From the IMG/VR virus record IMGVR_UViG_3300034104_003795, positions 209,998 through 273,997 of that record: a DNA stretch of 64,000 bases. The stretch is one strand, 5' to 3'. How positions within the stretch are numbered: position 1 is the stretch's first letter; each line of letters opens with the position of its first letter. The notes beneath the pieces are model-generated. The model had not been told where the DNA came from, ran no database searches, and worked only from the letters and a program-made list of their open reading frames with translations. The position numbers and the translations under genes were made by a program. Positions 1 to 64,000 of this stretch are shown piece after piece.

Positions 1-3000
1 TTTTGTCCATTATTATCACCATAACTATCCACTATTGCTACTGATGGGAATTTATAATAGTAAGAACCCGCTTCAATACTTCTTTCATTACCACCATACA
101 CTAAGTCAGTTCTAATTGCATCTATAATAAACCCTAAATCTCTAGAACAACTTACTTCGTTATATTTCAAATTACTCCAAGAAGAACTTAAGAATGTTAT
201 AGTTTCCTTTTGTATCAATTCTTTATTATCTGTCAACAATTTAGCGGTTGTTAGTAAAGATGCCGAAGGTACTAAATATGTTGGATTGGTTATTACCTTT
301 TTAGATACCTTTCCAGCGTATCTGATACCAGTAAGCGTTGGGTCTAATTGGTTTTTAGTTGATGGAACACCTGCGTTAATAGCGTTAGAAGGATATAAGT
401 AATAATACTGTCCTGCTATCAAACTTCTTTCTTGTCCACCATAAAGTACATCAGTTGCCGCTGCATCTATTAGGTATCCAACATCTCTCTTACAAGTAGT
501 TTCATTGTAATATACACTACTCCAAGATGAAGATACATATTTAATTGTTTCTTCTGCTACAAATGCTTTATTCTTTCTTAATAGGTCAAATGATGCAGAT
601 GCCTCTAATGATGCAGTTACAAATACTATGTTTTGCGCAACTTTTTGTGCCAATCTACTTGCGTAGTTTATACCATCAACTGTTTGTCCTAATTGACCAA
701 GTCCATCACCATCTCCTTCAACAATTGCTAAAGATGGATATAGATAATAGAACTCTCCATTCAATACAGTTCTCTCATTACCACCATATAATAAATCGGT
801 AGTAACACCATCTAATATATAGCCAACATCTCTCTTACATTTATCTTTATCATACTCAAATGTACTCCAGCTAGCAGTTAAGTAAGCTAGGGTTTCATTT
901 TGTATAAACTCTCTGTTATTTCTTAACAAATTAACCGATGCTGATATTATTTGTGATGCAGTTACATAAGTTAATGATGTAGCTACATTTTTAGAAGTTT
1001 GTCCTGCGTAATTAACACCAGTTAATGTTGGTTGTAATTGTGAACCTTGTGCTTGAGATGGATATAAGTAATAGAACACCCCAGCATTTGTACTTCTTTC
1101 ATTACCACCATATAATAAATCGGTAGAAACTGCATCTATGATATGTCCAACATCTCTCTTACAAGTTACCTCATCATAAGATGCTGTGCTCCAAGAAGAA
1201 GATATGTACGCGATAGTTTCGTTTTGAATAAACTCTCTATTGTTTCGTATCAATTCGTATGATGCTGATACATTTGCCGATGCGGTTACATAAGTTACAT
1301 TTTGTACTATATTTTGTGCCAAACGGCTAGCATAGTTAATACCATCCAATGTTTGGTTTAGTTGTGCACCTTGTGCTTGAGATGGATATAAGTAATAGAA
1401 CACTCCATTGAATATTGATGCGGAATTTGCATTAAATAATAAGTCTTCGGCAGAACCACTCAATATAAACCCTAAATCACGTCTACATTTACTCTCGTCA
1501 TAAGATGCGGTTGACCAAGATGAACTCAAATATGCAATACTTTCCGATACTATGAATCCAATATTTGCTTTTAATAAATTATATGCGTATATTACATTAG
1601 TATCAACGGATGCAGTTGTATATGGAATTAAAGTTGGTAATGAACCAGTACCATTTCTTACTATATCTGTTACAATAGAAATAGATGCCGATATTGCATT
1701 AGCTTCGGTAATAGTTCCAAATAACGATGATGTTATAAATTGTTGAGCGTTGGTTACTTTAATATTTGCTAACGTATTAGGTATAACAGAAGGTGTCCCT
1801 ATCAATATACTACTAATAGATGCCGTTGTTATTCTAGCTGCGTACTTAATTGCCTCTACCGTTTCTACAACTTGCGAACCAGACCCATTAGCTTGAGATG
1901 GGAATTCATAATAGTAATCTGCATTCTTTCTACTTCTTTCATTTCCACCATAAAGTAAATCAGTTGCCACACCATCGATAATATATCCTAAATCTCTATA
2001 ACATTTACTTTCACTATAATCTAAATTAGGGTATTTAACATTTACAAATGCGATACTTTCACTTTGTATGAATCGTTTGTTAGCCTTTATTAAATCATAA
2101 GTATATTGAACTTCTAATGATGATGTAAATATCTCTTTATTAACAACTACATTCATAGCTGTTCCTTTTGCGTATCTTACACCAGTTAATGTTGGTTCTA
2201 ATTGTGAATCGGTAGCTTGTGATGGGAAATCATAATAATATCTTCCAGCTACAACACTTCTTTCGTTTCCGCCATATAAAAGGTCAGTTGCTACTGCATC
2301 TATAATGTATCCAATATCTCTTTTACAAGTTATTTCATTATAATCAAAATCACCCCAAGAAGAAGATAGATACGCAATTGATTCACTTTGTATAAATCCT
2401 TTGTTAGCTCTTAATGAATTCCAAGATGCTGATGTTGGTTGGTTAATTGATGCCGATATGTGTGTAAACGGAATGTTCAACACCACCTTCTCTGCCAATC
2501 CACTTGCGTATTTAATTGCAGTGATTGTTTGGTCTAATTGTGAACCAGTTGCTTGTGATGGGAAATCAAAATAGAACTTACCATTAAACAATGATGCCGA
2601 ATTACCACCATATAAAAGGTCAAATGCAGAACCACTAAGGATTCCAGTCAAATCTCTTTCACATTTACTTTGTGTATATTCAAACCCACTCCAAGATGAA
2701 CTCATATACGCAATAGTTTCATCAACTATAAATTTAGAGTTACTTACTAATAAGTTATATGCTGAATTTATCTTTGCATTTGTATTTGCTATCGGGAATG
2801 TTGATGGTCTATATGCAATTGAGCTCGTACCATTATTTAATAACACATCGATTACTAATGATAATGATGCTGATATCAATTTACCTTGCAATCTTCCTGC
2901 CGCACTTCCACTTATTAATTGTGGAGTATCAGTTACTTTAATACTTGCAGATGTATTTGATACAATTGTTGGCAGAACTGATGTTCCATTTTCAATTACA

Positions 3001-6000
3001 TTTAGTATCAAATCAAATCCACTTGCAATCTTATTAGTATCAAACGATGATGCGGATATGTCTTGTCTTATAGGATTTGCATTTGTTACTTTTAATGATG
3101 AAGATGTACTTGCTACTAATGTAGGTAATACACTTACTCCATTTTTAAGAACGTCTACAACAGTACCATAAGAAGAACTTACATTTGTAATTTGAATTGC
3201 CAAATCATATGAACCAGTTCCAATTATTTGTTCTTGTGAACTTATATGTAATAAAGTTGGTGTAGATAATTCAAATCCATAATTATAGTTTCTTGCCAAT
3301 GAATCCGGTACAAATGCAACACCATTTTCAATAATATCAGCCACATGCTTAAATGATGATGTGATAATATCCAATTCAGCTCCACTTGCCGATATTGATG
3401 ATGAGTATTGAGTAGTATTAGTTATTTTGATTAAACCATTGCCATTTTCAACGATAGTTGGTATTGTAGATAATCCATTTTCAATAATATTAGTAACTAA
3501 CGCAAATGATGAACTAATTTGATTTACTTCGTTTATACTTGCACTCAACGGTGTTGTATATTGTGTTGTATCAGTTACTTTAATATTTCCATCGGTATTT
3601 GTTGTTAATGCCGGTGAATTTAATTTAATATTTTGTGCTATTGCTTTAGCTAATACTTTAGCGTATTCAACACCTTCCACAGTTTCTCTAACTTGCGTAC
3701 TCTTTGTTGCTAAAGATGGATATAAATAATAATATTGTCCAGCTATAACACTTCTTTGATTTCCACCGTAGAAAGTATCAGTTATAACTGCATCTAAAAT
3801 ATATCCTACATCACGTCTACATTTTTCTCTTAAATAAACTAAATTAGGGAAGAATGCATCTATGTATTGTACAGTTTCGTTTTGTATAAATCTTTTGTTC
3901 TGTCTTAATAAATTAACCGATGATGTTACAAATCCAGTTGGTGCTATCAATACTTTATTTGATATTACATTTTGTGCAGTACCAGCTACATATTGTATTC
4001 CATCAAGTGTAGGTCCTTTTTGAGTTTCGGTAGTTGGTGAAATAGAACCAGTCAGAATTGCTGCAGATGGGTATAGATAATAGTACTCACCTGCTTTAGA
4101 ACTTCTTTCGTTTCCACCATATAAAAGGTCAGTTCTTACTGCATCTATAATATATCCAATATCTCTCTTACAAGTAGTTTCGTTATAAGAGAATCCATCA
4201 TCACCACTCCAAGACGAAGATAAGTAAGCGATTGATTCACTTTGTATAAACTTCTTATTATCCGTTAATAAATTAAATCCAGTTAATTCAGATGTTGTTG
4301 GAGATTGTAATAATATATTTGCTACAATCTTTTCAGTAATTCCTTTAGCGTATTTAATACCATCTAAAGTTTGATTCAATTGTCCACCGGTATCACCATC
4401 GTTACCTACGGTTGCCAATGAAGGATATAAGTAATAATACTCTCCTGCCTCAGCCACTCTTTCGTTTCCACCGTAAAGAATATCAGTTGCTACTGCGTCT
4501 AATATATAACCAATATCTCTCTTACAAGTAGTTTGGTTATAAGGGAATGTACTCCAAGAAGAAGATAGATATGCAATAGTTTCATCTTGTATAAATGATT
4601 TATTATTGAATATCAATTCGTATGCTGAAAGATTTGAATTAGATGCTGATGCAAATGTTGAATTCTTTAATATCTTATCAGTTAAACCTTTCGCATGTTT
4701 GATTCCACTTAATGTTGCCCCTAATTGAGATGTTGTTGCTTGTGATGGATATTCATAATAGAATACACCGGCATTTATACTTCTCTGATTACCGCCATAA
4801 ACTATATCGGTTGTTACCGCGTCTAAAATATGGCCCACATCTCTCTTACAAGTTAATTCATTGTAAGATGTTGTACTCCAACTAGCAGATACATAACTTA
4901 TAACTTCGTTTTGTATAAATTCTCTATTATTATAAATTAATTCTTTTGCTTGTAATTTATTTTGAGATACTTTAGTAAATGTATTTCCTCTTAAAATTTT
5001 GAATGCAATATCTCTAGCATATTCAATACCAGTAACAGTCTCTTGTATTTGTGAACCAGTTGCTTCAGATGGGTATTTATAATAGAATACTCCAGCATTT
5101 ATTGTTCTTTCATTTCCACCATATAATAAGTCAGTAGAAACTGCATCTATAATATGTACTATATCTCTTTTACAAGTTGATTCAACGTATTGATGTGTAC
5201 TCCAAGATGAACTTATGTAAGGTATTACTTCATTCTTAATAAGTTCTTTATTATTAACTAATAAACTATACGCATCTTTAATTTGCGCCGATTGAGTTAC
5301 AAATAAAGTATTTAATACTATTTTTTGTGCTAAACGGCTTGCGTAGTTGATACCATCCAATGTTTGGTTTAATTGTGCACCCTGCGCTTGAGATGGGAAT
5401 TGATAATAATAAACACCATTGAATACCGATGCTGAATTTGCATTAAATAATAAGTCTTCAGCTGAACCACTCAATATAAATCCTAAGTCACGTTTACATT
5501 TACTTTCATCGTAAGATGCAGTTGACCAAGAAGAACTTAAATATGCAATACTTTCCGATACTATGAAATCTAAATTATTTTTTAGAATAGTATAAGCCGC
5601 TATTACATTTGAAGATGATATTGATGATGTATATAAAGTTACAATCGGTAATGAACCCGTTCCATTTGCTATTATATTTGTTACAATAGAAATTGATGCA
5701 GATATTGCATTAGCTTGCGTTTGTGTTGCCGGTGTTCCTCCTAAATATTGAGTAGCATCGGTTACTTTAATATTATTTACATTTGAAGTAATAGTAGGTA
5801 ATGAACCAGTACCATTTTCTAATATGTTTATAATTGTATCAAAACTTGCAGATATATTTCTTGCCAACGAAGATGATATAATTACCGAAGATGTATATTG
5901 ATTTGTATCTGTTATTTTTACTAACCCGTCAACATTTTTTATCAACGTAGGTAAAGAACCAGTTCCATTTTCAACAATATCCAAAACAATATTAAAATTA

Positions 6001-9000
6001 TTATTTGAAGATGTAAGATATGTGGATGATATTGATGCGGTTGTTATGTAACTATTTGTAGTAGTTCGTTTAATTAAAGAATTTACATTTGTTACAATAG
6101 TTGGAATTGAACCTGTGCCATTTTCTACAATATCAAGTACGATATCAAATCCAGTAGTTACTTTTGCCTTTTCAGAATTAGAAGGAGTTATTGATGATGT
6201 TATTTGTGTACCACCAATAAAGTTTATACCTCTATTTGTATTTTTAACAATAGTTGTTGGTATTGAACCAGTTCCGTTTGATACGATATTAAGTATATTA
6301 CCAAATGAAGCTGATACAATAGATTTATCGTTTGTTACTACTGATATAGATGATGTAATTTGTTGAGCGTTAGTTGCTTTAATTCCAGCAATAGTATTTA
6401 ACACCACATTAGGTGCTGTATTACTTCCACTTTCAATTACTTTAGATACAATATCAAAACCATCTTCTATTTCTTTTCCACCAATTGCTACTAATTTTGC
6501 TAAACCTTTTGTGAAGTTTAGTGAATCAATTGTTTCTTCGGATTGAACACCGGTAGCTTGAGATGGATATAAATAATAGAATCGTCCAGCAGTTATACTT
6601 CTTTCATTACCACCATAAACCAAATCAGTAATTACAGCATCTACAATAAATCCAGCATCTCTATAACATTTACTTTCAATATAATCTAAATTAGGATATG
6701 TTTCGTTTGCGTAATCAACGGTATTTTGTTGTAAAAATGCTCTATTAGTTTTTAATAAACTTGCCGCATTTAATACTGATGTAGGTGGTGCCGATAAAAC
6801 AACATTCGTAATTATATTTTGTACTAATTGATTTGCGTAATTTACTCCAGTTATAGTTGTGTCTAATTGTTGTGTTGCCGAAGGTACTCCACCTACAATT
6901 GCTGCTGATGGGTATCTATAATAGTATTCTCCTGCAAATCTAGTTCTTTCGTTACCACCATATACCAAGTCAGTTCTTACAGCATCTAAAATATATTTAG
7001 TATCTCTTAAACATTTAGCCTGATTATATTCTGCGGTACTCCAAGATGAAGATACATAAGCTACAACTTCGTTTGCAATTAAGTTTTTATTTCTTAATAT
7101 TAAATTACTTGCATTTACTTTATTTCCATCCGCTGAAACAAATACCGAACCAGTAACAATCTTTTGTATCATTCTACCTGCATAGTTGATACCATCTAAC
7201 GTTGGAAGTAATTGAGAACCCGTTGCTTCGGATGGATATAAATAATAGAATATACCAGCATTTCTACTTCTTTCGTTACCACCATAAACCAAGTCAGTTC
7301 TGATTGCATCTATTATGTACCCAACATCTCTTTTACAAGTTAATTCATTATACGGATGTTCACTCCAAGATGAACTCAAATACGCAATTGTTTCATCCTG
7401 TATGAATGTTTTATTGTTTACTAACAATGATGCCGCATTTAAAGAGTTAGCACTTACCGTAGTGAATTCTATATTTTGAATTACTTTTTGTGCTAAACGG
7501 CTTGCGTAGTTGATACCATCCAATGTTTGTTGTAGTTGAGCTCCTTGTGCTTGCGATGGATATTCCCAATAAAATAATCCGTTAAATATAGATGCTGAAT
7601 TTGCGTTCCATATTAAATCTTCCGCAGAACCACTCAATATAAATCCTAAATCACGTTTACATTTAGTTTCATCATATTCAAACCCAGCCCAAGAAGAACT
7701 TAAATATGCAATAGTTTCATTTTGAATAAATGGAATATTGTTTTTAAGTATCTCATATACAGCTACACTATTAGATGATGTTATTCTATTTGTATATGGT
7801 TGGAATGTAGGTGCTGAAAACTCTCCACCTTCAATTATCTTTGTTACTATTGATATTGATGCTGATATAAAGTTTACATCGTTTACACTTGCCGAATAAG
7901 ATGCTGAAATGTATTGTGGTGTATTTGTTACTTTAATACTTGCACTTACATTTGATATAAGAGTAGGTACAAAAGATAACCCACCTTCTAATATATCGGT
8001 GATTACTTTTATTGAAGAACTTAATTGTGTACTTTCAGTAGATGTTCCATAATAACCAGAACCAGTTATGTATTGTGGTGTATTGGTTACTTTTATATTT
8101 GAGTTTAGATTTGAAACTAATGTACCTAATGAACCAGTACCATTTGTTATTATAGTTGCTACATATGCAATTGATTCGGATATTGAATTTCCAACAGAAC
8201 CACTAACTGCCAATGAAGCAGTTATTTGTGGTGTACCAGTTACGGCAATTGCATTTGCTTGAGACGATGTGAATAAAGGCTCTGCTGCTAATCCACCACC
8301 AATAATCGTATTTACAATATCAAAACTCTTACCAATTTTATCCACTTCATCTGGTGTTGTATAAGATGAAGTTATTTGAGAACCGGTAGTTACATTTATT
8401 GGATTGTATTTATTCCAATTTAATCCAGTATTCTGTGCCAATAATGATTTAATTGAACCCAATCCTCTTGCCACAATTCCTTCTATAATTGAAAATGAAT
8501 TACCAACCGAAGTTTGTTCAATAGTACCACCACCAAAAGATGATGTTATATTTGTTAGTCCGGATAATCTAAAGTTTCTCTCATCATTATAAACAATACG
8601 AGGTGTATCTAATATTTGATTTTGAACAATAGTATCTCCAATAATTTTTGCATATCGAATACCCGCAATAGTTGATGATTTTTGTGTTCTCGTAGCCTGT
8701 GATGGGAAATCGTAATAATATCTACCCGCAATCACACCTCTTTCAAGACCACCATAAAGTAAATCAGTTGCCACATTATCAACAATATAACCAACATCTC
8801 TCCTACAAGTTGCTTGATTATATTTTAAATTTGGAAATGCAACATTAATAAATTGAATTGTTTCGTTTTGAATTAATTCTTTATTATTTATCAGATTATT
8901 ATATGCAGATAAAGTTGATGCATTAGGTGATGTAAATGTTTTTCCTTTTAATAGATTATCAACTAATCCACTAGCATATCTTATACCATCCACCGTTTGT

Positions 9001-11846
9001 CCTAATTGCCCAACACCATCTCCATCTCCTTGTACAATTGCCAATGAAGGATATAAATAATAGTATTCACCGGCAGTTATACCTCTTTCATTACCACCAT
9101 ATTTTACATCAGTTGCTACCGCATCTAATATATAACCAGTATCACGTCTACACTTTACTTCGTTGTAATAAAAATTAGACCAAGATGATGATAGATAAGT
9201 TATAACTTCATTTTGTATAAATGTTCTATTATCCCTGATTGTATCCCAAACATCCACTACTTCATTGTTTGGTTCTACATATACCCTACCTCTAATCAAA
9301 TTTAATGCAACACCCGCTGCGTGCTTAACTGCAGTTAATGTTGGTCCTAATTGTGTTGTAGTTGCTTCGGATGGAAATTGATAATAGAATAAACCATTTC
9401 TAATACTTTCTTCATTACCCCCAAAAAGTAGGTCTTTTGCTACACCATCAATAATATATCCAACATCTCTTTTACAAGTTTCTTCTGGATAGTAAAATTC
9501 ACTCCAAGAAGAAGATACAAATTGAATAACTTCATCTTTAATAAATTCTTTATTATTTACTAATATTTCGTATGCAGTTATGATATCAATAGCAGTTTTA
9601 GCTATTGAACCACTTTGTATTGTGGCTGGATATGTTAATGTATTTCTAATTAATTCAAATGGGGTTGTAGATGAATTTACTATGTTAATTTCACCACCCA
9701 TAGAACTTCTATTCTGTGATACATAATATAATTTATTTGGTGCATTATATGGTACTGTAAAGGTTATTGTACCTCTACTATCACCATTATTAACCATGCC
9801 AATATTATAATCAAATTTCTCACTAATACCTTCTATTTGTTGTGTTCTAATCCAAAATGGATATTCAATTCCACCAAATGTTTCTATTGCATCTACATTG
9901 AATTTGTAGGTTTCTCCTCTAAATAAAGTTAATGTAGGATTACTACCAATTCCTTCAAAATCAAATGAAGAACTATTTGTATTTGTTATTACAAATGATT
10001 TTTGGTGATTCTCTGGTATTGGTAAAATATTACTACCAGTACCATTTGCTAAAATGTTATAAACAATACTGAAACTGGCACTTACCGAATTTATTGTTGC
10101 TAATGATGATGTCACACCAAGCATTACTTGTTCGGTATTACCAGCTTTAATACTAGCACTTGTATTTGAGATAAACGTTGGTTTAGCAGAAAGGCCTGAT
10201 TTAATAATATTAATTATATTGTTAAACGATGCACTTACCGATGAAGTATAGTTTGTTGCTACACTCCCTATTGGTTGTATAACATCATTACCTATTTGTC
10301 TACTTGCACTTGTGTTTGGTCTAAAATTAAACGAACCCGTACCATTTGCCAATATACTCAAAATAGCGGCATAAGATGCACTTATTTGAACTAAATCCGC
10401 ATTTGATGCCGATATAGATGATGTTATTTGCTCTGCTCCTAAAATATTATAAGGAGAATCAAATCCATATCCTTTTATAGAACTCTTTGCCAATAAAGTT
10501 GGAAAGTTTGATACCCCACTATCAACAATTGCACTTATTAATTTATAATCAGCCGATATTTCTTCCGCCGCAGCAGTTGATAATGAAGTTCCAGCAGATA
10601 CTCTACTTTGTGTATATAATGCCGGAGAAGTTAAACGAATACCTTCATCGGTATTTAATTTTGTTATTGTAGGTAATCCGTTTTCCAATCCTTTATTTAA
10701 TACATCTACAACACAACTCCAAGTTCCTCTAACAGAATCTCTAGCAGCAATATTACCACCACTACCAGAAATAAAACGAGAACCGGATGCATACATACCA
10801 TACAAACCAAACGAAATGTTTGAGTTGTTTAGGGTAGCATGTCCACCATTATTTACTCTAATAGAATAATATGAGAAGTTATTAAAGAAAGATACCAACT
10901 GAATGAAACCTCTACCATTTACCAAACATCCTACACCATTTGGAGAAATCTGCGTATAAGCATCCAATACCATTGAAGCTAGTGGAGAATCTGGATCAAT
11001 TACATCACCATTAACATAAAGACCTCCGCCGCCTGGTGGAATATCCTCATAAAGTTCGGTGAATGAATTTTCTTGGTTTGAAATTTGTGAACAGTTCTGA
11101 ACATATGGAGAAGTTGTAATAAATGCTCCAGGTTGAAACGCCACCGCAAATCCTTTTTCAGGATTTATTTGGTCTGGAAATAATCTCAAACCACCCATCG
11201 TTACCTCTGCAATATAACATCCAGAGTTTACATAGAAAAGGTCTTCTGTGGGGTTTTTCGCGTTAATCTTGGTGATACGCAAACCGGCACCCCAAATGGT
11301 TGTGTTTTTAGGAAGAATCACAGGATTATCCTCTAAATACGTTCCAGCCTGTACCTTGATTACATATCCATTGAATATTGAACCAGTATCAAATCCATAT
11401 CTACCATCATACCCCGGAGATGCCAATGAAGCCGCTCTTTTAATTGTACGAAGTGGATATTGAATACTTCTACCATCGTTTGTATCATCACCATCGGTAG
11501 AAGATACATAAAGAGTTGGAACGTTAGCACCAAAATCTTTTGCAAGAATACCAGCATATCGTTGAGTATCAACTGCCAATAAAGTGTTCGATGCGGTAAC
11601 CGCAAGAACAGTTTCAGGTGCCGCAACTTTTAATTGTCCATCAATTGTTAATGAGCCAGTTAAAAAAACCGAACCAGTTATTTCACTTTTAGAACCCGTT
11701 TCTGTTCCTAAAAAGAAACTTTTAGATACGAATAATGAGCCAGATATAATGGCATCGTTTCCAACATTAACGTTTTGTCTAATGTTAAGTGAACTACTTA
11801 TATCCTGTTGTTCTTCAATTTGTTTACGTGGTATCAGTCTTGCCAT
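1..11846 (-). CDS. Giant virion structural/fibre-like repeat protein (>=3948 aa, C-terminus beyond the left edge; absent from ORF track)
   Basis: ATG at 11846 overlaps the upstream stop (TAATG). Translates MARLIPRKQIEEQQDISSSLNIRQ...; includes LYVSSTDGDDTNDGRSIQYPLRTIKRAA (start of a pectin-lyase-like beta-helix typical of phage fibres) and ~21 KCxRDxGYIIDAVxTDLLYGGNERS repeats. The same frame checked open at ~11846, ~9700, ~4100 and 3-60; not every codon was checked. Confidence 0.85.
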   Translation of the reverse strand, partial: MARLIPRKQIEEQQDISSSLNIRQNVNVGNDAIISGSLFVSKSFFLGTETGSKSEITGSVFLTGSLTIDGQLKVAAPETVLAVTASNTLLAVDTQRYAGILAKDFGANVPTLYVSSTDGDDTNDGRSIQYPLRTIKRAASLASPGYDGRYGFDTGSIFNGYVIKVQAGTYLEDNPVILPKNTTIWGAGLRITKINAKNPTEDLFYVNSGCYIAEVTMGGLRLFPDQINPEKGFAVAFQPGAFITTSPYVQNCSQISNQENSFTELYEDIPPGGGGLYVNGDVIDPDSPLASMVLDAYTQISPNGVGCLVNGRGFIQLVSFFNNFSYYSIRVNNGGHATLNNSNISFGLYGMYASGSRFISGSGGNIAARDSVRGTWSCVVDVLNKGLENGLPTITKLNTDEGIRLTSPALYTQSRVSAGTSLSTAAAEEISADYKLISAIVDSGVSNFPTLLAKSSIKGYGFDSPYNILGAEQITSSISASNADLVQISASYAAILSILANGTGSFNFRPNTSASRQIGNDVIQPIGSVATNYTSSVSASFNNIINIIKSGLSAKPTFISNTSASIKAGNTEQVMLGVTSSLATINSVSASFSIVYNILANGTGSNILPIPENHQKSFVITNTNSSSFDFEGIGSNPTLTLFRGETYKFNVDAIETFGGIEYPFWIRTQQIEGISEKFDYNIGMVNNGDSRGTITFTVPYNAPNKLYYVSQNRSSMGGEINIVNSSTTPFELIRNTLTYPATIQSGSIAKTAIDIITAYEILVNNKEFIKDEVIQFVSSSWSEFYYPEETCKRDVGYIIDGVAKDLLFGGNEESIRNGLFYYQFPSEATTTQLGPTLTAVKHAAGVALNLIRGRVYVEPNNEVVDVWDTIRDNRTFIQNEVITYLSSSWSNFYYNEVKCRRDTGYILDAVATDVKYGGNERGITAGEYYYLYPSLAIVQGDGDGVGQLGQTVDGIRYASGLVDNLLKGKTFTSPNASTLSAYNNLINNKELIQNETIQFINVAFPNLKYNQATCRRDVGYIVDNVATDLLYGGLERGVIAGRYYYDFPSQATRTQKSSTIAGIRYAKIIGDTIVQNQILDTPRIVYNDERNFRLSGLTNITSSFGGGTIEQTSVGNSFSIIEGIVARGLGSIKSLLAQNTGLNWNKYNPINVTTGSQITSSYTTPDEVDKIGKSFDIVNTIIGGGLAAEPLFTSSQANAIAVTGTPQITASLAVSGSVGNSISESIAYVATIITNGTGSLGTLVSNLNSNIKVTNTPQYITGSGYYGTSTESTQLSSSIKVITDILEGGLSFVPTLISNVSASIKVTNTPQYISASYSASVNDVNFISASISIVTKIIEGGEFSAPTFQPYTNRITSSNSVAVYEILKNNIPFIQNETIAYLSSSWAGFEYDETKCKRDLGFILSGSAEDLIWNANSASIFNGLFYWEYPSQAQGAQLQQTLDGINYASRLAQKVIQNIEFTTVSANSLNAASLLVNNKTFIQDETIAYLSSSWSEHPYNELTCKRDVGYIIDAIRTDLVYGGNERSRNAGIFYYLYPSEATGSQLLPTLDGINYAGRMIQKIVTGSVFVSADGNKVNASNLILRNKNLIANEVVAYVSSSWSTAEYNQAKCLRDTKYILDAVRTDLVYGGNERTRFAGEYYYRYPSAAIVGGVPSATQQLDTTITGVNYANQLVQNIITNVVLSAPPTSVLNAASLLKTNRAFLQQNTVDYANETYPNLDYIESKCYRDAGFIVDAVITDLVYGGNERSITAGRFYYLYPSQATGVQSEETIDSLNFTKGLAKLVAIGGKEIEDGFDIVSKVIESGSNTAPNVVLNTIAGIKATNAQQITSSISVVTNDKSIVSASFGNILNIVSNGTGSIPTTIVKNTNRGINFIGGTQITSSITPSNSEKAKVTTGFDIVLDIVENGTGSIPTIVTNVNSLIKRTTTNSYITTASISSTYLTSSNNNFNIVLDIVENGTGSLPTLIKNVDGLVKITDTNQYTSSVIISSSLARNISASFDTIINILENGTGSLPTITSNVNNIKVTDATQYLGGTPATQTQANAISASISIVTNIIANGTGSLPIVTLYTSSISSSNVIAAYTILKNNLDFIVSESIAYLSSSWSTASYDESKCKRDLGFILSGSAEDLLFNANSASVFNGVYYYQFPSQAQGAQLNQTLDGINYASRLAQKIVLNTLFVTQSAQIKDAYSLLVNNKELIKNEVIPYISSSWSTHQYVESTCKRDIVHIIDAVSTDLLYGGNERTINAGVFYYKYPSEATGSQIQETVTGIEYARDIAFKILRGNTFTKVSQNKLQAKELIYNNREFIQNEVISYVSASWSTTSYNELTCKRDVGHILDAVTTDIVYGGNQRSINAGVFYYEYPSQATTSQLGATLSGIKHAKGLTDKILKNSTFASASNSNLSAYELIFNNKSFIQDETIAYLSSSWSTFPYNQTTCKRDIGYILDAVATDILYGGNERVAEAGEYYYLYPSLATVGNDGDTGGQLNQTLDGIKYAKGITEKIVANILLQSPTTSELTGFNLLTDNKKFIQSESIAYLSSSWSGDDGFSYNETTCKRDIGYIIDAVRTDLLYGGNERSSKAGEYYYLYPSAAILTGSISPTTETQKGPTLDGIQYVAGTAQNVISNKVLIAPTGFVTSSVNLLRQNKRFIQNETVQYIDAFFPNLVYLREKCRRDVGYILDAVITDTFYGGNQRSVIAGQYYYLYPSLATKSTQVRETVEGVEYAKVLAKAIAQNIKLNSPALTTNTDGNIKVTDTTQYTTPLSASINEVNQISSSFALVTNIIENGLSTIPTIVENGNGLIKITNTTQYSSSISASGAELDIITSSFKHVADIIENGVAFVPDSLARNYNYGFELSTPTLLHISSQEQIIGTGSYDLAIQITNVSSSYGTVVDVLKNGVSVLPTLVASTSSSLKVTNANPIRQDISASSFDTNKIASGFDLILNVIENGTSVLPTIVSNTSASIKVTDTPQLISGSAAGRLQGKLISASLSLVIDVLLNNGTSSIAYRPSTFPIANTNAKINSAYNLLVSNSKFIVDETIAYMSSSWSGFEYTQSKCERDLTGILSGSAFDLLYGGNSASLFNGKFYFDFPSQATGSQLDQTITAIKYASGLAEKVVLNIPFTHISASINQPTSASWNSLRANKGFIQSESIAYLSSSWGDFDYNEITCKRDIGYIIDAVATDLLYGGNERSVVAGRYYYDFPSQATDSQLEPTLTGVRYAKGTAMNVVVNKEIFTSSLEVQYTYDLIKANKRFIQSESIAFVNVKYPNLDYSESKCYRDLGYIIDGVATDLLYGGNERSRKNADYYYEFPSQANGSGSQVVETVEAIKYAARITTASISSILIGTPSVIPNTLANIKVTNAQQFITSSLFGTITEANAISASISIVTDIVRNGTGSLPTLIPYTTASVDTNVIYAYNLLKANIGFIVSESIAYLSSSWSTASYDESKCRRDLGFILSGSAEDLLFNANSASIFNGVFYYLYPSQAQGAQLNQTLDGINYASRLAQNIVQNVTYVTASANVSASYELIRNNREFIQNETIAYISSSWSTASYDEVTCKRDVGHIIDAVSTDLLYGGNERSTNAGVFYYLYPSQAQGSQLQPTLTGVNYAGQTSKNVATSLTYVTASQIISASVNLLRNNREFIQNETLAYLTASWSTFEYDKDKCKRDVGYILDGVTTDLLYGGNERTVLNGEFYYLYPSLAIVEGDGDGLGQLGQTVDGINYASRLAQKVAQNIVFVTASLEASASFDLLRKNKAFVAEETIKYVSSSWSSVYYNETTCKRDVGYLIDAAATDVLYGGQERSLIAGQYYYLYPSNAINAGVPSTKNQLDPTLTGIRYAGKVSKKVITNPTYLVPSASLLTTAKLLTDNKELIQKETITFLSSSWSNLKYNEVSCSRDLGFIIDAIRTDLVYGGNERSIEAGSYYYKFPSVAIVDSYGDNNGQ
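60..9500 (-). repeat. ~21 copies of a ~110-aa repeat (core CxRDxGYIIDAVxxDLLYGGNERS..AG.YYY.YPS) interleaved with blocks of shorter ~40-aa repeats
   Basis: Core motifs near 91, 436, 781, 1105, 1435, 1945, 2270, 2605, 3765, 4115, 4470, 4790, 5120, 5445, 6610, 6955, 7280, 7605, 8750, 9095, 9418; spacing ~325-350 nt within blocks. Confidence 0.85.
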
Positions 11847-12232
11847 TATAGTATATCAGATATTTTACCTTTTATTTCAAAATCAGTTGCCACAACGGAA
11901 GCAGGAGCTAATGTTATAGGAACAATAAATGTAACCTCTATATTATTTTCATCTACACGAATTTCATATCTATCTTGAGGTTGTTTTACTCCAAATAAAT
12001 ATACATCAATATAATCTTTCACACTATCTATTTCCAAAATATCTATATTAAACTTTTTATCTAAAAGATATAATGTAAATAGTTGTCCACTTTCATCTAA
12101 ATTTATATAATCTGGACTAAATGAATATATGAATGTATCAATATTAACATCTAAAACAAATTGTTTAAATGCCAATCTATCTCTTTTTTGAAGAATATTT
12201 GATTTGTTGATATTTGGTACTTTTCTCGCCAT
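11846..12232 (-). CDS. Hypothetical protein, probably virion-associated (128 aa)
   Basis: ORF track; translationally coupled to both neighbours; shares a YxxG...Y beta-module with the upstream two genes. Confidence 0.7.
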   Translation of the reverse strand: MARKVPNINKSNILQKRDRLAFKQFVLDVNIDTFIYSFSPDYINLDESGQLFTLYLLDKKFNIDILEIDSVKDYIDVYLFGVKQPQDRYEIRVDENNIEVTFIVPITLAPASVVATDFEIKGKISDIL

Positions 12233-12588
12233 TATTTAATAATTTCTACATCACCGGTTATTTTTACTTCATCCGATTCAATTAAAGCATATGGATTTCC
12301 AAAACGGTCAAATTCTGGAAACTGACTTCTAATGAATTTTAAAAATAATCCATTTCCCTCTGGTTCTAAAATATAATCCGCTTCTCTAATAAATAAACCA
12401 TTTATAAAAATATCATATCTCGCGGTTGATTTTCTAAACTTGGTAAGTGGTTCATATAAAGTTTTAATTCTAACATTATCAAGTTTATAAATCCAATAGT
12501 AAGGATGTGACAAATCATATGAAAAAAATTCATATTCATTTGGCTCATTCACTTCTTTCATTATATTTTTTAATAATTTTATGTTCAT
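12232..12588 (-). CDS. Hypothetical protein, probably virion-associated (118 aa)
   Basis: ORF track; overlaps flanking genes; RYDIFINGLFIREADY module. Confidence 0.7.
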   Translation of the reverse strand: MNIKLLKNIMKEVNEPNEYEFFSYDLSHPYYWIYKLDNVRIKTLYEPLTKFRKSTARYDIFINGLFIREADYILEPEGNGLFLKFIRSQFPEFDRFGNPYALIESDEVKITGDVEIIK

Positions 12589-13643
12589 AGCTCTTGGAAT
12601 TTACCAGTTATTAAAATTTCATCGGCAACTTCTATTGGATATGCTAACGTAAATGTAAATGTAATTTCTTTAGTATTACCATCATAAGAATATGTGTAAT
12701 ATGTTGGAGATATAAAATCACCATTTAGATAAACTCTAAACCAATTGACAATATCAAATACACCAATCAACTCATTTGGTAAAACTGGTTGTTTTACATT
12801 TATCAATTTAGCAGTTGTAGAATTAACAAACACAGCTTGTTGATGACCTCTTATTGCAATAAAATTTACAACATCTGCATATTCTTGATACACATTTAAT
12901 CCTGCAAATTTTCCACCAGAAAGGTCTGTTTCAACTCCCCAAACAACTCTTTTTGGACTAAATGATTTATTCATAGTTGGTTTGTTATCAACAATTTCAG
13001 GTAAAAGATATGCGTTTACAGTTGTAGTAAATGAAGTTCTAATAACTCTTTCAGCTCCTTGTGCAACTTCTTGTGAAGTTTCAAAAGAACTAATTGAACT
13101 TTTAAATTTAAAACCATCTTCCATTCCCCAATATCTTTCACTTTGATTTTGAAATGCTTCAACCAACACGTTCATATGTTCAGTAAAGGATGTCCAAATT
13201 ACCATTTCATATTGTATAGTTACATATGATGGAATTGATACACTATAAATTTCATAAACAGGTTGAGCACCGGTCATTATTGAAAATCTATCATACCTAT
13301 TTTTTGCAGAATATTTTTTAGCATATTGTATTGTTCCCGCCTCTTTGAAAACTGGCATAGATTCATTCTTTTGAATACTACTTCTTCTGAACATTATCAT
13401 TGGGATTTGAATTCTGCCTCTCGCATCTCTTAAATACCCCTGCTTTCTTGCTCCTTCCCATCTTTCCGCATTACCATAAATTAAAGGAACTTTTAACAAA
13501 TTTCCATTTTCTTCCAAATTTGGAATAATAACTTTAGACATATAATCAGCTATTGCAGAATCAACATCTATAATCTTAACTCCTTTTTGGAATTGTTTAT
13601 CTATTGATAATTGTTTGGCCCTATTTGTTTCTCTTTTTTCCAT
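12585..13643 (-). CDS. gp15: Tail terminator / sheath stabiliser, T4 gp15-like, with C-terminal extension
   Basis: KVPLIYGNAERW...IPMIMFRRSSI resembles the gp15 VPL.YG...LP.M.F motif; follows gp13/gp14-like genes. Confidence 0.7.
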   Translation of the reverse strand: MEKRETNRAKQLSIDKQFQKGVKIIDVDSAIADYMSKVIIPNLEENGNLLKVPLIYGNAERWEGARKQGYLRDARGRIQIPMIMFRRSSIQKNESMPVFKEAGTIQYAKKYSAKNRYDRFSIMTGAQPVYEIYSVSIPSYVTIQYEMVIWTSFTEHMNVLVEAFQNQSERYWGMEDGFKFKSSISSFETSQEVAQGAERVIRTSFTTTVNAYLLPEIVDNKPTMNKSFSPKRVVWGVETDLSGGKFAGLNVYQEYADVVNFIAIRGHQQAVFVNSTTAKLINVKQPVLPNELIGVFDIVNWFRVYLNGDFISPTYYTYSYDGNTKEITFTFTLAYPIEVADEILITGKFQEL

Positions 13644-14098
13644 TATACAGTTCTCATTTCAGTTTGGATATTACTTCTTCTGCTCATAAACGTAGAACAA
13701 ATAATTGAAAATTTATTATCAACTTGTCCACCAATTAATTGGTCTTCTCTAACATTATCAATTTCAAAATATCCATTATTATGAAAAATAATATCACCAA
13801 CTTCAGGATAAAATCCTTTATCTTCTAACGTAAATCGGTTAAAACGAAATTCTACCAATTGATTTTTATCTGGCCCGAATCCTTCATACTCGGTAGTTGC
13901 ACTTTCTCTTTCAATCATAGCAGTACACTCTAATCCTTGATAGTATGTTTTATTTAAAGATTCTCCGTATAAATTAGTTTTACTATCTTCTATGATTAGT
14001 TTATATAAAACCACACTAGTTTCAACAACAACATCAACCAATTCTCTGGCTATGCTCTCAAAGAACCTTATATCTCTTGATAATGCAAATCTCGCCAT
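13643..14098 (-). CDS. gp14: Neck protein, T4 gp14-like
   Basis: Lies between gp13- and gp15-like genes; NLYGES..KTY motif; head-closure-like size. Confidence 0.6.
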   Translation of the reverse strand: MARFALSRDIRFFESIARELVDVVVETSVVLYKLIIEDSKTNLYGESLNKTYYQGLECTAMIERESATTEYEGFGPDKNQLVEFRFNRFTLEDKGFYPEVGDIIFHNNGYFEIDNVREDQLIGGQVDNKFSIICSTFMSRRSNIQTEMRTV

Positions 14099-14102
14099 AA
14101 TA

Positions 14103-15269
14103 TTAACCTATATAAATTGCTAAAGGTACTTTTCGTAACATTTCTTGATGTGCAGTAGCTTCCGTGTTTCTATTTTCAAACTGCTTTGTTCTACTTAATT
14201 CTTCCAAAGTTTCTCTTAATTGTGTCATAAGAGATTCTTTTTCCGTTTGAGCTTCACTTCTTAATGCAGCTCCATCTAATTGAATTTCTGCTCCAGGTAT
14301 TGGAATTTGTGAATATTTTTCTCTCACAGCACCTAACATTTCTTTTACCAATGCAAGTGTATATTTTCTAATCCATTGTTTACCCACATCATTAATACCA
14401 CCGTATTCCATAAAATCATAAGGAATATCAGAATAATCAGAAATCACATCCGGTGTTACGTTTGTAGAGTTGGTCACAAATTCATCTCTTACAAAATAAT
14501 CAAAATGCAATTTTCCATAAAGATTAATATGCTGTGTAGTTGGTCTTGGGAATACTCTAATTTTACCATTTACAATATTAAAAGTAAATGCCGATTTTCT
14601 GAATTGGTCATTAAATTCAATTGCTTGAATTCTCAACATATCTTCAAATATTGGCATTAATATAAATTGTGCTGCTGGAGAGTAAGAACCAAATCCAAAT
14701 TCATCAATAAGGTTTAACGTACCTTGTCCACTTACCGAATATGGGTCAAAGAATCTATTAATTGCAGGTACCGGGTCGTGAAATACTTTAACAATTTCAA
14801 TACGCTTTCCACTTTCAGAAACCGCACTCCAAAGAGTATCTAAATCATATTCTTGTTGTCCGGCCTGTAATTCTATGTACCCTTTCTTAATATCGGTATT
14901 TCCACCAACTCCGGCTAAAGTTCCATACGCATCAGAAATACCAATTAAAGTTGGTAGATTTGAACCCTGAACTAATTTGCTTGAAAGATTTGTACTTTTA
15001 GATTTTCCCCTTAAAGTATCCAAATTATTACGAATGTTGAATTGGTTTACTTGCGCACCATATTCCGATACGGCTTCTTCCAAACAAGCGTAAAAATTTT
15101 CATCTAAAAGTTCTATATTTTGAATAGGATACCCCAATCTTCTAGCACACCACAGTGCCACCTTTGGAGCTTCTTCTTGAAAGATATAATCATCATCGTA
15201 TATTCCAAAGGGAGTTTGTCCCGGAAAGAACGAAGATGAACCAGGATATATTAATGTTTCTAATGCCAT
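14103..15269 (-). CDS. gp13: Neck protein, T4 gp13-like
   Basis: RRLGYPIQNIEL, WIRKYTLALVKEMLG...KY, IQLDGAALRSEAQTEKESL match gp13-family motifs. Confidence 0.75.
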   Translation of the reverse strand: MALETLIYPGSSSFFPGQTPFGIYDDDYIFQEEAPKVALWCARRLGYPIQNIELLDENFYACLEEAVSEYGAQVNQFNIRNNLDTLRGKSKSTNLSSKLVQGSNLPTLIGISDAYGTLAGVGGNTDIKKGYIELQAGQQEYDLDTLWSAVSESGKRIEIVKVFHDPVPAINRFFDPYSVSGQGTLNLIDEFGFGSYSPAAQFILMPIFEDMLRIQAIEFNDQFRKSAFTFNIVNGKIRVFPRPTTQHINLYGKLHFDYFVRDEFVTNSTNVTPDVISDYSDIPYDFMEYGGINDVGKQWIRKYTLALVKEMLGAVREKYSQIPIPGAEIQLDGAALRSEAQTEKESLMTQLRETLEELSRTKQFENRNTEATAHQEMLRKVPLAIYIG

Positions 15270-15325
15270 TATAAGTACTTATTTTAATCGTTACCTATAA
15301 ATATTAGAAATGAAAAGAATAGTGT

Positions 15326-15496
15326 TTAGTATCCAACTCTTGATTTATATGCAGCATGTAGTGTTTGGATATCTGCTAATGTCAATGCTCCATTATATAC
15401 TTTCACAAATGCCACATCCCCAGTCACAGGTTCACTACTTAATATGGAAGTTGTAAATCTACCAAATAATCTTAAACCATTAAATGCAATATTCAT
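15326..15496 (-). pseudogene. 56-aa ORF resembling only the C-terminal part of a LamG/ConA-like domain (fragment; below ORF-track cutoff)
   Basis: Hand translation MNIAFNGLRLFGRFTTSILSSEPVTGDVAFVKVYNGALTLADIQTLHAAYKSRVGY*; GDVAFVKVYNGALT..DI..L...YK.R.G matches the usual LamG C-terminal motif G.I..V.IYN.AL...EI...Y...K.R.G. Confidence 0.55.
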
Positions 15497-15497
15497 A

Positions 15498-18400
15498 TTA
15501 TGCTATTTCGTAACTTCCGTTCCAAATAAATCTATCACTTGTTGCCCAAGTAAATGGTCCAGTTGCATTTACATCACTAGCAGTTCCAGCTACATTTTGA
15601 TATTGCATAGGTGCTTTGTGATTAAATCCTGCTCTTGCTCCTGCCATTGTAGCGTTGTACCAATTAGAACCATTATCTAATAAAGTTACTGTCATTAAGA
15701 TAGCATCTGCATGTGATGCCGTAAATGGCATTGATACATACCACTCCCCAGTACCAAATGTTGTTGTACTACCCATAGCAATATTACCTCTTACGAAACA
15801 AGTCTTTCCAATTACTTTGTAGTATCCTTCTATTGTTCCATTGTTAATTACAGGGTTTACAGATGCTGCTGTCCACTCTGGTGTATATGCTGTCCATCCG
15901 TTATCAATTCTACTTTGGTTTATAGTTACCGAACCAGTTAAGTTTGTTGATGCTGATACAATTAATGAACCAGTTATAGTTTGATTTCCTATAAATAAGT
16001 TTGAACCCGTCACTGCAAATGAAGATGTTGGAATTGGAGTTGCTACTGAATCCTTATTACCTACCCAAAAATACCCCTCTTGTATATTAGGAACATCATT
16101 ACTTCTACCAGCTCCCAATACAACACCACCACCATTTACACCAACTTTAGTTACAATACCTAAGTTTTGAATAAGATTAGAACCCGTTGGTTTTGTTTGT
16201 GTCCAACCACCATTTGCCCCAACCCATAACGGGTCTCCAGCAGTTAATCCAGTTGTATTCACTCCTTGAATTGCTCCAATTGCAATACCCAATCCTTCTT
16301 CCTCATCATCTAAATCTTGTGCTAAGATGTAAGTTGCGGGCATTGTTGATGCAACCGATGCGGATGCTGCGATTACCAAAGTATTAAATCCAACAGTTCC
16401 AGTTGAATGAACCGGTGTTCCTTTTAATAAAGTTGTACCACTATCGTTTTTAACATATTCATAAATGGTTTTTGGAACTTCCATTGTAAGTACATTATTT
16501 ACTCCCAATGTTGGAACTTCTACACCATGTTGACTATCTGCAAAGTTTAGAGTTGGATATGTTATTTGATTGATAACAACCGAACCACTAAGATTAGCCG
16601 ATGCAGTTACTATTAATGAACCACTTATAGTTTGATTGCCAACAAAAATGTTTGAACCAGTTGTTGCGTATGAACCTGTCTTTGAGTTTAGCGATGCAGA
16701 TGTTTGTAGTATTCTACTTATCACACTATCGTTAGAACCAGTGTATGTATTTAAAGATGCGGTTGTTTGTAGTATTGCACTTATCACACTATCGTTAGAA
16801 CCAGTGTATGTATTTAATTCAGTTAATTGAGCACTACCACTAACAACACCACCTAAATATTTAGTTGCCGATACCGTTCCTACCCTTAATGTATTTGTTG
16901 AAGAATTATATCTTATATTATTGTTACCAGCAATTGTAGCTGAATTTACTGCAACTGCATTTGAGAATAGTAAATACGATTCAAAATCTTGCGTAAGTGA
17001 ATATAGTAACATTGTTCTTGCATTGTCCGATACCATACTATATGATGATGATGCTATCAATGAACCACTAACCAATGCTACTGATTTTAATGATGCCGTA
17101 TATGCCATCAACCCACCATCAATTCCAATAGAAGAACCAGTGTAATTATTTAATAAAGTTATATCAGCTCCTCCACCTACACCAAATGAAGATGTTGCTA
17201 TTTGTAATGTGTTTTTTCCAGTATTATCACCAACCCAAACATATCCTTCTCTTAAAGATGCGGTAAAGGATGAACTTACATTTAATGAACCAGTTACAAC
17301 TATATCACCTGGAGTTGTTAGCGTTCCATATTGATTAAACGTCCATGTTTTTGCTAACTCATTATCCTCAAATACAGTTGTTATGTTAAATTGTCCAGTA
17401 TGTAAAATACCTGCCCCATTTGTATCAAATGAAATGTTTCCACCTTTAAGATTAATATTAGGAGTATCTACTTTAACCGATGCACTTATACTACCACTTA
17501 CATTTAATGAACCAGTTATCTCCACACCATTTACACCAACAATAGAAACTATTTGTGCACTATCATCTATTTTTAAGTAATTGCTATCGTCACCAAAGTA
17601 GTTGAAATCTGCGTTACCTTTAAAGTGAATATCAGTACCCAAGGGTGCAGCAGTATTATAAATTTGAAAATATCTTGCATCATTGACATCAGGTTGTAAA
17701 TATATTGAACCAGTTCCTTTTATTATTTCATTTACTATTAATGAGCCATTTACATTCAATGAACCAGTTATCTCCACTGCATTTTCTGCAGCGTATATTA
17801 GATTACTTCTATTATCACCATCACCAATTCCATTACCTACAATAAAAGCGGATTGTACGGGTGATACAAAATTATATTGACCTGTTACGTGTTGTCTTTG
17901 ACCTAATGCTATTGTTTGATAACCTTCGGCATGTGAATATGAACCCGATGCTATTGTTTCTTGTCCTTCAGCATGTGAGTAATCTCCTATTGCTTGTGTA
18001 AAATCTCCTTCAGCATGTGAGTAGTTTCCTATTGCTTTAGTAATACTTCCTTCAGCATGTGATTGTTCTCCGGTTGCTAGATTTCCCTCTAATCCGTGAA
18101 TAAGAGAACCTGTTATAGTTTGATTACCATTAAATTGATTTGAACCGGTTGTTGCTACACTTCCAGTAAAATTATTGAAAGATGATGTTGTTACTAAATT
18201 AGCAACTCTCATTATGTTAGCTCCATTAGGTGCACTTAAAGTACCATCTAATCCAAAAACCCAAGGACCTGCACTACTAACCGCAGTTGATGTTTCAATT
18301 TGAAATTCTCTACCCGCCACAGGTTTAATACCAACCATACCAGTTCCTCTGTCTGAATTAAAAGTAATGTTTGGTAGTTTAGTTCTACCATTCGATTCGA

Positions 18401-19658
18401 AACTCCAAGAGTATCCGTTATTTGTAATATTCAATCCGCCACTTATAGATGTCGAACCACTTATTGTTTGGTTTCCTATAAAATTTGCAGGTCCGATATT
18501 TGTGAAAGTACCCGATGATGATACTGTTAATGAACCCGTAATCTCTATTGTATTTGTTGTTGCCCATTTAGAACCAGTTAGTGCGAATAAAGAATCTCCT
18601 CTTAATCCAGAAGTTCCAGATGTTCCTGATGTGCCACTACTACCAGTTTCTCCACTAACACCAGAAGTTCCAGATGTACCGCTACTACCATTTTCTCCAC
18701 TTACTCCAGACGTTCCCGAAGTGCCACTACTACCACTTACTCCAGAAGTTCCTGATGAACCACTTACACCACTAGTCCCACTACTTCCACTAACACCAGA
18801 GGTGCCACTTGTGCCACCACTTCCGCTTACTCCAGATGTTCCCGAAGTGCCACTTGTTCCAGATGTGCCGCTTGTACCTAATGCTCCTGTCTTTGTTAAA
18901 TAGAAAGCGTATTCATTTCCATTTGGTACTCCCGTAAATTCAGTTATATTTCCACCTGTTGATGTTAAAGTCCAAATATCTTTATTAGGTGGTGTATTTT
19001 CATTATTAGTTTGTGGTGCTCCAAAATCTATTGTAAAACTTGGATATGTTGGGTTTAATGATTTTAAAGTCCAATTCTGAGAACCAGTCCCAGCATAATT
19101 CATATACTCATTAATCAATGCCGATTTTGCAATAGCAATACTTCCAACACCATACGCATTATAATTAAAATAACCATAATCTACAGTATAACTACCAGCA
19201 CTACCACCATCAAATATTTTTAATGGTATGAATGCCGTAAGTCCCGTAGTTCCAGAGGTGCCGCTTGTTCCAGAAGTTCCTGATGTGCCATTACTTCCAC
19301 TTACTCCAGATGTTCCACTGCTTCCAAAGAAAGTTCCATTTAAACCAGATGTTCCTGATGTTCCATTTGAACCACCTGCCCCAGTTATACCATTTGAACC
19401 GGATGTACCTGATGTACCAGATGTCCCTATTCCAGAAGTTCCTGATGTGCCGGTTACTCCGCTTGTTCCAGAAGTTCCCGAAGTACCAGTATCAAAACCT
19501 CTTGGTCCTACCGGTCCTTGAACTCCTGCCGTTGCTATTATTATTTCCGGCTGTGAAGTTTGGACAGTTATTTCCGTTATCGCAGTTTCAATTGCAACAT
19601 TTGTTTTTGGTATTTCAACTTGGACAGTTGTTATATCTTTGTTTATTTGTATTGACAT
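15498..19658 (-). CDS. Tail fibre / adhesin-like protein (1386 aa) with GTSG low-complexity tracts, YadA-head-like SHAEG repeats and a C-terminal fibre domain
   Basis: GTSGTSG tracts, four 14-aa G.xSHAEG repeats, repeated ITGSL.V.GS strands, C-terminal GWTAYTP...GYYKVIGKTCFVRG. Confidence 0.8.
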   Translation of the reverse strand: MSIQINKDITTVQVEIPKTNVAIETAITEITVQTSQPEIIIATAGVQGPVGPRGFDTGTSGTSGTSGVTGTSGTSGIGTSGTSGTSGSNGITGAGGSNGTSGTSGLNGTFFGSSGTSGVSGSNGTSGTSGTSGTSGTTGLTAFIPLKIFDGGSAGSYTVDYGYFNYNAYGVGSIAIAKSALINEYMNYAGTGSQNWTLKSLNPTYPSFTIDFGAPQTNNENTPPNKDIWTLTSTGGNITEFTGVPNGNEYAFYLTKTGALGTSGTSGTSGTSGTSGVSGSGGTSGTSGVSGSSGTSGVSGSSGTSGVSGSSGTSGTSGVSGENGSSGTSGTSGVSGETGSSGTSGTSGTSGLRGDSLFALTGSKWATTNTIEITGSLTVSSSGTFTNIGPANFIGNQTISGSTSISGGLNITNNGYSWSFESNGRTKLPNITFNSDRGTGMVGIKPVAGREFQIETSTAVSSAGPWVFGLDGTLSAPNGANIMRVANLVTTSSFNNFTGSVATTGSNQFNGNQTITGSLIHGLEGNLATGEQSHAEGSITKAIGNYSHAEGDFTQAIGDYSHAEGQETIASGSYSHAEGYQTIALGQRQHVTGQYNFVSPVQSAFIVGNGIGDGDNRSNLIYAAENAVEITGSLNVNGSLIVNEIIKGTGSIYLQPDVNDARYFQIYNTAAPLGTDIHFKGNADFNYFGDDSNYLKIDDSAQIVSIVGVNGVEITGSLNVSGSISASVKVDTPNINLKGGNISFDTNGAGILHTGQFNITTVFEDNELAKTWTFNQYGTLTTPGDIVVTGSLNVSSSFTASLREGYVWVGDNTGKNTLQIATSSFGVGGGADITLLNNYTGSSIGIDGGLMAYTASLKSVALVSGSLIASSSYSMVSDNARTMLLYSLTQDFESYLLFSNAVAVNSATIAGNNNIRYNSSTNTLRVGTVSATKYLGGVVSGSAQLTELNTYTGSNDSVISAILQTTASLNTYTGSNDSVISRILQTSASLNSKTGSYATTGSNIFVGNQTISGSLIVTASANLSGSVVINQITYPTLNFADSQHGVEVPTLGVNNVLTMEVPKTIYEYVKNDSGTTLLKGTPVHSTGTVGFNTLVIAASASVASTMPATYILAQDLDDEEEGLGIAIGAIQGVNTTGLTAGDPLWVGANGGWTQTKPTGSNLIQNLGIVTKVGVNGGGVVLGAGRSNDVPNIQEGYFWVGNKDSVATPIPTSSFAVTGSNLFIGNQTITGSLIVSASTNLTGSVTINQSRIDNGWTAYTPEWTAASVNPVINNGTIEGYYKVIGKTCFVRGNIAMGSTTTFGTGEWYVSMPFTASHADAILMTVTLLDNGSNWYNATMAGARAGFNHKAPMQYQNVAGTASDVNATGPFTWATSDRFIWNGSYEIA
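17900..18100 (-). repeat. Four 14-aa (42-nt) G.xSHAEG repeats, YadA-head-like beta-roll
   Basis: GEQSHAEGSITKAI / GNYSHAEGDFTQAI / GDYSHAEGQETIAS / GSYSHAEGYQTIAL. Confidence 0.75.
18600..18880 (-). repeat. (Gly-Thr/Ser-Ser)n low-complexity tract
   Basis: GTSGTSGTSGVSGSGGTSG... visible in translation and as 9-nt degenerate DNA repeats. Confidence 0.9.
19240..19500 (-). repeat. Second (GTS)n tract near the fibre N-terminus
   Basis: GTSGTSGTSGVTGTSG... in translation. Confidence 0.9.
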
Positions 19659-19659
19659 C

Positions 19660-20040
19660 CTATCGAGTTACGTTTTTAGATAACTTAACTTTACCTTCCA
19701 ATAAACGGGTAACTTCATTACCTTTTACCAATTCTAAATCGTAAAATGCTTCACCAAAATTTAATGCGGATGAAGATGCTGCAGATATATACACTCCAAT
19801 TGAACCACTTGCTAATGGAGTTATGAAATTAGAACCACTTAAATTGATTCCCGTATTATCAGCCTTTAAAGATGATGATAGTGAAAGAAAGACATCAGAT
19901 GATTCAACACCCGGTCTGATTTGCATTCTAGCCTGATAACCGCTTAAATCAACTGCTGAACCTGTTTCATCGTTCCAATTGATTTGAAAATTTGTTGTTG
20001 CTCCCTGCTCTATTATAAAAGAGTATTTTCCTGCTGCCAT
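19660..20040 (-). CDS. Small Ig-like / BppU-like virion adaptor protein (126 aa)
   Basis: FIIEQGAT...VDLSGYQARMQIR...AFYDLELV...RLLEGKV pattern of a common phage beta-sandwich protein found before fibre genes. Confidence 0.55.
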   Translation of the reverse strand: MAAGKYSFIIEQGATTNFQINWNDETGSAVDLSGYQARMQIRPGVESSDVFLSLSSSLKADNTGINLSGSNFITPLASGSIGVYISAASSSALNFGEAFYDLELVKGNEVTRLLEGKVKLSKNVTR

Positions 20041-20090
20041 ATAAAAATCGGTTTAATACAACTATAAATATAAAATTGTTGGAAAGGGGT

Positions 20091-20124
20091 AAAATAAAAA
20101 AAGGGAGTGATTTCTCACCCCCTT
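20091..20124 (-). terminator. Rho-independent terminator after major capsid gene
   Basis: Minus-strand RNA AAGGGGGUGA-GAAA-UCACUCCCUU followed by a U-rich tract. Confidence 0.85.
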
Positions 20125-20160
20125 CTTTTTTTATGAATCGTTAGTTAGATTACATTAAGA

Positions 20161-21825
20161 TTAGATATTAGCTAAATCTTTGATGTAAATCTTTCCGTAA
20201 AATTCTGGGCGAACCATCTTCTTAGCGTAACGAGTCATCACACCTCTACGCGGAGTAAAGTTTTGTGGGTCGTACACTAATGGAGTCATAATCAATGGTA
20301 CATATGGAGCGTAAACAGCACCAGTCTCAAGGAAGTTATTTCCTCTGAAGCCCATTAAGATTTCGTTAGAAGTCATATAAGGGTTTTTGTACACAGTGAA
20401 TCTGTTACTCATAGAACCAACTGCAGTTACACCAGCTGCGAATTGTAAAGCGTCTTTATCAGCATTTACAGTAAAGCCAGGAATTGATTCTAAAATAGTA
20501 CATACATCAGGAGATGCAACTACGAAGTTAGCACCACCACGAAGTGTTAATTGGTGAATCTTGTTAGAAACTTTGTTCAACTTAACACCTAATGTTTGAT
20601 ACCAAGAATTCTTAGTATAGTAAGTGTTTGCTCCAGAAGGAACTGAAGAACCCCATGCACCTGTTCCAGTTGCACCGTTGTTTAAGTATTCTTCACCAAT
20701 TGTTGCTGACCAGTATTCAGTAGTTAATGCGTTAGCTTTTAACATATCTAAAATTTCTAAATCAATCTCTAAAGAGATGTAATCAGATAACATAGAAGTT
20801 AATTCAGCTTCTGCATCAATTGAATGGTAAGCGTTTAAGTCTTGCGCTAATTCAGGAGTCCATACTGCTTTCAACTTACGAGTCTTAGCAACGATAGCCT
20901 CTGATTTTAATTCAAGATCAATTTCAGGAATATCTAATGCAGTTGTTGTGTTACCTGCACTGTTAGCTGTTTGGTCTTCGAAGTCACCTCTATCGTAAGA
21001 TACTGGTTGCTCAGAATAAACAACAGTTGAAGTACCAGCCGCTGCAGGTATTACACCATTAGATGCTGAAACAAATAATACTACGTTGTTAGAAGATACA
21101 TAGTTAAATTCGTTGATGTTTGAATTTAAAGTACCAACGCCAATAGCAGTAACGTTAAATGAACGAACTGCTTCAGAATCAACAGTTGTAGGAAGTTGGT
21201 TTGCACCACCTGCTTTAGAAACTGTTAATTTGATGATTCTACCAGCTGCTACTGAAGCAGATAATGCACCATCAAATCCTACATCAGCCCAAGAAGCTGA
21301 AGCTGCAGTTGTAGTTAAAGAAGCTGCAGATGCATCGTTTACAGAGTAGCCATATCTAGCTTCACCATAAAGACCATTTTCAGCTGCATTAGTTCTACCA
21401 AAGTTAGTTGCAGAACCAGTTACGTTAGTACCACCAAAAAGTGATTTACCAGCGAACTGACCGTTAGCACCTTGAGAAGAACCATATTTGAAATCCAAGA
21501 AGAATACAAGACCAGAAGGTAAGTTCATTGGTTGTACGCTTACGAATTCTTTTGCTGCGATTTCACCGAAGATTCTTCTTACTAACGGTAAAGCCACACC
21601 AGACCACTCTTCAGAACCAGTAGAAGTACCAGTTTGAGTTGCCTCATCAAGCAATTGCTTTGCTTGGTTTTCTAACAATACAGCCATGCTGTGTTGTTCT
21701 CTTTCTTTTAAACCTTCAAGAAGACCAGTTTTTTCCCATTTGCTTTTTAACTGACGAGTTTCAGCTAACATTACTGCTTGTGGGTTTTTGCCTTCCATAA
21801 GTTTTCCTAAATCAAAATTTGCCAT
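20161..21825 (-). CDS. gp23: Major capsid protein, T4 gp23-like
   Basis: VSVQPMNLPSGLVFFLDFKY, IVAKTRKLKAVWTPELAQDLNAYHSIDAEAELTSMLS, YAPYVPL, MTRYA; LLDE-A putative maturation site near residue 61. Confidence 0.97.
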   Translation of the reverse strand: MANFDLGKLMEGKNPQAVMLAETRQLKSKWEKTGLLEGLKEREQHSMAVLLENQAKQLLDEATQTGTSTGSEEWSGVALPLVRRIFGEIAAKEFVSVQPMNLPSGLVFFLDFKYGSSQGANGQFAGKSLFGGTNVTGSATNFGRTNAAENGLYGEARYGYSVNDASAASLTTTAASASWADVGFDGALSASVAAGRIIKLTVSKAGGANQLPTTVDSEAVRSFNVTAIGVGTLNSNINEFNYVSSNNVVLFVSASNGVIPAAAGTSTVVYSEQPVSYDRGDFEDQTANSAGNTTTALDIPEIDLELKSEAIVAKTRKLKAVWTPELAQDLNAYHSIDAEAELTSMLSDYISLEIDLEILDMLKANALTTEYWSATIGEEYLNNGATGTGAWGSSVPSGANTYYTKNSWYQTLGVKLNKVSNKIHQLTLRGGANFVVASPDVCTILESIPGFTVNADKDALQFAAGVTAVGSMSNRFTVYKNPYMTSNEILMGFRGNNFLETGAVYAPYVPLIMTPLVYDPQNFTPRRGVMTRYAKKMVRPEFYGKIYIKDLANI

Positions 21826-21850
21826 TTTATTTTATTTTTTTATGGATTGT

Positions 21851-22969
21851 TTATTTTACGATACCAGCTAATTGCTTAAAGCGGTTAGCTAATTCGTTTG
21901 AGCTTTCAGCGATGATTTCTTTTGCTGGAGCTGTTGTAGCTTGTGGCTTAGAAGCAAAACCTTCGGTCATTGTCTTCTTAGCTGCTACTTTTCTTTCAGT
22001 ACCAGTAAACTTCATGCTTTCTGCTAAAGTTGCGTAAACCAATTTAACTTCTCTTACAGAAGATGTTCTGTCTAAATTCTCAACTACTTTTACTTTTTGT
22101 TCGTTAGTTAAGTTGTAAGAACGGAACAATTTGTTTGCGTAAAGTAATTTTGCGTTTAACAAATTTACTTCATTAATAGTGCCTTTTAAAGATTTGATTG
22201 TAGAAATTGCTTCTGCCAATTCTGCTTGAAGTTTTTCTTTTTCTTCATCATGCTTTGGTTCTTCAGCTTCTTTAACTTCTTCTTCATCATCACCATATCC
22301 CATTTCACGTAAGATTTCATCTAAGTCGATTTCTTCTTCTTCGTGAGCTGGTTCTTCAGTTGGAACTTCTTCAGCTTCAACTGCAGGCTCAGCAGCTACT
22401 GGTTCTTCAACCGGTGCTTCTTCACCTTCTACTGCTGGTTCTTCTTCGTGATATTCATCACCTTCTTCACCTGCAATTTGTGCTTCTAATTCTCTAATGA
22501 TTGATTCTAAATCTAATTCGTCTTCGTCATCAGATTCTTCATCATCACCAAATTCAGGAGCATCTTCACCTTCTGATTGGTATTCAGCTGCATCTTCTGC
22601 TTTATCTTCTGCAGAAGCTTCATCTTCAACTTCATTAAGGTCTTTAACTTTATCGTAGTCTTCTACTTCACCACCTACTTCCGCAGATTGGTTAGCAATA
22701 CCACTTAGGTCAGTGTCATCGTTGTTTGCTTTATCAGCTGGTTGTTTGTTATCACCACCACCAATTTCGCTTGATACATCATTGTTTTCTTCAACTTTAT
22801 CTTCAACTTCTTCGTCATCAGCCATTTCTGCCTGAAGTTTCTTAGAAAGGATAGATTGTAATCTTGGAGTAAATGCTTCTTCAAGAGCGATTTTAGCGTT
22901 AGCAATAGCAGTTTCACGAACAGCTTTAGCATCAGCGATGGCTTCTTTCAACAATTTTGAACTTGCCAT
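21851..22969 (-). CDS. Prohead core scaffold protein, gp22-like
   Basis: Immediately upstream of MCP; very acidic middle, coiled-coil ends (EAIADAKAVRETAIANAKIALEEAF; VNLLNAKLLYANKLF). Confidence 0.8.
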   Translation of the reverse strand: MASSKLLKEAIADAKAVRETAIANAKIALEEAFTPRLQSILSKKLQAEMADDEEVEDKVEENNDVSSEIGGGDNKQPADKANNDDTDLSGIANQSAEVGGEVEDYDKVKDLNEVEDEASAEDKAEDAAEYQSEGEDAPEFGDDEESDDEDELDLESIIRELEAQIAGEEGDEYHEEEPAVEGEEAPVEEPVAAEPAVEAEEVPTEEPAHEEEEIDLDEILREMGYGDDEEEVKEAEEPKHDEEKEKLQAELAEAISTIKSLKGTINEVNLLNAKLLYANKLFRSYNLTNEQKVKVVENLDRTSSVREVKLVYATLAESMKFTGTERKVAAKKTMTEGFASKPQATTAPAKEIIAESSNELANRFKQLAGIVK

Positions 22970-23159
22970 TTTTTCCTTATTTGTTAGGATTTCTTAAGCT
23001 ATTGTAATGTGAGCTTAAATAGAATTATTAATTGGCGTTTTGGTCACTACTCATAGAACGAGAGTATTCATTTTACCAATAAAAAAACGTATATAAAATA
23101 CGTTATTGTATCAATAAATATATAAAAATTAATAAAAACGTAATTTTCTAAAGAATTTT

Positions 23160-24479
23160 TTAGAAAAGATAAATATAAGATGGGTGTTTATCATCTTTTA
23201 GTTTTTGACGGATTCTTTCATCCGAACACCCAAAATGTTCTCCGGCCTCTTTAAGAGAGCAGAATTGAATTCCTTCACACTCAATTATTGGAAGGTGTAT
23301 TTTTATTTTTGAACGTAATTGTAATTCGTTCATTTCATCGTAACTGATATCATTACGTTCAACTTTTTTCCAATGACGATATACTGGATTATTTGATTCA
23401 AAGTAGTTTCTAGCTTCTGATTCTGATATTCCTAATTTATCCGCCACCTGTTTTGGGTTCTCAAAAGGAACTCCATCTATTTCGTATTTAATTGTTGGAT
23501 TAGTTTCTTCACCAATGATTTGCCAATCTTTGTATTTTGATTTAGTAGAACGGCATCTTCTTTCAACTTCACTTGCCACCAATTCATTTGGATTAATATC
23601 AATCGCAGCTTCTCTAAAACTTCTATAAGATTTACCATCAACCACACATTTAAACGTATCACCGTTTACAATAGATTCGGTTGCAATATCAGGATTGCCT
23701 TTTACGAATACCAATATGTTTTGATGAACCGATGCCACTTTGCGATTTCTTTCAAAGTATGTATCAACAACTCTTGATGCTTGGTGTTGTGAATTAAATA
23801 GAATCATATCGTTGTAGAAATGTAATCCAGCTTCTTCACAAGCTCTAATCGTTTTCCAGACCAAACCTTTATACTTTCCAATCTTATAATTTCCTGTGGT
23901 TGATTGTTCTCTTACTTCCGATACAACTACTGCAAAGAAACGATTATCTTTTAGTTTTTCTGCAGCTTTTCTTAAAATGGAATAATATTTTTTATCAAAC
24001 GAATCCTCATCCATATTTGAAAGGTCAGCCGGATTATCGGTATATTTCTCTAAATCATAATAAGGTGGACAAGTAAACACAAAATCCTGAGTTTTGTTTT
24101 GTATTGAATCGATTACCCATTCACTATCGCCTTGTATCCAATTTGGTTTTGTAGATTGTTTTTTGTTTGCTTCAATTTGTTCATCAGAAAGGTCTATACC
24201 GTTATAGATGTATCCCATTTCAGTTGCAACTATACCTCTAACACTACCACCTGCAAATGGGTCCAATACTCTACCTTCCTCTGGACAAAACCATTCATAC
24301 ATCTTTTCACAAAGTGTAGCATCAAATATGGAAACGGTATTATCTTCCCAAAAACGGGCTCTACTTTGGGTATTTTCCCTACCCAATTCTGATTGGATAT
24401 TGTAGGTGTTAATCCACCATCTTTTACGTTCTTGCCATTCTTTAGAACGAGTATCTAAAATAGAGAAAGGTTTAATCAT
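23160..24479 (-). CDS. DNA amino-methyltransferase (N4C/N6A type) fused to three NUMOD1-like HTH repeats
   Basis: Motif I DPFAGG, motif IV FTCPPYY; C-terminal repeats VDGKSYRSFREAA / IDGVPFENPKQVADKLGIS / CEGIQFCSLKEAGEHFGCS. Start moved to ATG 24479 because the track's TTG start lies inside the promoter. Confidence 0.8.
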   Translation of the reverse strand: MIKPFSILDTRSKEWQERKRWWINTYNIQSELGRENTQSRARFWEDNTVSIFDATLCEKMYEWFCPEEGRVLDPFAGGSVRGIVATEMGYIYNGIDLSDEQIEANKKQSTKPNWIQGDSEWVIDSIQNKTQDFVFTCPPYYDLEKYTDNPADLSNMDEDSFDKKYYSILRKAAEKLKDNRFFAVVVSEVREQSTTGNYKIGKYKGLVWKTIRACEEAGLHFYNDMILFNSQHQASRVVDTYFERNRKVASVHQNILVFVKGNPDIATESIVNGDTFKCVVDGKSYRSFREAAIDINPNELVASEVERRCRSTKSKYKDWQIIGEETNPTIKYEIDGVPFENPKQVADKLGISESEARNYFESNNPVYRHWKKVERNDISYDEMNELQLRSKIKIHLPIIECEGIQFCSLKEAGEHFGCSDERIRQKLKDDKHPSYIYLF

Positions 24480-24483
24480 AACA

Positions 24484-24519
24484 CAAATATACAAAAAAAG
24501 TTTGGAATTACCAAACTTT
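24484..24519 (-). promoter_or_regulatory. Bacteroidota-type sigma promoter (TTTG-N20-TATATTTG) overlapping a terminator-like hairpin
   Basis: TATATTTG at 24491-24484, TTTG at 24515-24512; perfect inverted repeat AAAGTTTGG-N5-CCAAACTTT (24497-24519) followed by a T run on the minus strand. Confidence 0.7.
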
Positions 24520-24531
24520 CTTTATACTTTT

Positions 24532-25446
24532 TTATTCGAAATCAGGACTTTGTTCTACGTCCTTATATAAATTATCAATATATTTTCTTTCTATATCTGC
24601 CAAATTTCTTCTATACATTTCCAATTGATTAGTTCCCTTTTTCAAAAGTGGCATCATAGCTTCCTTTTTCTTTGGGTTCTTTTCAGCAAAGTATTTAGCA
24701 CCCATAGCTCTTTGTGCATCTTCTAATTCTCTAACTTTCTTTTGTACTGCTAAGTATTTTACATACATTTTAGGTACACCACCATATAAACCAGCTTCAT
24801 TTACTACTCCTTCCGGTACACAATTTGGAACTTGTCTACCACCCTTATTTTTCATACCAACTTGCTTATATCCTTTCCAACAAGGTGAATCTTCTTTTAT
24901 TGACTCACTTTTAACAACTTTTCCTTTTTGTTTAAAAAGTTGTTTAATATCATCTTGCGCATTTGGGTCATTTTTTCTCCACTTTTTAATTAAATCAAAT
25001 AATTTTCTTTCATCAGAACTATTCAATGGAGCAAGTTTACCTTTACCACTTCCCAATGCCATACCATTTTTGTACCAATATTCAAAATCTTTTACGTCAT
25101 CAAATAACCAAGTTGGTAAAACTCTTATATTAAATGATTCTTTTATTGAACCTTCGTTTGTTCCGTATTCGTGGTAGTTTCCAGCTGCTTGAGAAATATA
25201 GTTTTCTGCTTTAGAGATATGGTCTTGAATCCAAGCTGGTATTTCTTTTTCATTCTCACCCATTTTAGCTTTCAATTCAGTTGCCATCTTAATAATGGTA
25301 TCTAATTGATTTTGTCCCATAGAAACTTCGTGGTCTTCACCTTCAGCTTCTTTAATGAATGCAGTTGCAAATGGATTAGAAATTACTTTACCCATTTCAA
25401 ATTTACCAAATGCTTTTTGATTTACTAATCCACCTAACTTAATCAT
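24532..25446 (-). CDS. Modular putative internal head protein (304 aa)
   Basis: Modules (DHEVSMGQNQL...IPAWIQDHISKAENY; PCWKGYKQVGMK.KGGRQVPNCVP) separated by IKE/VNE motifs; lies in head cluster. Confidence 0.6.
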   Translation of the reverse strand: MIKLGGLVNQKAFGKFEMGKVISNPFATAFIKEAEGEDHEVSMGQNQLDTIIKMATELKAKMGENEKEIPAWIQDHISKAENYISQAAGNYHEYGTNEGSIKESFNIRVLPTWLFDDVKDFEYWYKNGMALGSGKGKLAPLNSSDERKLFDLIKKWRKNDPNAQDDIKQLFKQKGKVVKSESIKEDSPCWKGYKQVGMKNKGGRQVPNCVPEGVVNEAGLYGGVPKMYVKYLAVQKKVRELEDAQRAMGAKYFAEKNPKKKEAMMPLLKKGTNQLEMYRRNLADIERKYIDNLYKDVEQSPDFE

Positions 25447-25448
25447 AA

Positions 25449-26006
25449 TTATTTCTTTTTCATTGCAAGTCTTTCTCTCATTACATCAGTTGGGATATCA
25501 GAGATTTCATAGTAACGATTTAAGATGTGACCCATATCTTCATATAAAGCATGTAATCTTTCATCCATTGCTTTTGCTTCAACAGAGAACTTATCAAATT
25601 GCTTACCCAACTTATCCAACTCACTCATATTTCTTTTTACAGTTTGAGCATCAAACCAATCGTTAGCTTCTCTTAAAGATAATTCTTTTGCAGCTTCAAC
25701 AATTGCTCCTAATGTTTCTGAAACTTCAGTCATATCTGAATTTCGTTTCATTTGGTCTTGGAAAGTATTGTATGTAGATATAATTTCTAAAAAGTGTTTT
25801 TTAACTTCTAAAGATAATTTTCTATCAGGTTGTTCTAAATTCTCCTTAATAGAAAATTTACCATCCTTAATCTTTACTTCGTTAATTGCAGTTTTACGGA
25901 TATCATTGTATCCTTTAGCTATTTTATTTACCCCTTTAGGTTGTTCCACATTCAACTTAAATTTGTTGTTGTGTACATAATCATATATGTCGAAATTCTT
26001 GCTCAT
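25449..26006 (-). CDS. Hypothetical head-cluster protein (185 aa, helical)
   Basis: ORF track; directly downstream of gp21-like gene. Confidence 0.65.
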   Translation of the reverse strand: MSKNFDIYDYVHNNKFKLNVEQPKGVNKIAKGYNDIRKTAINEVKIKDGKFSIKENLEQPDRKLSLEVKKHFLEIISTYNTFQDQMKRNSDMTEVSETLGAIVEAAKELSLREANDWFDAQTVKRNMSELDKLGKQFDKFSVEAKAMDERLHALYEDMGHILNRYYEISDIPTDVMRERLAMKKK

Positions 26007-26007
26007 C

Positions 26008-26601
26008 TTATGCTATTTCAGTTATTATTTCTCTCATTAGGTCTTGTGCCTTGCAGTATTCTCCACAAACATCAGTACCAATATTTTTTAGTGGATTTAC
26101 GGATTCGTTCATTGGGACCATAAATGCACCATGTGTAGATGGGTTAGAAACAAAATCCCAACCAATCAATTCAAAGTCTTCTTGTACTTCCACTTTATTT
26201 CCACTCATAGGTCTAGTTGAACCCATACCTCTTGAAGAAATACCTAATAGAATTCCAGCTTTTAATAACTCTTTAAGAATGTTACCAGATGGAGTTCCTA
26301 ATATTTCAACAGTCCCACAAAGGTCATCACCTTCCCACCAAATTTCTCTGATGTTATGTGATACGTTCTTTAAGTTGATAACCGTTGAATCTGGATGGTC
26401 TAATTCACCCAATGCTCTACGTTCTTTAATAAACGTTAAATATTTTTTTGCTTCTCTTTCAAGAATTGGTTTTGGATACACTCTACCATTTTGGTTCTCG
26501 GCACCAGCTCTTTGTAGAACTCCTTTTACCAAAGTTCTTCCACCTTCATCTTCTTTTATTTTACCTTCAAATAGGTGTGTTTCTATTAATAATGATTTCA
26601 T
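26008..26601 (-). CDS. gp21: Prohead protease, T4 gp21-like
   Basis: NQNGRVYP, ALGELDHP, NLKNVSH, GTPSGNIL, GISSRGMGS, WDFVSNPSTHGAF. Confidence 0.93.
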   Translation of the reverse strand: MKSLLIETHLFEGKIKEDEGGRTLVKGVLQRAGAENQNGRVYPKPILEREAKKYLTFIKERRALGELDHPDSTVINLKNVSHNIREIWWEGDDLCGTVEILGTPSGNILKELLKAGILLGISSRGMGSTRPMSGNKVEVQEDFELIGWDFVSNPSTHGAFMVPMNESVNPLKNIGTDVCGEYCKAQDLMREIITEIA

Positions 26602-26610
26602 TCTATCTTA

Positions 26611-27279
26611 TTATTTTACCGATTCCATTTTACTTCTAATCTTATTAGTAATACTACCTAATTGAGATTTATCAATACCCAACCCATCAACTACTTGTGC
26701 TACTAATTGTAATTTTTGAGTTGAACTTAATTTAGCATCTTTAATTTTATCAATAGCCATTCCCAATCTTTGTTTAACAGATGATGGTATTGTTGCTTTT
26801 GGCAATTCAGCTGCTATATCTTCGTTAGTTTTACCAGCTCTTAAATCTGCTAAATCATCTCCTTCGATATCACCATCCTTATCAACATCTAATTTATGTT
26901 GGTCACCTTTTAATGCTTCAGTTTTTTCACCTCTACCATTCCAAGCAGAATCAACTTTATTAAAGAATGCTTTCTTTTCATCATCTGTCATATCATTAAT
27001 ACCCTTCCCAGCTTTTTCTAAAGCTTTTTTGAAGAATGCTTGATAATCTGCTTCTTCTACCATCACTTCTTTTACAAGTTCTTTTAATCTTTCTCTTGAT
27101 ATTGTTTCTTTGTGCATAGGTAATCCTTTGTGTTTTGTAGATGCATAATCTTTAGCATCTTTCTTTTTCATTGAATCTGCTGCTTTTTCAACTTCTTTAG
27201 ATGGTGCTTCCATGTCTCCTTTTTGTAATGCATGGACCATACCCATAAATTTTTGTTGTGCTTTTGATACTGCTGGCAT
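26611..27279 (-). CDS. Putative head protein with N-terminal DUF3008-like module
   Basis: MPAVSKAQQKFMG...DYASTKHKGLP is the DUF3008 pattern; further modules after TISRE and TNE motifs. Confidence 0.6.
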   Translation of the reverse strand: MPAVSKAQQKFMGMVHALQKGDMEAPSKEVEKAADSMKKKDAKDYASTKHKGLPMHKETISRERLKELVKEVMVEEADYQAFFKKALEKAGKGINDMTDDEKKAFFNKVDSAWNGRGEKTEALKGDQHKLDVDKDGDIEGDDLADLRAGKTNEDIAAELPKATIPSSVKQRLGMAIDKIKDAKLSSTQKLQLVAQVVDGLGIDKSQLGSITNKIRSKMESVK

Positions 27280-27280
27280 C

Positions 27281-27844
27281 TTATAAAGTTCTTAATTTTT
27301 CAGTTATTCCCATTAACCTTTCTCTGATTTTATATAAAGATGCATTTGTTCTTTTCCAGTAATCTTCTTTCTTAAGTCCATTTTCAGTCTTAATTTTAGA
27401 ATACCAATTAACAAACTTCTCTATTTCAGAAAGTTGTTTGTGTATATTAGAAACTCCTCTACCAACTTTTGCTCTTGGTGAGGATTCTTCTCTTTTTAAT
27501 TCTAACCATCTATTTTCCGCAACAATCATTCCACTAATATCTGCAACTTTTGCCGTATCAACTTCTTTTGCAGCGGTTGGTTTCATTGGTAATGCTTCAT
27601 CTTTACTAGCTGGCACATCACCCAACGCCCAATCCTTTTCACCTTCTTCTAAATTATCAACTACGGTTCCACCGGTTACTTTTGCTAATCTATTATTTTT
27701 CTTTGCAGTTTGTCCAGGTTTAGCAAATGCAGCAGGAGTATTATATCCTGCAACGTTTCCGGTTACACTCATTTCATCCAATGTTCTTTGAATGTTTCTT
27801 TCTCTAACGTATTTACGAATAGCTTCTTTTAATCTTGCTTCCAT
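27281..27844 (-). CDS. Hypothetical head-cluster protein (187 aa)
   Basis: ORF track; LDEMS.TGNVAGYNTPAAF motif; coupled to neighbours. Confidence 0.65.
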   Translation of the reverse strand: MEARLKEAIRKYVRERNIQRTLDEMSVTGNVAGYNTPAAFAKPGQTAKKNNRLAKVTGGTVVDNLEEGEKDWALGDVPASKDEALPMKPTAAKEVDTAKVADISGMIVAENRWLELKREESSPRAKVGRGVSNIHKQLSEIEKFVNWYSKIKTENGLKKEDYWKRTNASLYKIRERLMGITEKLRTL

Positions 27845-28713
27845 TATTTTACTTTAGATTTAAGTTCCTTAATTAGCTCATAAGAAAGCATAATAGATGA
27901 AACTTGTCCATCAGATACACTTTTTCCAATTTTCATTTTTTCTAAAACGGAAATAGTTTCTGATAATTTAATTTGTGTAACTTTATCTTTTAGTTTTGAT
28001 TTAATGCTATTTAATTCTGCAATTATATTTGGTAATTCTTTTCCAACATAATCTACGAATTTGGTAGTATTTGAGATGTTGTTTATATATTCTTTCAACA
28101 AATTCTTTTGAGAATTATCTAAATTTGTATATTTTTTGTTGAAAGTTTCTACTAGAATCTTATAGGTAAGTAATCGTAGGTCTTTGTCTTGTTGTTTATA
28201 GGTTTCAATCAACTTCTTATCTTCGGTTGGTTGAGTTTTTAAAGCAGGTTTTGAGGTAATGTTTTCAATTAGGGTAATTTTAGAATTAAAGATATCTTTA
28301 ATATCATATCCTTCTGCTCTTTTAGATTCAAATACTTTATAGATAGATGCTAGTACTTTATAGTTAGAAATAGGGGATGATAGGAATTGTTCAATTTCAA
28401 ATTTTGCCGAAATTTCTTTAATAAGGTTAAATTTTTCTTTAGAAAGTGTATTTTGGTTCAATTTAGCATGTGCATCACATACCGTTTCTACCAATCTATC
28501 TGCTTTTGTTTCAGAACTATATTTTTCCTTTAATAGTATATCATAAAGACGTAGTTCTTTATTTAACTCCGTATTTGGAGCAAAGAACTCTTTTACGATT
28601 TTTTTAGCGTTTTCGGTCTTATCGCCATTAAGAACTTCCAATGTTATTTGTCTTACTAAAAGCTCAAATAACACTCCAGTATTCTTAAACTTGGAATGTT
28701 TAATTTTTTTCAT
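27844..28713 (-). CDS. Hypothetical helical protein downstream of portal (289 aa), possible prohead core component
   Basis: ORF track; MKKIKHSKFKNTGVLFELLVRQIT; position between portal and protease. Confidence 0.65.
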   Translation of the reverse strand: MKKIKHSKFKNTGVLFELLVRQITLEVLNGDKTENAKKIVKEFFAPNTELNKELRLYDILLKEKYSSETKADRLVETVCDAHAKLNQNTLSKEKFNLIKEISAKFEIEQFLSSPISNYKVLASIYKVFESKRAEGYDIKDIFNSKITLIENITSKPALKTQPTEDKKLIETYKQQDKDLRLLTYKILVETFNKKYTNLDNSQKNLLKEYINNISNTTKFVDYVGKELPNIIAELNSIKSKLKDKVTQIKLSETISVLEKMKIGKSVSDGQVSSIMLSYELIKELKSKVK

Positions 28714-28779
28714 TTACTTACCCTATATTTGTTCTACCCTATAAACTAACACATATAAATATAAACAAATTAATGTTTA

Positions 28780-30555
28780 TTAAATTTTTGTATCATCTAA
28801 TAGGTTTTTTTCATCAAGCATACCCGATTTTTCATTTAAAACCGTCTTTTTTGATGAAATTCCGTTTATATATTCTCTTGCTAACTTCTTAGCGTTTGTA
28901 TTTAAATATCTATCATCTCGTTTTCTCTCCTTATGATTCTCCTTATCTCCCAATGGGTCTCTGCCGTATGGGTGTTTATCTTTACCATAAGTGTTTCCTT
29001 CTCTAGGTCTACCCACATTTCTATTCAATTCAATTTCAGTTTTTAACTTTTGAATTTCTTCTTCTACATTTTGTTGTTCTGGTGGATTTGCTGGGTCCTG
29101 TCCTTGTTGTTCAATTGAACTATGTCTGAATCTATCTTTAAGGTCTAAAATTACTTTAGCTCTTTCCATATCAATTTCATCTTGAGATAATCCAAAGATA
29201 TTATGGTATGCCCAATCAGATGATAACATATTAAGTGCTTTTGCATCAGATGCTAATCTAACCTTCTCACTCCATAAGTTTACTTTTTCTTGCTCATAGA
29301 TTGTAGAAGCGTTTGTCAAACTTAATTCAAAGTTTGTCATTTCAGAATCTTCTATACCATTTGATGCCAAGTGAACTACTGCAATTTTTGCTAATTCACT
29401 AACAACCGTTCTTTGAATTCTTTCAATAGTTCTTGCAAAACGAACATCTTCTGCAGCCAATGTAGCTTTACCATTCACATTCTCATCATAAGATAAGTAC
29501 GCTTTTGGTACTCTCAAAGCTGCAAATAATTTATGTTTTAAATAATCAATATCTTCAATTGCTGCATAATCTAATCCAGCTAAATTATCAATATTAGTAC
29601 CACTATCACTACCACGTACAGGTAGGAAGAAATCTTCGGTAAGGTTTTGGATATTATATTTTAAGTTGTAATCTCCGGTGTTCTTATCAACAAATGGAGT
29701 TTTCTTCATTTTATTGATAATTTTTTGCATATAGTTATCTACTTCCTGTGGTGGGATATTACCTATATCAATTTTGAACACTCTTTTTTCAGGTGCTCTC
29801 ATAATACGATGAATTAACATCGCATCTTCCATAAGTGATAATTGTTTCCAAATTCTTCTTGCACCCTCAATCATTGATTTACCATAAGGAAGGAAGTTAG
29901 TATCTGATAACATTCTAAAGTGAGCCATCTCATATTGCTCATATTCCTTCTTGCCAAATCTATCCAATTCAATCTTATATTTTACATAATCAGGATTGTT
30001 TGGGTCAGTACCTTCTAATCTTTCTACATTATATGTTGAGTGAGGTGCTACGTTGATAATACCTTTACCAGGTAGGATTTCTAATGCCAAAAAAGCATCA
30101 CCATATTTTACTAAATTTCTAATCCAAGGCCATAAGTTAAACTCCACATTCATTATATCATAGAATAAATTGTGAAGCATTTCTCTTACATTCTCATTTG
30201 TGGATTTAATTTGAAGTACATCACCATATTCATTTTTAGTTGTACTTTCATCCGCATATATATCTAAAGCAGAACCAATGATTGGGTCCATATCCATAGC
30301 ATCATAATCTCTAAAAAGTTCTCTACGAACTTGATGATATGCCATTGATTGAGCACCCTGATGAGTTTCAAAATAAGACCTTTGTAACTTCGTATATCTA
30401 TCTCTTAAATTTACAAAGTTTGTATTTGATTGACGGTCTTCAATATCAACCACTCTACGTTTACCATCTTTATCAACGGTTACGATTGCATTGGTTGAAA
30501 ATAGTTTTTTTAGTCTCCCAAAGAAACTCCTATCGTCTTGAAATTGTTCTGCCAT
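28780..30555 (-). CDS. gp20: Portal protein, T4 gp20-like
   Basis: LMEDAMLIHRIMRAPEKRVFKIDIGNIP, EDFFLPVRG, DIDYLKHKLFAALRVP, RFARTIERIQ. Confidence 0.96.
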   Translation of the reverse strand: MAEQFQDDRSFFGRLKKLFSTNAIVTVDKDGKRRVVDIEDRQSNTNFVNLRDRYTKLQRSYFETHQGAQSMAYHQVRRELFRDYDAMDMDPIIGSALDIYADESTTKNEYGDVLQIKSTNENVREMLHNLFYDIMNVEFNLWPWIRNLVKYGDAFLALEILPGKGIINVAPHSTYNVERLEGTDPNNPDYVKYKIELDRFGKKEYEQYEMAHFRMLSDTNFLPYGKSMIEGARRIWKQLSLMEDAMLIHRIMRAPEKRVFKIDIGNIPPQEVDNYMQKIINKMKKTPFVDKNTGDYNLKYNIQNLTEDFFLPVRGSDSGTNIDNLAGLDYAAIEDIDYLKHKLFAALRVPKAYLSYDENVNGKATLAAEDVRFARTIERIQRTVVSELAKIAVVHLASNGIEDSEMTNFELSLTNASTIYEQEKVNLWSEKVRLASDAKALNMLSSDWAYHNIFGLSQDEIDMERAKVILDLKDRFRHSSIEQQGQDPANPPEQQNVEEEIQKLKTEIELNRNVGRPREGNTYGKDKHPYGRDPLGDKENHKERKRDDRYLNTNAKKLAREYINGISSKKTVLNEKSGMLDEKNLLDDTKI

Positions 30556-30563
30556 AATTTATT

Positions 30564-31001
30564 TTACCATTTTCTACAAGACCAATATCTTGCTTTTGTT
30601 CTTGGACCGGGATTATCACAATTGTGTCTTGCTCTAAAATTAGCCCTTCTACCAGGATTATTTTTCTTAATTTTTACCCCTTTCTGTCCAAAGTTTACTT
30701 TAATAACTTTACCAGTTTTAGGATTTTTAACATATACCTTAAACTTTTTCACATCACCTGCCATTGGTTTACCCAATTTCACTTCTCTACCTTGATATTC
30801 GGCTTCAAAAACACAACTACAATTAGCTTCATCTAATGATTGTGAATATGCTTTAAGATAATTGATAAAATCATCCATATCTTCTTGCTCTACATCCAAT
30901 TCATCATAATCATCAATTGGATTATCAGCCGGTTGGTCTCCTTTTGAATATGCTTTATCTACATATTCATCTTCTTTTAGGATATTTGTTAATTTAATCA
31001 T
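30564..31001 (-). CDS. Conserved T4-like phage hypothetical protein (145 aa)
   Basis: EAEYQGREVKLGKP...KKFKVYVKNPKTGKVIKVNFG...RRANFRARHNCD...RYWSCRKW; GGAG upstream of start. Confidence 0.7.
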   Translation of the reverse strand: MIKLTNILKEDEYVDKAYSKGDQPADNPIDDYDELDVEQEDMDDFINYLKAYSQSLDEANCSCVFEAEYQGREVKLGKPMAGDVKKFKVYVKNPKTGKVIKVNFGQKGVKIKKNNPGRRANFRARHNCDNPGPRTKARYWSCRKW

Positions 31002-31065
31002 TTTGGTCTCCTTTTTCTATTTTGACATATATCATAAATATCTGAAATTGTCAAAACCCTACAAT

Positions 31066-32661
31066 TTATAACCATTGTGATAAATCCTCAAAATCATCAC
31101 CAATTTTCATCTTCCAAGGATTATCATCTCTATCGGATGGTCCATAAACACCAGCATGCTGCATATTCGATGAAATACCACCCAAAGTTCTCTTTGTAAG
31201 GTCAATACCTTCTTGTCTTAAACGAAGTGCAGTATCCCTTACCCACAATCCAATTGATAATGCCATCGTAAGGTCATCGTTATAACCCTTCATAGCTTCT
31301 GCTCTACCATTAATGAATATAAAAGTAAATAATTCATCAATTAAACGATTAGAACGGATTGTTACCGATTTTTCTCTAAAATATTCATCTAATTTAGAAA
31401 TAATTAAAGGTCTAGTTTTAGATGTTGTTGAAAACCCAGCTACCATTTGCCTCTCATCTGCTCTATATTTATTTTTCATTTGGTGTTCAACATCCACATA
31501 TTTTAAATCCTTACTCATATAGAATAAGTTTTTATAATCTCTATCTATACATTGTTGAATACACGCCCAACCAATATTTGAGTTTTCTATTACTAATAAA
31601 GCATCATTATATTCAGTTGATAAGTTTACTAAAAAGTTTCCAAAATCTTTTGTTTCAATTTTACCTTTGTATTCTGCAACCTGTGTTGCATTTAGTACAT
31701 CTATTACGTGACATCCAGAAAAGTCAGCACCATCTCCTCTAGCAACGTCCGCTACTACCATATAAGAGCCGTTTGTAGTTGGATATTCCCATCTCCAAAG
31801 ATTGCCATCAAATCCGGTTTTTTCAATTGGATTTTGACAATATGTTTCTTTATAGAACATTAATAATTCTGGATCAATTACAGTATCACCCGAAGATACG
31901 AAGTCACAATCACATTCTTGGGCTGCTTTTTTAGCACCCAATAATCTTTGTTGTTCATCTCTCCAACTCTGGTCTCTTTCAGGATGTACTGTCCAATGTA
32001 ATCGTATTGTATTAAATGGATTTGTTCCTTCTTCAGCATCTAACCAAGTTTTGTGGAACCAGTTACCCACACCATTAGGAGTAGAAAGTGCAATACAACT
32101 ACCACCCGTTGATAAGGTTGATTGTGCCGCTACCCAAATCTCATCAATATCATCAATAAACGCAGCCTCATCAAATATAAGTAAAGATAGAGCTTCAGAA
32201 CGTCCTGCATCAGGTGAACTCGCAATCGCTTTAATTTGAGAACCATTATTTAAACGAAGGGAAAGTTTGTTATCTTCCAAAGAACCACCCTTTAACCAAC
32301 TTGGTAATAAATCGTGCATTACCCTTACTTTAGTTACTAGGTTCTTTGCTACATCTTGTTTTGTTGCAATTACCAACACATTGAAATCGGTATTGAATAT
32401 CATCTTCCAAAGTGCATATCCAGCTGAAAGTGTTGAGATACCAGTTTGACGTGATTTCAATACTATATTAAATCGGTTATCTTTAAATTGTGTTAGAGTT
32501 TGTTCCTGAAATGGGAAAAGGTGAAAAGGTATCTTACCTCTCACCGGATGCTGAATCATACAATACTTTTTCATAAAGTGAATCGGGTCTACCGCACACT
32601 TTTTGTATTCATCTGCTATTATATCCTTCAGGGATTTCTTTTGTGTAATTCCAGTACTCAT
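31066..32661 (-). CDS. gp17: Terminase large subunit
   Basis: Walker A KSRQTGIST, Walker B LLIFDEAAF, STPNG motif, nuclease DVARGDG.D, C-terminal NDDLTMA. Confidence 0.95.
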   Translation of the reverse strand: MSTGITQKKSLKDIIADEYKKCAVDPIHFMKKYCMIQHPVRGKIPFHLFPFQEQTLTQFKDNRFNIVLKSRQTGISTLSAGYALWKMIFNTDFNVLVIATKQDVAKNLVTKVRVMHDLLPSWLKGGSLEDNKLSLRLNNGSQIKAIASSPDAGRSEALSLLIFDEAAFIDDIDEIWVAAQSTLSTGGSCIALSTPNGVGNWFHKTWLDAEEGTNPFNTIRLHWTVHPERDQSWRDEQQRLLGAKKAAQECDCDFVSSGDTVIDPELLMFYKETYCQNPIEKTGFDGNLWRWEYPTTNGSYMVVADVARGDGADFSGCHVIDVLNATQVAEYKGKIETKDFGNFLVNLSTEYNDALLVIENSNIGWACIQQCIDRDYKNLFYMSKDLKYVDVEHQMKNKYRADERQMVAGFSTTSKTRPLIISKLDEYFREKSVTIRSNRLIDELFTFIFINGRAEAMKGYNDDLTMALSIGLWVRDTALRLRQEGIDLTKRTLGGISSNMQHAGVYGPSDRDDNPWKMKIGDDFEDLSQWL

Positions 32662-32662
32662 A

Positions 32663-33346
32663 TTAATCGTTAATAGGTCTTACTAAATCGTAATTTTTAT
32701 CTTTTAATTTTTCGTAAGCCTCATTTCTTAATTTTGTAGCCTGTTCAACTTCTTTTTCAAAATTAACAATATCTAAAAGTATTTCTGCTTTGAGTTCATC
32801 AACATCTCTTTCCATACTCCAAGTTTCAATCTTTCCATCTTCTTGAATTACTTCGTATGTTTGTTTAGCATCATTATAAGCCTGTTTGAATTGTGCAATC
32901 ACATCGTTACCGTATGCAATCATATTAGAGTATATCTTATAATCTTCATATGCTTCCCACAACCCATCAGTTTTGATTATTCTTTCTTTTTTTGCCAGAC
33001 AAGTTATACAATATCCTGTTTTGGATATTAATTTTTTATCAACTCTACCTATTTTGATTGTTTTACAATCTTCAGCTTTACAACTATTTAATTTATCTAA
33101 ATACGCTCTAGTCTCGGCCATAATATCACCTAATTCCGAAACTTCTATTTTACCTGCAGCATGTTGTTCCCAAGATTTACCATTATCATCAGTCCATCTT
33201 TCACCAACTTTTCTTTTTACTTTCTTCTTATCTGCTCCTGCGAATGAAATCTGTGTTTCCTTTTGATATTCTCCACCCGTTAAAACCATATCTACCAACT
33301 TTTTTCGAGTTGGATGCATGAATTTTTTATTGAATTCTCTTGCCAT
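32663..33346 (-). CDS. Hypothetical protein with Cys pairs (227 aa); possible small terminase by position only
   Basis: ORF track; SCKAEDC and YCITC; directly upstream of TerL. Confidence 0.55.
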   Translation of the reverse strand: MAREFNKKFMHPTRKKLVDMVLTGGEYQKETQISFAGADKKKVKRKVGERWTDDNGKSWEQHAAGKIEVSELGDIMAETRAYLDKLNSCKAEDCKTIKIGRVDKKLISKTGYCITCLAKKERIIKTDGLWEAYEDYKIYSNMIAYGNDVIAQFKQAYNDAKQTYEVIQEDGKIETWSMERDVDELKAEILLDIVNFEKEVEQATKLRNEAYEKLKDKNYDLVRPIND

Positions 33347-33397
33347 ATTACTTACAATATATTTGTATATATAAGTATATCAAAATTCAAAAAACGA

Positions 33398-36313
33398 TTA
33401 AGAATCAAAAAATATTCCTAAAATTTGATTTAATGGTGCGAATGCACCTGTTAATTTGTAAGTGTTACCACCATATACGAATACAATACCTTCGTTTGGT
33501 ACAATCTTATCAAATCCACCCAAAGCATTTAAACGTTCTAACTCTAATTTTAATTTTGCAATCTTTTTAGGGTCACCACTTGCTTTTACTTGTTGAATTG
33601 TAGATTCCAAACGAGCTACCATTTGTCTTTTGGCACTATCAGGATTTGCTGTAAGTACCGAACTCATAAATGATAATACATCTGCACCAACTCCTAAAAA
33701 TATCTCCTCAAATCTCATTAGATTTTGCTTTGATATCTTTTGTTGGTCTTGTTTATCAGTTTGTTCAGCCCAAGCTCTTAATTTAGTATCTTGTATTGTG
33801 TTAATACGGAAACTCTTGTCACCAAAAGCCCATCTCTTAACCAATCCTATTTTTTCTTGTGTATCTAATTTTTTTGCATTCTTTTCAACAAACTTAGTCC
33901 ACCATGCTTGATGATAATCCGCTACTCCATCCGAATCACTTAATGTAAATTCAGATTGAAGTTTACTAATCATAGAAATATACTTTCCTTGTAATTTAGA
34001 AAGATGTTCTGATTTAGGTAACTTATTCATTGGTGGGCCTTGAATTGTGTATTTAGATTGTACGTGCGCATTTACTTGCTTAATCATACCGCCTAATATA
34101 GTTGCCGCTTGCTGATTCTCACCTACGATAGTACCATCAATATCGTAATCAAAAGTACCATGAAACACTAATAGCGGTTGATTGTAGGGGATTACATTTA
34201 CGGAGGTTGGATATATTACTTCCAAATTCATAAACGAACTACCATCCTTAAATATCTTTTTACGTTGAGGTTCTGATAGAGCTGCAATTGCTTTAGATAA
34301 ATCCTGCATAGCGAAATTGTAAGCATCTGTTAATCCACCTCTACCGGCAAATTTAGCAGCCACTTGTCCTATTGTCATAGCACCTTCGCCTTTGTTCTTT
34401 AAGTGTGATTTGTTACGAGCTGCAACTAATCTACCATTTACCCAACTAACTGCTAATGCTTGTCCATCGGTCTTCTCTCTTGCCAATTCTAAATCACCAT
34501 TCAATGCTCTTACCACAATTTGTTTAAGGTCACCAAATGTTAAACCCATCTCAATATCAAATGGATGTGCCATATGTCCATACGCACCACCTTCCAAAAT
34601 TAAACTCTCACTTAAAGATTCTTTTTTAACTTTTTTAAGTTGTGCCATTATTTTATCTAACTCTGCTCTTACTTTTAATTGAGCAGGTGAATTTGGCATC
34701 ATTTTAAGTGCTTTAAGAAATAATCTATCTCTTTCTCTTTCTAACTCTTTTACTCCTTCATTGAATGGAATTTCTATTTTAGAAAGTTTACTATAATAAT
34801 TTGGGTCTTCGTATAAATGGTCTAATGCAATTTCTTTTGCTATATTAACATCGGTTGTATGTTCTCTTTCAACGGCGTATCCTTTTATGAATTCGTTCTT
34901 TAAAGTTTGTGGACTGATATTATGGTGTTTAGCAATATCTTTTAAGGTCATACCCTTTGCTAATCCACCAGGTATCTGGTCTTCTTTTACCGGTTGATAT
35001 TCTTCACTATCATCTTTATTCAATTTAGATTTTAATTTCTTAACATCTTTCGGATTTGGTGCACCATTAATATATCCACCTGGTAAACTTAAACCAATAC
35101 CAGCCCCACCACCTAATCCCATTTCATCTAATATTTGAGATTCTATTTCATCCATAATTTCATTTATGTCTTGTTTTGAAATTATTTGAGGTTTTTGGTT
35201 TTTAGGAAGTTCCCAAAATCTTTTAGGTTTTTCCAATGGAGTATCTCTATTGGTTTCTTCCCAATCCTCAACGGTATGTGGGTCATCGGCAGGATTTAAT
35301 GTACTTTGTACTACATTATTAACTTTATAATAAGCCTTTCTAAATTGTGTTTCCGTATCTTTTGATTTACCCTTACCTCTCATAGCATCTGCTTTTGGAG
35401 TATGCAATTGTATATATCCACCCTGATTAAACCAAGGTTCCGGTTTTGTTACGTTTAATAATCTAATTTTCCCATCAGGAATATATCCAGTATCAGGCTC
35501 ACCTGCATCTGCTGCGTATCCGCCCATACCAGTGCTTTCTTTTAGGTTTTCTTTTTTAGGAATTCTAAAAGTTACTGCTTTCTTACCATTGATTGTTGGC
35601 ATTCCCCATTCATCCTCACCTATTGATTTAACAACTACTTTTTTATTTTTGAATTTACCCATTAACAAAGTATCACCAACTTTTACGTTTAGTTTAATTT
35701 CTTCGTTAATAGATTCTTTTAATTTTTTTAATTTAAGAGTTATCAGTTTGAATACTTGGTCATCAAACTTTGGATATGCTTTTGTAAAGTTTTTCTTTCT
35801 ATCGGCAGCACTACCCGCGCTTAACCAATAACGAACATCAGTTCCGCTAATTGGATTGGGTTGAGCAGGTGCTGCATAAACGTATCCTCTATCTAAATAC
35901 CCAGTATCTACTTTACCTTTATATTGTTTAAAGTATTTACCGCTTAAACGAGATGCATCTTTTTCACCTACCACCGTTATAAATCCAGTAGTATCTGAAT
36001 CAAACTTATTAAGTATCTCTTCTGGAGCATAAGGATTTTTAATATTGACTATTTTGTTTGATGGGATACCAAACATTGTTGTCATTATTGCTTTCTTTTC
36101 CTTAAAATTAAATGGAGATTTTTTTGAATCGGTAACATTAGAAGTTCCGATATATACGCTATCTTTACCGAATTTTTTAACCAAATGGTCATAGGTTGCG
36201 TAGTGACCTTTATGAAATGGTTGAAAGCGGCCAGAATAGACAACAACTACTTTGTCCATTCCTGCCGCTTCTCCCAATATTGTTTCTACTAAAAATTTTG
36301 CTAATCCCTTCAT
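33398..36313 (-). CDS. Multidomain protein: HIGH-type nucleotidyltransferase + DUF5661-like module + C-terminal KxDG ligase-like (DUF6267-like) domain
   Basis: SGRFQPFHKGH; VEREHTTDVNIAKEIALDHLYEDPNYYSKL; EGGAYGHMAHPFD...REKTDGQAL. Start probably ATG 36313 (MKGLAKFLVE); the track's 36346 start is an alternative codon. Confidence 0.7.
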   Translation of the reverse strand: MKGLAKFLVETILGEAAGMDKVVVVYSGRFQPFHKGHYATYDHLVKKFGKDSVYIGTSNVTDSKKSPFNFKEKKAIMTTMFGIPSNKIVNIKNPYAPEEILNKFDSDTTGFITVVGEKDASRLSGKYFKQYKGKVDTGYLDRGYVYAAPAQPNPISGTDVRYWLSAGSAADRKKNFTKAYPKFDDQVFKLITLKLKKLKESINEEIKLNVKVGDTLLMGKFKNKKVVVKSIGEDEWGMPTINGKKAVTFRIPKKENLKESTGMGGYAADAGEPDTGYIPDGKIRLLNVTKPEPWFNQGGYIQLHTPKADAMRGKGKSKDTETQFRKAYYKVNNVVQSTLNPADDPHTVEDWEETNRDTPLEKPKRFWELPKNQKPQIISKQDINEIMDEIESQILDEMGLGGGAGIGLSLPGGYINGAPNPKDVKKLKSKLNKDDSEEYQPVKEDQIPGGLAKGMTLKDIAKHHNISPQTLKNEFIKGYAVEREHTTDVNIAKEIALDHLYEDPNYYSKLSKIEIPFNEGVKELERERDRLFLKALKMMPNSPAQLKVRAELDKIMAQLKKVKKESLSESLILEGGAYGHMAHPFDIEMGLTFGDLKQIVVRALNGDLELAREKTDGQALAVSWVNGRLVAARNKSHLKNKGEGAMTIGQVAAKFAGRGGLTDAYNFAMQDLSKAIAALSEPQRKKIFKDGSSFMNLEVIYPTSVNVIPYNQPLLVFHGTFDYDIDGTIVGENQQAATILGGMIKQVNAHVQSKYTIQGPPMNKLPKSEHLSKLQGKYISMISKLQSEFTLSDSDGVADYHQAWWTKFVEKNAKKLDTQEKIGLVKRWAFGDKSFRINTIQDTKLRAWAEQTDKQDQQKISKQNLMRFEEIFLGVGADVLSFMSSVLTANPDSAKRQMVARLESTIQQVKASGDPKKIAKLKLELERLNALGGFDKIVPNEGIVFVYGGNTYKLTGAFAPLNQILGIFFDS

Positions 36314-36351
36314 ATCATATAAATATTGGAGATTATTGTTTTGCAAAATTA

Positions 36352-36714
36352 TTAAGCCAATCCACCTTGTTGTTCAGCTAGTTGCTTTCTAGTTGGTGCA
36401 CCTGGTTGATATTGAATAACACCTTCTTTAAGGTTAATTCTCATTTGTGGATATTTTTCATCCAATTCATCAATTGTTTGCTTGATTTCTTCAGTTATTA
36501 GTTGAAACTCAACTTCTGATTTTGCAAGAACTTCATCAAGTTTAACAAGTTCAGCTTGTATTTCTTTTTTTCTAAGATATATTTGACCGAAATCGTTTAT
36601 AAAGATATTTTGTTTTTGATTAAGTTGTTCTAACTTTTCTTTAACAGAATCATCTATTTTTACAGATTCAATCTCAATACTTTGTTTTTGTGGAATGTTA
36701 TCTAATTCACTCAT
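36352..36714 (-). CDS. Small coiled-coil protein (120 aa), paralogue of 41261..41539
   Basis: Heptad-rich; C-terminal LDEKYPQMRINLKEGVI versus LQKKYPNGEINLADGTI. Confidence 0.7.
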   Translation of the reverse strand: MSELDNIPQKQSIEIESVKIDDSVKEKLEQLNQKQNIFINDFGQIYLRKKEIQAELVKLDEVLAKSEVEFQLITEEIKQTIDELDEKYPQMRINLKEGVIQYQPGAPTRKQLAEQQGGLA

Positions 36715-36757
36715 AAGTTTGTTTTTTATTGTTTTGTATATATAAGTATATTCTTTT

Positions 36758-37510
36758 TTATTTTTTAAATACCGAAACTCCTTTTTCTTTTACAACTTCT
36801 CCGGCACAATAATTAGCCCAATCAATAGATTCTTCTACATTATTAGAATCCAAATACCTGGATACAAATCCGGCTACAAATGTATCACCCGCTCCACTTA
36901 CATCGGCATTTTGAATTCTTTTAGTTCCAATTATCTTACCTCTATAACTTGCTCCCCTACCGTCCAACGTAATGATACATTTATTATATAACCAATCAGT
37001 ATCTCTAATAATAGAATCATTATTTTGAGCTTCAAATCTGTTTATTTTTATAAAGGATGTGTTTTTACACCAATCACCTAAATGCTTTTTGGTATCTACT
37101 ATCGTAAATTTGGCCATAGATGATATCTTATCAATATCTTCTTCGGTTAGGAATCCCTTACAATAATCCGATATAACAACCGCATCATATTTTACCAAAT
37201 CCGGCAAATCGTAGATATCAATTCTATTTGTAGTATCATTTTCATCAACTCGCAAATATAATTCATTTGTATCTTTGTTTACATATCGTGTTTTAGTAAT
37301 ATTACCTTTATCAAAATATGTATCAACATCCAATCCCATAGCTTCTAAATTAGATGCTGTGTTGCCCGCCATTCCTTTACTCCAAACTTTTAATTCATCT
37401 ATTGGTAAGAAAACTGGTCCATTTCCTTCTGGAGATTTTCTACTTGTTATGCCATACCAAAAAATATCGGTACAAACCTCTCCAATAACTAAAACTTTAT
37501 ACTTACGCAT
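36758..37510 (-). CDS. HldE/RfaE-type heptose-7-phosphate kinase domain (PfkB/ribokinase family), stand-alone
   Basis: VLVIGE...D.F.YG..SRKSPE..PV, GMAGNTASNL, VVISDYCKG, DVSGAGDTFVAGF. Confidence 0.85.
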   Translation of the reverse strand: MRKYKVLVIGEVCTDIFWYGITSRKSPEGNGPVFLPIDELKVWSKGMAGNTASNLEAMGLDVDTYFDKGNITKTRYVNKDTNELYLRVDENDTTNRIDIYDLPDLVKYDAVVISDYCKGFLTEEDIDKISSMAKFTIVDTKKHLGDWCKNTSFIKINRFEAQNNDSIIRDTDWLYNKCIITLDGRGASYRGKIIGTKRIQNADVSGAGDTFVAGFVSRYLDSNNVEESIDWANYCAGEVVKEKGVSVFKK

Positions 37511-37892
37511 TATGTATTAAATTTGAAGTACTGAATCCTTCTATTTTTTCAAAGTATTTAATTTCTTTGGCAAATTCTTTACCTATTATTTTTTTATTCT
37601 TATACTCATCACCAATTACAAAAAAATCAGGATTGTATCTTTTAATTTGTTCTTCTAATTGTTTATCACTTCCAAATATTACAACTATATCAACACCTTC
37701 TATTTGCATTAAGTTAAACACTCTTTGACCTTCGGTATGAAAAGGTCTATCAGTTCCTTTTAGTTCTTTTACTCTAATATCAGAATCAATACCAATAACC
37801 AATTGGTCACCTAATGATTTTGCGTATTCAATTAGTTTAAAATGACCGTAGTGTAAAATATCAAAACAACCGTTAATCCAAACTTTTTTCAT
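37503..37892 (-). CDS. HldE/RfaE-type heptose-1-phosphate adenylyltransferase domain, stand-alone
   Basis: VWINGCFDILHYGH, LVIGIDSD.RVKELKG.DRPF, VIGDEY, GFSTSNLI. Confidence 0.85.
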   Translation of the reverse strand: MKKVWINGCFDILHYGHFKLIEYAKSLGDQLVIGIDSDIRVKELKGTDRPFHTEGQRVFNLMQIEGVDIVVIFGSDKQLEEQIKRYNPDFFVIGDEYKNKKIIGKEFAKEIKYFEKIEGFSTSNLIHNA

Positions 37893-39049
37893 TATAAGAA
37901 TTTTTCCAACTCTTTTATTACCATTTCAGATGTAATACTTTTAGTACATTCAAATTGTCTTTCAGTATCTTTATGGTCAGGACACCAATTCCAATCACCG
38001 GCATCCAATTTAACTCTATTAAAACATCCTTCACATTTTCCGTCAGGTGCACCAATTCTAATACAATCTTCCATCTCTGCCCATCTATAAGAGAATCCAC
38101 TTATTAATACCGTTGGTACATCTAATGCCCAACTCAACCAACTCAAACCACTACCAATACCAATAAATGCTTTTGATTTTTTCATTTCATCCATTACTAA
38201 TTCAATTGGACCGTTTGGATGATGAATTACTCCTATTGGTAATTTATTTCCCATATAGTTATCACCTTCTTTAGAAAGTAATTTTACTAAATAACCCCTA
38301 CCAATCAACCAATCAACTACTTCTTGCCAACCGGTTGGATTGTTCCAAAATTTAGATTGCGCAGTACCATAAGTTGCAATACAAACCTGTTTAATATCAT
38401 TATCTATTTTTACAGGTCTTTGTTTTACTTTTGGTTTTATTTCTTTAAATTCTAACCCAAGTATATCAGAACACATTTTTTGCATTGTTACTGATTTTGG
38501 GTCTGCTGGATTTTTGAATCCATTTACCGAACCATTTTCATTATAAAATAGTCCAACCGAATACATCGCATATAAATTAGGAACAGGTGTACCAGGTTGT
38601 ACAAACTCAATATCAGGATATTCTCCTAAAAACATATCGTTCATAAAGGTAGATACTATTACTTCACATTTATGCTGCTTTTTAAATTCTTGTACATAAG
38701 GTATCCAGGCTAAACTATCTCCCAATGCTTTTGAATCCATTGCAATATAAACTCTCTTACCTTCGGCGTTAAATACCATACTATACCATTCTACGCCATT
38801 TTCGTAAATAACAATTTTCCATTCAATAAAATACTGAATACTACATCTACACCAACAATTGTTATCTATGCTTGTTGTATAGCAAATTTGACCGGTTTTA
38901 TTATTAATAAAATCAACTTTATAATTTGCCTTCTTTGGTCCTTTAATTTCTACAAAAGGACCATTAATAAAATGTATAAGTACATTGTTATTTATTTCCC
39001 TAATGCTTTTATTATTTTTTTTAAGATTATCGTAAATCATTAACTCCAA
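37892..39049 (-). CDS. Autotransporter-type protein O-heptosyltransferase (Aah/TibC family)
   Basis: SKALGDSLAWIPY, FIGIGSGLSWLSWA...VLISGFS, and C-terminal four-Cys iron-finger CEGC...WCPDHKDTERQFECTKSIT, matching the TibC/Aah WCP.HK.T.RQFECT..IT motif. Confidence 0.85.
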   Translation of the reverse strand: MELMIYDNLKKNNKSIREINNNVLIHFINGPFVEIKGPKKANYKVDFINNKTGQICYTTSIDNNCWCRCSIQYFIEWKIVIYENGVEWYSMVFNAEGKRVYIAMDSKALGDSLAWIPYVQEFKKQHKCEVIVSTFMNDMFLGEYPDIEFVQPGTPVPNLYAMYSVGLFYNENGSVNGFKNPADPKSVTMQKMCSDILGLEFKEIKPKVKQRPVKIDNDIKQVCIATYGTAQSKFWNNPTGWQEVVDWLIGRGYLVKLLSKEGDNYMGNKLPIGVIHHPNGPIELVMDEMKKSKAFIGIGSGLSWLSWALDVPTVLISGFSYRWAEMEDCIRIGAPDGKCEGCFNRVKLDAGDWNWCPDHKDTERQFECTKSITSEMVIKELEKFL

Positions 39050-41208
39050 GTTTTTACTGTTTGGTCTATAAGAGAATATCCTTCGGATTGTTTACAATAT
39101 ACTTTATTTGTTGTATATCTAAGCTTTGGTTCTTTGTAAAACACATCAGTAAGCCATAAATCAAATCCTTCCCACGGCGTATCATTGAATCTATCAATCC
39201 ACCATTGTTTAGTTCGATTTGGTATTAAGTATGCATGTGCTAAATCTTGATTTGCTGCAGTTTTACTGAATAGTTCATCAACTTTTTCTTTATTTCTAGA
39301 ACTATTATTTGCCAATCCAACATAGTAAACATCATCTCTTTCCGATATAAAACAAGCCTTATTTACTATATCCACAAATTCTTCTAAACCGGTATAAATA
39401 AATGCATCTGCTTCAAATATCAAAGTATAATCATATTCATCGCTCATTGTTTCCAAAGCCTTTCTATGAGCAGAAAAACATCCATAATGTCTGCCAGTTA
39501 AAGGTCCTAATCCATTTCCAAAATTACCAGGTTTATCTGATATATGTTCTGGTCTTTTACAATGTTCGGATGGTGGAGTTTGGTCATATGGTTTGTTTAC
39601 CATTGGTAGATAATCAATACCATATTTTGATAATTGTTTTAAAGATGCTCTACTCACTCTTTCTCTAACATCATCTGGTCTAGTTAATAGGTGTCTAACT
39701 TGTATTTTTGGTTTTCTACGAATAAATGAACGAAATCCTTCTTTAAATTGCCCATAGAAGAATTCATTTGCCGCTTGTGTAACTCCGTGAAATACACCAT
39801 AATCATCACCACTTACAATTCCACCTGGTTTAACTTTATTATACCAAAATTGTAAATCTTCTTTTAATGCATCGTAACTATGACCAGCATCTAACATTAT
39901 ATAATCTATACTTCCATTTGCAAACTGATTAGATGCATTTTTAGAAGTATCTTTAATCATATTGATATTATCATAGTTATCTGATAATATTGTGTTATCA
40001 ATAAATTCATAAAAGATATCACCATTAAATGAACCAACAATTGTTTGATGTATATCTTCATCATCAGTTCCTTTCCAAGTATCTACCGTTGTGAACTTTA
40101 TGTTCTTTTTAGATTCTCTAATTTTTTCTGCTAAATAATTTGTTGATTTACCAAACCATGCACCTACTTCTACAAACACATCATCATTTCCCGCACTTTC
40201 TACAACCTCATCATAAAGTTCTCTATATGCAAACCAACCAGGAATTTCATTAAATTCAGGTTGTAATTTTTCTAAAATAATTCTTTTGGTAAGTTTTAAA
40301 TCATCATTGATATAAGTTACCAATGAGTTATTATCGTATGTATCCAAATATGTATGTAAATTTCTAAAGATACATGGTAATTTATACGATAGTGCTTCTT
40401 TTATAGAAAGTGGATTTAATTCCAATATAGATGAAAAGTAAAAAAGGTCACATGCTGCATAGAATGTATCAACATCATCACGCTCTCCCCATATTACACA
40501 ATTTTCAGGTTTATGTTTCATTAAAGGTAACCAATAATGTTCATAGTTCATAGCTTGGTTTCCAACAAAGTGAAACTTAATTTTATATTTTTCTAATTGC
40601 CTAGCTATTGAAAATATTTCACCCTGATTTTTACCAGGTGAAAATAATCCAACCATTAAAACATGTTTCCATTCAGAATCTAATCCCAATTGTTGTTTTG
40701 CAATTTGTTTATCAAAAACATATTCACTAATAGGATATTCCCATAGAGTAGTTTCAACTCCTAAATTCGCTTCATCAAACTTTTGTTTACTCCATTCAGA
40801 AACCAAAACATAACGGTCTGGTTGATATATAATTTCAGATGGTGTTGTAAACGAACCATGTGTTGTTGCCAAAATAAAATAAGACCTATCCTTTGTAAAG
40901 ATACTATCTAAAACGTAGGTTGGTAAATCAAATTGTGGTATTTCTTGGAAATGTATAACATCTGGATTAAATTTTTCAATTACATCCAATATCTTAGTCT
41001 TATCCTCACCCAATGTGTGAACTACTGCTAATTTTTTTATTCTATTTTTTTGAACAACAAACGCATCACCGCCGCTGTTGTTTATTTCAACCACTTCAAT
41101 ATCGAAATCATTAACAAAATGTTCGATTTGTTTATAGGTGTATTGGGGCTGTCCTCCTGTTGATAAGTGGGGACAGACGTAAAGTAACTTTTTTCTTTCT
41201 GTTTTCAT
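39040..41208 (-). CDS. Tri-domain fusion: GT-B (GT4-like) glycosyltransferase + class I SAM methyltransferase + GT-A (GT25-like) domain
   Basis: PHLSTGGQPQY...KNQGE...CDLFYFSSILELNPLSIKEALS; FVEVGAWFGKST...YIMLDAGHSY...VKPGGIVSGDDY; HYGCFSAHRKALE...LIFEADA. Confidence 0.8.
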   Translation of the reverse strand: MKTERKKLLYVCPHLSTGGQPQYTYKQIEHFVNDFDIEVVEINNSGGDAFVVQKNRIKKLAVVHTLGEDKTKILDVIEKFNPDVIHFQEIPQFDLPTYVLDSIFTKDRSYFILATTHGSFTTPSEIIYQPDRYVLVSEWSKQKFDEANLGVETTLWEYPISEYVFDKQIAKQQLGLDSEWKHVLMVGLFSPGKNQGEIFSIARQLEKYKIKFHFVGNQAMNYEHYWLPLMKHKPENCVIWGERDDVDTFYAACDLFYFSSILELNPLSIKEALSYKLPCIFRNLHTYLDTYDNNSLVTYINDDLKLTKRIILEKLQPEFNEIPGWFAYRELYDEVVESAGNDDVFVEVGAWFGKSTNYLAEKIRESKKNIKFTTVDTWKGTDDEDIHQTIVGSFNGDIFYEFIDNTILSDNYDNINMIKDTSKNASNQFANGSIDYIMLDAGHSYDALKEDLQFWYNKVKPGGIVSGDDYGVFHGVTQAANEFFYGQFKEGFRSFIRRKPKIQVRHLLTRPDDVRERVSRASLKQLSKYGIDYLPMVNKPYDQTPPSEHCKRPEHISDKPGNFGNGLGPLTGRHYGCFSAHRKALETMSDEYDYTLIFEADAFIYTGLEEFVDIVNKACFISERDDVYYVGLANNSSRNKEKVDELFSKTAANQDLAHAYLIPNRTKQWWIDRFNDTPWEGFDLWLTDVFYKEPKLRYTTNKVYCKQSEGYSLIDQTVKTWS

Positions 41209-41222
41209 TCTAAAAATAATAT

Positions 41223-41254
41223 CAAATATACAAAATTTTTCTTAATCTACCAAA
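41223..41254 (-). promoter_or_regulatory. Bacteroidota-type sigma promoter
   Basis: TTTG (41254-41251), 20 nt, TATATTTG (41230-41223), 15 nt upstream of ATG 41208. Confidence 0.7.
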
Positions 41255-41260
41255 TTTATT

Positions 41261-41539
41261 TTAGGATTCATAAGAAATAGTACCATCCGCTAGGTTTATT
41301 TCACCATTAGGATACTTTTTTTGTAAATCTGATATGCTGTTTTCTAGTTTGAGTGCAAGTAAATCAAATTTTTCTTCGGTTTCTTTTTTAATAGCTTCGA
41401 ATTTTTCGATTTCAGTTTTAAACTCTCTTATTTTAAAACTTATTTCTCCCACTTGAAATATCAACATACTAAGCTCTGACTGAGTATTGTTTATGTAATC
41501 TAGTGTGTCTTGTGATAATTTTTCTTTAATTTGTGACAT
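41261..41539 (-). CDS. Small coiled-coil protein (92 aa)
   Basis: Heptad-rich; KYPNGEINLADG end shared with 36352..36714. Confidence 0.7.
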   Translation of the reverse strand: MSQIKEKLSQDTLDYINNTQSELSMLIFQVGEISFKIREFKTEIEKFEAIKKETEEKFDLLALKLENSISDLQKKYPNGEINLADGTISYES

Positions 41540-41575
41540 AATTTATTGTTTGTATATAAATATATATATTTTAAA

Positions 41576-43573
41576 TTATTCAAAAACAGCAGATGCACAA
41601 TTTCTACATATAGTTTCGTATGATTGTTTTATCTTTTGGATATGTTCTTCATTACCCCAAAAATCTCTTAATTCTTGTGTCTGTAAGTTTCCAAATTTAA
41701 AATCAAAATCATAATCGTTACAACATAGGAAAGCATCACCATTTGCGTTTACATGCACCCATCCGATTGGTCTACCACCAACTTCTCTACCATTACCACA
41801 ACCGATAACTTTTTTACCTTCATTGTTTTTCATTAAGTTTCGTTGTATCGCCGGACCGTTTGTTATAACTTCATCCAATAATCCCGCTCTATCAATAAGG
41901 TAAGGTACTGTGAATATATTTACACCAGGAAATAATTCTCTTGCTTTTTTCTCTTGCTGAACTAATTCTCCACTTTGTACATTTAAGTCAATATCCGATG
42001 GAAATTGCTCTCCTTTCTCTAACCATCCACCCTTATTACCAAACGATAATTCATGTACACCATTTATCTGAATAGAGAACGCCTTTCTTTGAACCATTTC
42101 AGGTAATTGCTCTACTGCGTATTTAATGTTTGATATTAATTTATCAAATTGTTTTATATTAATACCACTTCGTTTACTCCAAGTTTCTGCATCAAATGCC
42201 GGAGTATTTAAACATATACCACTTAAACAATCCTGATATTCTTTTAATATATCAACTTTTTCAGGTGTTAATGGAATACCATTTGAAAGTACCATTGTTA
42301 CCAATTTATACTTTCTACATATTTTTAATATTTCTTCAAAATGTGGATACAAAAGAACTTCGTTGTAATGTGCTGTATAGAATCCATTGAATGATTTACT
42401 AACCAATCCATCCGGTCTTTCTCTTTCATCTATAAGATTTTTTATAATTTTTTCAAATAGTTCCGGACTCATTACCGCTTTACCTTCGGTTGGATTGCCT
42501 TTATATTTTACAGGACAATACCAACACTTTGCATTACATACGCCATATGGGTCTATTTGTAAGTTTGTAATTTTATATTTGTTAAAATCATTTTTAATTT
42601 TACTCTCATCAGTTTGTTCAATTAAAATAGATTTATTTGCAGTTTCACATATTTCTTTCCAATAATAAGAAGAAGCATATTTTTCACTTATATTTAATGG
42701 TTCGTTGTATGGAAGTTTATCAGTAAAAGCTCCTTTATAAAATAAACCCTTTGAATACGAATGTATATGAGTTGAATCCGCTACAACTCCTGCATTGTGT
42801 AGTATAGGATATTTTTCTACTTCCGAAATATCACCAGTTACCCACCCAAAATCCAATCGTTCATCTACTATCGTTTCATGTCCCGCTAACCAAGCATTCC
42901 AAAGAAGTGCCCACATTCCCGCAGTCCATTTTTGTATTGGATAATCATATTCACTTTTCTTAACATGCAAATGTTCAGTATCACAAAAATATTTATATAG
43001 ATTTATACTATCGGTTTCTACTTTATCCCAAAATTCATATGTTGTGTTTTTAACAATATATTGTGCTCCACCTGAATTGTTATTTAGTAGTTTGGGTATT
43101 AACGGGTCTATTCCAACTATTTCACACATCTTTTTATAAATGTGTTCACCCTTACCTATTATATAATCATAATTTATATAAAATTTAGTATTAGATAAGT
43201 ACCAGCTATTACCCCTTATCATATCATCAAATTTGGGTGTCTTTGTCAAAACTATATCCGAATCATGTAAAAATAAAACATCATCTTGTATTTCAGTTCT
43301 TGCTGCAATATGTTGCTTCATCAAATTGAAATAAATAGATGGTTGATATCCTTTATCAGTTCTAGTATCATTATAAAAGAAAAAACGAACACTATTATAA
43401 TGTAGCATCAATTTTCGCCATTCGTCAGGAATTACACCATTTTCTATTCCACAAACTATATCAATGTAGTTTGGGTTTACTCCCATTTTTTTAAAGTTAT
43501 TAATTAAAACTTCAACTTGCCAAGTATAATAAGTGATTGCCGGTTGGCAACATATATAACGTAATTTTTTCAT
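41576..43573 (-). CDS. Fusion: N-terminal GT-A-like (DxD) putative protein O-glycosyltransferase + radical SAM + SPASM/twitch domain
   Basis: N-term YYTWQVEVLINNF...YQPSI...LFLHDSDIVL; radical SAM CNAKCWYC; C-term CGN...WVHVNANGDAFLCCND...FGNL...CRNC. Confidence 0.75.
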   Translation of the reverse strand: MKKLRYICCQPAITYYTWQVEVLINNFKKMGVNPNYIDIVCGIENGVIPDEWRKLMLHYNSVRFFFYNDTRTDKGYQPSIYFNLMKQHIAARTEIQDDVLFLHDSDIVLTKTPKFDDMIRGNSWYLSNTKFYINYDYIIGKGEHIYKKMCEIVGIDPLIPKLLNNNSGGAQYIVKNTTYEFWDKVETDSINLYKYFCDTEHLHVKKSEYDYPIQKWTAGMWALLWNAWLAGHETIVDERLDFGWVTGDISEVEKYPILHNAGVVADSTHIHSYSKGLFYKGAFTDKLPYNEPLNISEKYASSYYWKEICETANKSILIEQTDESKIKNDFNKYKITNLQIDPYGVCNAKCWYCPVKYKGNPTEGKAVMSPELFEKIIKNLIDERERPDGLVSKSFNGFYTAHYNEVLLYPHFEEILKICRKYKLVTMVLSNGIPLTPEKVDILKEYQDCLSGICLNTPAFDAETWSKRSGINIKQFDKLISNIKYAVEQLPEMVQRKAFSIQINGVHELSFGNKGGWLEKGEQFPSDIDLNVQSGELVQQEKKARELFPGVNIFTVPYLIDRAGLLDEVITNGPAIQRNLMKNNEGKKVIGCGNGREVGGRPIGWVHVNANGDAFLCCNDYDFDFKFGNLQTQELRDFWGNEEHIQKIKQSYETICRNCASAVFE

Positions 43574-43596
43574 AACTTTTAAAATTAATTTTTATT

Positions 43597-45045
43597 TTAC
43601 AAACACAATGCACAATTAACTCCAATTGCAGAAGGAGTAAACAATATATAATTATTTGGTCCAGGATAAGCTCCTAATCCAACCACAGACCACGTTTCTC
43701 CAGCATAGGATACGCAACCAGGACTACTTCCCGCAATAGCCTCAAGTGTATATTGAGCTCCGGTATATGCTCCTGCACCAGTACAAGGTTCATAATCCCA
43801 ATATTCATATACAACAGCCGATGTTGTTGTTGTGGTTGGTGCAGATGGACACGAACTACAATTCGTTCCTACATAACTAGAACCATCACCCAAATCAATA
43901 TCAAATGAAGGACCAAATGTAATACCAGTTAATCTTACACAAACATATGCGGTAGCAGTTTCAAATACACTATTAACTACCTGGTCAACGGTAAATCTAA
44001 CAACACCGGCACTTATAGCAGTATCACAGTATTCAGCGCTAAAATAGAAATAAGATGGCCCTGCGGTTGTGGTTGTTGTAGTTGTTGGTGCAGCTGTGGT
44101 TGTTGTAGTTGTTAGCGGTGTTTCGCAACCATACGCTATACATTCCTCATATGATGTGTAAATACCATTTCCAGTTCCAACATTTGTACATGTACCAAGA
44201 ATACAATCCCAATCCAAAGATGCAGCTGCTGTTGTAGTTGTAGTTGTTGTAGGCGCTTCCGTAGTTGTAGTTGTTGTAGGCGCTTCCGTAGTTGTAGTTG
44301 TTGTTGCAGCTTCCGTTGTAGTTGTAGTAGTAGCTGCTTCCGTTGTAGTTGTAGTAGTAGCTGCTTCCGTTGTAGTTGTAGTAGTAGCTGCTTCCGTAGT
44401 TGTAGTTGTAGTTGGTGCCGCGGTTGTTGTAGTTGGTGCCGCAGTTGTTGTAGTTGTGGTTGTAGTTGTAGTTGTGGTTGTAGTTGTGGTTGTAGTTGTG
44501 GTTGTAGTTGTGGTTGTTGTAACAGAAAGACAAGTACCCTTATCGTTTAATACACCATCATTACTTATAATATAATAGTTTGTTCCATCTGAATAATATC
44601 CATTTGATGCAATCGTAGTTAATCCACTATTTGTAAAAAGTTTTGTACTTTCGGTTAGTGTTACTCCCCCATACGAATAATACGTTGTTGGGGAAAGTGC
44701 AAAATCATAACAAGAGTTTCCAGCAGAAGATGCATCATATCCTAAACTAAATGAAGATGGTGCTAATGTTGTAGTAGTTGGTGCGTTAGTTGTAGTTGTA
44801 GTTGTGGTTGTTGTAGTTGGTGTAAATTCACTAGTACCCATACAATCACTACTACCACCTTGTAAAAGTTCTATGGTTGCACCAGCTGGTGCTGCTATAC
44901 TACCGGGTTGTGCTTCTATCACTACCGAATTTAAAGTTTCACTTAAAAAAATAGATGGTCCAGTAAAGCCTTCACACTCTAACCAAGACACATTTCCACT
45001 AGTACTACTAGCTAACGTTACTCTATATATGTTTACAGTTGGCAT
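43597..45045 (-). CDS. Mucin-like Thr-rich protein with Cys-containing domains (482 aa), probably virion-exposed
   Basis: Run of ~26 Thr plus six (EA[A/P]TTTTTT) units, further T-runs, Cys-rich domains between them; no signal peptide evident. Confidence 0.75.
   Translation of the reverse strand: MPTVNIYRVTLASSTSGNVSWLECEGFTGPSIFLSETLNSVVIEAQPGSIAAPAGATIELLQGGSSDCMGTSEFTPTTTTTTTTTTNAPTTTTLAPSSFSLGYDASSAGNSCYDFALSPTTYYSYGGVTLTESTKLFTNSGLTTIASNGYYSDGTNYYIISNDGVLNDKGTCLSVTTTTTTTTTTTTTTTTTTTTTTTTTTAAPTTTTAAPTTTTTTEAATTTTTTEAATTTTTTEAATTTTTTEAATTTTTTEAPTTTTTTEAPTTTTTTTAAASLDWDCILGTCTNVGTGNGIYTSYEECIAYGCETPLTTTTTTAAPTTTTTTTAGPSYFYFSAEYCDTAISAGVVRFTVDQVVNSVFETATAYVCVRLTGITFGPSFDIDLGDGSSYVGTNCSSCPSAPTTTTTSAVVYEYWDYEPCTGAGAYTGAQYTLEAIAGSSPGCVSYAGETWSVVGLGAYPGPNNYILFTPSAIGVNCALCL
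44230..44520 (-). repeat. 27-nt tandem repeats and ACN-codon run encoding poly-Thr
   Basis: gttgtagttgtagtagtagctgcttcc x3 and gtagttgtagttgttgtaggcgcttcc x2; 44443-44520 is all Thr codons. Confidence 0.9.
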
Positions 45046-45055
45046 TTATTATTAA

Positions 45056-45514
45056 TTAAAAAGGTATTTGACCTAATATTTCAGTTGGCCATTTTTCTCT
45101 TATTTGAACCAAATTAGTTATATCTGAAAAATCAATATTTGTCAAATCTCTTAATTCTTGTTTTTTTGTAACTATTTCTTGAATTAATGTTTGATTTCCA
45201 GTTTCCAATACCCTCATATATTGTAAATCCAAATCAGGAAATAATTCACTCCTTTTGTATCTCACATAATTTAAAAATAATTCTTTTGCCTTTTCTAAAT
45301 TTAAAGATGGAATCGCAGTTGAACCATTCTCATCATCAAAATTAAAATCATAACAAAAATTAAATGGATAATCAATTTGAGAATCATCATACATAAAAAC
45401 ATAATTTGAATTCAATGGAATTACATTTTTGATTATAAAATCAATAGTTTCTTCATTTGATGATGTCCATTTGATTTCACCATTTTTTTCACTTATAATT
45501 ATTTTTGGTTTCAT
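45056..45514 (-). CDS. Tail fibre assembly chaperone-like protein (152 aa)
   Basis: C-terminal VRYKRSELFPDLDLQYMRVLE...KKQELRDLT...WP pattern typical of phage fibre assembly chaperones; downstream of a large tail gene. Confidence 0.6.
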   Translation of the reverse strand: MKPKIIISEKNGEIKWTSSNEETIDFIIKNVIPLNSNYVFMYDDSQIDYPFNFCYDFNFDDENGSTAIPSLNLEKAKELFLNYVRYKRSELFPDLDLQYMRVLETGNQTLIQEIVTKKQELRDLTNIDFSDITNLVQIREKWPTEILGQIPF

Positions 45515-45529
45515 AAATTATTTATTTTT

Positions 45530-48500
45530 TTATCTTGATAATACCACAAAATCAACAATTTCAGGTGACTGATGTCCTCCTAGATTACCACCGATATATG
45601 TTGTTGCAATACCAGGACTACTATGATTAGGTCTTTCTATTCTAAAAGAAAATCCAGTAGTACTTTTTCCAGTAATTACAGCAATACTTCCAACTTCCTG
45701 AGTAGCGTATGTTAAATTTGATGTTGTAAATAAAATAATATAATCATTGGAATCTAATGCGGTTGTAAATACGATATCATAGATATTGAATGACCCTATA
45801 CTAAATGAGGTACTAATATTATAACGATTTAGAATAGTATATTTTGTAGTATCAGTAATTCCTCCACCATTATATCTAATTGTTCCAAACGCTTTTACTG
45901 CTGGTGGGTATCCATATCCATTACTAAATCTGGATATTGCTCTATCCACCATTAAACTACCCGTAATTTCATTTGAGAAACTATAAGAACCACTTATACC
46001 ATCTCTTACTCTTAAATACTTATCATCTGCTAAAACGGCTTGGAAACCACCACCGTTTACAACAGTACCCGCGGATACCGTTTTTATTGTTATGGTTCCA
46101 GTAGAAGATAAAACAAAACTAGTTTCTGCTTCCGAATCAATTCCAAATGGCGGATATGATGGTAATGATGTATCTATACTTTGGTTTTGCACAACAACTC
46201 TTAAAGTTAAATAATATGTTACACCTTGTTGTAAATCCGCAATTAATGAAAATTTAGTCGCTGGTAGCTCCATTTGGGCTGCAGCCGCAAAGTAATATGT
46301 ATCCCAACCAAATCCATTCCAAACCTGATAAGTTTGTATGCTCCCATTTGCATATGCCGTTGCGTAATTTGATTGCCCAACAAATTCGGTAAAAAATTGC
46401 GGTGCATGGCCTGTTTTAGTTAGTTGTAAATTTACGTTTATACCAGCTGCCGCATCACCAGTAGCCCTTGCATAGCTGGAACCGTTAAATGGCATTGTGT
46501 AAGTTATAATGTGTTGTCCAGATGCTCCAGCGGTGAATGAACCTCCAGATGATGGTATTATATAATAGTCATAGGAAATAAGTCCGTAAGATGGAGGAGC
46601 ATATGTTCCATCATTTGGAACTGCATTAGTTTGTAATGACGAAGTTGATACAGTTGGTAAAGTTGCAGAAGAATATGTTACACCAGTTGGGGATGGTAGT
46701 GTTAATTGTGTATTTGCAAAGAATCTTAAACTACCAGAATCATCAAATACGGCAATAGATTCGGATGGGTCTGAATACAATTGTATATTTTGATTTGCTG
46801 ATATTATAGAACCTTCTCCGATTGTCCATCCACCAATCTGTCCATCATTTGAGCTAATTGAACCCTGAATGGTTAAATCTTCTCCATTCCAAATCAATGA
46901 ACCAGATGTACCTATTAAAGATACTTTTGGTTGAGATGCATCGAATCCTATAAAAATACCAGGATTATTAAATCCTTGCACTTGTGATTCCGTTACCCAA
47001 CTACCAGGACCTATACTAGAACTTATTTGTCCGATTGAAATGTATGGATTTGCATTTGAACCACTTTCATTTGCGTTAAGAACAATAAGTGCGTTTGCAC
47101 CCTTTGCACCAATATTGATACTTTTATCAACATATTGCTCAACTGCAAATAATACATCAGTTGCTACCGAACTAAATTGTGCACCAAATGTAGTCCAGTT
47201 TGCGTTTGGTGGACTGCCCCAAATTGTACCAAGTTGTCCATTCTTACTCGTATCATTTACCAAATAATAGGTACTACCTTGTTTTACAATATCTCTCCTT
47301 TCAGTTGTATGGAAATAATTTGTACTGGTACTAAAGAGACCTCTATATACTACACCGGCTCCGTTCGCTCCGTTTGTTCCACTTACGCCAGATGTACCAC
47401 TTACACCAGATGTACCTGCTGCTGCATATACTGACCAACTATTAGTTGCGTTTGGTGGATATCCTGTATCAATATTAGTATTATTTGTTGAAGTATGTGA
47501 AACTCCACAAATATAACTTGCTCCACCATATGTTACGGTATCATCTTCGTAATATGTTGTTGCAGTTTGCCAAGCTCCTCTAAAAGAACCTTCTGGTATT
47601 CCAGGTTGTCTTTGTCTAATACTACCAACTATCGTTAATTGGTCTCCATCCCAAAACATGCCTTTGCCAGATGTACCAGTTGTTTTAATTGAAAAACGTC
47701 CTGTTGTACCATTTGTACCATCTTCATATAATCCCAAGAAAACACCAGGTCTATTATATCCAATAATTCCTGGAGTTGTCAATGATGTTCCACTTGTACC
47801 CGCAGTTCCTTGTGTACCGGTTTGACCAATTGCAATGTATGGGTCTGGTCTTCCACCTGCAATTACAATATTTGCAAATGCACCACTACCATCTTTAGTA
47901 CCAACATTAATTGTATTCTTAACATATGATTCTTGGAATATTGCAATTTGTGCTGCAACAAAGAATTCTTCATTTCCTAAATACTGCCAATATGCATTAT
48001 CACTTGTTGTACCGGTTGGTGCTTGAATTCCTGCACCCGTACCAGGACCACTTTCTTGAATTGCACCATAGTATTGTGTTACGTTTCCATTTGTAGCAGG
48101 GTCTGGATGTATTACGGCATCTCTACGATTACCACTTATATCTGAACCTATGTAATCTATGTCATTTTTCCAAATTCCTCTCATCACAATTCCAGGTCCA
48201 GTATTTCCTTCATATTGAACCGATAACGATTGTGTTTTATATAAAAAATCTCTACCTTCGCAATCAATCTGATATACGATAAATGCGGTTTGATTTACTT
48301 CAGGATTTAACCATTGAGTAATTCCACCCATAACCGCGGGAGAACCACTTACAAATGAACCAGCGGTTAAACTTCCAGATAAAGTAATGTGCGCAGATTT
48401 TGCGTAAATACTTACTCTACATTTTTCTTTCCATCCGGCTTCACCATACATATCAGTATGAGTTTCTTGCCCTGCAATTAAAGAAGCACTATTAACTAGT

Positions 48501-51500
48501 TCAACATCACCTCTATAAACATTTATAGTTGTTGGTGTTAAATTGTATTCAATTTCACCAGATACACGATATATAATTGATGAGTTTTCATTTGTTAATG
48601 TTGCATTATATGGTGCAGGTGCAGTTATTTGAGAACTAAATGATTGTGAATAGAATTCAGATTTTCTACCATTTTCAAAATCAACTTTATAAACAACCGT
48701 TCCCGCAGTATTTACCGCCGGTGCTACCCATCCAGAAACATTTCCTATTTCAGCAGGATTTCCTAATAATCTATTCTGTGGATTTACAGTAATGTATGAT
48801 GACTTTGAATGTATAGATGCAGAATAATATCCTAAATTTCCAATTGGTAAACCGGAATTAGGTCCATATTCATAATATACAACTTGCGAAGAAACATACG
48901 AAGATGTGTGTATTAAAGGTACTCCTGCTTTAAATGCTCTAATTTGTGTTCCACTACCGGTAAAGGCAGTTTCCCATAGAGAAACTTGAATAGAAGTGTT
49001 TTCGTTTGTTACGTTTGCAGTAAAAGAATCCGCTCCAGCTTTTACACCAAATATAGTAATCTCATCAACCGCTCGTATTATATCAGATGCAGAACCATCT
49101 CTCATTTCAACTCTGAAAACTGCAGTTTCGCCTGCAGAAGTTGCATCGGAAGAACCAATGCTGATTTGGTCAGTAGTACTTATACCATAACCCAAATCTC
49201 CATATGTTGCAGAATCTGGATCGTACTTAAACCATTGATAAAATGCCTGTGAACTTGTTATATTAATTGGTGTTGCAGTAAACGTTATATCTCCAACAGG
49301 TGAAATAACTACCGTATCACCATCAAAGTTTACAGTGTTTGTACTTGTTGATAGTTTAACTGTTCTTGCTTTTACAGCATCCGAATTTTTAGTGAAACTT
49401 TGTGTTGCAAATAAATTAACCGAACCAGTTCTATGTCCCGGTAATAAAGAATATGGATATACTCTTAAATTATAGAAAGCACTTGCCGATACATACGGTG
49501 GTAAGAAGTTTGTATAATTCGCACTACCGATTCTCGTTGGTGTTGTAGAATTTGGAGATGAAATGGATGCCGTTTGTATGTTACTTCCAGTAATCGATTG
49601 GAAATACCAAGTACCTCTTTGTTGAGAACTCGTATATATTAGATACTCATTTCCTTCCTTTAATTGTATTGATGTACTAGCCGGTGCATATGTTCTTATA
49701 TATCCAGTTTCAAATGCGGATAATATTGCATTTTGTGGACTGATTAATATTTCAATTGGTGGTGCCCCATCAACCGCTTTGGTAAAGTTTTGAACTAAAC
49801 TTTGTGTATATTTTGATGAAGTGAAATATGGATGAATTAAGAGGTCATAAGTTAAACTCGCACTTAACTCAGTCATATTATTAATTCCAGTTAGTAATAA
49901 CGATGAGGTATTGTTAAAATCAACGGAACCGGTTGATATCATTGATTGTGTCACCGTATTTAACCAGAAATTACCAGGTTGCTTTGATGAACTAAATGCC
50001 AAATACCTTGCACCTTGTTTTAATTTCAATTCAGTATTTGCCGGTGTATATGTTGCAACATCTCCCTTTGCATTTGCATTTAATGTTACATTGGAAGGTG
50101 TCAATTCAAATACTATACTTTCATCACCAGGTTTACCTTCAGGTACAATAGTAAATGTTTTATCAATACTAATTTCGGTTAATGTGTAAGGTTCGGTATA
50201 AGTAAATGTTGCAACTAATACTTTGCTTTGAGATAACGGACTTCCAATAAACGCAGATGGTAATCTTGCAGGTAAACTTCTACCAGCTTCATCCGCTGCA
50301 ACAATTGATATATTGGAATCTTTACTTTGACTAACCCAATACAACCAATATTCTGGTGCAAAATCTGTATTAATTGACATTGATGGATATACCAAAATAG
50401 ATGCCGATATTGGATTCTCATTTGTACCTCTTAAATAAAACGATGCAGTTGCAGATGCGGATACCGGTCTAAAATCAGTTTCATTTCTAAAATTAATTGT
50501 AAAAGTATCGGTATTGTATGTCACAACCGGTGTATCAAGACCATCTTGCAAATCTTCTAAAATTTGTGATGCTAAAACCGATGCCGATGTATTAAATGCC
50601 CAATCCGATGCCGCTGATGCCGAAGATATTAAATAAATTGTTCTTCTCTTATCAATTGAATCTCTATTAAATGTTGCATTAAAATTAATTTCACCAGTAC
50701 CCAACGTACCTTTTGTCAATCCTTGAACAAATCCACTAGCGGATGCATATTGTAAATTTACAAATTTTTCAAAAGGAGCAGAACCGCTAAGTACGTGAAG
50801 TTGTATTAAATTCCACCCTCTATCTGGTCTTGAACCACTATAAAGTTCAATATCATTTATACCATCAATTCTTACTGCCTGAATTTCTAAAGATGCAGTA
50901 CTACTATTTCTAATTTGAGTTCCTCTATAAGGTCTAATAATATGATTAACTCCACCAAACCCATCTAATACTGCGGTGATAGTTACCGTATCGGTTACGC
51001 CTTCACACTCTCCCGTAAATGTTACCAACTGAACATCTATATCACTTCTACTACCAGTAAAATTCCCAACAGTTAAAACCGGTATATCTGGATTTGTTAA
51101 ATTTAATGTACCAGGAAATGTACCACCAGCATATTGCGATGCCGATAAAACATTTCCAAAGAAATCAATAGAAGATGATGTGAAGTTTACAGAACCAGTT
51201 AATAAAGTTTTTTGAATATTAAATGCAATTGCAGTTGGTGGTATAGGTTGCGAACCCGAATCAAATTGAAAATATAAAGAAGTTGGATTTAAACTTAATT
51301 TTTTCTCAATTCTTTGAATATTTCCACCATCAAATTCTTTAGATGCTTCTACATTAACCGGAATGTAATTACCATTTATATCATAAAATTTAAAAAGATA
51401 ATCAAATCTTTCAGATACCAAACTTCTAGGTACTGATTGTACCACCGTTAATTCGTTAGGTGAGAATGATGTTTCTTGAGATGCTTTAATACTAATATCT

Positions 51501-52969
51501 GAAATATACCATTCAGTTCCTTTTACATCTACATAAAGTTTTGCATTATCAATTTGTTCAGCTTCAAAATTTTCAGATATCAATACCTTTTGTAATACCT
51601 GATTATTTGCCTGAATTTTAGTAATCAGTTGTTGAACCGGAACTGTTACAGAAGGAAATGCACTTCCTAATGAATTTGAAGATTGTCTAGAACCACTTAT
51701 GTAAAACTCAATATAGTCATCGGTTGATGTTATAGATTTTTTTCTTACATTGAAATCCAAAGTATATTCTCCACCGGTATTTAAACTAAACGATTGCGTT
51801 GTATGGAAATACCCTACACCACTTGCAACATTTAGTTCGGCAGAATTATACAAATAATTTTGATTAAATGCTACCGTATTATTAGAAGATGATACCCAAT
51901 AGTTTGAAATTATATCACCGGTTAGGATACCATAATTTTCTTCATTCTTATCAGTAGTATTATAATCTTTTAATATTTCATTTGATTCTAACAATACCTT
52001 TTGAACAAACTCAAAATCGCCAATCTTTGACCTAGACTTTCGGTAGACATCAACCGATACAACATCACCAATAAAAGTTGTTAAATCAGATATTGTAATT
52101 TTTGCAAATGAGCCAGTTAATGCCGTTTTTAAATTAGAAGTACCTTCAAGATGTTGAAATGATGCGGTGTATCCTATATTATCAAAACTTTCTACGATAC
52201 CATTAATTGTATATGGGTCTGATGTTAGTACTTCTTTATTAGTAACTATTTGTGTAATTAGTGGATTATAGTTTAATCCCGGAACCGATAATCTTGTATT
52301 TAATACGGAACCCGTCCAATTGGTATTATCCTGTAAGGTTAATCTATATAATGTTGGTAATGTATAATCACTTAACTTTTGTCCAGATTGTGGAGTTATA
52401 GCAGTACCGTCCAAACTACCAGTTTGCACTATTGTTGGTATCGTTGTTGAAAACAAAGGTTTTACTAATTCATCAATTGTTACCCTAGGTCTTCTATAAA
52501 ATCTAACTCTATCTTCGTTGGCTAAAAGTTTATTAACTTTTATTGTTTTTTGCCACTTAACATTATATACACCCTTCCAATCATCCGGAATATCTCTTAC
52601 AACTTTACCATCATCCAAATATTCTTTAAGTTCACCTAAAATAGTAATAGTAGCATCTCCAATAGGAGTATCATCGTAAATATGTACCGATACAATCTTT
52701 GAAGTACCCTCATAGTATTCAGGAATACCATTACCAGGTTCCCAATATATAGGATTACCCTCAACATCCAAAATTTGTATTTTAATTTCGGTTGTTTCTT
52801 TTAAAAAAGGACTACCTTCTATTAGAAATCCATTTTTACCACCAGTAAATGTTTCTTTTAATTCGGTTATTCTGAAATATGTTGAGTTTGCATCGGTATC
52901 AGAAACAAACGTTCCGAAAGAACTAAGCGGTTGTGGTAATACTTCTCCGTATTTTTTTATCAATGGCAT
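45530..52969 (-). CDS. Very large tail/baseplate-associated structural protein (2479 aa)
   Basis: ORF track; beta-rich, Ser/Thr/Gly-rich; repeated LTNEN.S and RG.W...Y...D.V modules; short GTSG tracts; C-terminal AVKAFGTI..Y.I..N.Y fibre-like end. Confidence 0.75.
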   Translation of the reverse strand: MPLIKKYGEVLPQPLSSFGTFVSDTDANSTYFRITELKETFTGGKNGFLIEGSPFLKETTEIKIQILDVEGNPIYWEPGNGIPEYYEGTSKIVSVHIYDDTPIGDATITILGELKEYLDDGKVVRDIPDDWKGVYNVKWQKTIKVNKLLANEDRVRFYRRPRVTIDELVKPLFSTTIPTIVQTGSLDGTAITPQSGQKLSDYTLPTLYRLTLQDNTNWTGSVLNTRLSVPGLNYNPLITQIVTNKEVLTSDPYTINGIVESFDNIGYTASFQHLEGTSNLKTALTGSFAKITISDLTTFIGDVVSVDVYRKSRSKIGDFEFVQKVLLESNEILKDYNTTDKNEENYGILTGDIISNYWVSSSNNTVAFNQNYLYNSAELNVASGVGYFHTTQSFSLNTGGEYTLDFNVRKKSITSTDDYIEFYISGSRQSSNSLGSAFPSVTVPVQQLITKIQANNQVLQKVLISENFEAEQIDNAKLYVDVKGTEWYISDISIKASQETSFSPNELTVVQSVPRSLVSERFDYLFKFYDINGNYIPVNVEASKEFDGGNIQRIEKKLSLNPTSLYFQFDSGSQPIPPTAIAFNIQKTLLTGSVNFTSSSIDFFGNVLSASQYAGGTFPGTLNLTNPDIPVLTVGNFTGSRSDIDVQLVTFTGECEGVTDTVTITAVLDGFGGVNHIIRPYRGTQIRNSSTASLEIQAVRIDGINDIELYSGSRPDRGWNLIQLHVLSGSAPFEKFVNLQYASASGFVQGLTKGTLGTGEINFNATFNRDSIDKRRTIYLISSASAASDWAFNTSASVLASQILEDLQDGLDTPVVTYNTDTFTINFRNETDFRPVSASATASFYLRGTNENPISASILVYPSMSINTDFAPEYWLYWVSQSKDSNISIVAADEAGRSLPARLPSAFIGSPLSQSKVLVATFTYTEPYTLTEISIDKTFTIVPEGKPGDESIVFELTPSNVTLNANAKGDVATYTPANTELKLKQGARYLAFSSSKQPGNFWLNTVTQSMISTGSVDFNNTSSLLLTGINNMTELSASLTYDLLIHPYFTSSKYTQSLVQNFTKAVDGAPPIEILISPQNAILSAFETGYIRTYAPASTSIQLKEGNEYLIYTSSQQRGTWYFQSITGSNIQTASISSPNSTTPTRIGSANYTNFLPPYVSASAFYNLRVYPYSLLPGHRTGSVNLFATQSFTKNSDAVKARTVKLSTSTNTVNFDGDTVVISPVGDITFTATPINITSSQAFYQWFKYDPDSATYGDLGYGISTTDQISIGSSDATSAGETAVFRVEMRDGSASDIIRAVDEITIFGVKAGADSFTANVTNENTSIQVSLWETAFTGSGTQIRAFKAGVPLIHTSSYVSSQVVYYEYGPNSGLPIGNLGYYSASIHSKSSYITVNPQNRLLGNPAEIGNVSGWVAPAVNTAGTVVYKVDFENGRKSEFYSQSFSSQITAPAPYNATLTNENSSIIYRVSGEIEYNLTPTTINVYRGDVELVNSASLIAGQETHTDMYGEAGWKEKCRVSIYAKSAHITLSGSLTAGSFVSGSPAVMGGITQWLNPEVNQTAFIVYQIDCEGRDFLYKTQSLSVQYEGNTGPGIVMRGIWKNDIDYIGSDISGNRRDAVIHPDPATNGNVTQYYGAIQESGPGTGAGIQAPTGTTSDNAYWQYLGNEEFFVAAQIAIFQESYVKNTINVGTKDGSGAFANIVIAGGRPDPYIAIGQTGTQGTAGTSGTSLTTPGIIGYNRPGVFLGLYEDGTNGTTGRFSIKTTGTSGKGMFWDGDQLTIVGSIRQRQPGIPEGSFRGAWQTATTYYEDDTVTYGGASYICGVSHTSTNNTNIDTGYPPNATNSWSVYAAAGTSGVSGTSGVSGTNGANGAGVVYRGLFSTSTNYFHTTERRDIVKQGSTYYLVNDTSKNGQLGTIWGSPPNANWTTFGAQFSSVATDVLFAVEQYVDKSINIGAKGANALIVLNANESGSNANPYISIGQISSSIGPGSWVTESQVQGFNNPGIFIGFDASQPKVSLIGTSGSLIWNGEDLTIQGSISSNDGQIGGWTIGEGSIISANQNIQLYSDPSESIAVFDDSGSLRFFANTQLTLPSPTGVTYSSATLPTVSTSSLQTNAVPNDGTYAPPSYGLISYDYYIIPSSGGSFTAGASGQHIITYTMPFNGSSYARATGDAAAGINVNLQLTKTGHAPQFFTEFVGQSNYATAYANGSIQTYQVWNGFGWDTYYFAAAAQMELPATKFSLIADLQQGVTYYLTLRVVVQNQSIDTSLPSYPPFGIDSEAETSFVLSSTGTITIKTVSAGTVVNGGGFQAVLADDKYLRVRDGISGSYSFSNEITGSLMVDRAISRFSNGYGYPPAVKAFGTIRYNGGGITDTTKYTILNRYNISTSFSIGSFNIYDIVFTTALDSNDYIILFTTSNLTYATQEVGSIAVITGKSTTGFSFRIERPNHSSPGIATTYIGGNLGGHQSPEIVDFVVLSR

Positions 52970-53025
52970 GCTTTTCTATTAATATAAAATAAATATTCTA
53001 ATAAATTTTTATTATTATAATTATA

Positions 53026-53052
53026 TAAAGAATTCTAAAGAAAACTAAAGAA
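53026..53052 (+). promoter_or_regulatory. Three TAAAGAA direct repeats at exact 10-bp spacing; candidate operator
   Basis: TAAAGAA at 53026, 53036, 53046, ending 4 nt before ATG 53057. Confidence 0.55.
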
Positions 53053-53056
53053 TGTT

Positions 53057-53233
53057 ATGAAAAAATACGCTATGATTCAAATTGATGCTGAAATACATCA
53101 ACTTTTGAAAGAGTTTTGTAAAGAGAAAGGATACAAAATAAATGGGTTGGTGGAAACCCTTATAAAAGAAAAGGTAGAAGCTTCAAAGAAACCTCTACCT
53201 AAAAATATATTACCAGTTAGTTCTAGAACTTAA
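53057..53233 (+). CDS. Ribbon-helix-helix DNA-binding protein (58 aa; only credible plus-strand gene; missed by ORF track)
   Basis: MKKYAMIQIDAEIHQLLKEFCKEKGYKINGLVETLIKEKVEASKKPLPKNILPVSSRT*: alternating beta strand, helix, G turn, helix as in Arc/CopG/MetJ. Confidence 0.75.
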   Translation: MKKYAMIQIDAEIHQLLKEFCKEKGYKINGLVETLIKEKVEASKKPLPKNILPVSSRT

Positions 53234-56200
53234 TTTTAGAAAATCCTTCTACTTTCTTAATTTCAATAAGTCCATCTACAATATCTCTCATTTGTTCTAA
53301 ATGAGAAATTACCCAAATAAAATCAAATTGAGTTTTAAGATACTGCATCATCATAAACAATGAAGATAGATTATCCGCATCTAATGTTCCAAACCCTTCA
53401 TCGATTACCAGGAAGTTTGGTCTTGGTAACCCACAGATGTTAATTAGAGCCACTCTAATCGCTAGACCTGATATAAACTTCTCCATACCACTACACATCT
53501 CTAATGTCCATTCCTGGTCCTCGTAAACGATTCTAGCGTTGATGTTCTTTCCATCGGTATCCATAGAGATTGAAAAATCTACTACTTGTCCTAATATGTT
53601 ATTCACTTCGTTTTCAATTGCCGGAAGTGCTTTAGTAATAAGTTCGTATGGTACACCATCTTTCTTAACCGCATCTAAATAATAAGTGTACAAATCATTT
53701 TTTATTTCTAAATCTTTTACTTCCTGTATTTTATTCTTTGTAGTATTGATATATGATTCAATAGAACCAATTTCTCCAGTTAGATTTAGAATTTTTCTAT
53801 TTGTTTCTTTTATTAAGATTTCCAATTGTTTTTTATCAGTTTCTAACTTCTTTATATCTTCGTTGATTGCTTTGTTTTTCTCTATTGTTGCCTGATTATC
53901 ATAATATCTACGGATATCCGATTGTACATTATCCAATTGAGTTAAAAGAAGTTCATAGTGAGTTTTCAACCCATCTAATTCAGCTTCTGCTTTTTCAGAA
54001 ACAACAACTCCCTTTTGATATTTGTTTCTTAATTCCAAAAGTTTATCCCAAACACTATCTACATCCGAATATGGTTGGATTGATTTTATAAGAGCACCAT
54101 GTGTTAGATTTAATTCTTCTAATTCTTTTTCTTGTGTTACCACTATCTCTTTTGTGGCAATCGCATCCTTTACAAATACGTTGTTCATACAAAACTTACA
54201 ATTTGGGTCATATTCATGTTGTTCCAAATGTTTTAGTTTTTCTAAATTAGATTCATATTGAGCTTCTAATTTATCTATTTGTTGTTGAACATCCGATATC
54301 TGTCCTTTTAATGAATCCCATTGTTTCTTTGCATCATCTATTGACATCCCATTTACTTCGGTGTGTTCATTGATTGATTGAGAAACCTCTCCTAAAAGGT
54401 ACTGGTACTCCAAGATTTTGGTTTGTTTATCTGTCCTATTAGTTTTATTGATTTCAATTTTGTCTTTAATAACACCCTTTAAATCCTCCAAGGATTGTAG
54501 TTCTAACTTTGAATCAATTGGTACAATGGATTCCTTTAAATCGGATATTTGATTTTGTATTTTTTCTTTTGAATCCGAATCCGCTTTTAACATACCGTTT
54601 AACTCTTTTAACTCTTCATTTTTAGTTTGAAGGTCGGTTTCCTTCGTCGCCAATTCCGAAGTAAAATCAGTACGTTTGAAATTTCTGATAAGCACAGCCA
54701 CTTCTTTAATCTCCTCACTCGCCGTTTCATACAATTTATCAAATATATCCAATCCCATAAATTGAGCAAGTAAATCCTTTCTATCAGATTGTGATTTATC
54801 AATGAATAGGGCGTTGTTTCCTTGTAAGGATAGTGCCGTCATTACGAAATCTTCATACCTTCCTACATAAGTTTCAATGACTTGGTTTGTATCCCTTCTC
54901 TCCGTACCATTAAGGGATTCACTTACCCCATCTACTATTTTCCAAAACTGAACATCTACTTTAACGTTCTTTCCCTTATTAACTATTCTTGCTTCTCTCC
55001 TTATAGAGTATTCTACACCTTCAACCTGAAAATCCAATTGACAATGGAAGTCCGCTTTCCGATTATTCATTATGTTTGCCGCTTTGAATGCTCTACTACA
55101 CTTATCAAATAAACAAAATGAAATTGCATCAAATAGAGATGATTTACCGGCTGCGTTTGGTGCGAATAATCCCATCAATCCATTTACTTTGTCAAAATTG
55201 ATTACGTTATCTTCGCCATAAGAGAACATATTGGAGAACTCAAATCTTACCGGCTTCCATTGTATGTTTCTTGCTATATCATCTAATACAACTCTACTAT
55301 TAATTTCTTTGTTTAAGGATTGTATTCCTGCTATATCTTCCGGTGTTGCAAACGGCATCATTCTTCCGATATAATCCGTAATTAGGGAGTTTTGGTAATT
55401 TATATCGGTAATATCTTCTAACTCTAATTGATTATCTCTATCACCTGTCTTTTTCTTTTGTAAACTATCGGTTTTAATTACGGTGAAATCTTCTACACCG
55501 TATTTCATTTTGATTTCGGTGATTGCCTTTTTAGTATCTGCCGCATCGGTTTCAGAAAATCTTACCCTAAGCCTTGGATAAGTAGGTAAATCAGTAACGT
55601 CAGGAACAACTCCTGCGATAATATCCATGGTATAATAACCATAATCGTTTTTAATATCAATTTCTTCATATGTTAATGTATCTAAGTCCCAAACTAAAAA
55701 CCCATGTTTATCAAGGGTTTCTCCAAAATTTTGTTGCACCAACGAACCTGCGTAAACGCACTTACATCCTTTAGGGGAGATTAGTTCTTGTCTTTTGTGG
55801 ATATCACCTAATAGGGCCAAATCGTAACCATCAAACATATCAGTTGTGAAGTGTCTGGATGATACTACATAACCAATATCGGTTTGTGAGTGGTCCACAG
55901 GTCCGTGAAATAGTGCAATCTTTTTGTTTCCAAATAGAGTATCAGCTTTTGGCCAATTATCTTTATTATCAAATATACTGAATACTGCAAAATCAACATC
56001 TCCAATTGCGTAAACTTGCGTATCTCTTAAATAATGTAGGTTTGGTAATTTTAATGCTTCTACAATTGGAGTAAGTACATCCAATCTATCGGAATTATTC
56101 ATATTACAGTCGTGATTACCAGCAATAAGAATAGTTTCACAATGTTTCGTACACTCGGTTAATAACCAACTTATTTCTTTTAATAATTCAGGTGACATTT

Positions 56201-56369
56201 CTAATTTAGCATGTGCAATATCACCTGCCAAATAAATAAGAGAATCTTCCGTACCTCTATTACGAATTTCCTCAAACATTTTTTCAAATACACCTCTAAA
56301 TTCTTTGTGCCTCTTTACATTACGAATATGAATATCCGCGATGTGGTAAATCTTTTTTAATCTACTCAT
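53223..56369 (-). CDS. Fused Mre11-Rad50 (SbcD-SbcC, T4 gp47-gp46) recombination nuclease/ATPase
   Basis: Phosphoesterase ADIH, AGDIAH, GNHD, FHG, GDIH; Walker A APNAAGKSS; zinc hook CKFC; signature CSGMEKF; Walker B VIDEGFGTLD; H-loop ISH. Confidence 0.92.
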   Translation of the reverse strand: MSRLKKIYHIADIHIRNVKRHKEFRGVFEKMFEEIRNRGTEDSLIYLAGDIAHAKLEMSPELLKEISWLLTECTKHCETILIAGNHDCNMNNSDRLDVLTPIVEALKLPNLHYLRDTQVYAIGDVDFAVFSIFDNKDNWPKADTLFGNKKIALFHGPVDHSQTDIGYVVSSRHFTTDMFDGYDLALLGDIHKRQELISPKGCKCVYAGSLVQQNFGETLDKHGFLVWDLDTLTYEEIDIKNDYGYYTMDIIAGVVPDVTDLPTYPRLRVRFSETDAADTKKAITEIKMKYGVEDFTVIKTDSLQKKKTGDRDNQLELEDITDINYQNSLITDYIGRMMPFATPEDIAGIQSLNKEINSRVVLDDIARNIQWKPVRFEFSNMFSYGEDNVINFDKVNGLMGLFAPNAAGKSSLFDAISFCLFDKCSRAFKAANIMNNRKADFHCQLDFQVEGVEYSIRREARIVNKGKNVKVDVQFWKIVDGVSESLNGTERRDTNQVIETYVGRYEDFVMTALSLQGNNALFIDKSQSDRKDLLAQFMGLDIFDKLYETASEEIKEVAVLIRNFKRTDFTSELATKETDLQTKNEELKELNGMLKADSDSKEKIQNQISDLKESIVPIDSKLELQSLEDLKGVIKDKIEINKTNRTDKQTKILEYQYLLGEVSQSINEHTEVNGMSIDDAKKQWDSLKGQISDVQQQIDKLEAQYESNLEKLKHLEQHEYDPNCKFCMNNVFVKDAIATKEIVVTQEKELEELNLTHGALIKSIQPYSDVDSVWDKLLELRNKYQKGVVVSEKAEAELDGLKTHYELLLTQLDNVQSDIRRYYDNQATIEKNKAINEDIKKLETDKKQLEILIKETNRKILNLTGEIGSIESYINTTKNKIQEVKDLEIKNDLYTYYLDAVKKDGVPYELITKALPAIENEVNNILGQVVDFSISMDTDGKNINARIVYEDQEWTLEMCSGMEKFISGLAIRVALINICGLPRPNFLVIDEGFGTLDADNLSSLFMMMQYLKTQFDFIWVISHLEQMRDIVDGLIEIKKVEGFSKIKF

Positions 56370-57301
56370 ATATTATTCAACTTTGCTAACACCAAATCAT
56401 CCCAACTGGTTTCTTTGGCGGATTTTAATAATTCATTTACTTTTTGGAATCCCATCTCACCCGCATCTTTATCGGTTGGTATGATATTCCTAACTTTGAT
56501 TCCATTCTTTTGAAACCATTCGGTATGTTTAGTGGAATCTTCTACGGCATCAGAATCTAACATAATTGTTACATCCTTAACACCCTTTTCCATAATTTTA
56601 TTTTTGAGTTTGCCGAGTAAGAACTTACCCAACAACGGAATTACATTTCTTTTGACTGAGAAGGAATCAAACACTCCTTCAACTAATGTTATTGGTTCGT
56701 TCCAATTAATCATATTCTCAAATACAATTACATCTCTACTAATTGGTGGGTTCTTATACTTCATTTTCTCATCTTCATAAAAAGAACGAGCTACAAAATA
56801 ATTAAGGTCACCGGTATCATCATAAGAAGGTATAATAACCCTTCCACCATAAAGTCCATCTTCACAATATCCGATATTATGTTTTACTATATCAGCATGT
56901 GTAATACCTCTTTTATTTAAGTAATGTATTGCCTGATTATACGATGGATTAATACCCTTTGGTTTAAAATATAATTGTTTGAATTCTTTTGGTAATTGTA
57001 ATTTTGCTACATATTCCTCTTTTGAATCGTATTCTGGTTCATCACCATATACATCTTTTACAACACCAATATCCCTAATATCTACGTTAAGTTTACGAAG
57101 AAGGGATGTTATACTCCTACCTTTAGAATCACATACCCAACAATGCCATCTTTGAGTATCCAAATTGATTTGTAGTTTCTTTTTATGGTGATTACAAAAA
57201 GGACAATGGTGTGCCTGCTCATTTCCCTTTAAGGATGAACCAACTCCCAATGCAGAGTCTAATATATTGATTATTTTTAATTTGTTCTTACCCGATAACA
57301 T
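56366..57301 (-). CDS. DNA primase (Zn-binding + TOPRIM), T4 gp61-like
   Basis: HCPFC...WHCWVCD; GRVIIP; LVEGVFD; MLDSDA. Start probably ATG 57301 (MLSGKNK). Confidence 0.88.
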   Translation of the reverse strand: MLSGKNKLKIINILDSALGVGSSLKGNEQAHHCPFCNHHKKKLQINLDTQRWHCWVCDSKGRSITSLLRKLNVDIRDIGVVKDVYGDEPEYDSKEEYVAKLQLPKEFKQLYFKPKGINPSYNQAIHYLNKRGITHADIVKHNIGYCEDGLYGGRVIIPSYDDTGDLNYFVARSFYEDEKMKYKNPPISRDVIVFENMINWNEPITLVEGVFDSFSVKRNVIPLLGKFLLGKLKNKIMEKGVKDVTIMLDSDAVEDSTKHTEWFQKNGIKVRNIIPTDKDAGEMGFQKVNELLKSAKETSWDDLVLAKLNNI

Positions 57302-57329
57302 AATTTTGGTTATATCCACAAAAACTATG

Positions 57330-57361
57330 TAAATATACAACATTTTTCGGATATATCCAAA
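57330..57361 (-). promoter_or_regulatory. Bacteroidota-type sigma promoter (variant TATATTTA) upstream of primase
   Basis: TTTG (57361-57358), 20 nt, TATATTTA (57337-57330). Confidence 0.6.
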
Positions 57362-57366
57362 TTTAA

Positions 57367-57570
57367 TTAACCTCCGTGAGAATTTTTGATATCAATAAGA
57401 AAATCGGCTAAAAATTGAAGTTTATTAGCTACTTCTTCTCTAGGTTTATTTTGAAGGACCATATTTTTAAGGTCTAATAGTGATGCAGCCGCTACCGAAT
57501 GTGCATCATCTTTTGAATTTAAATAAGAATCGGAGATTCCGTATTTGTTACAAATGTCTGAAATTGTCAT
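57367..57570 (-). CDS. Hypothetical protein (67 aa)
   Basis: ORF track; fills gap, same strand. Confidence 0.6.
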   Translation of the reverse strand: MTISDICNKYGISDSYLNSKDDAHSVAAASLLDLKNMVLQNKPREEVANKLQFLADFLIDIKNSHGG

Positions 57571-57572
57571 AA

Positions 57573-57986
57573 CTATTGATTTATTATATCCCTACGGAAG
57601 AACTTTCCCATAAGGTTTTCGTTTATTGCTTGTTCGTTGGCAAGTACATCGTAATGAAACTGCCATTTAATTTCGTAATATGATAATGATTTCTTTGAGA
57701 AACAAAACTGAATAATCTCTCTTTCAAAATCACCAGCGTTTCCAGCTTTAACTTCCGATTTAATCCATTCGTTTGATGAATAGTATTTTTCCCAATCGGA
57801 TGCTTTCTTTACAACCCTTCTACGAGTCTTTCCTTTTAACGGCTTTAATCTTCTGGTTTGAGATAGAGATTTTTTACCTATATAGAATCTACCGGTTGGG
57901 ATATGTATCATTTTATAGACAAACCCAACCGCACCTTCAGGTGTGGTTTCTTCTGTAACAATATTTCCATTAAATTTCCAAGACAT
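57573..57986 (-). CDS. GIY-YIG-like small nuclease-fold protein (137 aa)
   Basis: GFVYKMIHIPTGRFYIGKK...W..Y.SS...F.REII...LSY.E...Q...VL....N.N. Confidence 0.7.
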   Translation of the reverse strand: MSWKFNGNIVTEETTPEGAVGFVYKMIHIPTGRFYIGKKSLSQTRRLKPLKGKTRRRVVKKASDWEKYYSSNEWIKSEVKAGNAGDFEREIIQFCFSKKSLSYYEIKWQFHYDVLANEQAINENLMGKFFRRDIINQ

Positions 57987-57992
57987 TTTGGA

Positions 57993-58289
57993 TTATCCTT
58001 TTTTCACTTTTTTAGTGTATTCATTATCACCAGGACCGTATCCAGGTATCTTTACTCCAGGTGATGGTTTTGGGTCACTACCTAGTTCACCTTTTCTACC
58101 AGATTTTAATTTAGCATCGGTTAATACCGCAGGGTCAGGATTTCCAAATGTAGGGGTAGGGTTACCTCCAGGAATAGTTCCAGTTGAATATGGAGTTTGG
58201 TCTTTTGAAGTACGAGCTTTCGCTTTTGTCCAATCGTTTTGTAAGCCACCACCGTTGAAGCTGTTATATAAGTCTACTAATTTTGACAT
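57993..58289 (-). CDS. Hypothetical Gly/Pro-rich protein (98 aa)
   Basis: ORF track; ATATTTAT motif 17 nt upstream. Confidence 0.65.
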   Translation of the reverse strand: MSKLVDLYNSFNGGGLQNDWTKAKARTSKDQTPYSTGTIPGGNPTPTFGNPDPAVLTDAKLKSGRKGELGSDPKPSPGVKIPGYGPGDNEYTKKVKKG

Positions 58290-58328
58290 TTTTGTGTTAT
58301 TTACATATAAATATAAAAGAAAACCGAT

Positions 58329-59282
58329 TTAAGTATCAAATCTTACTATAAAGTTTAATGGATAGTCTGGTAACGATTTTATTGGTTTAGGTAACTTCGC
58401 TACTGCTATCATATTTAATTCATCATCATATAACGCAATTGTTGTAATATATGGTGCTAAATATGAACCAGTTGGGTCTACCGAACCACTATACATATAA
58501 TCATCAAAACTTCCAAATACATTCGGATTTAACGAAGATGTAAACGGATATTTTTTACCTCTAACCCATTTAACACCAGGTTCGTAAAAAGAAGATGTAA
58601 CTAAATCATTAGTTAAAGTATTTCCAGGTCTATTAATTATTGTTTGAATTTTTTTACCACCATCTTCATAAACTGCCGAAGGATTTTGTGAATAATTAAA
58701 TTCATTTTCTAATACTGATAAAAATATTTCATTTTCAAATATCGTTTTTGTAGAACGAAAATCCAATCTAAAAGATGATGTAAACGATGAACCAGTTACA
58801 ATACCATCGGTCATTACCACCAATCCTCTATCATAAAATATATTACCTTTTATATTACTAGCAGAATCAATTAAATTAGAATGTCCATCATCGGTATATA
58901 CTTTAGTTGAACCAAGTAAATCATCCGTTAATACTACCGAACCAACTTTAATACCTTCTCCATAATATTCTTGAGGAACACAAATAACCGCAATTTCATT
59001 TCCAATTACTCTTTCATCTTTAGAAGCATATGAATGTCTTAATCCAACTTCATACAATATAGAAGCGGTATCTGCATTTCTATAAAATTGTGATTTTATT
59101 GAATAATACAAACTTCTTTTTGATATCTCTCCGTTTGTTTTAGGGTCAGTTTCAATATCATATTCACCACCACTACCAGTTGATGCAAAATAAACCGGAA
59201 CATCATTCTCGTCTAAACTCCATTCTTTGTAAACCTTCATTGGTCTTACAATAATGTCCGATTTAGGAATTTCTTTTATCAT
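58329..59282 (-). CDS. Baseplate/tail-base structural protein (317 aa)
   Basis: C-terminal PYITTIALYDDELNMIAVAKLPKPIKS shared with the upstream gene; structural cluster. Confidence 0.65.
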   Translation of the reverse strand: MIKEIPKSDIIVRPMKVYKEWSLDENDVPVYFASTGSGGEYDIETDPKTNGEISKRSLYYSIKSQFYRNADTASILYEVGLRHSYASKDERVIGNEIAVICVPQEYYGEGIKVGSVVLTDDLLGSTKVYTDDGHSNLIDSASNIKGNIFYDRGLVVMTDGIVTGSSFTSSFRLDFRSTKTIFENEIFLSVLENEFNYSQNPSAVYEDGGKKIQTIINRPGNTLTNDLVTSSFYEPGVKWVRGKKYPFTSSLNPNVFGSFDDYMYSGSVDPTGSYLAPYITTIALYDDELNMIAVAKLPKPIKSLPDYPLNFIVRFDT

Positions 59283-59313
59283 TTATACTAGATTTATTAA
59301 TAAATATTCTTAT

Positions 59314-59340
59314 AATAAAAAACCCCCTTTCGGGGGTTTT
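59314..59340 (-). terminator. Rho-independent terminator
   Basis: Minus-strand AAAACCCCC-GAAA-GGGGGTTTTTTATT, 19 nt after stop at 59359. Confidence 0.85.
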
Positions 59341-59358
59341 CGTATATCATTTATTATA

Positions 59359-60570
59359 TTAGAATGATAATTTAACTTTAATTAATACTTCTTTATCAAA
59401 TGATTTTACAATTGGTTGAGAAGTTTTAGCTACTGCAATCATCTCGTTTGAATCGTTATACAAACCTATCGTTGTGATATAAGTTTGTGGGTCTGTTTCA
59501 AAAGTGCTTTCAGTAAAAAATCCGTTTGTATCTACATATGTAGGATTGTTAGAGTAGTTAAATTCTCTATTTGTTGCTCTTACGAAGAAATGTTGTGTTG
59601 ATACGTTTTCAGTTCTTCTAGCATCAAAATCCGCTCCTTTTTTCATTGAGTAATACAATCTTTGATGATTACGTTGTTCAGAAGCCGTTACGTGAGAACC
59701 ACTCATTCCACCAACTAATACACCATTTTCAGTATGGATATCTCCTAATTTAGTTTGAAGTGCAGTTGGGTTGAATACCATAATACCTCTATCAGGATAG
59801 AACAAACCAAATCCTTTACCATTTGCATCGTATTGGTTTGTAATAGTTGCTTCTAATTGAGTACCAACGTTAAGAACTCCTTCTACAATATTGAACACTC
59901 TTCCAGCTTTTCCAAAGTTATCACCGAATTTCTTACCACTATCATCAATAAACGTAAAGTTACCAAGAGAACCAGAAAGGTTTAATTCCCAGTTTCCAGC
60001 ATCCATAGATTCTCTAAATCTACTTCTAGCTACGTTTACTACATATATGCTATTTGAATCATCTTCAGTTCCTGATGAATTAGGGAATGAAAATTTAGCA
60101 TCGGTTGGGTCTAATAAAATTGATTTGTATTGTGCGTAAGTTGCTTTCGTTGCCAATGTTGAAGTATTATCAACATCTAATGTAGCAGAACCGCTTGCAT
60201 CTACGTGTCCATACGCTATCGCAAATTCAACTTCTGCCGAAGAACTAATTTGTGGATTGTATGAATATACATTGTAGTAATATTTGCCACTCGTAGCAGC
60301 TGCTTGTGTAGATGATGTATAGAAATTATTTATTTGTCCTTCATCACTTGTCCATAAACCGGTTGTTACTACTTCAACTTTTGCGTTTACTTTATCAAAT
60401 TCTCCAAATCTTTTGTAAATACCAGTTGTAACACCAGCACCTACAGCAATTTGTTGGCCAGCAGGTAACGCGGTGTTTAACAACGCTACAATCTGGTCAG
60501 TATCAATAATTCCCGTATTAGCAAGTGTGGCTAACTGGGCGGTTACATTAGGGTCATTTATTTGTGCCAT
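59359..60570 (-). CDS. Baseplate/tail-base structural protein (403 aa)
   Basis: C-terminal TYITTIGLYNDSNEMIAVAKTSQPIVK; structural cluster. Confidence 0.65.
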   Translation of the reverse strand: MAQINDPNVTAQLATLANTGIIDTDQIVALLNTALPAGQQIAVGAGVTTGIYKRFGEFDKVNAKVEVVTTGLWTSDEGQINNFYTSSTQAAATSGKYYYNVYSYNPQISSSAEVEFAIAYGHVDASGSATLDVDNTSTLATKATYAQYKSILLDPTDAKFSFPNSSGTEDDSNSIYVVNVARSRFRESMDAGNWELNLSGSLGNFTFIDDSGKKFGDNFGKAGRVFNIVEGVLNVGTQLEATITNQYDANGKGFGLFYPDRGIMVFNPTALQTKLGDIHTENGVLVGGMSGSHVTASEQRNHQRLYYSMKKGADFDARRTENVSTQHFFVRATNREFNYSNNPTYVDTNGFFTESTFETDPQTYITTIGLYNDSNEMIAVAKTSQPIVKSFDKEVLIKVKLSF

Positions 60571-60584
60571 GTTTATTTATCTTT

Positions 60585-61211
60585 TTATGCTTTGTAAGTT
60601 ATAGTCACAGGTATAGTTTGTGAGCCTCCAGTTTCGTTACCATACACAGTTAATGTTGTTGAAATATCAATTGTCAAGTTTGGATTAGGAGTAAATGTAA
60701 ATTTCTTACCACTTACAACTTGAGCAGTTGTTGTTATTTCTTCACCCAAGAATACTGGTACAGTTCCACTTGTTGTTGCCGCTTCAGTTACCGTAATAGT
60801 ACCAGCTCTTTGGTCTGCCAATACAACGGTGTAACCTGCATTTGAATTTCCAGCAGGAGATGTTTGTGGAGTTAATCCAGTACCACCTTCATTTTGATTT
60901 GAAGCGATTGATGTAATACCACCAAATTTAACGGTTGGTATTTGTGTTGTTCCTTTTGGTAAAGTAACTAATTTATATCTTAGCACTTGTGTTTCATCAG
61001 GAGATGCTTCAGTAATAGGAATAGCTCTAATTGCTGAATCATAGTAAGATGAACCTCTTGGGTGTGCTGGTTCATATAATGTGTAATCAATCTCGTCATC
61101 ACCTAAAGCGAACTTTGTAATGTTTAAAGATTGTCCAGATGCTAATTTTTGTCTTCCTTTTTTGGTAAGAATCGCATCTACGGTAATTTCGGTATTATCT
61201 AAATATGCCAT
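60585..61211 (-). CDS. Baseplate/tail-base structural protein (208 aa)
   Basis: N-terminal AILTKKGRQKLASGQSLNITKFALGDDEIDY resembles the start of tail-collar fibre (DUF3751-like) proteins. Confidence 0.65.
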   Translation of the reverse strand: MAYLDNTEITVDAILTKKGRQKLASGQSLNITKFALGDDEIDYTLYEPAHPRGSSYYDSAIRAIPITEASPDETQVLRYKLVTLPKGTTQIPTVKFGGITSIASNQNEGGTGLTPQTSPAGNSNAGYTVVLADQRAGTITVTEAATTSGTVPVFLGEEITTTAQVVSGKKFTFTPNPNLTIDISTTLTVYGNETGGSQTIPVTITYKA

Positions 61212-61271
61212 TTGATATTGTTTTTATGCTTTTATTTCTAAAATAAATATAACCATTTAGTATTTTCATTC

Positions 61272-64000
61272 TTAATCTACAATAAGTATCGGTTCACCAC
61301 TACCTCTACCGGTATTTGCAACTTTAAGAACATTTGGATTAGTTGTAAATATTTCTAATGGAGATAATCCATCTGGTGTAGTTGATGCGTTTTGTTGAGA
61401 ACCTTTCCAAAATGAACGTTTCATACCCTCACTAAGCCCATTAACGTATCGGTAATGTGTTGGTAGATATCCATTTACAGCCGTCACTTCGGTTACACTT
61501 CCACCCACATTCACACTTCCGCTAAAAGGTAATACTGTAACTTTGTATTTGTTATTTGTAACCAATACATTCTCATACTTAACTCTTTGTCCTGGTATGT
61601 TTGTTGCCGGCCATCCTTCAGTTTGTGTTGATACTTTTGTATCATATTGTTCTTTTACCAAGAATACACTCTTTCTATCACCACCTTTTACCGATGAGGT
61701 AATATGTGTAGTAACATAATTTCCAAATACACCATCAAATCCAGGTATAATTGCGTTACCATTTCTAGCATACAATCCAAACCCAACATTTGCCAACGAA
61801 TCTCTTTCCATTCCAATTGCTTCGAATTTAAACGAATCAACCTCACCAGTCAATGTTGAACCAGTAGGTATTTGTAATGAAAATTCATACATAGGTACAC
61901 TACCACTAATCACTGCATCTTGTAAGTATTCAATTACCGTATCGTAGTATGCCGGATTTGCATTTAAATCGTAAACCGTAACAGCATCTAATGTACCATC
62001 ATAATCAGGTCTTTCCACCGAAAGTACCGTATTACTAATTGCATTAAGTTCAGTTTCTTTTGGTATAAAATCACTTTCTAATGCAATATCATCATTTGTA
62101 GAAATAGATGTATCATATGAATTTTTCTCTGCAATTGTTTCTTTCCATCTTGTTTTACTTCTCTCTAATAAGTGAGGTTCAATCAACAATCCTTTTGAAA
62201 CCTTTGCTCTAGCAGGTGCTAGTTCAGCAAGAACATCAAATAATGATTTATCTATATATCTTACAAGTTGAATGTACTCATTTATATTTTGATTCATTCT
62301 TTCAAAATAGTACTCTCTCAACGTTTCTAATTCACTATATGTATCCTTATACTCATCACGTGGGTCTCCTATGTAATTATCAATATTAAAATCACCAAAC
62401 GTTTTTAAGATATCCATATTCAACTCCTTAATTGGAGAGAAGAATAATCCTAAACGATTTGAATCTATTGGAGATTGGTCAAATGCTTTTTTAGTTGCTC
62501 TTGTTTTGTATGATAAATCGGTAACTAATGAAGCAGATTCAAATCTTATTTTATTTGAATACCCAAACCCTAAAGACGGTACTTCTGCCGTTACAGTTCT
62601 ATCATACGGCGTATATTGGTATGGATAAGTTGTAGCGGTGTACATCTGACTTGCAGTAGCGTAAGAATTTGCACCATCATAACTTTGATTGATTGCCACA
62701 TTCTTAATATACGGGTCTGCATTTCTATCCTTTGGATATTCAAAATCAAGTCTAAATAATAAATCTTCAGTAGATGCTGTATATGAATTGCCATTTGTTG
62801 CATCAGGGAATAAAACGTGATTATTAAATTTACTTCTTTGTAATGGAACTTTCCACAAACGAACTTCATCTACGTTTCCTGTAAATGTGTTACTACCAAT
62901 TTGTAAATGTGAACCACTACTCCATTGTGTATCCGGTGCAAAAATAGACATACTAACCGATGTAATAATTCTGTCGCCATTAGATGTTCCCAACCAAACT
63001 TCATACCAAGAACCAGTTCCTGCACTATTATATCTATTGATTGCTACATTTGAATAATATTCAGTTGATATAGGAAAATCTAAACTACCCGTTTTATAAT
63101 CAGGTCCAAACACATATTCAACCGATGTATCAAAATAAGGATAATATACACCACTGGTCTCCATATATGTAGTTAGTGCTTGGTCTCCACCAAAGTTTAA
63201 TTCTAATTTACCAAATGAACCAGTTGTTTGTACTAAATCTAAAGTCCATTCGCTTCCGCTGATTAGCGTTGATGTTGTATTCGGTAAAGAATCCGGTTTA
63301 AATCTAAATTCCACACAATTTGGATAATCTAAACTTCCAGTAAAGAATTTCCAAGGAACTTTTACAGACGCACTTCCACTCAAATAAATTGCAGCGGTTC
63401 TATCATCAAATGTAAATTTAGTACTACCACCTTTTGACGGGTCTTGTGGTCCGCCAAATTCCATTATAGTCAACATAGATTGTGGCACACCATAACAAGC
63501 CATTACAGCTTTCATAGCCCTACCAGTTCCTTTATGTTTTAAAATATATGGAAGATTATTTAATATTCTTCTCCAAATTTCTTCATTAGCAGATTCAAGT
63601 GATTTAGAATATTTTGGTGTACCATCTTTGTATGTACCAAACGCATATTCCCATAAAAAGTTAGAATTAAATGCCTTTTTAACATCCCATCCATGTGATT
63701 CAAGTACAAACTGAACTACATCATTTGATATTCCTTTATATTCCGAAGCTTCAACTGATTTTGTTTTTGCTAAAGAACTTATGTATGACCAAAGTATATC
63801 AAAGTGTTGGCCAATCATATTCAAAAACGTAATGAAATCTTCGTTAGCAGTATCTTCTACTAAAAATTCTGGTATATTTGCCGTAAGACGATTTGGATTG
63901 TATTTATCGTAATATTCTGCCTGTGATAGTAATTCATCGTACCACATAGTTACTAACGAAGATGTAGTATTAACCAATATAGATGATGAACTATTTGTTT
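61272..64000 (-). CDS. Baseplate wedge-like protein with LamG-like domain (5'-truncated by window edge, >=909 aa)
   Basis: Frame is open from 63977 to 64000; LPYILKHKGTGRAMKAVMACYG (wedge KGT motif); FTGNVDEVRLWKVPL (LamG-like). Confidence 0.7.
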   Translation of the reverse strand, partial: TNSSSSILVNTTSSLVTMWYDELLSQAEYYDKYNPNRLTANIPEFLVEDTANEDFITFLNMIGQHFDILWSYISSLAKTKSVEASEYKGISNDVVQFVLESHGWDVKKAFNSNFLWEYAFGTYKDGTPKYSKSLESANEEIWRRILNNLPYILKHKGTGRAMKAVMACYGVPQSMLTIMEFGGPQDPSKGGSTKFTFDDRTAAIYLSGSASVKVPWKFFTGSLDYPNCVEFRFKPDSLPNTTSTLISGSEWTLDLVQTTGSFGKLELNFGGDQALTTYMETSGVYYPYFDTSVEYVFGPDYKTGSLDFPISTEYYSNVAINRYNSAGTGSWYEVWLGTSNGDRIITSVSMSIFAPDTQWSSGSHLQIGSNTFTGNVDEVRLWKVPLQRSKFNNHVLFPDATNGNSYTASTEDLLFRLDFEYPKDRNADPYIKNVAINQSYDGANSYATASQMYTATTYPYQYTPYDRTVTAEVPSLGFGYSNKIRFESASLVTDLSYKTRATKKAFDQSPIDSNRLGLFFSPIKELNMDILKTFGDFNIDNYIGDPRDEYKDTYSELETLREYYFERMNQNINEYIQLVRYIDKSLFDVLAELAPARAKVSKGLLIEPHLLERSKTRWKETIAEKNSYDTSISTNDDIALESDFIPKETELNAISNTVLSVERPDYDGTLDAVTVYDLNANPAYYDTVIEYLQDAVISGSVPMYEFSLQIPTGSTLTGEVDSFKFEAIGMERDSLANVGFGLYARNGNAIIPGFDGVFGNYVTTHITSSVKGGDRKSVFLVKEQYDTKVSTQTEGWPATNIPGQRVKYENVLVTNNKYKVTVLPFSGSVNVGGSVTEVTAVNGYLPTHYRYVNGLSEGMKRSFWKGSQQNASTTPDGLSPLEIFTTNPNVLKVANTGRGSGEPILIVD

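What the first reader, a model, noticed from the sequence alone, without database searches (positions are those of the whole stretch)
41576..43573. Radical SAM/SPASM enzyme fused to a domain resembling plant peptidyl-Ser/Hyp O-glycosyltransferases (GT95/GT96)
Seen: N-terminal ~300 aa with CQP..YYTWQ....NNF, YQPSI and LHDSDI; C-terminal CxxxCxxC plus SPASM/twitch cysteines; the gene sits directly beside the poly-Thr gene. Inference from motif recall: the N-terminus parallels the GT96 SGT1 pattern (YFDWQ...HSF; YPAINKP; ILDADMI), an initiating protein O-glycosyltransferase family. The radical SAM partner could epimerise, deoxygenate or cross-link the sugar or the peptide. I do not know of this fusion being characterised.
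Basis: partly seen in the sequence, partly recalled or inferred. Interest (0 to 1): 0.7.

Follow-up and report, generated by a model that had tools for sequence, protein, structure and literature searches.

The report
Phage poly-threonine glycosyltransferase fused to radical enzyme
A lake-water giant phage encodes a two-part enzyme: a sugar-attaching domain related in shape to plant protein O-glycosyltransferases, which almost certainly glycosylates the threonine-rich virion protein encoded next to it, and a radical SAM domain that probably remodels that sugar. The same sugar-attaching enzyme turns out to sit next to poly-threonine capsid, tail and fibre genes in many unrelated phages.

Summary
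ORF 41576-43573(-) encodes 665 aa.

**N-terminal domain (aa 1-315).** This is a confident GT-A fold (pLDDT 95) with a conserved DxD (D104, D106) and H259. Its best structural matches among reviewed proteins are plant SGT1 (GT96) and HPAT/RDN/PLENTY (GT95). It does not reach Pfam HPAT by sequence.

**Link to poly-Thr proteins.** The domain belongs to a large phage family (phrog_4417) with a striking gene neighbourhood:
- In 57 of 76 metagenomic loci, a poly-Thr ORF ends within 150 bp upstream on the same strand.
- There are 91 poly-Thr ORFs upstream and 0 downstream.
- All 9 isolate phages examined show a Thr tract upstream (weakest in phage 9183).
- The window's own 274-kb genome has exactly one poly-Thr ORF, the adjacent one.

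**C-terminal domain (aa 316-665).** This is a radical SAM enzyme with CX3CX2C and a single twitch-type auxiliary cluster. Its closest solved relative by three methods is BtrN, a sugar-like alcohol dehydrogenase. The module recurs as a separate gene next to the same GT in 6 of 6 sampled loci.

**Best reading.** An initiating Thr O-glycosyltransferase for virion mucin-like proteins, plus a radical sugar-tailoring step. No biochemistry exists for either half, and I found no prior description.

The parts
43597..45045 (-). Presumed acceptor: a 482-aa mucin-like protein. Small Cys-containing globular modules are joined by poly-Thr linkers (29% Thr, one run of 26 T, and TTTTTTEAA/EAP repeats).
   Evidence: It is the only poly-Thr ORF in the 274-kb genome. 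It has no Pfam or PHROG match. The exact tract length is unreliable because the repeat attracts cross-mapping.
42629..43573 (-). N-terminal GT-A glycosyltransferase domain (aa 1-315). It belongs to phrog_4417 and is HPAT/SGT1-like in fold.
   Evidence: phrog_4417 at E 3e-63. Model pLDDT 95.4. Foldseek results. Conserved residues.
43256..43264 (-). DxD motif (D104-S-D106), directly after strand 99-103 of the model. This is the usual metal and nucleotide-sugar binding site of GT-A enzymes.
   Evidence: D106 is invariant and D104 is at least 90% conserved in 58 sequences. Both are invariant in 75 further members. Secondary structure. Translation checked.
42797..42799 (-). H259, invariant or near-invariant. 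It is a candidate third metal ligand of the GT-A site.
   Evidence: The role is inferred, not tested.
41576..42628 (-). C-terminal radical SAM domain of the twitch type (aa 316-665).
   Evidence: Pfam PF04055 and PF13186. BtrN is the best solved relative by profile (E 2.9e-11), by VIA-align (Z 19.5) and it is among the top Foldseek hits.
42515..42538 (-). CX3CX2C motif (C346, C350, C353), the ligands of the SAM-cleaving 4Fe-4S cluster.
   Evidence: Invariant in 24 sequences. Translation is CNAKCWYC.
41597..41800 (-). Auxiliary-cluster region, C592 ... C617-C618 ... C656-x-x-C659.
   Evidence: All five Cys are invariant. C617 and the CxxC pair align with the BtrN twitch region. C618 is an extra invariant Cys of unknown role.
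41261..41539 (-). A 92-aa helical protein of unknown role, conserved after the fusion gene in related phages.
   Evidence: present in L005 and L006. No family match.
39040..41208 (-). A 722-aa multi-domain glycan enzyme: a GT1/GT4-type glycosyltransferase, a Methyltransf_24/TylF-like methyltransferase, and a weak GT25-like C-terminus. It is a likely glycan elongation and decoration enzyme.
   Evidence: Conserved in L005 and L006.
37892..39049 (-). TibC/Aah-type protein O-heptosyltransferase.
   Evidence: TIGR04414 at 271.6 bits against a cut-off of 200. Conserved in L005 and L006.
37503..37892 (-). Nucleotidyltransferase that best matches HldE domain II (heptose-1-phosphate adenylyltransferase).
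   Evidence: TIGR02199 at E 4e-32, below the equivalog cut-off. Pfam CTP_transf_like.
36758..37510 (-). PfkB-family kinase that best matches HldE domain I (heptose-7-phosphate kinase).
   Evidence: TIGR02198 at E 2e-26, below the cut-off. Pfam PfkB.
45056..52969 (-). Upstream genes of the same tightly packed, same-strand block: a 2479-aa fibre-like protein (45530-52969) and a 152-aa protein (45056-45514, phrog_20196).
   Evidence: Synteny with L005. The only strong terminator-like hairpin lies upstream at 53200-53172.

Best explanation
The gene encodes a cytoplasmic, bifunctional enzyme that matures a phage glycoprotein.

**Step 1 (inferred from fold, conserved residues and very strong gene-neighbourhood evidence).** The N-terminal GT-A domain uses its DxD/His site to bind a nucleotide sugar. 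It transfers the first sugar onto threonine hydroxyls in the poly-Thr linkers of the mucin-like protein encoded 23 bp upstream. That protein is probably part of the virion.

**Step 2 (inferred from the closest relatives and from gene coupling).** The C-terminal radical SAM domain cleaves SAM at its CX3CX2C cluster. With the help of one auxiliary twitch-type cluster, it abstracts a hydrogen from a carbinol carbon of that sugar. This oxidises the sugar to a keto-sugar or epimerises it. The sugar may be protein-bound at that point or still on its nucleotide carrier.

**Step 3 (inferred from synteny).** The other island enzymes extend and decorate the glycan. They are the GT4-methyltransferase-GT25 protein and a TibC-type heptosyltransferase fed by phage HldE-like genes.

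The window's gene is a fused version of a recurrent three-gene cassette: poly-Thr protein, then GT, then radical SAM.
For: **GT domain.**
- pLDDT 95.4, GT-A fold.
- Its nearest reviewed models are SGT1 and HPAT-type peptidyl O-glycosyltransferases.
- The DxD and H259 are conserved in 58 and 75 sequences.
- A few family members touch Pfam HPAT, and near Atlas clusters carry HPAT.

**Acceptor.**
- 57 of 76 loci have a poly-Thr ORF ending within 150 bp upstream on the same strand, and 68 of 76 have one within 6 kb.
- 91 such ORFs lie upstream against 0 downstream. Other homopolymers are negligible.
- The poly-Thr proteins fall into at least 9 unrelated families. They include a virion structural protein and a major tail protein.
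- In 9 isolate phages of Enterococcus, Lactobacillus, Staphylococcus, Clostridium, Arcanobacterium and Chryseobacterium, the GT gene follows a capsid, tail or other structural-module gene with a Thr tract. The signal is weakest in phage 9183.
- The own genome has a single poly-Thr ORF.

**Fusion partners of the GT.** They are almost all further glycosyltransferases or methyltransferases.

**Radical SAM domain.**
- BtrN is the top solved relative by profile search (2.9e-11, against 4e-4 for the next hit), by VIA-align (Z 19.5, 227 of 246 residues) and near the top in Foldseek. DesII and BlsE are also near the top.
- Four Cys match the twitch pattern.
- The module is a separate gene beside the GT in L076 and L083, and the GT is in the same locus in 6 of 6 sampled standalone cases.
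- It is also found after poly-Thr genes when fused to a sulfotransferase (L089) or placed beside a GT2 (L086).

**Reality of the fusion.** It is confirmed in independent metagenomes.
Against: - No biochemical or mass-spectrometric evidence exists for any member.
- The query does not match Pfam HPAT even at E 10. The plant link therefore rests on predicted folds, with TM 0.58-0.68 at 12-17% identity.
- Eight of 76 loci, including one fusion locus (L007), lack a poly-Thr neighbour within reach.
- Peptide-modifying radical SAM enzymes (anSME, SuiB, CteB, SkfB) score only slightly below BtrN in structure. Structure alone therefore cannot fix the substrate.
- No aminotransferase or other obvious keto-sugar partner is encoded by the phage.
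- The complex prediction with a poly-Thr segment gave no answer.
- The donor sugar is unknown.
- That the window's poly-Thr protein is in the virion is inferred from relatives only.
Confidence: 0.55

Rival explanations
1. The GT glycosylates poly-Thr as above, but the radical SAM domain acts on the peptide itself. Possibilities are epimerising or oxidising threonine residues, or cross-linking them, in the manner of RiPP maturases such as YydG/EpeE, anSME or sactisynthases.
For: - anSME, SuiB, ChlB, CteB and SkfB score Z 16.5-17.2, and YydG is the second sequence hit at 4e-4.
- AlbA and PqqE rank high among reviewed models.
- A bacterial cluster fuses an HPAT-like domain to the peptide-recognition element PqqD.
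- The annotators of phage 9183 noted PqqD-family homology for its GT homologue.
Against: - BtrN is first by three independent methods, with a sequence E-value seven orders of magnitude better than YydG.
- No peptide-recognition (RRE) domain is detected in the protein.
- Only one auxiliary cluster is present, whereas most peptide maturases of this clade have two.
- The module is also fused to a carbohydrate-type sulfotransferase.
- It is found only where a GT is present, whereas most poly-Thr/GT loci do without it.
Confidence: 0.2
2. The radical SAM domain works before transfer. It converts a common nucleotide sugar into an unusual donor (as DesII does on TDP-sugars), and the fused GT then uses that donor.
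For: - DesII is the top Foldseek hit (3e-11), and BlsE, another nucleoside-sugar enzyme, is also high.
- Fusion could serve to hand over an unstable donor.
- The dependence of the module on a GT fits this equally well.
Against: - BtrN, not DesII, is closest by sequence and by Z-score.
- The same module is fused to a sulfotransferase of the glycan-acting family PF03567, which points to work on an attached glycan.
- No test here separates this reading from on-protein tailoring.
Confidence: 0.2
3. The GT does not act on the poly-Thr protein. It modifies phage DNA, a host surface polymer or a small molecule, and the adjacency only reflects its position in structural gene modules.
For: Many phage glycosyltransferases modify DNA or host polysaccharides (papers summarised). 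The acceptor was not tested directly.
Against: - The GT gene moves with whichever gene carries the Thr tract: capsid in some phages, tail tube in others, fibre-like proteins in others.
- Poly-Thr ORFs number 91 upstream against 0 downstream.
- Known phage DNA arabinosyl- and glucosyltransferases are GT-B enzymes, unrelated to this fold.
- The nearest characterised relatives act on peptide hydroxyls.
Confidence: 0.05

Closest known systems
Plant hydroxyproline O-arabinosyltransferases (HPAT/RDN/PLENTY, CAZy GT95, Pfam PF23452) and peptidyl-serine alpha-galactosyltransferase SGT1 (GT96)
   Same: - GT-A fold over the whole domain.
- Best structural matches among reviewed proteins (E 5e-11 to 3e-8, TM by query 0.58-0.68).
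- They start O-glycans on hydroxyl amino acids in repetitive, extended protein segments (established knowledge for extensins and small peptides).
   Different: - 12-17% identity, and no match to Pfam HPAT for this protein.
- The phage domain is soluble and has no membrane anchor.
- The presumed acceptor is threonine in poly-Thr tracts, not Hyp or Ser.
- It is phage-encoded and is fused here to a radical SAM domain.
- The donor sugar is unknown.
BtrN, the twitch-domain radical SAM 2-deoxy-scyllo-inosamine dehydrogenase of butirosin biosynthesis (PDB 4M7T); related sugar-acting enzymes DesII, BlsE and SpeY
   Same: - CX3CX2C core plus one auxiliary cluster with the C...C...CxxC pattern.
- Best solved relative by profile (2.9e-11), by Z-score (19.5, rmsd 3.0 A over 227 of 246 residues) and near the top by Foldseek.
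- These enzymes start by abstracting hydrogen from a sugar carbinol carbon (established knowledge).
   Different: - 20% identity, and about 100 residues longer. This includes a roughly 26-residue insertion (aa ~506-531) that is absent from the GlcNAc-T-fused relatives.
- It has an extra invariant Cys (C618) and a near-invariant C454.
- It is fused to, or encoded beside, a protein glycosyltransferase.
- The substrate would be a protein-linked or nucleotide-linked sugar, not an aminocyclitol.
- It matches no BtrN equivalog model.
Virion glycosylation in mycobacteriophages (Freeman et al. 2023, as summarised in PMC12619734 and PMC13313380)
   Same: Phage-encoded glycosyltransferases attach glycans to the C-termini of capsid and tail-tube subunits. 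In the isolate phages seen here, the poly-Thr tracts sit at exactly those C-termini.
   Different: - No Mycobacterium phage is among the 77 phage records that carry this GT family, so this is a different enzyme family.
- Here the GT gene lies directly after the acceptor gene.
- The acceptor signal is a plain poly-Thr tract.
- A radical SAM step is sometimes added.
- I could not read the primary paper.
Animal mucin-type O-glycosylation (polypeptide GalNAc-transferases, GT27)
   Same: It works alike. A GT-A enzyme with a DxD/His metal site starts glycans on dense Thr/Ser tracts of extended linker regions between folded modules (established knowledge).
   Different: It is not a member. GT27 enzymes were not among the leading structural matches. 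There is no lectin domain and no secretory pathway.
Skp1-type GlcNAc transferase family (Pfam PF11397) fused to the same radical SAM module
   Same: Proteins P0093 and P0096 carry PF11397 (E 1e-46 to 6e-51) followed by a 38-39% identical copy of this radical SAM domain. This is another GT-A family known for acting on a peptide hydroxyl (Pfam description, from memory).
   Different: - A different GT family, and a bacterial (deltaproteobacterial MAG) rather than phage context.
- The gene sits after DUF2169, DUF3540 and PAAR-like genes.
- No poly-Thr neighbour is present.

Membership tests
GT95/GT96 (HPAT/SGT1; Pfam PF23452 HPAT) | GT-A fold with a DxD motif after the fourth strand | tested here: met
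   Model pLDDT 95.4, with strand 99-103 followed by D104-S-D106. 216 PDB matches at E<=0.001, and all 50 listed are GT-A enzymes. The DxD is conserved.
GT95/GT96 (HPAT/SGT1; Pfam PF23452 HPAT) | Closer in structure to HPAT/SGT1 than to other GT-A families | tested here: met
   Ranks 1-9 in AFDB Swiss-Prot are all SGT1 or HPAT-type, at TM 0.58-0.68. GT8 enzymes follow at about 0.5. Both sides are predicted models.
GT95/GT96 (HPAT/SGT1; Pfam PF23452 HPAT) | Sequence match to the family profile above its gathering score (23.9 bits) | tested here: not met
   The query has no match, nor at E<=10 in the own genome. Only 2 of 58 family members match, best E 1.3e-4.
GT95/GT96 (HPAT/SGT1; Pfam PF23452 HPAT) | Transfers a sugar to a peptidyl hydroxyl (Hyp or Ser) | not testable with these tools
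   Only indirect evidence is available: the near-obligate poly-Thr neighbour.
phrog_4417 (phage family of unknown function) | Full-length match to the family profile | tested here: met
   E 3.4e-63, residues 5-310 on profile positions 2-290 of 293.
Radical SAM superfamily (PF04055) | CX3CX2C motif and a profile match above the cut-off | tested here: met
   CNAKCWYC at aa 346-353, invariant in relatives. 42.3 bits against a cut-off of 29.5.
SPASM subfamily (two auxiliary clusters) | Seven-cysteine motif that ligates two auxiliary 4Fe-4S clusters | tested here: not met
   Pfam SPASM matches (40.2 bits). However, only five Cys are conserved after the core (C592, C617, C618, C656, C659).
Twitch radical SAM enzymes (BtrN type) | Shortened SPASM with one auxiliary cluster on a C...C...CxxC pattern, and closest similarity to BtrN | tested here: met
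   The pattern is present and invariant. The BtrN twitch region aligns. BtrN has the top Z of 19.5.
BtrN orthologues (2-deoxy-scyllo-inosamine dehydrogenase) | Same reaction and substrate, in an aminoglycoside cluster context | tested here: not met
   20% identity, no equivalog match, a phage glycoprotein context, and no aminotransferase in the genome. The chemistry itself is not testable here.
TibC/Aah autotransporter O-heptosyltransferases (neighbour gene 37892-39049) | Match to equivalog model TIGR04414 above the cut-off | tested here: met
   271.6 bits against a cut-off of 200, covering residues 22-383. The acceptor in this phage is unknown.

The most novel reading that the evidence does not exclude
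Many tailed phages, from small Gram-positive siphoviruses to freshwater jumbo phages, run a previously unrecognised mucin-type O-glycosylation system. A plain poly-threonine tag on capsid, tail-tube or fibre proteins is glycosylated by a plant-HPAT/SGT1-like enzyme encoded directly after the tagged gene. In a subset, including this window, a twitch radical SAM enzyme performs radical chemistry on the protein-linked sugar. That would be the first radical SAM enzyme known to tailor a glycoprotein glycan.
Probability: 0.35. Interest if true: 0.85.

Novelty: new variant of a known kind. Interest (0 to 1): 0.75.

Why it matters
- **Scope.** Virion glycosylation is known so far only from mycobacteriophages, where it affects immune recognition. 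This family would extend it to phages of Enterococcus, Staphylococcus, Lactobacillus, Clostridium and Bacteroidota, and to abundant lake phages. That is relevant to phage therapy, phage stability and adsorption.
- **A usable tool.** The pair offers a very simple rule: a poly-Thr tag plus one soluble cytoplasmic enzyme. That could be used for glycoengineering in bacteria.
- **Evolution.** It links a plant cell-wall glycosyltransferase lineage to a large phage family.
- **New chemistry.** The radical SAM partner may reveal new sugar chemistry on proteins.
- **Testability.** Isolate phages carrying the standalone GT are available, so the core claim can be tested directly by mass spectrometry.

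Tried and rejected
- **Near-identical DNA search in isolate phages:** no match.
- **Profile search of the N-domain against PDB sequences:** only chance hits to TAL effector repeats and geminin.
- **Pfam HPAT and DUF7164 against the own genome at E<=10:** nothing.
- **Complex prediction of the full enzyme with poly-Thr residues 160-215:** 'no answer' (score 0.01). I do not count it either way.
- **Atlas search with the C-terminal module of the poly-Thr protein:** only unnamed viral clusters below a useful score.
- **Sugar aminotransferase (PF01041) in the phage genome,** as a partner for a keto-sugar: none.
- **Second radical SAM gene in the genome:** none.
- **DNA-glycosylation reading:** rejected, because known phage DNA arabinosyl- and glucosyltransferases are GT-B enzymes.
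- **Promoter and terminator scans:** not enriched over shuffles, so operon structure stays an inference.
- **Literature searches:** eight searches found no description of this family, of poly-Thr tags in phages, or of the fusion. The library lacks most subscription journals, and the key mycobacteriophage paper could not be read.
- **RNA evidence:** only a few short low-depth contigs in one metatranscriptome, which may include DNA.
Full report
**1. The observation**

The window is the last 64 kb of a 274-kb virus record. It carries head, portal, terminase and tail-fibre genes. The virus recurs nearly unchanged in many lake-water metagenomes from 2020 to 2024.

ORF 41576-43573 on the minus strand encodes 665 aa.
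- CCQPAITYYTWQ...NNF
- YQPSI
- LHDSDI
- CNAKCWYC

Pfam finds Radical_SAM at residues 342-489 and SPASM at 604-659, both above their cut-offs. It finds nothing for residues 1-310. PHROGs places residues 5-310 in phrog_4417, a phage family of unknown function (E 3e-63).

The gene begins 23 bp after the stop of a 482-aa protein that is 29% threonine, with a run of 26 T.

Contigs from independent metagenomes cover the gene without indels. They span the junction between the two halves, so the fusion is real. The poly-Thr-coding repeat draws heavy cross-mapping, so the exact tract length should not be trusted.

**2. The N-terminal domain**

I aligned 58 diverse relatives. W18, Y76, D106, G169, Q171 and H259 are invariant, and D104 is nearly so. 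The same DxD holds in 75 further multi-domain members.

The AlphaFold2 model is very confident (pLDDT 95.4, pTM 0.93). It places D104-S-D106 right after strand 99-103, the usual GT-A position.

Structure comparisons gave these results:
- **Solved structures.** Only generic GT-A hits appear (UGGT catalytic domain, glycogenin, LARGE1, GlyE) at TM about 0.5.
- **Reviewed AlphaFold models.** Arabidopsis SGT1 is first (5e-11). Ranks 2-9 are HPAT1-3, RDN1/2, PLENTY, NOD3 and Chlamydomonas SGT1 at TM 0.58-0.68. GT8 enzymes follow at about 0.5.
- **ESM Atlas.** The neighbours include viral clusters with partial Pfam HPAT hits, eukaryotic HPAT clusters, and a bacterial PqqD+HPAT cluster.

At sequence level the link is marginal. 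The query does not match Pfam HPAT, and only 2 of 58 relatives do. I therefore call it HPAT/SGT1-like in fold and probably remotely homologous, but not a demonstrated member of GT95 or GT96.

**3. The poly-Thr association**

A tblastn search of isolate phages found the domain as a standalone protein of about 290 aa in 77 records, mostly phages of Gram-positive hosts.

In all nine records I inspected, the gene sits in the structural module, directly after a capsid, tail or other protein that carries a Thr tract:
- phiFL1A: the major tail protein ends in a poly-Thr tract.
- iLp84: both the capsid protein and a small protein carry the tract.
- Chryseobacterium MA9V-3: a 429-aa protein.
- RQ1 and TPWB06: the major tail proteins.
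- phiCTP1: gp18.
- Enterococcus 4995_1: the capsid protein.
- Semele: two upstream proteins.
- Enterococcus 9183: weaker tracts.

I then fetched 80 metagenomic viral loci that are 45-92% identical in this domain and scored ORFs with at least 8 Thr in any 10 residues:
- Of 76 loci with upstream sequence, 57 have such an ORF ending within 150 bp upstream on the same strand.
- 68 of the 76 have one within 6 kb upstream.
- None of 73 loci has one downstream.
- In total there are 91 upstream against 0 downstream, over similar lengths of DNA.
- Tracts of Ser, Ala, Gly or Pro are rare on both sides.

The poly-Thr proteins fall into at least nine unrelated groups. They share a build of folded, often Cys-rich modules joined by poly-Thr linkers. 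Some are recognisable as a virion structural protein (E 2e-199) or a major tail protein.

In the window's own genome, the neighbour is the only poly-Thr ORF among 621.

The GT gene thus follows whichever gene carries the tag. That is hard to explain unless the tag is its substrate. The exceptions (8 of 76 loci, including L007, L076, L097 and L101) show the rule is strong but not absolute.

**4. What the GT is fused to elsewhere**

Most copies are standalone (71 of 80 loci). Multi-domain members add:
- GT2/GT7C-type, GT6, GT11, GT25, GT29 and GT32-like glycosyltransferases
- methyltransferases

This is the pattern expected for an initiating enzyme joined to enzymes that extend or decorate the glycan.

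**5. The C-terminal domain**

In 24 relatives the invariant cysteines are C346, C350 and C353 (the SAM cluster), then C592, C617, C618, C656 and C659. C454 is nearly invariant. That is one auxiliary cluster, not two.

Comparison with known enzymes:
- **Profile search of PDB sequences.** BtrN is first at 2.9e-11, with both the core and the twitch region aligned. The peptide epimerase YydG follows at 4e-4.
- **Foldseek on the model (pLDDT 86.6).** DesII, BtrN, SuiB, CteB, BlsE and anSME are the leading hits.
- **VIA-align.** BtrN is clearly first (Z 19.5, rmsd 3.0 A, 227 of 246 residues). Then come anSME at 17.2, the peptide maturases at 16.5-16.9, and DesII at 16.5.
- **Reviewed models.** The ranking is less clear-cut: TP_0285, AlbA, BtrN, then PqqE.

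BtrN and anSME are both radical SAM dehydrogenases. BtrN, DesII and BlsE act on sugars or sugar-like rings. From memory, close twitch relatives also include a sugar epimerase (HygY) that uses a cysteine as hydrogen donor. The extra invariant C618 could play such a part, but this is speculation.

**6. Coupling of the two halves**

- The radical SAM module is far more common as a standalone protein of about 342 aa (64-79% identical) than as a fusion.
- In L076 and L083 it is a separate gene directly after a standalone GT.
- In six further standalone cases sampled on long contigs, the GT homologue is in the same locus every time. It is directly upstream in five and overlaps by 4 bp in four. A poly-Thr ORF precedes the GT in four.
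- The module also follows poly-Thr genes when it is fused to a sulfotransferase (L089) or placed beside a GT2 (L086).
- Only 5 of the 80 GT loci contain it.

The radical SAM step therefore depends on the GT, and not the reverse. This fits an optional tailoring step.

In deltaproteobacterial proteins the module is fused to a different GT-A family, PF11397. One of these (P0096, from a MAG) lies in a locus with DUF2169, DUF3540 and PAAR-like genes and has no poly-Thr neighbour.

**7. The island**

In related phages L005 and L006 the gene order is conserved:
1. fibre-like protein
2. 152-aa protein
3. poly-Thr protein
4. GT-radical SAM fusion
5. 92-aa protein
6. GT4-methyltransferase-GT25 protein
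7. TibC-type heptosyltransferase
8. HldE-like nucleotidyltransferase, and the kinase in L006

The genes are closely packed on one strand. The only strong terminator-like hairpin lies upstream of the fibre gene. Co-transcription is an inference.

**8. Mechanism and rivals**

I take the most likely course to be three steps:
1. Glycosylation of the Thr tracts by the GT-A domain.
2. Radical oxidation or epimerisation of the sugar.
3. Extension by the other island enzymes.

Rivals for the second step are action on the peptide itself and action on the nucleotide-sugar donor. The tools cannot separate these. The radical SAM assay with three candidate substrates would.

The reading that the GT acts on DNA or on host polymers is weak. 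Known phage DNA glycosyltransferases of that kind are GT-B enzymes, and it would not explain the neighbourhood data.

**9. Novelty**

Phage virion glycosylation is known from mycobacteriophages. This GT family is absent from Mycobacterium phages in the isolate collection.

Eight literature searches found no description of the family, the poly-Thr tag or the fusion. The library searched is incomplete.

I rate it a new variant of a known kind: phage-encoded virion protein glycosylation, here with a plant-like initiating enzyme, a simple poly-Thr acceptor signal and an added radical SAM step.

Noticed in passing
window 36758-39049 (-): A TibC/Aah-type protein O-heptosyltransferase (TIGR04414, above cut-off) lies next to two genes that best match the two halves of HldE (ADP-heptose synthesis). 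This is apparently a second, heptose-based protein glycosylation module encoded by a phage. Its acceptor is unknown.
   Followed up: partly
window 39040-41208 (-): A single 722-aa protein combines a GT1/GT4-type glycosyltransferase, a Methyltransf_24/TylF-like methyltransferase and a weak GT25-like C-terminal region.
   Followed up: no
L085:14-7710 (deltaproteobacterial MAG contig): A protein with a PF11397 GlcNAc-transferase domain fused to the same radical SAM module lies directly after DUF2169/pentapeptide, DUF3540 and Tox-PAAR-like genes. That is a type VI secretion-style neighbourhood, which hints at a different use of the GT-radical SAM pair in bacteria.
   Followed up: no
L090:3229-3931 (Staphylococcus phage RQ1) and L092:3164-3926 (Arcanobacterium phage TPWB06): The major tail protein ends in a short poly-Thr run. 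An overlapping ORF in another frame continues with a much longer poly-Thr segment. This looks like a programmed frameshift that would give a fraction of tail subunits a long Thr-rich extension.
   Followed up: no
L086:2926-8127 and L087: On a phage-like contig, a protein ending in a poly-Thr run is followed by a GT2. Two tandem paralogues of this radical SAM module come next, and the first carries an N-terminal CxxCxxCC domain.
   Followed up: partly
L097:5001-7478: A standalone copy of the radical SAM gene is separated from the GT homologue by a 2OG-Fe(II) oxygenase of the prolyl-hydroxylase-type family PF13640. No poly-Thr gene is nearby. Given the HPAT-like fold, a hydroxylated acceptor is conceivable in such phages.
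   Followed up: no
window 44070-44870: In lake metagenomes the poly-Thr-coding repeat collects up to about 2400-fold summed contig depth and many joints from other sequences. ACN-repeat poly-Thr genes are therefore very common in these communities, and the tract length in this assembly is uncertain or variable.
   Followed up: partly
window 43574-43596: No Shine-Dalgarno-like sequence precedes the start codon, and the spacer is purely A+T. The closest isolate relative of the GT is in a Chryseobacterium phage (41% identity). Together these might point to a Bacteroidota host, but this was not examined.
   Followed up: no
window 33398-36346 (-): A 982-aa protein has an NMN-adenylyltransferase-like N-terminus, a DUF5661 segment and a long unassigned remainder. 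It is 94% identical over its first part in L005.
   Followed up: no
Atlas clusters; L094:4001-4870 (Enterococcus phage 9183): A bacterial cluster (Pseudomonadota) joins an HPAT-like domain to PqqD, the peptide-recognition element of RiPP pathways. The annotators of phage 9183 noted PqqD-family homology for the GT homologue. This suggests peptide glycosylation by this fold outside phages.
   Followed up: no

Follow-up and report, generated by a model that had tools for sequence, protein, structure and literature searches.

What is the function of a phage protein that contains 26 consecutive threonines? The question arose from a 64,000-nucleotide stretch (hereafter, the window) of a 274-kb virus record from lake water (IMGVR_UViG_3300034104_003795, positions 209,998 to 273,997). 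The window contains capsid, portal and terminase genes. The likely host is a freshwater Flavobacteriia member, by analogy with the nearest capsid relatives. An initial annotation made from sequence alone had described a mucin-like protein in which poly-Thr stalks, encoded by slippage-prone tandem repeats, separate Cys-rich domains. It proposed that the Thr runs, which would be poorly soluble without sugars, become glycosylated bottle-brush spacers displaying small disulfide domains, and that repeat number could vary between isolates and tune the reach of those domains. We asked whether the architecture is real, whether the Thr runs are linkers, and whether their surroundings indicate that they are modified.

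Architecture of the protein and its gene

We found that the description of the sequence was correct. The open reading frame at 43597-45045 on the minus strand is open for 482 codons and encodes a protein (P0001) with 140 Thr (29%) and 16 Cys (3.3%). In contrast, the other long open reading frames of this phage have 6.9% Thr and 0.72% Cys. The longest run is exactly 26 Thr. It is followed by two AAP-T units and then by six 9-residue units (residues 218-271), four of EAA-T6 and two of EAP-T6. From the Thr frequency of the proteome, approximately 4e-26 such T26 runs are expected by chance. No other open reading frame of at least 100 amino acids in the 274-kb genome has any homopolymer longer than 6. 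The cysteines fall in five non-repetitive modules, each with an even number (2, 2, 4, 4 and 4). The parts of the gene, all on the minus strand, are as follows.

43597-45045 (-), coding sequence of the 482-residue modular protein P0001, with spacers of 10 nt and 23 nt to the co-oriented neighboring genes
44821-45045 (-), N-terminal module (residues 1-75), Cys24 and Cys68, fast-evolving
44758-44820 (-), linker 1 (residues 76-96), T10 (residues 77-86), NAP, T4, LAP
44521-44757 (-), module B (residues 97-175), Tyr-rich, with an NGYYSDGTNY motif and Cys112 and Cys172 near its two ends
44443-44520 (-), the T26 run (residues 176-201), with a 12-nt sub-period (ACA ACC ACA ACT)
44230-44442 (-), AAP-T4, AAP-T6 and six EA(A/P)-T6 units (residues 202-272), encoded by 27-nt tandem repeats
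44314-44394 (-), three letter-identical 27-nt units (EAA-T6 x3) within that array
44113-44229 (-), module C (residues 273-311), LDWDC-x4-C ... C-x4-C, 4 Cys
44065-44112 (-), linker 3 (residues 312-327), T6-AAP-T7
43837-44064 (-), module D (residues 328-403), 4 invariant Cys, ending in C-S-S-C
43822-43836 (-), linker 4 (residues 404-408), T5, of PPPxP type in relatives with Pro linkers
43600-43821 (-), module E (residues 409-482), 4 invariant Cys, with a C-terminal CxxC; this module defined the first set of homologs

Tandem Repeats Finder reported a 27-nt period over 44234-44435. Three of the units are identical and the others form a second sequence variant.

Repeat length had been proposed as a point to compare among reads and related genomes, and we did both. 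Contigs from public short reads (k=31) reproduced the flanks exactly in three runs from separate studies (43496-44263, 44368-44494 and 44488-45800), and no indel variant was listed. However, these contigs break inside the identical 27-nt units and inside T26, so the exact copy numbers rest on the original assembly alone. Between relatives, both repeat number and module content differ. We compared P0001 with the syntenic genes in two related loci, L005 and L014. The gene in L005 has T27, about eight EAP-T6/7 units and no module C. The gene in L014 has another architecture again. The T27 run of L005 is encoded with an unrelated pattern of synonymous codons (12 of 26 positions match, 10.3 expected), which argues for constraint on the protein and not on the DNA. 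The N-terminal module is only 37-38% identical to the L005 and L014 orthologs, compared to about 70% for modules B, D and E. Module C is 87% identical to the copy in L014.

The protein family and its neighboring enzymes

P0001 belongs to an unannotated family that we found only in uncultured phages. Searches of the region and of P0001 with blastn and tblastn against 50,697 GenBank phage records found nothing. Pfam, PHROGs and NCBIfam gave no hit for P0001. Among 60 family members searched against Pfam there were only single stray domains and low-complexity 'Mucin' hits (PF01456, 3 relatives, E of 4e-4 or weaker). Literature searches for poly-threonine phage proteins, phage prolyl hydroxylases and heptosylated virions found no description of this family.

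We found that the Thr runs are interdomain linkers. In a survey of 99 family proteins, the modules recur in different orders and numbers with low-complexity linkers at every junction. Thr-rich, APTPTPA and PPPPT linkers occur at the same junctions, although modules D and E together are 59-73% identical across these proteins. One relative, P0008, has almost pure poly-Pro linkers (81 Pro and 14 Thr in 104 linker residues), indicating that a dense Thr array is not essential to the family. Module B is the commonest module, with 213 copies in 86 proteins, mostly with 2 Cys and always separated by such linkers, and an alignment of it has invariant columns. A profile of module B found 430 representative clusters, and in long members it co-occurs with Laminin_G_3, Collagen and SprB. 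The N-terminal module is present in 31 proteins. Module C always has 4 Cys.

Searches for known folds gave no match that stood out. A phmmer search of the modules against PDB sequences found nothing meaningful, and an Atlas feature search with module B found only unnamed viral clusters. In an AlphaFold model of modules D and E, module E was confident (pLDDT about 85-89) and module D was not. Foldseek against PDB and BFVD, a wide VIA-align search and a shape search of the ESM Atlas gave at best Z 4.1, for module E, to L33-type zinc ribbons. This is only a hint that the 4-Cys modules could bind metal. No Ig-like or other known decoration domain, as in Hoc-type phage proteins, was detected in the family searches or in the predicted fold of module E.

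The gene lies between a giant fiber-like gene and a predicted glycosylation block.

45530-52969 (-), 2479-residue fiber-like protein directly upstream, with tail-fiber PHROG and CBM5/12 hits
45056-45514 (-), 152-residue protein (phrog_20196) between the fiber gene and the P0001 gene, 83% identical in L005 and absent in L014
42614-43573 (-), GT-A glycosyltransferase domain (phrog_4417, 3e-63) of the adjacent 665-residue protein
41576-42613 (-), radical SAM/SPASM half of the same protein (PF04055 and PF13186), 68% identical to a separate 342-residue gene in locus L009
39040-41208 (-), 722-residue fusion of GT1 and methyltransferase (and a weak GT25)
37892-39049 (-), 385-residue TibC/Aah-type protein O-heptosyltransferase
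36758-37892 (-), split HldE-like pair, a PfkB kinase (rfaE domain I-like) and a nucleotidyltransferase (rfaE domain II-like), both below the equivalog cut-offs

The phrog_4417 domain (residues 1-320 of the 665-residue protein) is predicted to fold as a GT-A glycosyltransferase. A profile of the domain found nothing among PDB sequences. In contrast, its AlphaFold2 model (pLDDT 91) gave 214 Foldseek hits at E<=1e-3. All 50 hits listed are sugar- or sugar-phosphate-transferases, nearly all GT-A glycosyltransferases, with the GT24, GT8 and LARGE1 catalytic domains at the top. An H103-D104-x-D106 motif is invariant in 20 sequences.

The 385-residue protein scored 271.6 bits with TIGR04414 (cut-off 200) and matched TibC (4rap) at E 2e-53. 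The catalytic Asp110 and the iron-finger Cys339/342/358/370 of TibC (PMC4358343) all align to identical residues in the phmmer alignment to 4rap. This is the one neighboring enzyme with a firmly assignable class of protein substrate, and its characterized members modify Ser, not Thr, in beta-helical passengers (PMC4358343). P0001 has 43 Ser but no recognizable passenger repeats. The target here may be the fiber or another protein. In Microcystis phage Mel-JY01, the homolog of this enzyme lies next to a Ser-rich structural protein, although that protein is not homologous to the fiber of the window.

We found that the adjacent enzyme co-varies with linker type. The order of giant fiber gene, linker protein and enzyme block is conserved, and a giant protein occupies the upstream place in all related loci that reach far enough. 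In the six loci with Pro-containing linkers (Pro-type: L002/3, L004, L007, L008, L010 and L011), the adjacent gene encodes a PF13640 protein, a collagen-type prolyl 4-hydroxylase. The L002 copy matches solved prolyl 4-hydroxylases from B. anthracis (5e-25), human (C-P4H), Chlamydomonas and PBCV-1 (1e-11). In contrast, in the five loci with Thr linkers (Thr-type: the window, L005/6, L014, L009 and the contig encoding P0010), the adjacent enzymes are the phrog_4417 domain plus radical SAM/SPASM, either fused or as separate genes. The genome of the window contains only a remote 2OG oxygenase, about 200 kb away. The GT1/methyltransferase fusion is conserved in Pro-type relatives, whereas L005 and L014 carry a shorter, 551-residue GT1 there without a methyltransferase hit. 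This co-variation rests on about eleven loci from a few lineages.

The linker protein and its neighboring enzyme appear to have moved between phage backbones as one cassette. In a tree of the heptosyltransferases, the window groups with Pro-type loci (82% identity) and not with the Thr-type L005 and L014 (71%). Nevertheless, its GT-A/radical SAM gene is 88-92% identical to theirs. More distant family members sit beside other glycosyltransferase cassettes. One of these (in locus L016) starts with PF11397, a GT60 polypeptide/Hyp GlcNAc-transferase family.

Are the linkers modified?

With moderate confidence, we suggest that P0001 is a beads-on-a-string protein of a freshwater jumbo phage, most likely a virion fiber or decoration protein, and that its linkers are substrates of the enzymes encoded next to it. 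In this view, O-glycosylation of Thr would turn the linkers into extended, protease-resistant stalks, and in relatives with a prolyl 4-hydroxylase, hydroxyproline would be the modified residue. The linker-coding repeats also seem to act as sites of recombination and slippage through which unit numbers change and whole modules are gained, lost or swapped. Module B is the likeliest binding unit, as it is the commonest module and is found elsewhere with lectin-like and collagen-like fiber domains. Our analyses establish the anatomy of the protein, its family, the synteny, the co-variation of linker type with enzyme and the enzyme family assignments. In contrast, glycosylation, location in the virion, the binding role and the state of the cysteines are inferred. 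No cultured phage in the GenBank set carries the family and hence no proteome exists. The phrog_4417 family is also far larger than the linker-protein family (915 hits, often fused to methyltransferases), so the substrate of the GT-A domain need not be P0001.

The interpretation offered by the initial annotation was thus supported only in part. P0001 is a phage protein, its Thr runs separate independently conserved Cys-bearing modules, repeat number differs between relatives, and the comparative context favors glycosylation. However, the analysis did not demonstrate glycosylation, presence in virions, disulfides or the solubility argument. The protein has no signal peptide and is made in the cytoplasm, so that disulfides could form only after lysis. 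Because the 4-Cys modules end in CxxC patterns, metal sites are not excluded. A search of the genome for an Erv1/ALR sulfhydryl oxidase gave no signal, but neither did the control genomes. 'Mucin-like' describes composition only.

Our results might also indicate that the Thr runs are plain, unmodified spacers and that the neighboring enzymes act on the giant fiber (Ser heptosylation), phage DNA or host envelope glycans. This is the strongest alternative, although we consider it unlikely. It is consistent with the Ser specificity of TibC-type enzymes on beta-helices, the gene pair in Mel-JY01, the breadth of the phrog_4417 family (about ten times that of the linker-protein family), the poly-Pro linkers of P0008, and the fact that phage glycosyltransferases are known to glycosylate DNA (bioRxiv 10.1101/2023.12.21.572611). 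However, it does not readily account for the switch of the adjacent enzyme with linker chemistry or for their apparent movement together between backbones. A prolyl 4-hydroxylase beside Pro-rich linkers has an obvious candidate substrate next door, and unrelated glycosyltransferase cassettes, including the GT60 family, abut distant family members.

It is much less likely that the radical SAM/SPASM enzyme matures P0001 itself, for example by Cys-to-Thr or other thioether cross-links of the ranthipeptide/sactipeptide type that would staple the modules in the reducing cytoplasm. SPASM radical SAM enzymes such as AlbA, anSME and CteB typically modify peptides, the enzyme is adjacent in every Thr-type locus of this phage group, and P0001 is unusually rich in both Cys and Thr. 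However, modules D and E occur with the same cysteines in Pro-type relatives that lack the radical SAM gene, and all NCBIfam radical SAM hits are far below their cut-offs. In the wider family, the GT-A domain is fused alternatively to methyltransferases or to radical SAM, which fits modification of the sugar better than modification of the protein. In addition, P0001 is a five-module protein of 482 residues and not a short leader-bearing precursor with clustered Cys, as in the RiPPs matured by radical SAM/SPASM enzymes (sactipeptides, ranthipeptides and SCIFF).

Least likely is that the repeat lengths reflect an assembly artifact or a recent neutral microsatellite expansion: the identical units, the 12-nt sub-period, the breaks in the k=31 contigs, and the (ACN)n DNA of many other organisms in the same lakes (with a depth spike at 44416-44516, making mis-joins conceivable) allow it, but a separately assembled relative has T27 and a similar array at the same place with different codons, linkers at these junctions are universal in the family, the frame stays open, and the flanks are reproduced exactly in three runs.

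A broader possibility, which we hold only tentatively, is that freshwater jumbo phages build their own glycoprotein stalks in two chemistries that can be swapped as cassettes. One would be a 'mucin-type' version with Thr homopolymer linkers and a GT-A/radical SAM enzyme, and the other an 'extensin-type' version with Pro/Thr linkers and a prolyl 4-hydroxylase. Both lie upstream of a largely shared glycan-synthesis block that includes the TibC-type enzyme. In this view, the linker-coding repeats double as recombination sites that shuffle the displayed binding modules. This would be a phage-encoded system for post-translational modification of virion appendages, with no described counterpart in bacteriophages.

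If the linkers are modified as the neighborhood suggests, phages can make mucin-like and extensin-like glycoproteins on their own, in the bacterial cytoplasm, with matched enzyme-substrate cassettes. This would add a class of virion surface chemistry that bears on adsorption, resistance to proteases and grazing, and particle stickiness in lakes. It would provide compact enzyme-substrate pairs (a GT-A/radical SAM fusion with poly-Thr, and a prolyl 4-hydroxylase with PT repeats) for testing polypeptide O-glycosylation and prolyl hydroxylation in bacteria. It would show low-complexity linkers acting as shuffling sites for binding modules at a likely host-interaction locus. It would also give a candidate protein target for some of the glycosyltransferases that large freshwater Bacteroidota phages are reported to carry as core genes with unknown targets (PMC12619734).

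Comparison with known systems

The closest architectural parallel is the Pro/Thr-rich linkers of modular bacterial and fungal carbohydrate-active proteins (cellulases and CBM-bearing enzymes), which are often O-glycosylated. There, as here, low-complexity P/T segments join small, independently folding modules that often carry disulfides, and linker length and composition vary between homologs while the modules are conserved. Some family members have classical APTPTPA linkers. In contrast, the linkers of P0001 are almost pure Thr, up to 26 in a row. P0001 is phage-encoded, has no signal peptide and no catalytic or known CBM domain, and has putative dedicated modification genes beside it.

Like mucin-type O-glycoproteins, which carry dense O-glycans on the Thr/Ser of PTS tandem repeats, P0001 has Thr-rich tandem units encoded by slippage-prone repeats and flanked by Cys-rich modules, and a polypeptide glycosyltransferase family (PF11397/GT60) lies next to a distant family member. 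However, there is no sequence relationship, synthesis is cytoplasmic, and glycosylation of P0001 is inferred from context alone.

Hydroxyproline-rich glycoproteins (extensins) and the viral prolyl 4-hydroxylase of PBCV-1 with its Pro-rich repeat substrates (Eriksson et al. 1999, cited in PMC7019647) resemble the Pro-type relatives, whose adjacent enzyme matches that of PBCV-1. In one of the Atlas look-alike clusters of the GT-A domain next to P0001, 10% of members carry the HPAT (Hyp O-arabinosyltransferase) family, which is a lead only. The locus in the window has no adjacent prolyl 4-hydroxylase and its linkers are Thr-based, and hydroxylation in the relatives is inferred.

In the bacterial autotransporter heptosyltransferase systems (TibC/TibA and Aah/AIDA-I), the enzyme corresponds to the 385-residue neighbor, and ADP-heptose-type activation genes are alongside. 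The known substrates are Ser residues in beta-helical passenger repeats and not Thr homopolymers, so P0001 is not an evident substrate.

Serine-rich repeat adhesins of Gram-positive bacteria (PsrP, GspB and Fap1) also have a long stalk of hydroxy-amino-acid repeats next to dedicated glycosyltransferases such as GlyE, and GlyE is among the structural matches of the adjacent GT-A domain. In P0001, Thr homopolymers replace the Ser dipeptide repeats. The N-terminus, MPTVNIYRVTLASS, has no hydrophobic signal, and there is no accessory Sec system or LPXTG anchor.

Finally, virion glycosylation in mycobacteriophages (Freeman et al. 2023, cited in PMC12619734) also involves phage-encoded glycosyltransferases next to structural genes, with virion proteins as the proposed targets. 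There, the glycans sit on C-terminal extensions of capsid and tail-tube proteins. Here, the candidate is a separate modular protein with long Thr stalks, and the enzyme set is different (GT-A/radical SAM, TibC type, and prolyl 4-hydroxylase in relatives).

Anatomy and genomic setting of the poly-threonine protein

We found that the poly-threonine gene is real and strongly non-random. The ORF at 43597..45045 on the minus strand is open for 482 codons, and its product (P0001) contains 140 Thr and 16 Cys. In comparison, the other long ORFs of the phage have 6.9% Thr and 0.72% Cys. P0001 contains a run of exactly 26 Thr (residues 176-201), followed by AAP-T4, AAP-T6, and six nine-residue units, EAA-T6 four times and then EAP-T6 twice. 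Further runs are T10, T6/T7, and T5. The units are encoded by 27-nt tandem repeats, three of which (44314-44394) are letter-identical, and the T26 run has a 12-nt sub-period. Approximately 4e-26 such runs are expected by chance, and no other ORF of the genome has a homopolymer longer than six. The cysteines lie in five non-repetitive segments in even numbers (2, 2, 4, 4, and 4), here called modules N, B, C, D, and E. A 128-aa ORF at 44147-44533 is simply another frame of the repeats. The initial annotation had described threonine runs, 27-nt repeats, and Cys-rich segments at this gene, and that observation held in every detail.

The gene is part of a phage genome from lake water. The 274-kb virus record, of which the window is the last 64 kb, is rated complete by CheckV. 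GC content is 33%, and nearly all genes are on one strand. The window encodes a T4-type major capsid protein, a portal, and a large terminase. The nearest cultured capsid relatives are those of Flavobacterium phage immuto and Microcystis phage Mel-JY01, at about 52% identity. The DNA occurs in at least 24 lake-water (or unlabelled) metagenome runs from 23 studies. The phage may belong to the freshwater jumbo phages of Flavobacteriia described as 'moraphages', which carry four core glycosyltransferase groups of unknown target (PMC12619734). There is no Shine-Dalgarno sequence before the ATG of P0001, and the leader (45046-45075, minus strand) is A/T-rich (ttaataataaATG). This is consistent with a Bacteroidota-type host, as are the GC content and the Flavobacterium phage capsid relatives.

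P0001 is packed between co-oriented genes, with spacers of 10 and 23 nt. Upstream lie a 2479-aa fibre-like protein (tail-fibre PHROG, CBM5/12) and a 152-aa protein. Downstream lies a sugar block that also includes a GT1 + methyltransferase (+ weak GT25) fusion and a 982-aa nucleotidyltransferase/DUF5661 protein. The members of this block considered further below are:

41576-43573, minus strand: 665-aa protein, a fusion of a predicted GT-A glycosyltransferase with a radical-SAM/SPASM enzyme
37892-39049, minus strand: 385-aa TibC/Aah-type protein O-heptosyltransferase
36758-37892, minus strand: split HldE-like kinase and nucleotidyltransferase pair

A strong terminator-like hairpin lies just upstream of the fibre gene. 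The fibre gene, P0001, and the 665-aa gene are thus plausibly one transcription unit. A 13-bp-stem terminator-like hairpin at 53200-53172 follows the gene for a single 1048-aa protein (53223-56369, minus strand) that fuses an SbcD-like phosphoesterase to an SbcC/Rad50-like ATPase. The window also contains an open frame of at least 3948 aa that runs off the window start (3-11846, minus strand) and a 1386-aa collagen-like tail-fibre protein (15498-19658, minus strand). The phage invests heavily in very long fibre-type proteins.

A phage-only family of modules joined by low-complexity linkers

We found that the poly-Thr segments are interdomain linkers of a modular, phage-only protein family. A word search with the C-terminal 157 residues of P0001 found ten proteins of 276-838 aa, and five viral contigs. 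These share modules D and E, with all eight cysteines invariant. In contrast, the linkers differ and are of TTTTAAP type, APTPTPA type, or PPPPT type. A search with residues 1-175 added 88 proteins. We cut all 99 proteins at their linkers and clustered the pieces. Module B is the common bead, with 213 copies in 86 proteins and up to five in tandem. It is about 83 aa long and Tyr-rich, carries the motif NGYYSDGTNY, and has one Cys near each end. Different N- and C-terminal modules accompany it. Thr-rich linkers are the rule in this family. However, T-runs elsewhere reach only 11, so the T26 of the window and the T27 of the related locus L005 are the extremes.

A profile of module B finds 430 representative clusters in a library of 1.84 billion proteins. 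In long members, module B occurs together with Laminin_G_3, collagen repeats, a beta-propeller, and SprB repeats, the usual components of phage fibres and adhesins. None of the family libraries searched names any of the modules. In addition, SprB-like repeat modules form a separate 705-764-aa gene upstream of the short PT-linker proteins (L003, 5458-7575), whereas in the family members P0003 and P0008 they are fused into the linker protein itself. This is further evidence of module shuffling at this locus.

We detected no structural relative of modules D and E. The best hits were weak matches to L33-type zinc ribbons. P0001 has no signal peptide, and the 4-Cys modules carry CxxC or Cx4C pairs. 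Their cysteines may bind a metal, or may oxidise only after lysis. The 2-Cys modules (N and B) fit a terminal disulfide clasp better.

Linker type and the neighbouring enzymes

We found that the linker type tracks the adjacent enzyme. In all six related loci with Pro-containing linkers (L002/3, L004, L007, L008, L010, and L011), the next or next-but-one gene encodes a 164-187-aa PF13640 protein. The copy in L002 matches solved collagen-type prolyl 4-hydroxylases, namely those of B. anthracis (5e-25), the human C-P4H alpha-2 catalytic domain, Chlamydomonas, and PBCV-1 (1e-11). In contrast, in the five Thr-type loci of the same phage group (the window, L005/6, L014, L009, and the contig carrying P0010), that place is taken by a phrog_4417 domain plus a radical-SAM/SPASM enzyme. 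The two are fused as 665 aa in the window, L005, and L014. They are separate genes in L009 (3956-6902), where a Mannosyl_trans3-like GT lies between them. The genome of the window has only a remote 2OG oxygenase, a 197-aa 2OG-Fe(II) protein about 200 kb away (G000:C1:55355-55597 of that genome, outside the window). It is 25% identical to the L002 enzyme and scores just below the Pfam cut-off.

The phrog_4417 domain is predicted to be a GT-A glycosyltransferase. It models with pLDDT 91 and gives 214 Foldseek matches at E<=1e-3. All 50 rows listed are sugar- or sugar-phosphate-transferases, nearly all of them GT-A glycosyltransferases, including the UGGT catalytic domain, LARGE1, glycogenin, COLGALT1, and GlyE of the pneumococcal serine-rich-repeat pathway. 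H103-D104-x-D106 is invariant, consistent with a DxD motif. The GT-A family is very large (915 hits) and is elsewhere fused to methyltransferases. The radical-SAM/SPASM half could act on the sugar, as these alternative fusions would suggest, or it could instead act on the protein. The first seems likelier.

We asked whether the association between linker and enzyme reflects one inherited split, and the tree of the shared heptosyltransferase indicates that it does not. In this tree the window groups with Pro-type loci (82% identity) and not with L005 and L014 (71%), and the linker-type label needs two changes in every bootstrap tree. Yet the 665-aa enzyme of the window is 88-92% identical to those of L005 and L014. 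So the linker protein and its adjacent enzyme appear to have moved together between backbones. More distant family members are again flanked by GT cassettes. L015 has GT2, GT25, an epimerase, and an APS kinase. L016 has PF11397, the family of the GT60 polypeptide/hydroxyproline GlcNAc-transferases, followed by GT2, a TylF methyltransferase, and GT10. APS kinase genes sit at the end of the GT cassettes next to family members in L009 (6935-7405) and L015 (15161-15631), which would fit sulfation of the glycans. These associations are the strongest evidence that the linkers are enzyme substrates, although this evidence remains circumstantial.

The sequence of the 385-aa neighbour indicates that the phage very probably heptosylates a protein. 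The neighbour passes the curated equivalog cut-off of TIGR04414, the Aah/TibC protein O-heptosyltransferase (271.6 bits against 200), and aligns to TibC (4rap) at 2e-53. The catalytic Asp110 and the four iron-finger cysteines (339, 342, 358, and 370; residues from PMC4358343) are conserved. The PfkB kinase and the nucleotidyltransferase beside it resemble the two HldE domains that make ADP-heptose, although both score below the equivalog cut-offs. Together these genes are a complete-looking protein heptosylation cassette in a phage. However, TibC and Aah modify Ser and not Thr, and they act on beta-helical passengers (PMC4358343). In Mel-JY01 the homologue lies beside a Ser-rich structural protein. 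We therefore do not assign P0001 as the substrate of this enzyme, and the fibre is at least as likely.

Evolution of the repeats and comparison with known systems

We found that the same genomic slot contains three architectures, whereas the flanking enzyme stays 88-92% identical across the three loci.

Table. Module architecture of the linker protein in the same genomic slot
Locus: Architecture
window: N-B-C-D-E
L005: N-B-D-E
L014: N-B-X-X'-C-Y

The gene in this slot in L014 (9001-11049, encoding P0136) carries an extra module with a H...C..H....M pattern (GHPFWIKT ... YNCQFHSAMAG) that recalls type-1 copper (cupredoxin) sites. Pfam gave no hit, and this resemblance is an impression at the level of the motif only.

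Unit numbers also differ, with six E-units in the window and about eight in L005. T26 and T27 share no more synonymous third positions than composition predicts (12 of 26, with 10.3 expected). In contrast, third bases in module B are identical in 35 of 54 conserved codons. Length and Thr identity are thus maintained while the DNA turns over. The linker DNA seems to serve as a site both for slippage and for module exchange. The suggestion in the initial annotation that repeat number could vary is supported between relatives. This support does not extend to variation within a population, because the public runs are k=31 contigs that break in the identical units, and for the same reason the copy numbers given here are those of the assembly alone. 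Summed contig depth in four lake metagenomes jumps about 100-fold over the T26-coding stretch (44416-44516), indicating that many other organisms in these lakes carry (ACN)n Thr-run coding DNA.

Taken together, our results define a new, unannotated phage protein family, in which the Thr stalks are the Thr-rich end of a P/T linker continuum. The anatomy of P0001 and the existence of the family were established directly from the sequences. In contrast, virion location is inferred from gene position and from the domains that accompany module B, and glycosylation is inferred from context only. The interpretation in the initial annotation, that the runs become glycosylated stalks, is partly supported. 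It is the best-supported mechanism, and we consider it somewhat more likely than not. The main alternative, that these are plain linkers and that the neighbouring enzymes are unrelated to them, appears unlikely on present evidence but might still be correct. In our reading, the protein works like PT-linked modular proteins, mucins, and extensins, but it is not a sequence member of any of them. It differs from the one documented case of phage virion glycosylation in both substrate architecture and enzymes.
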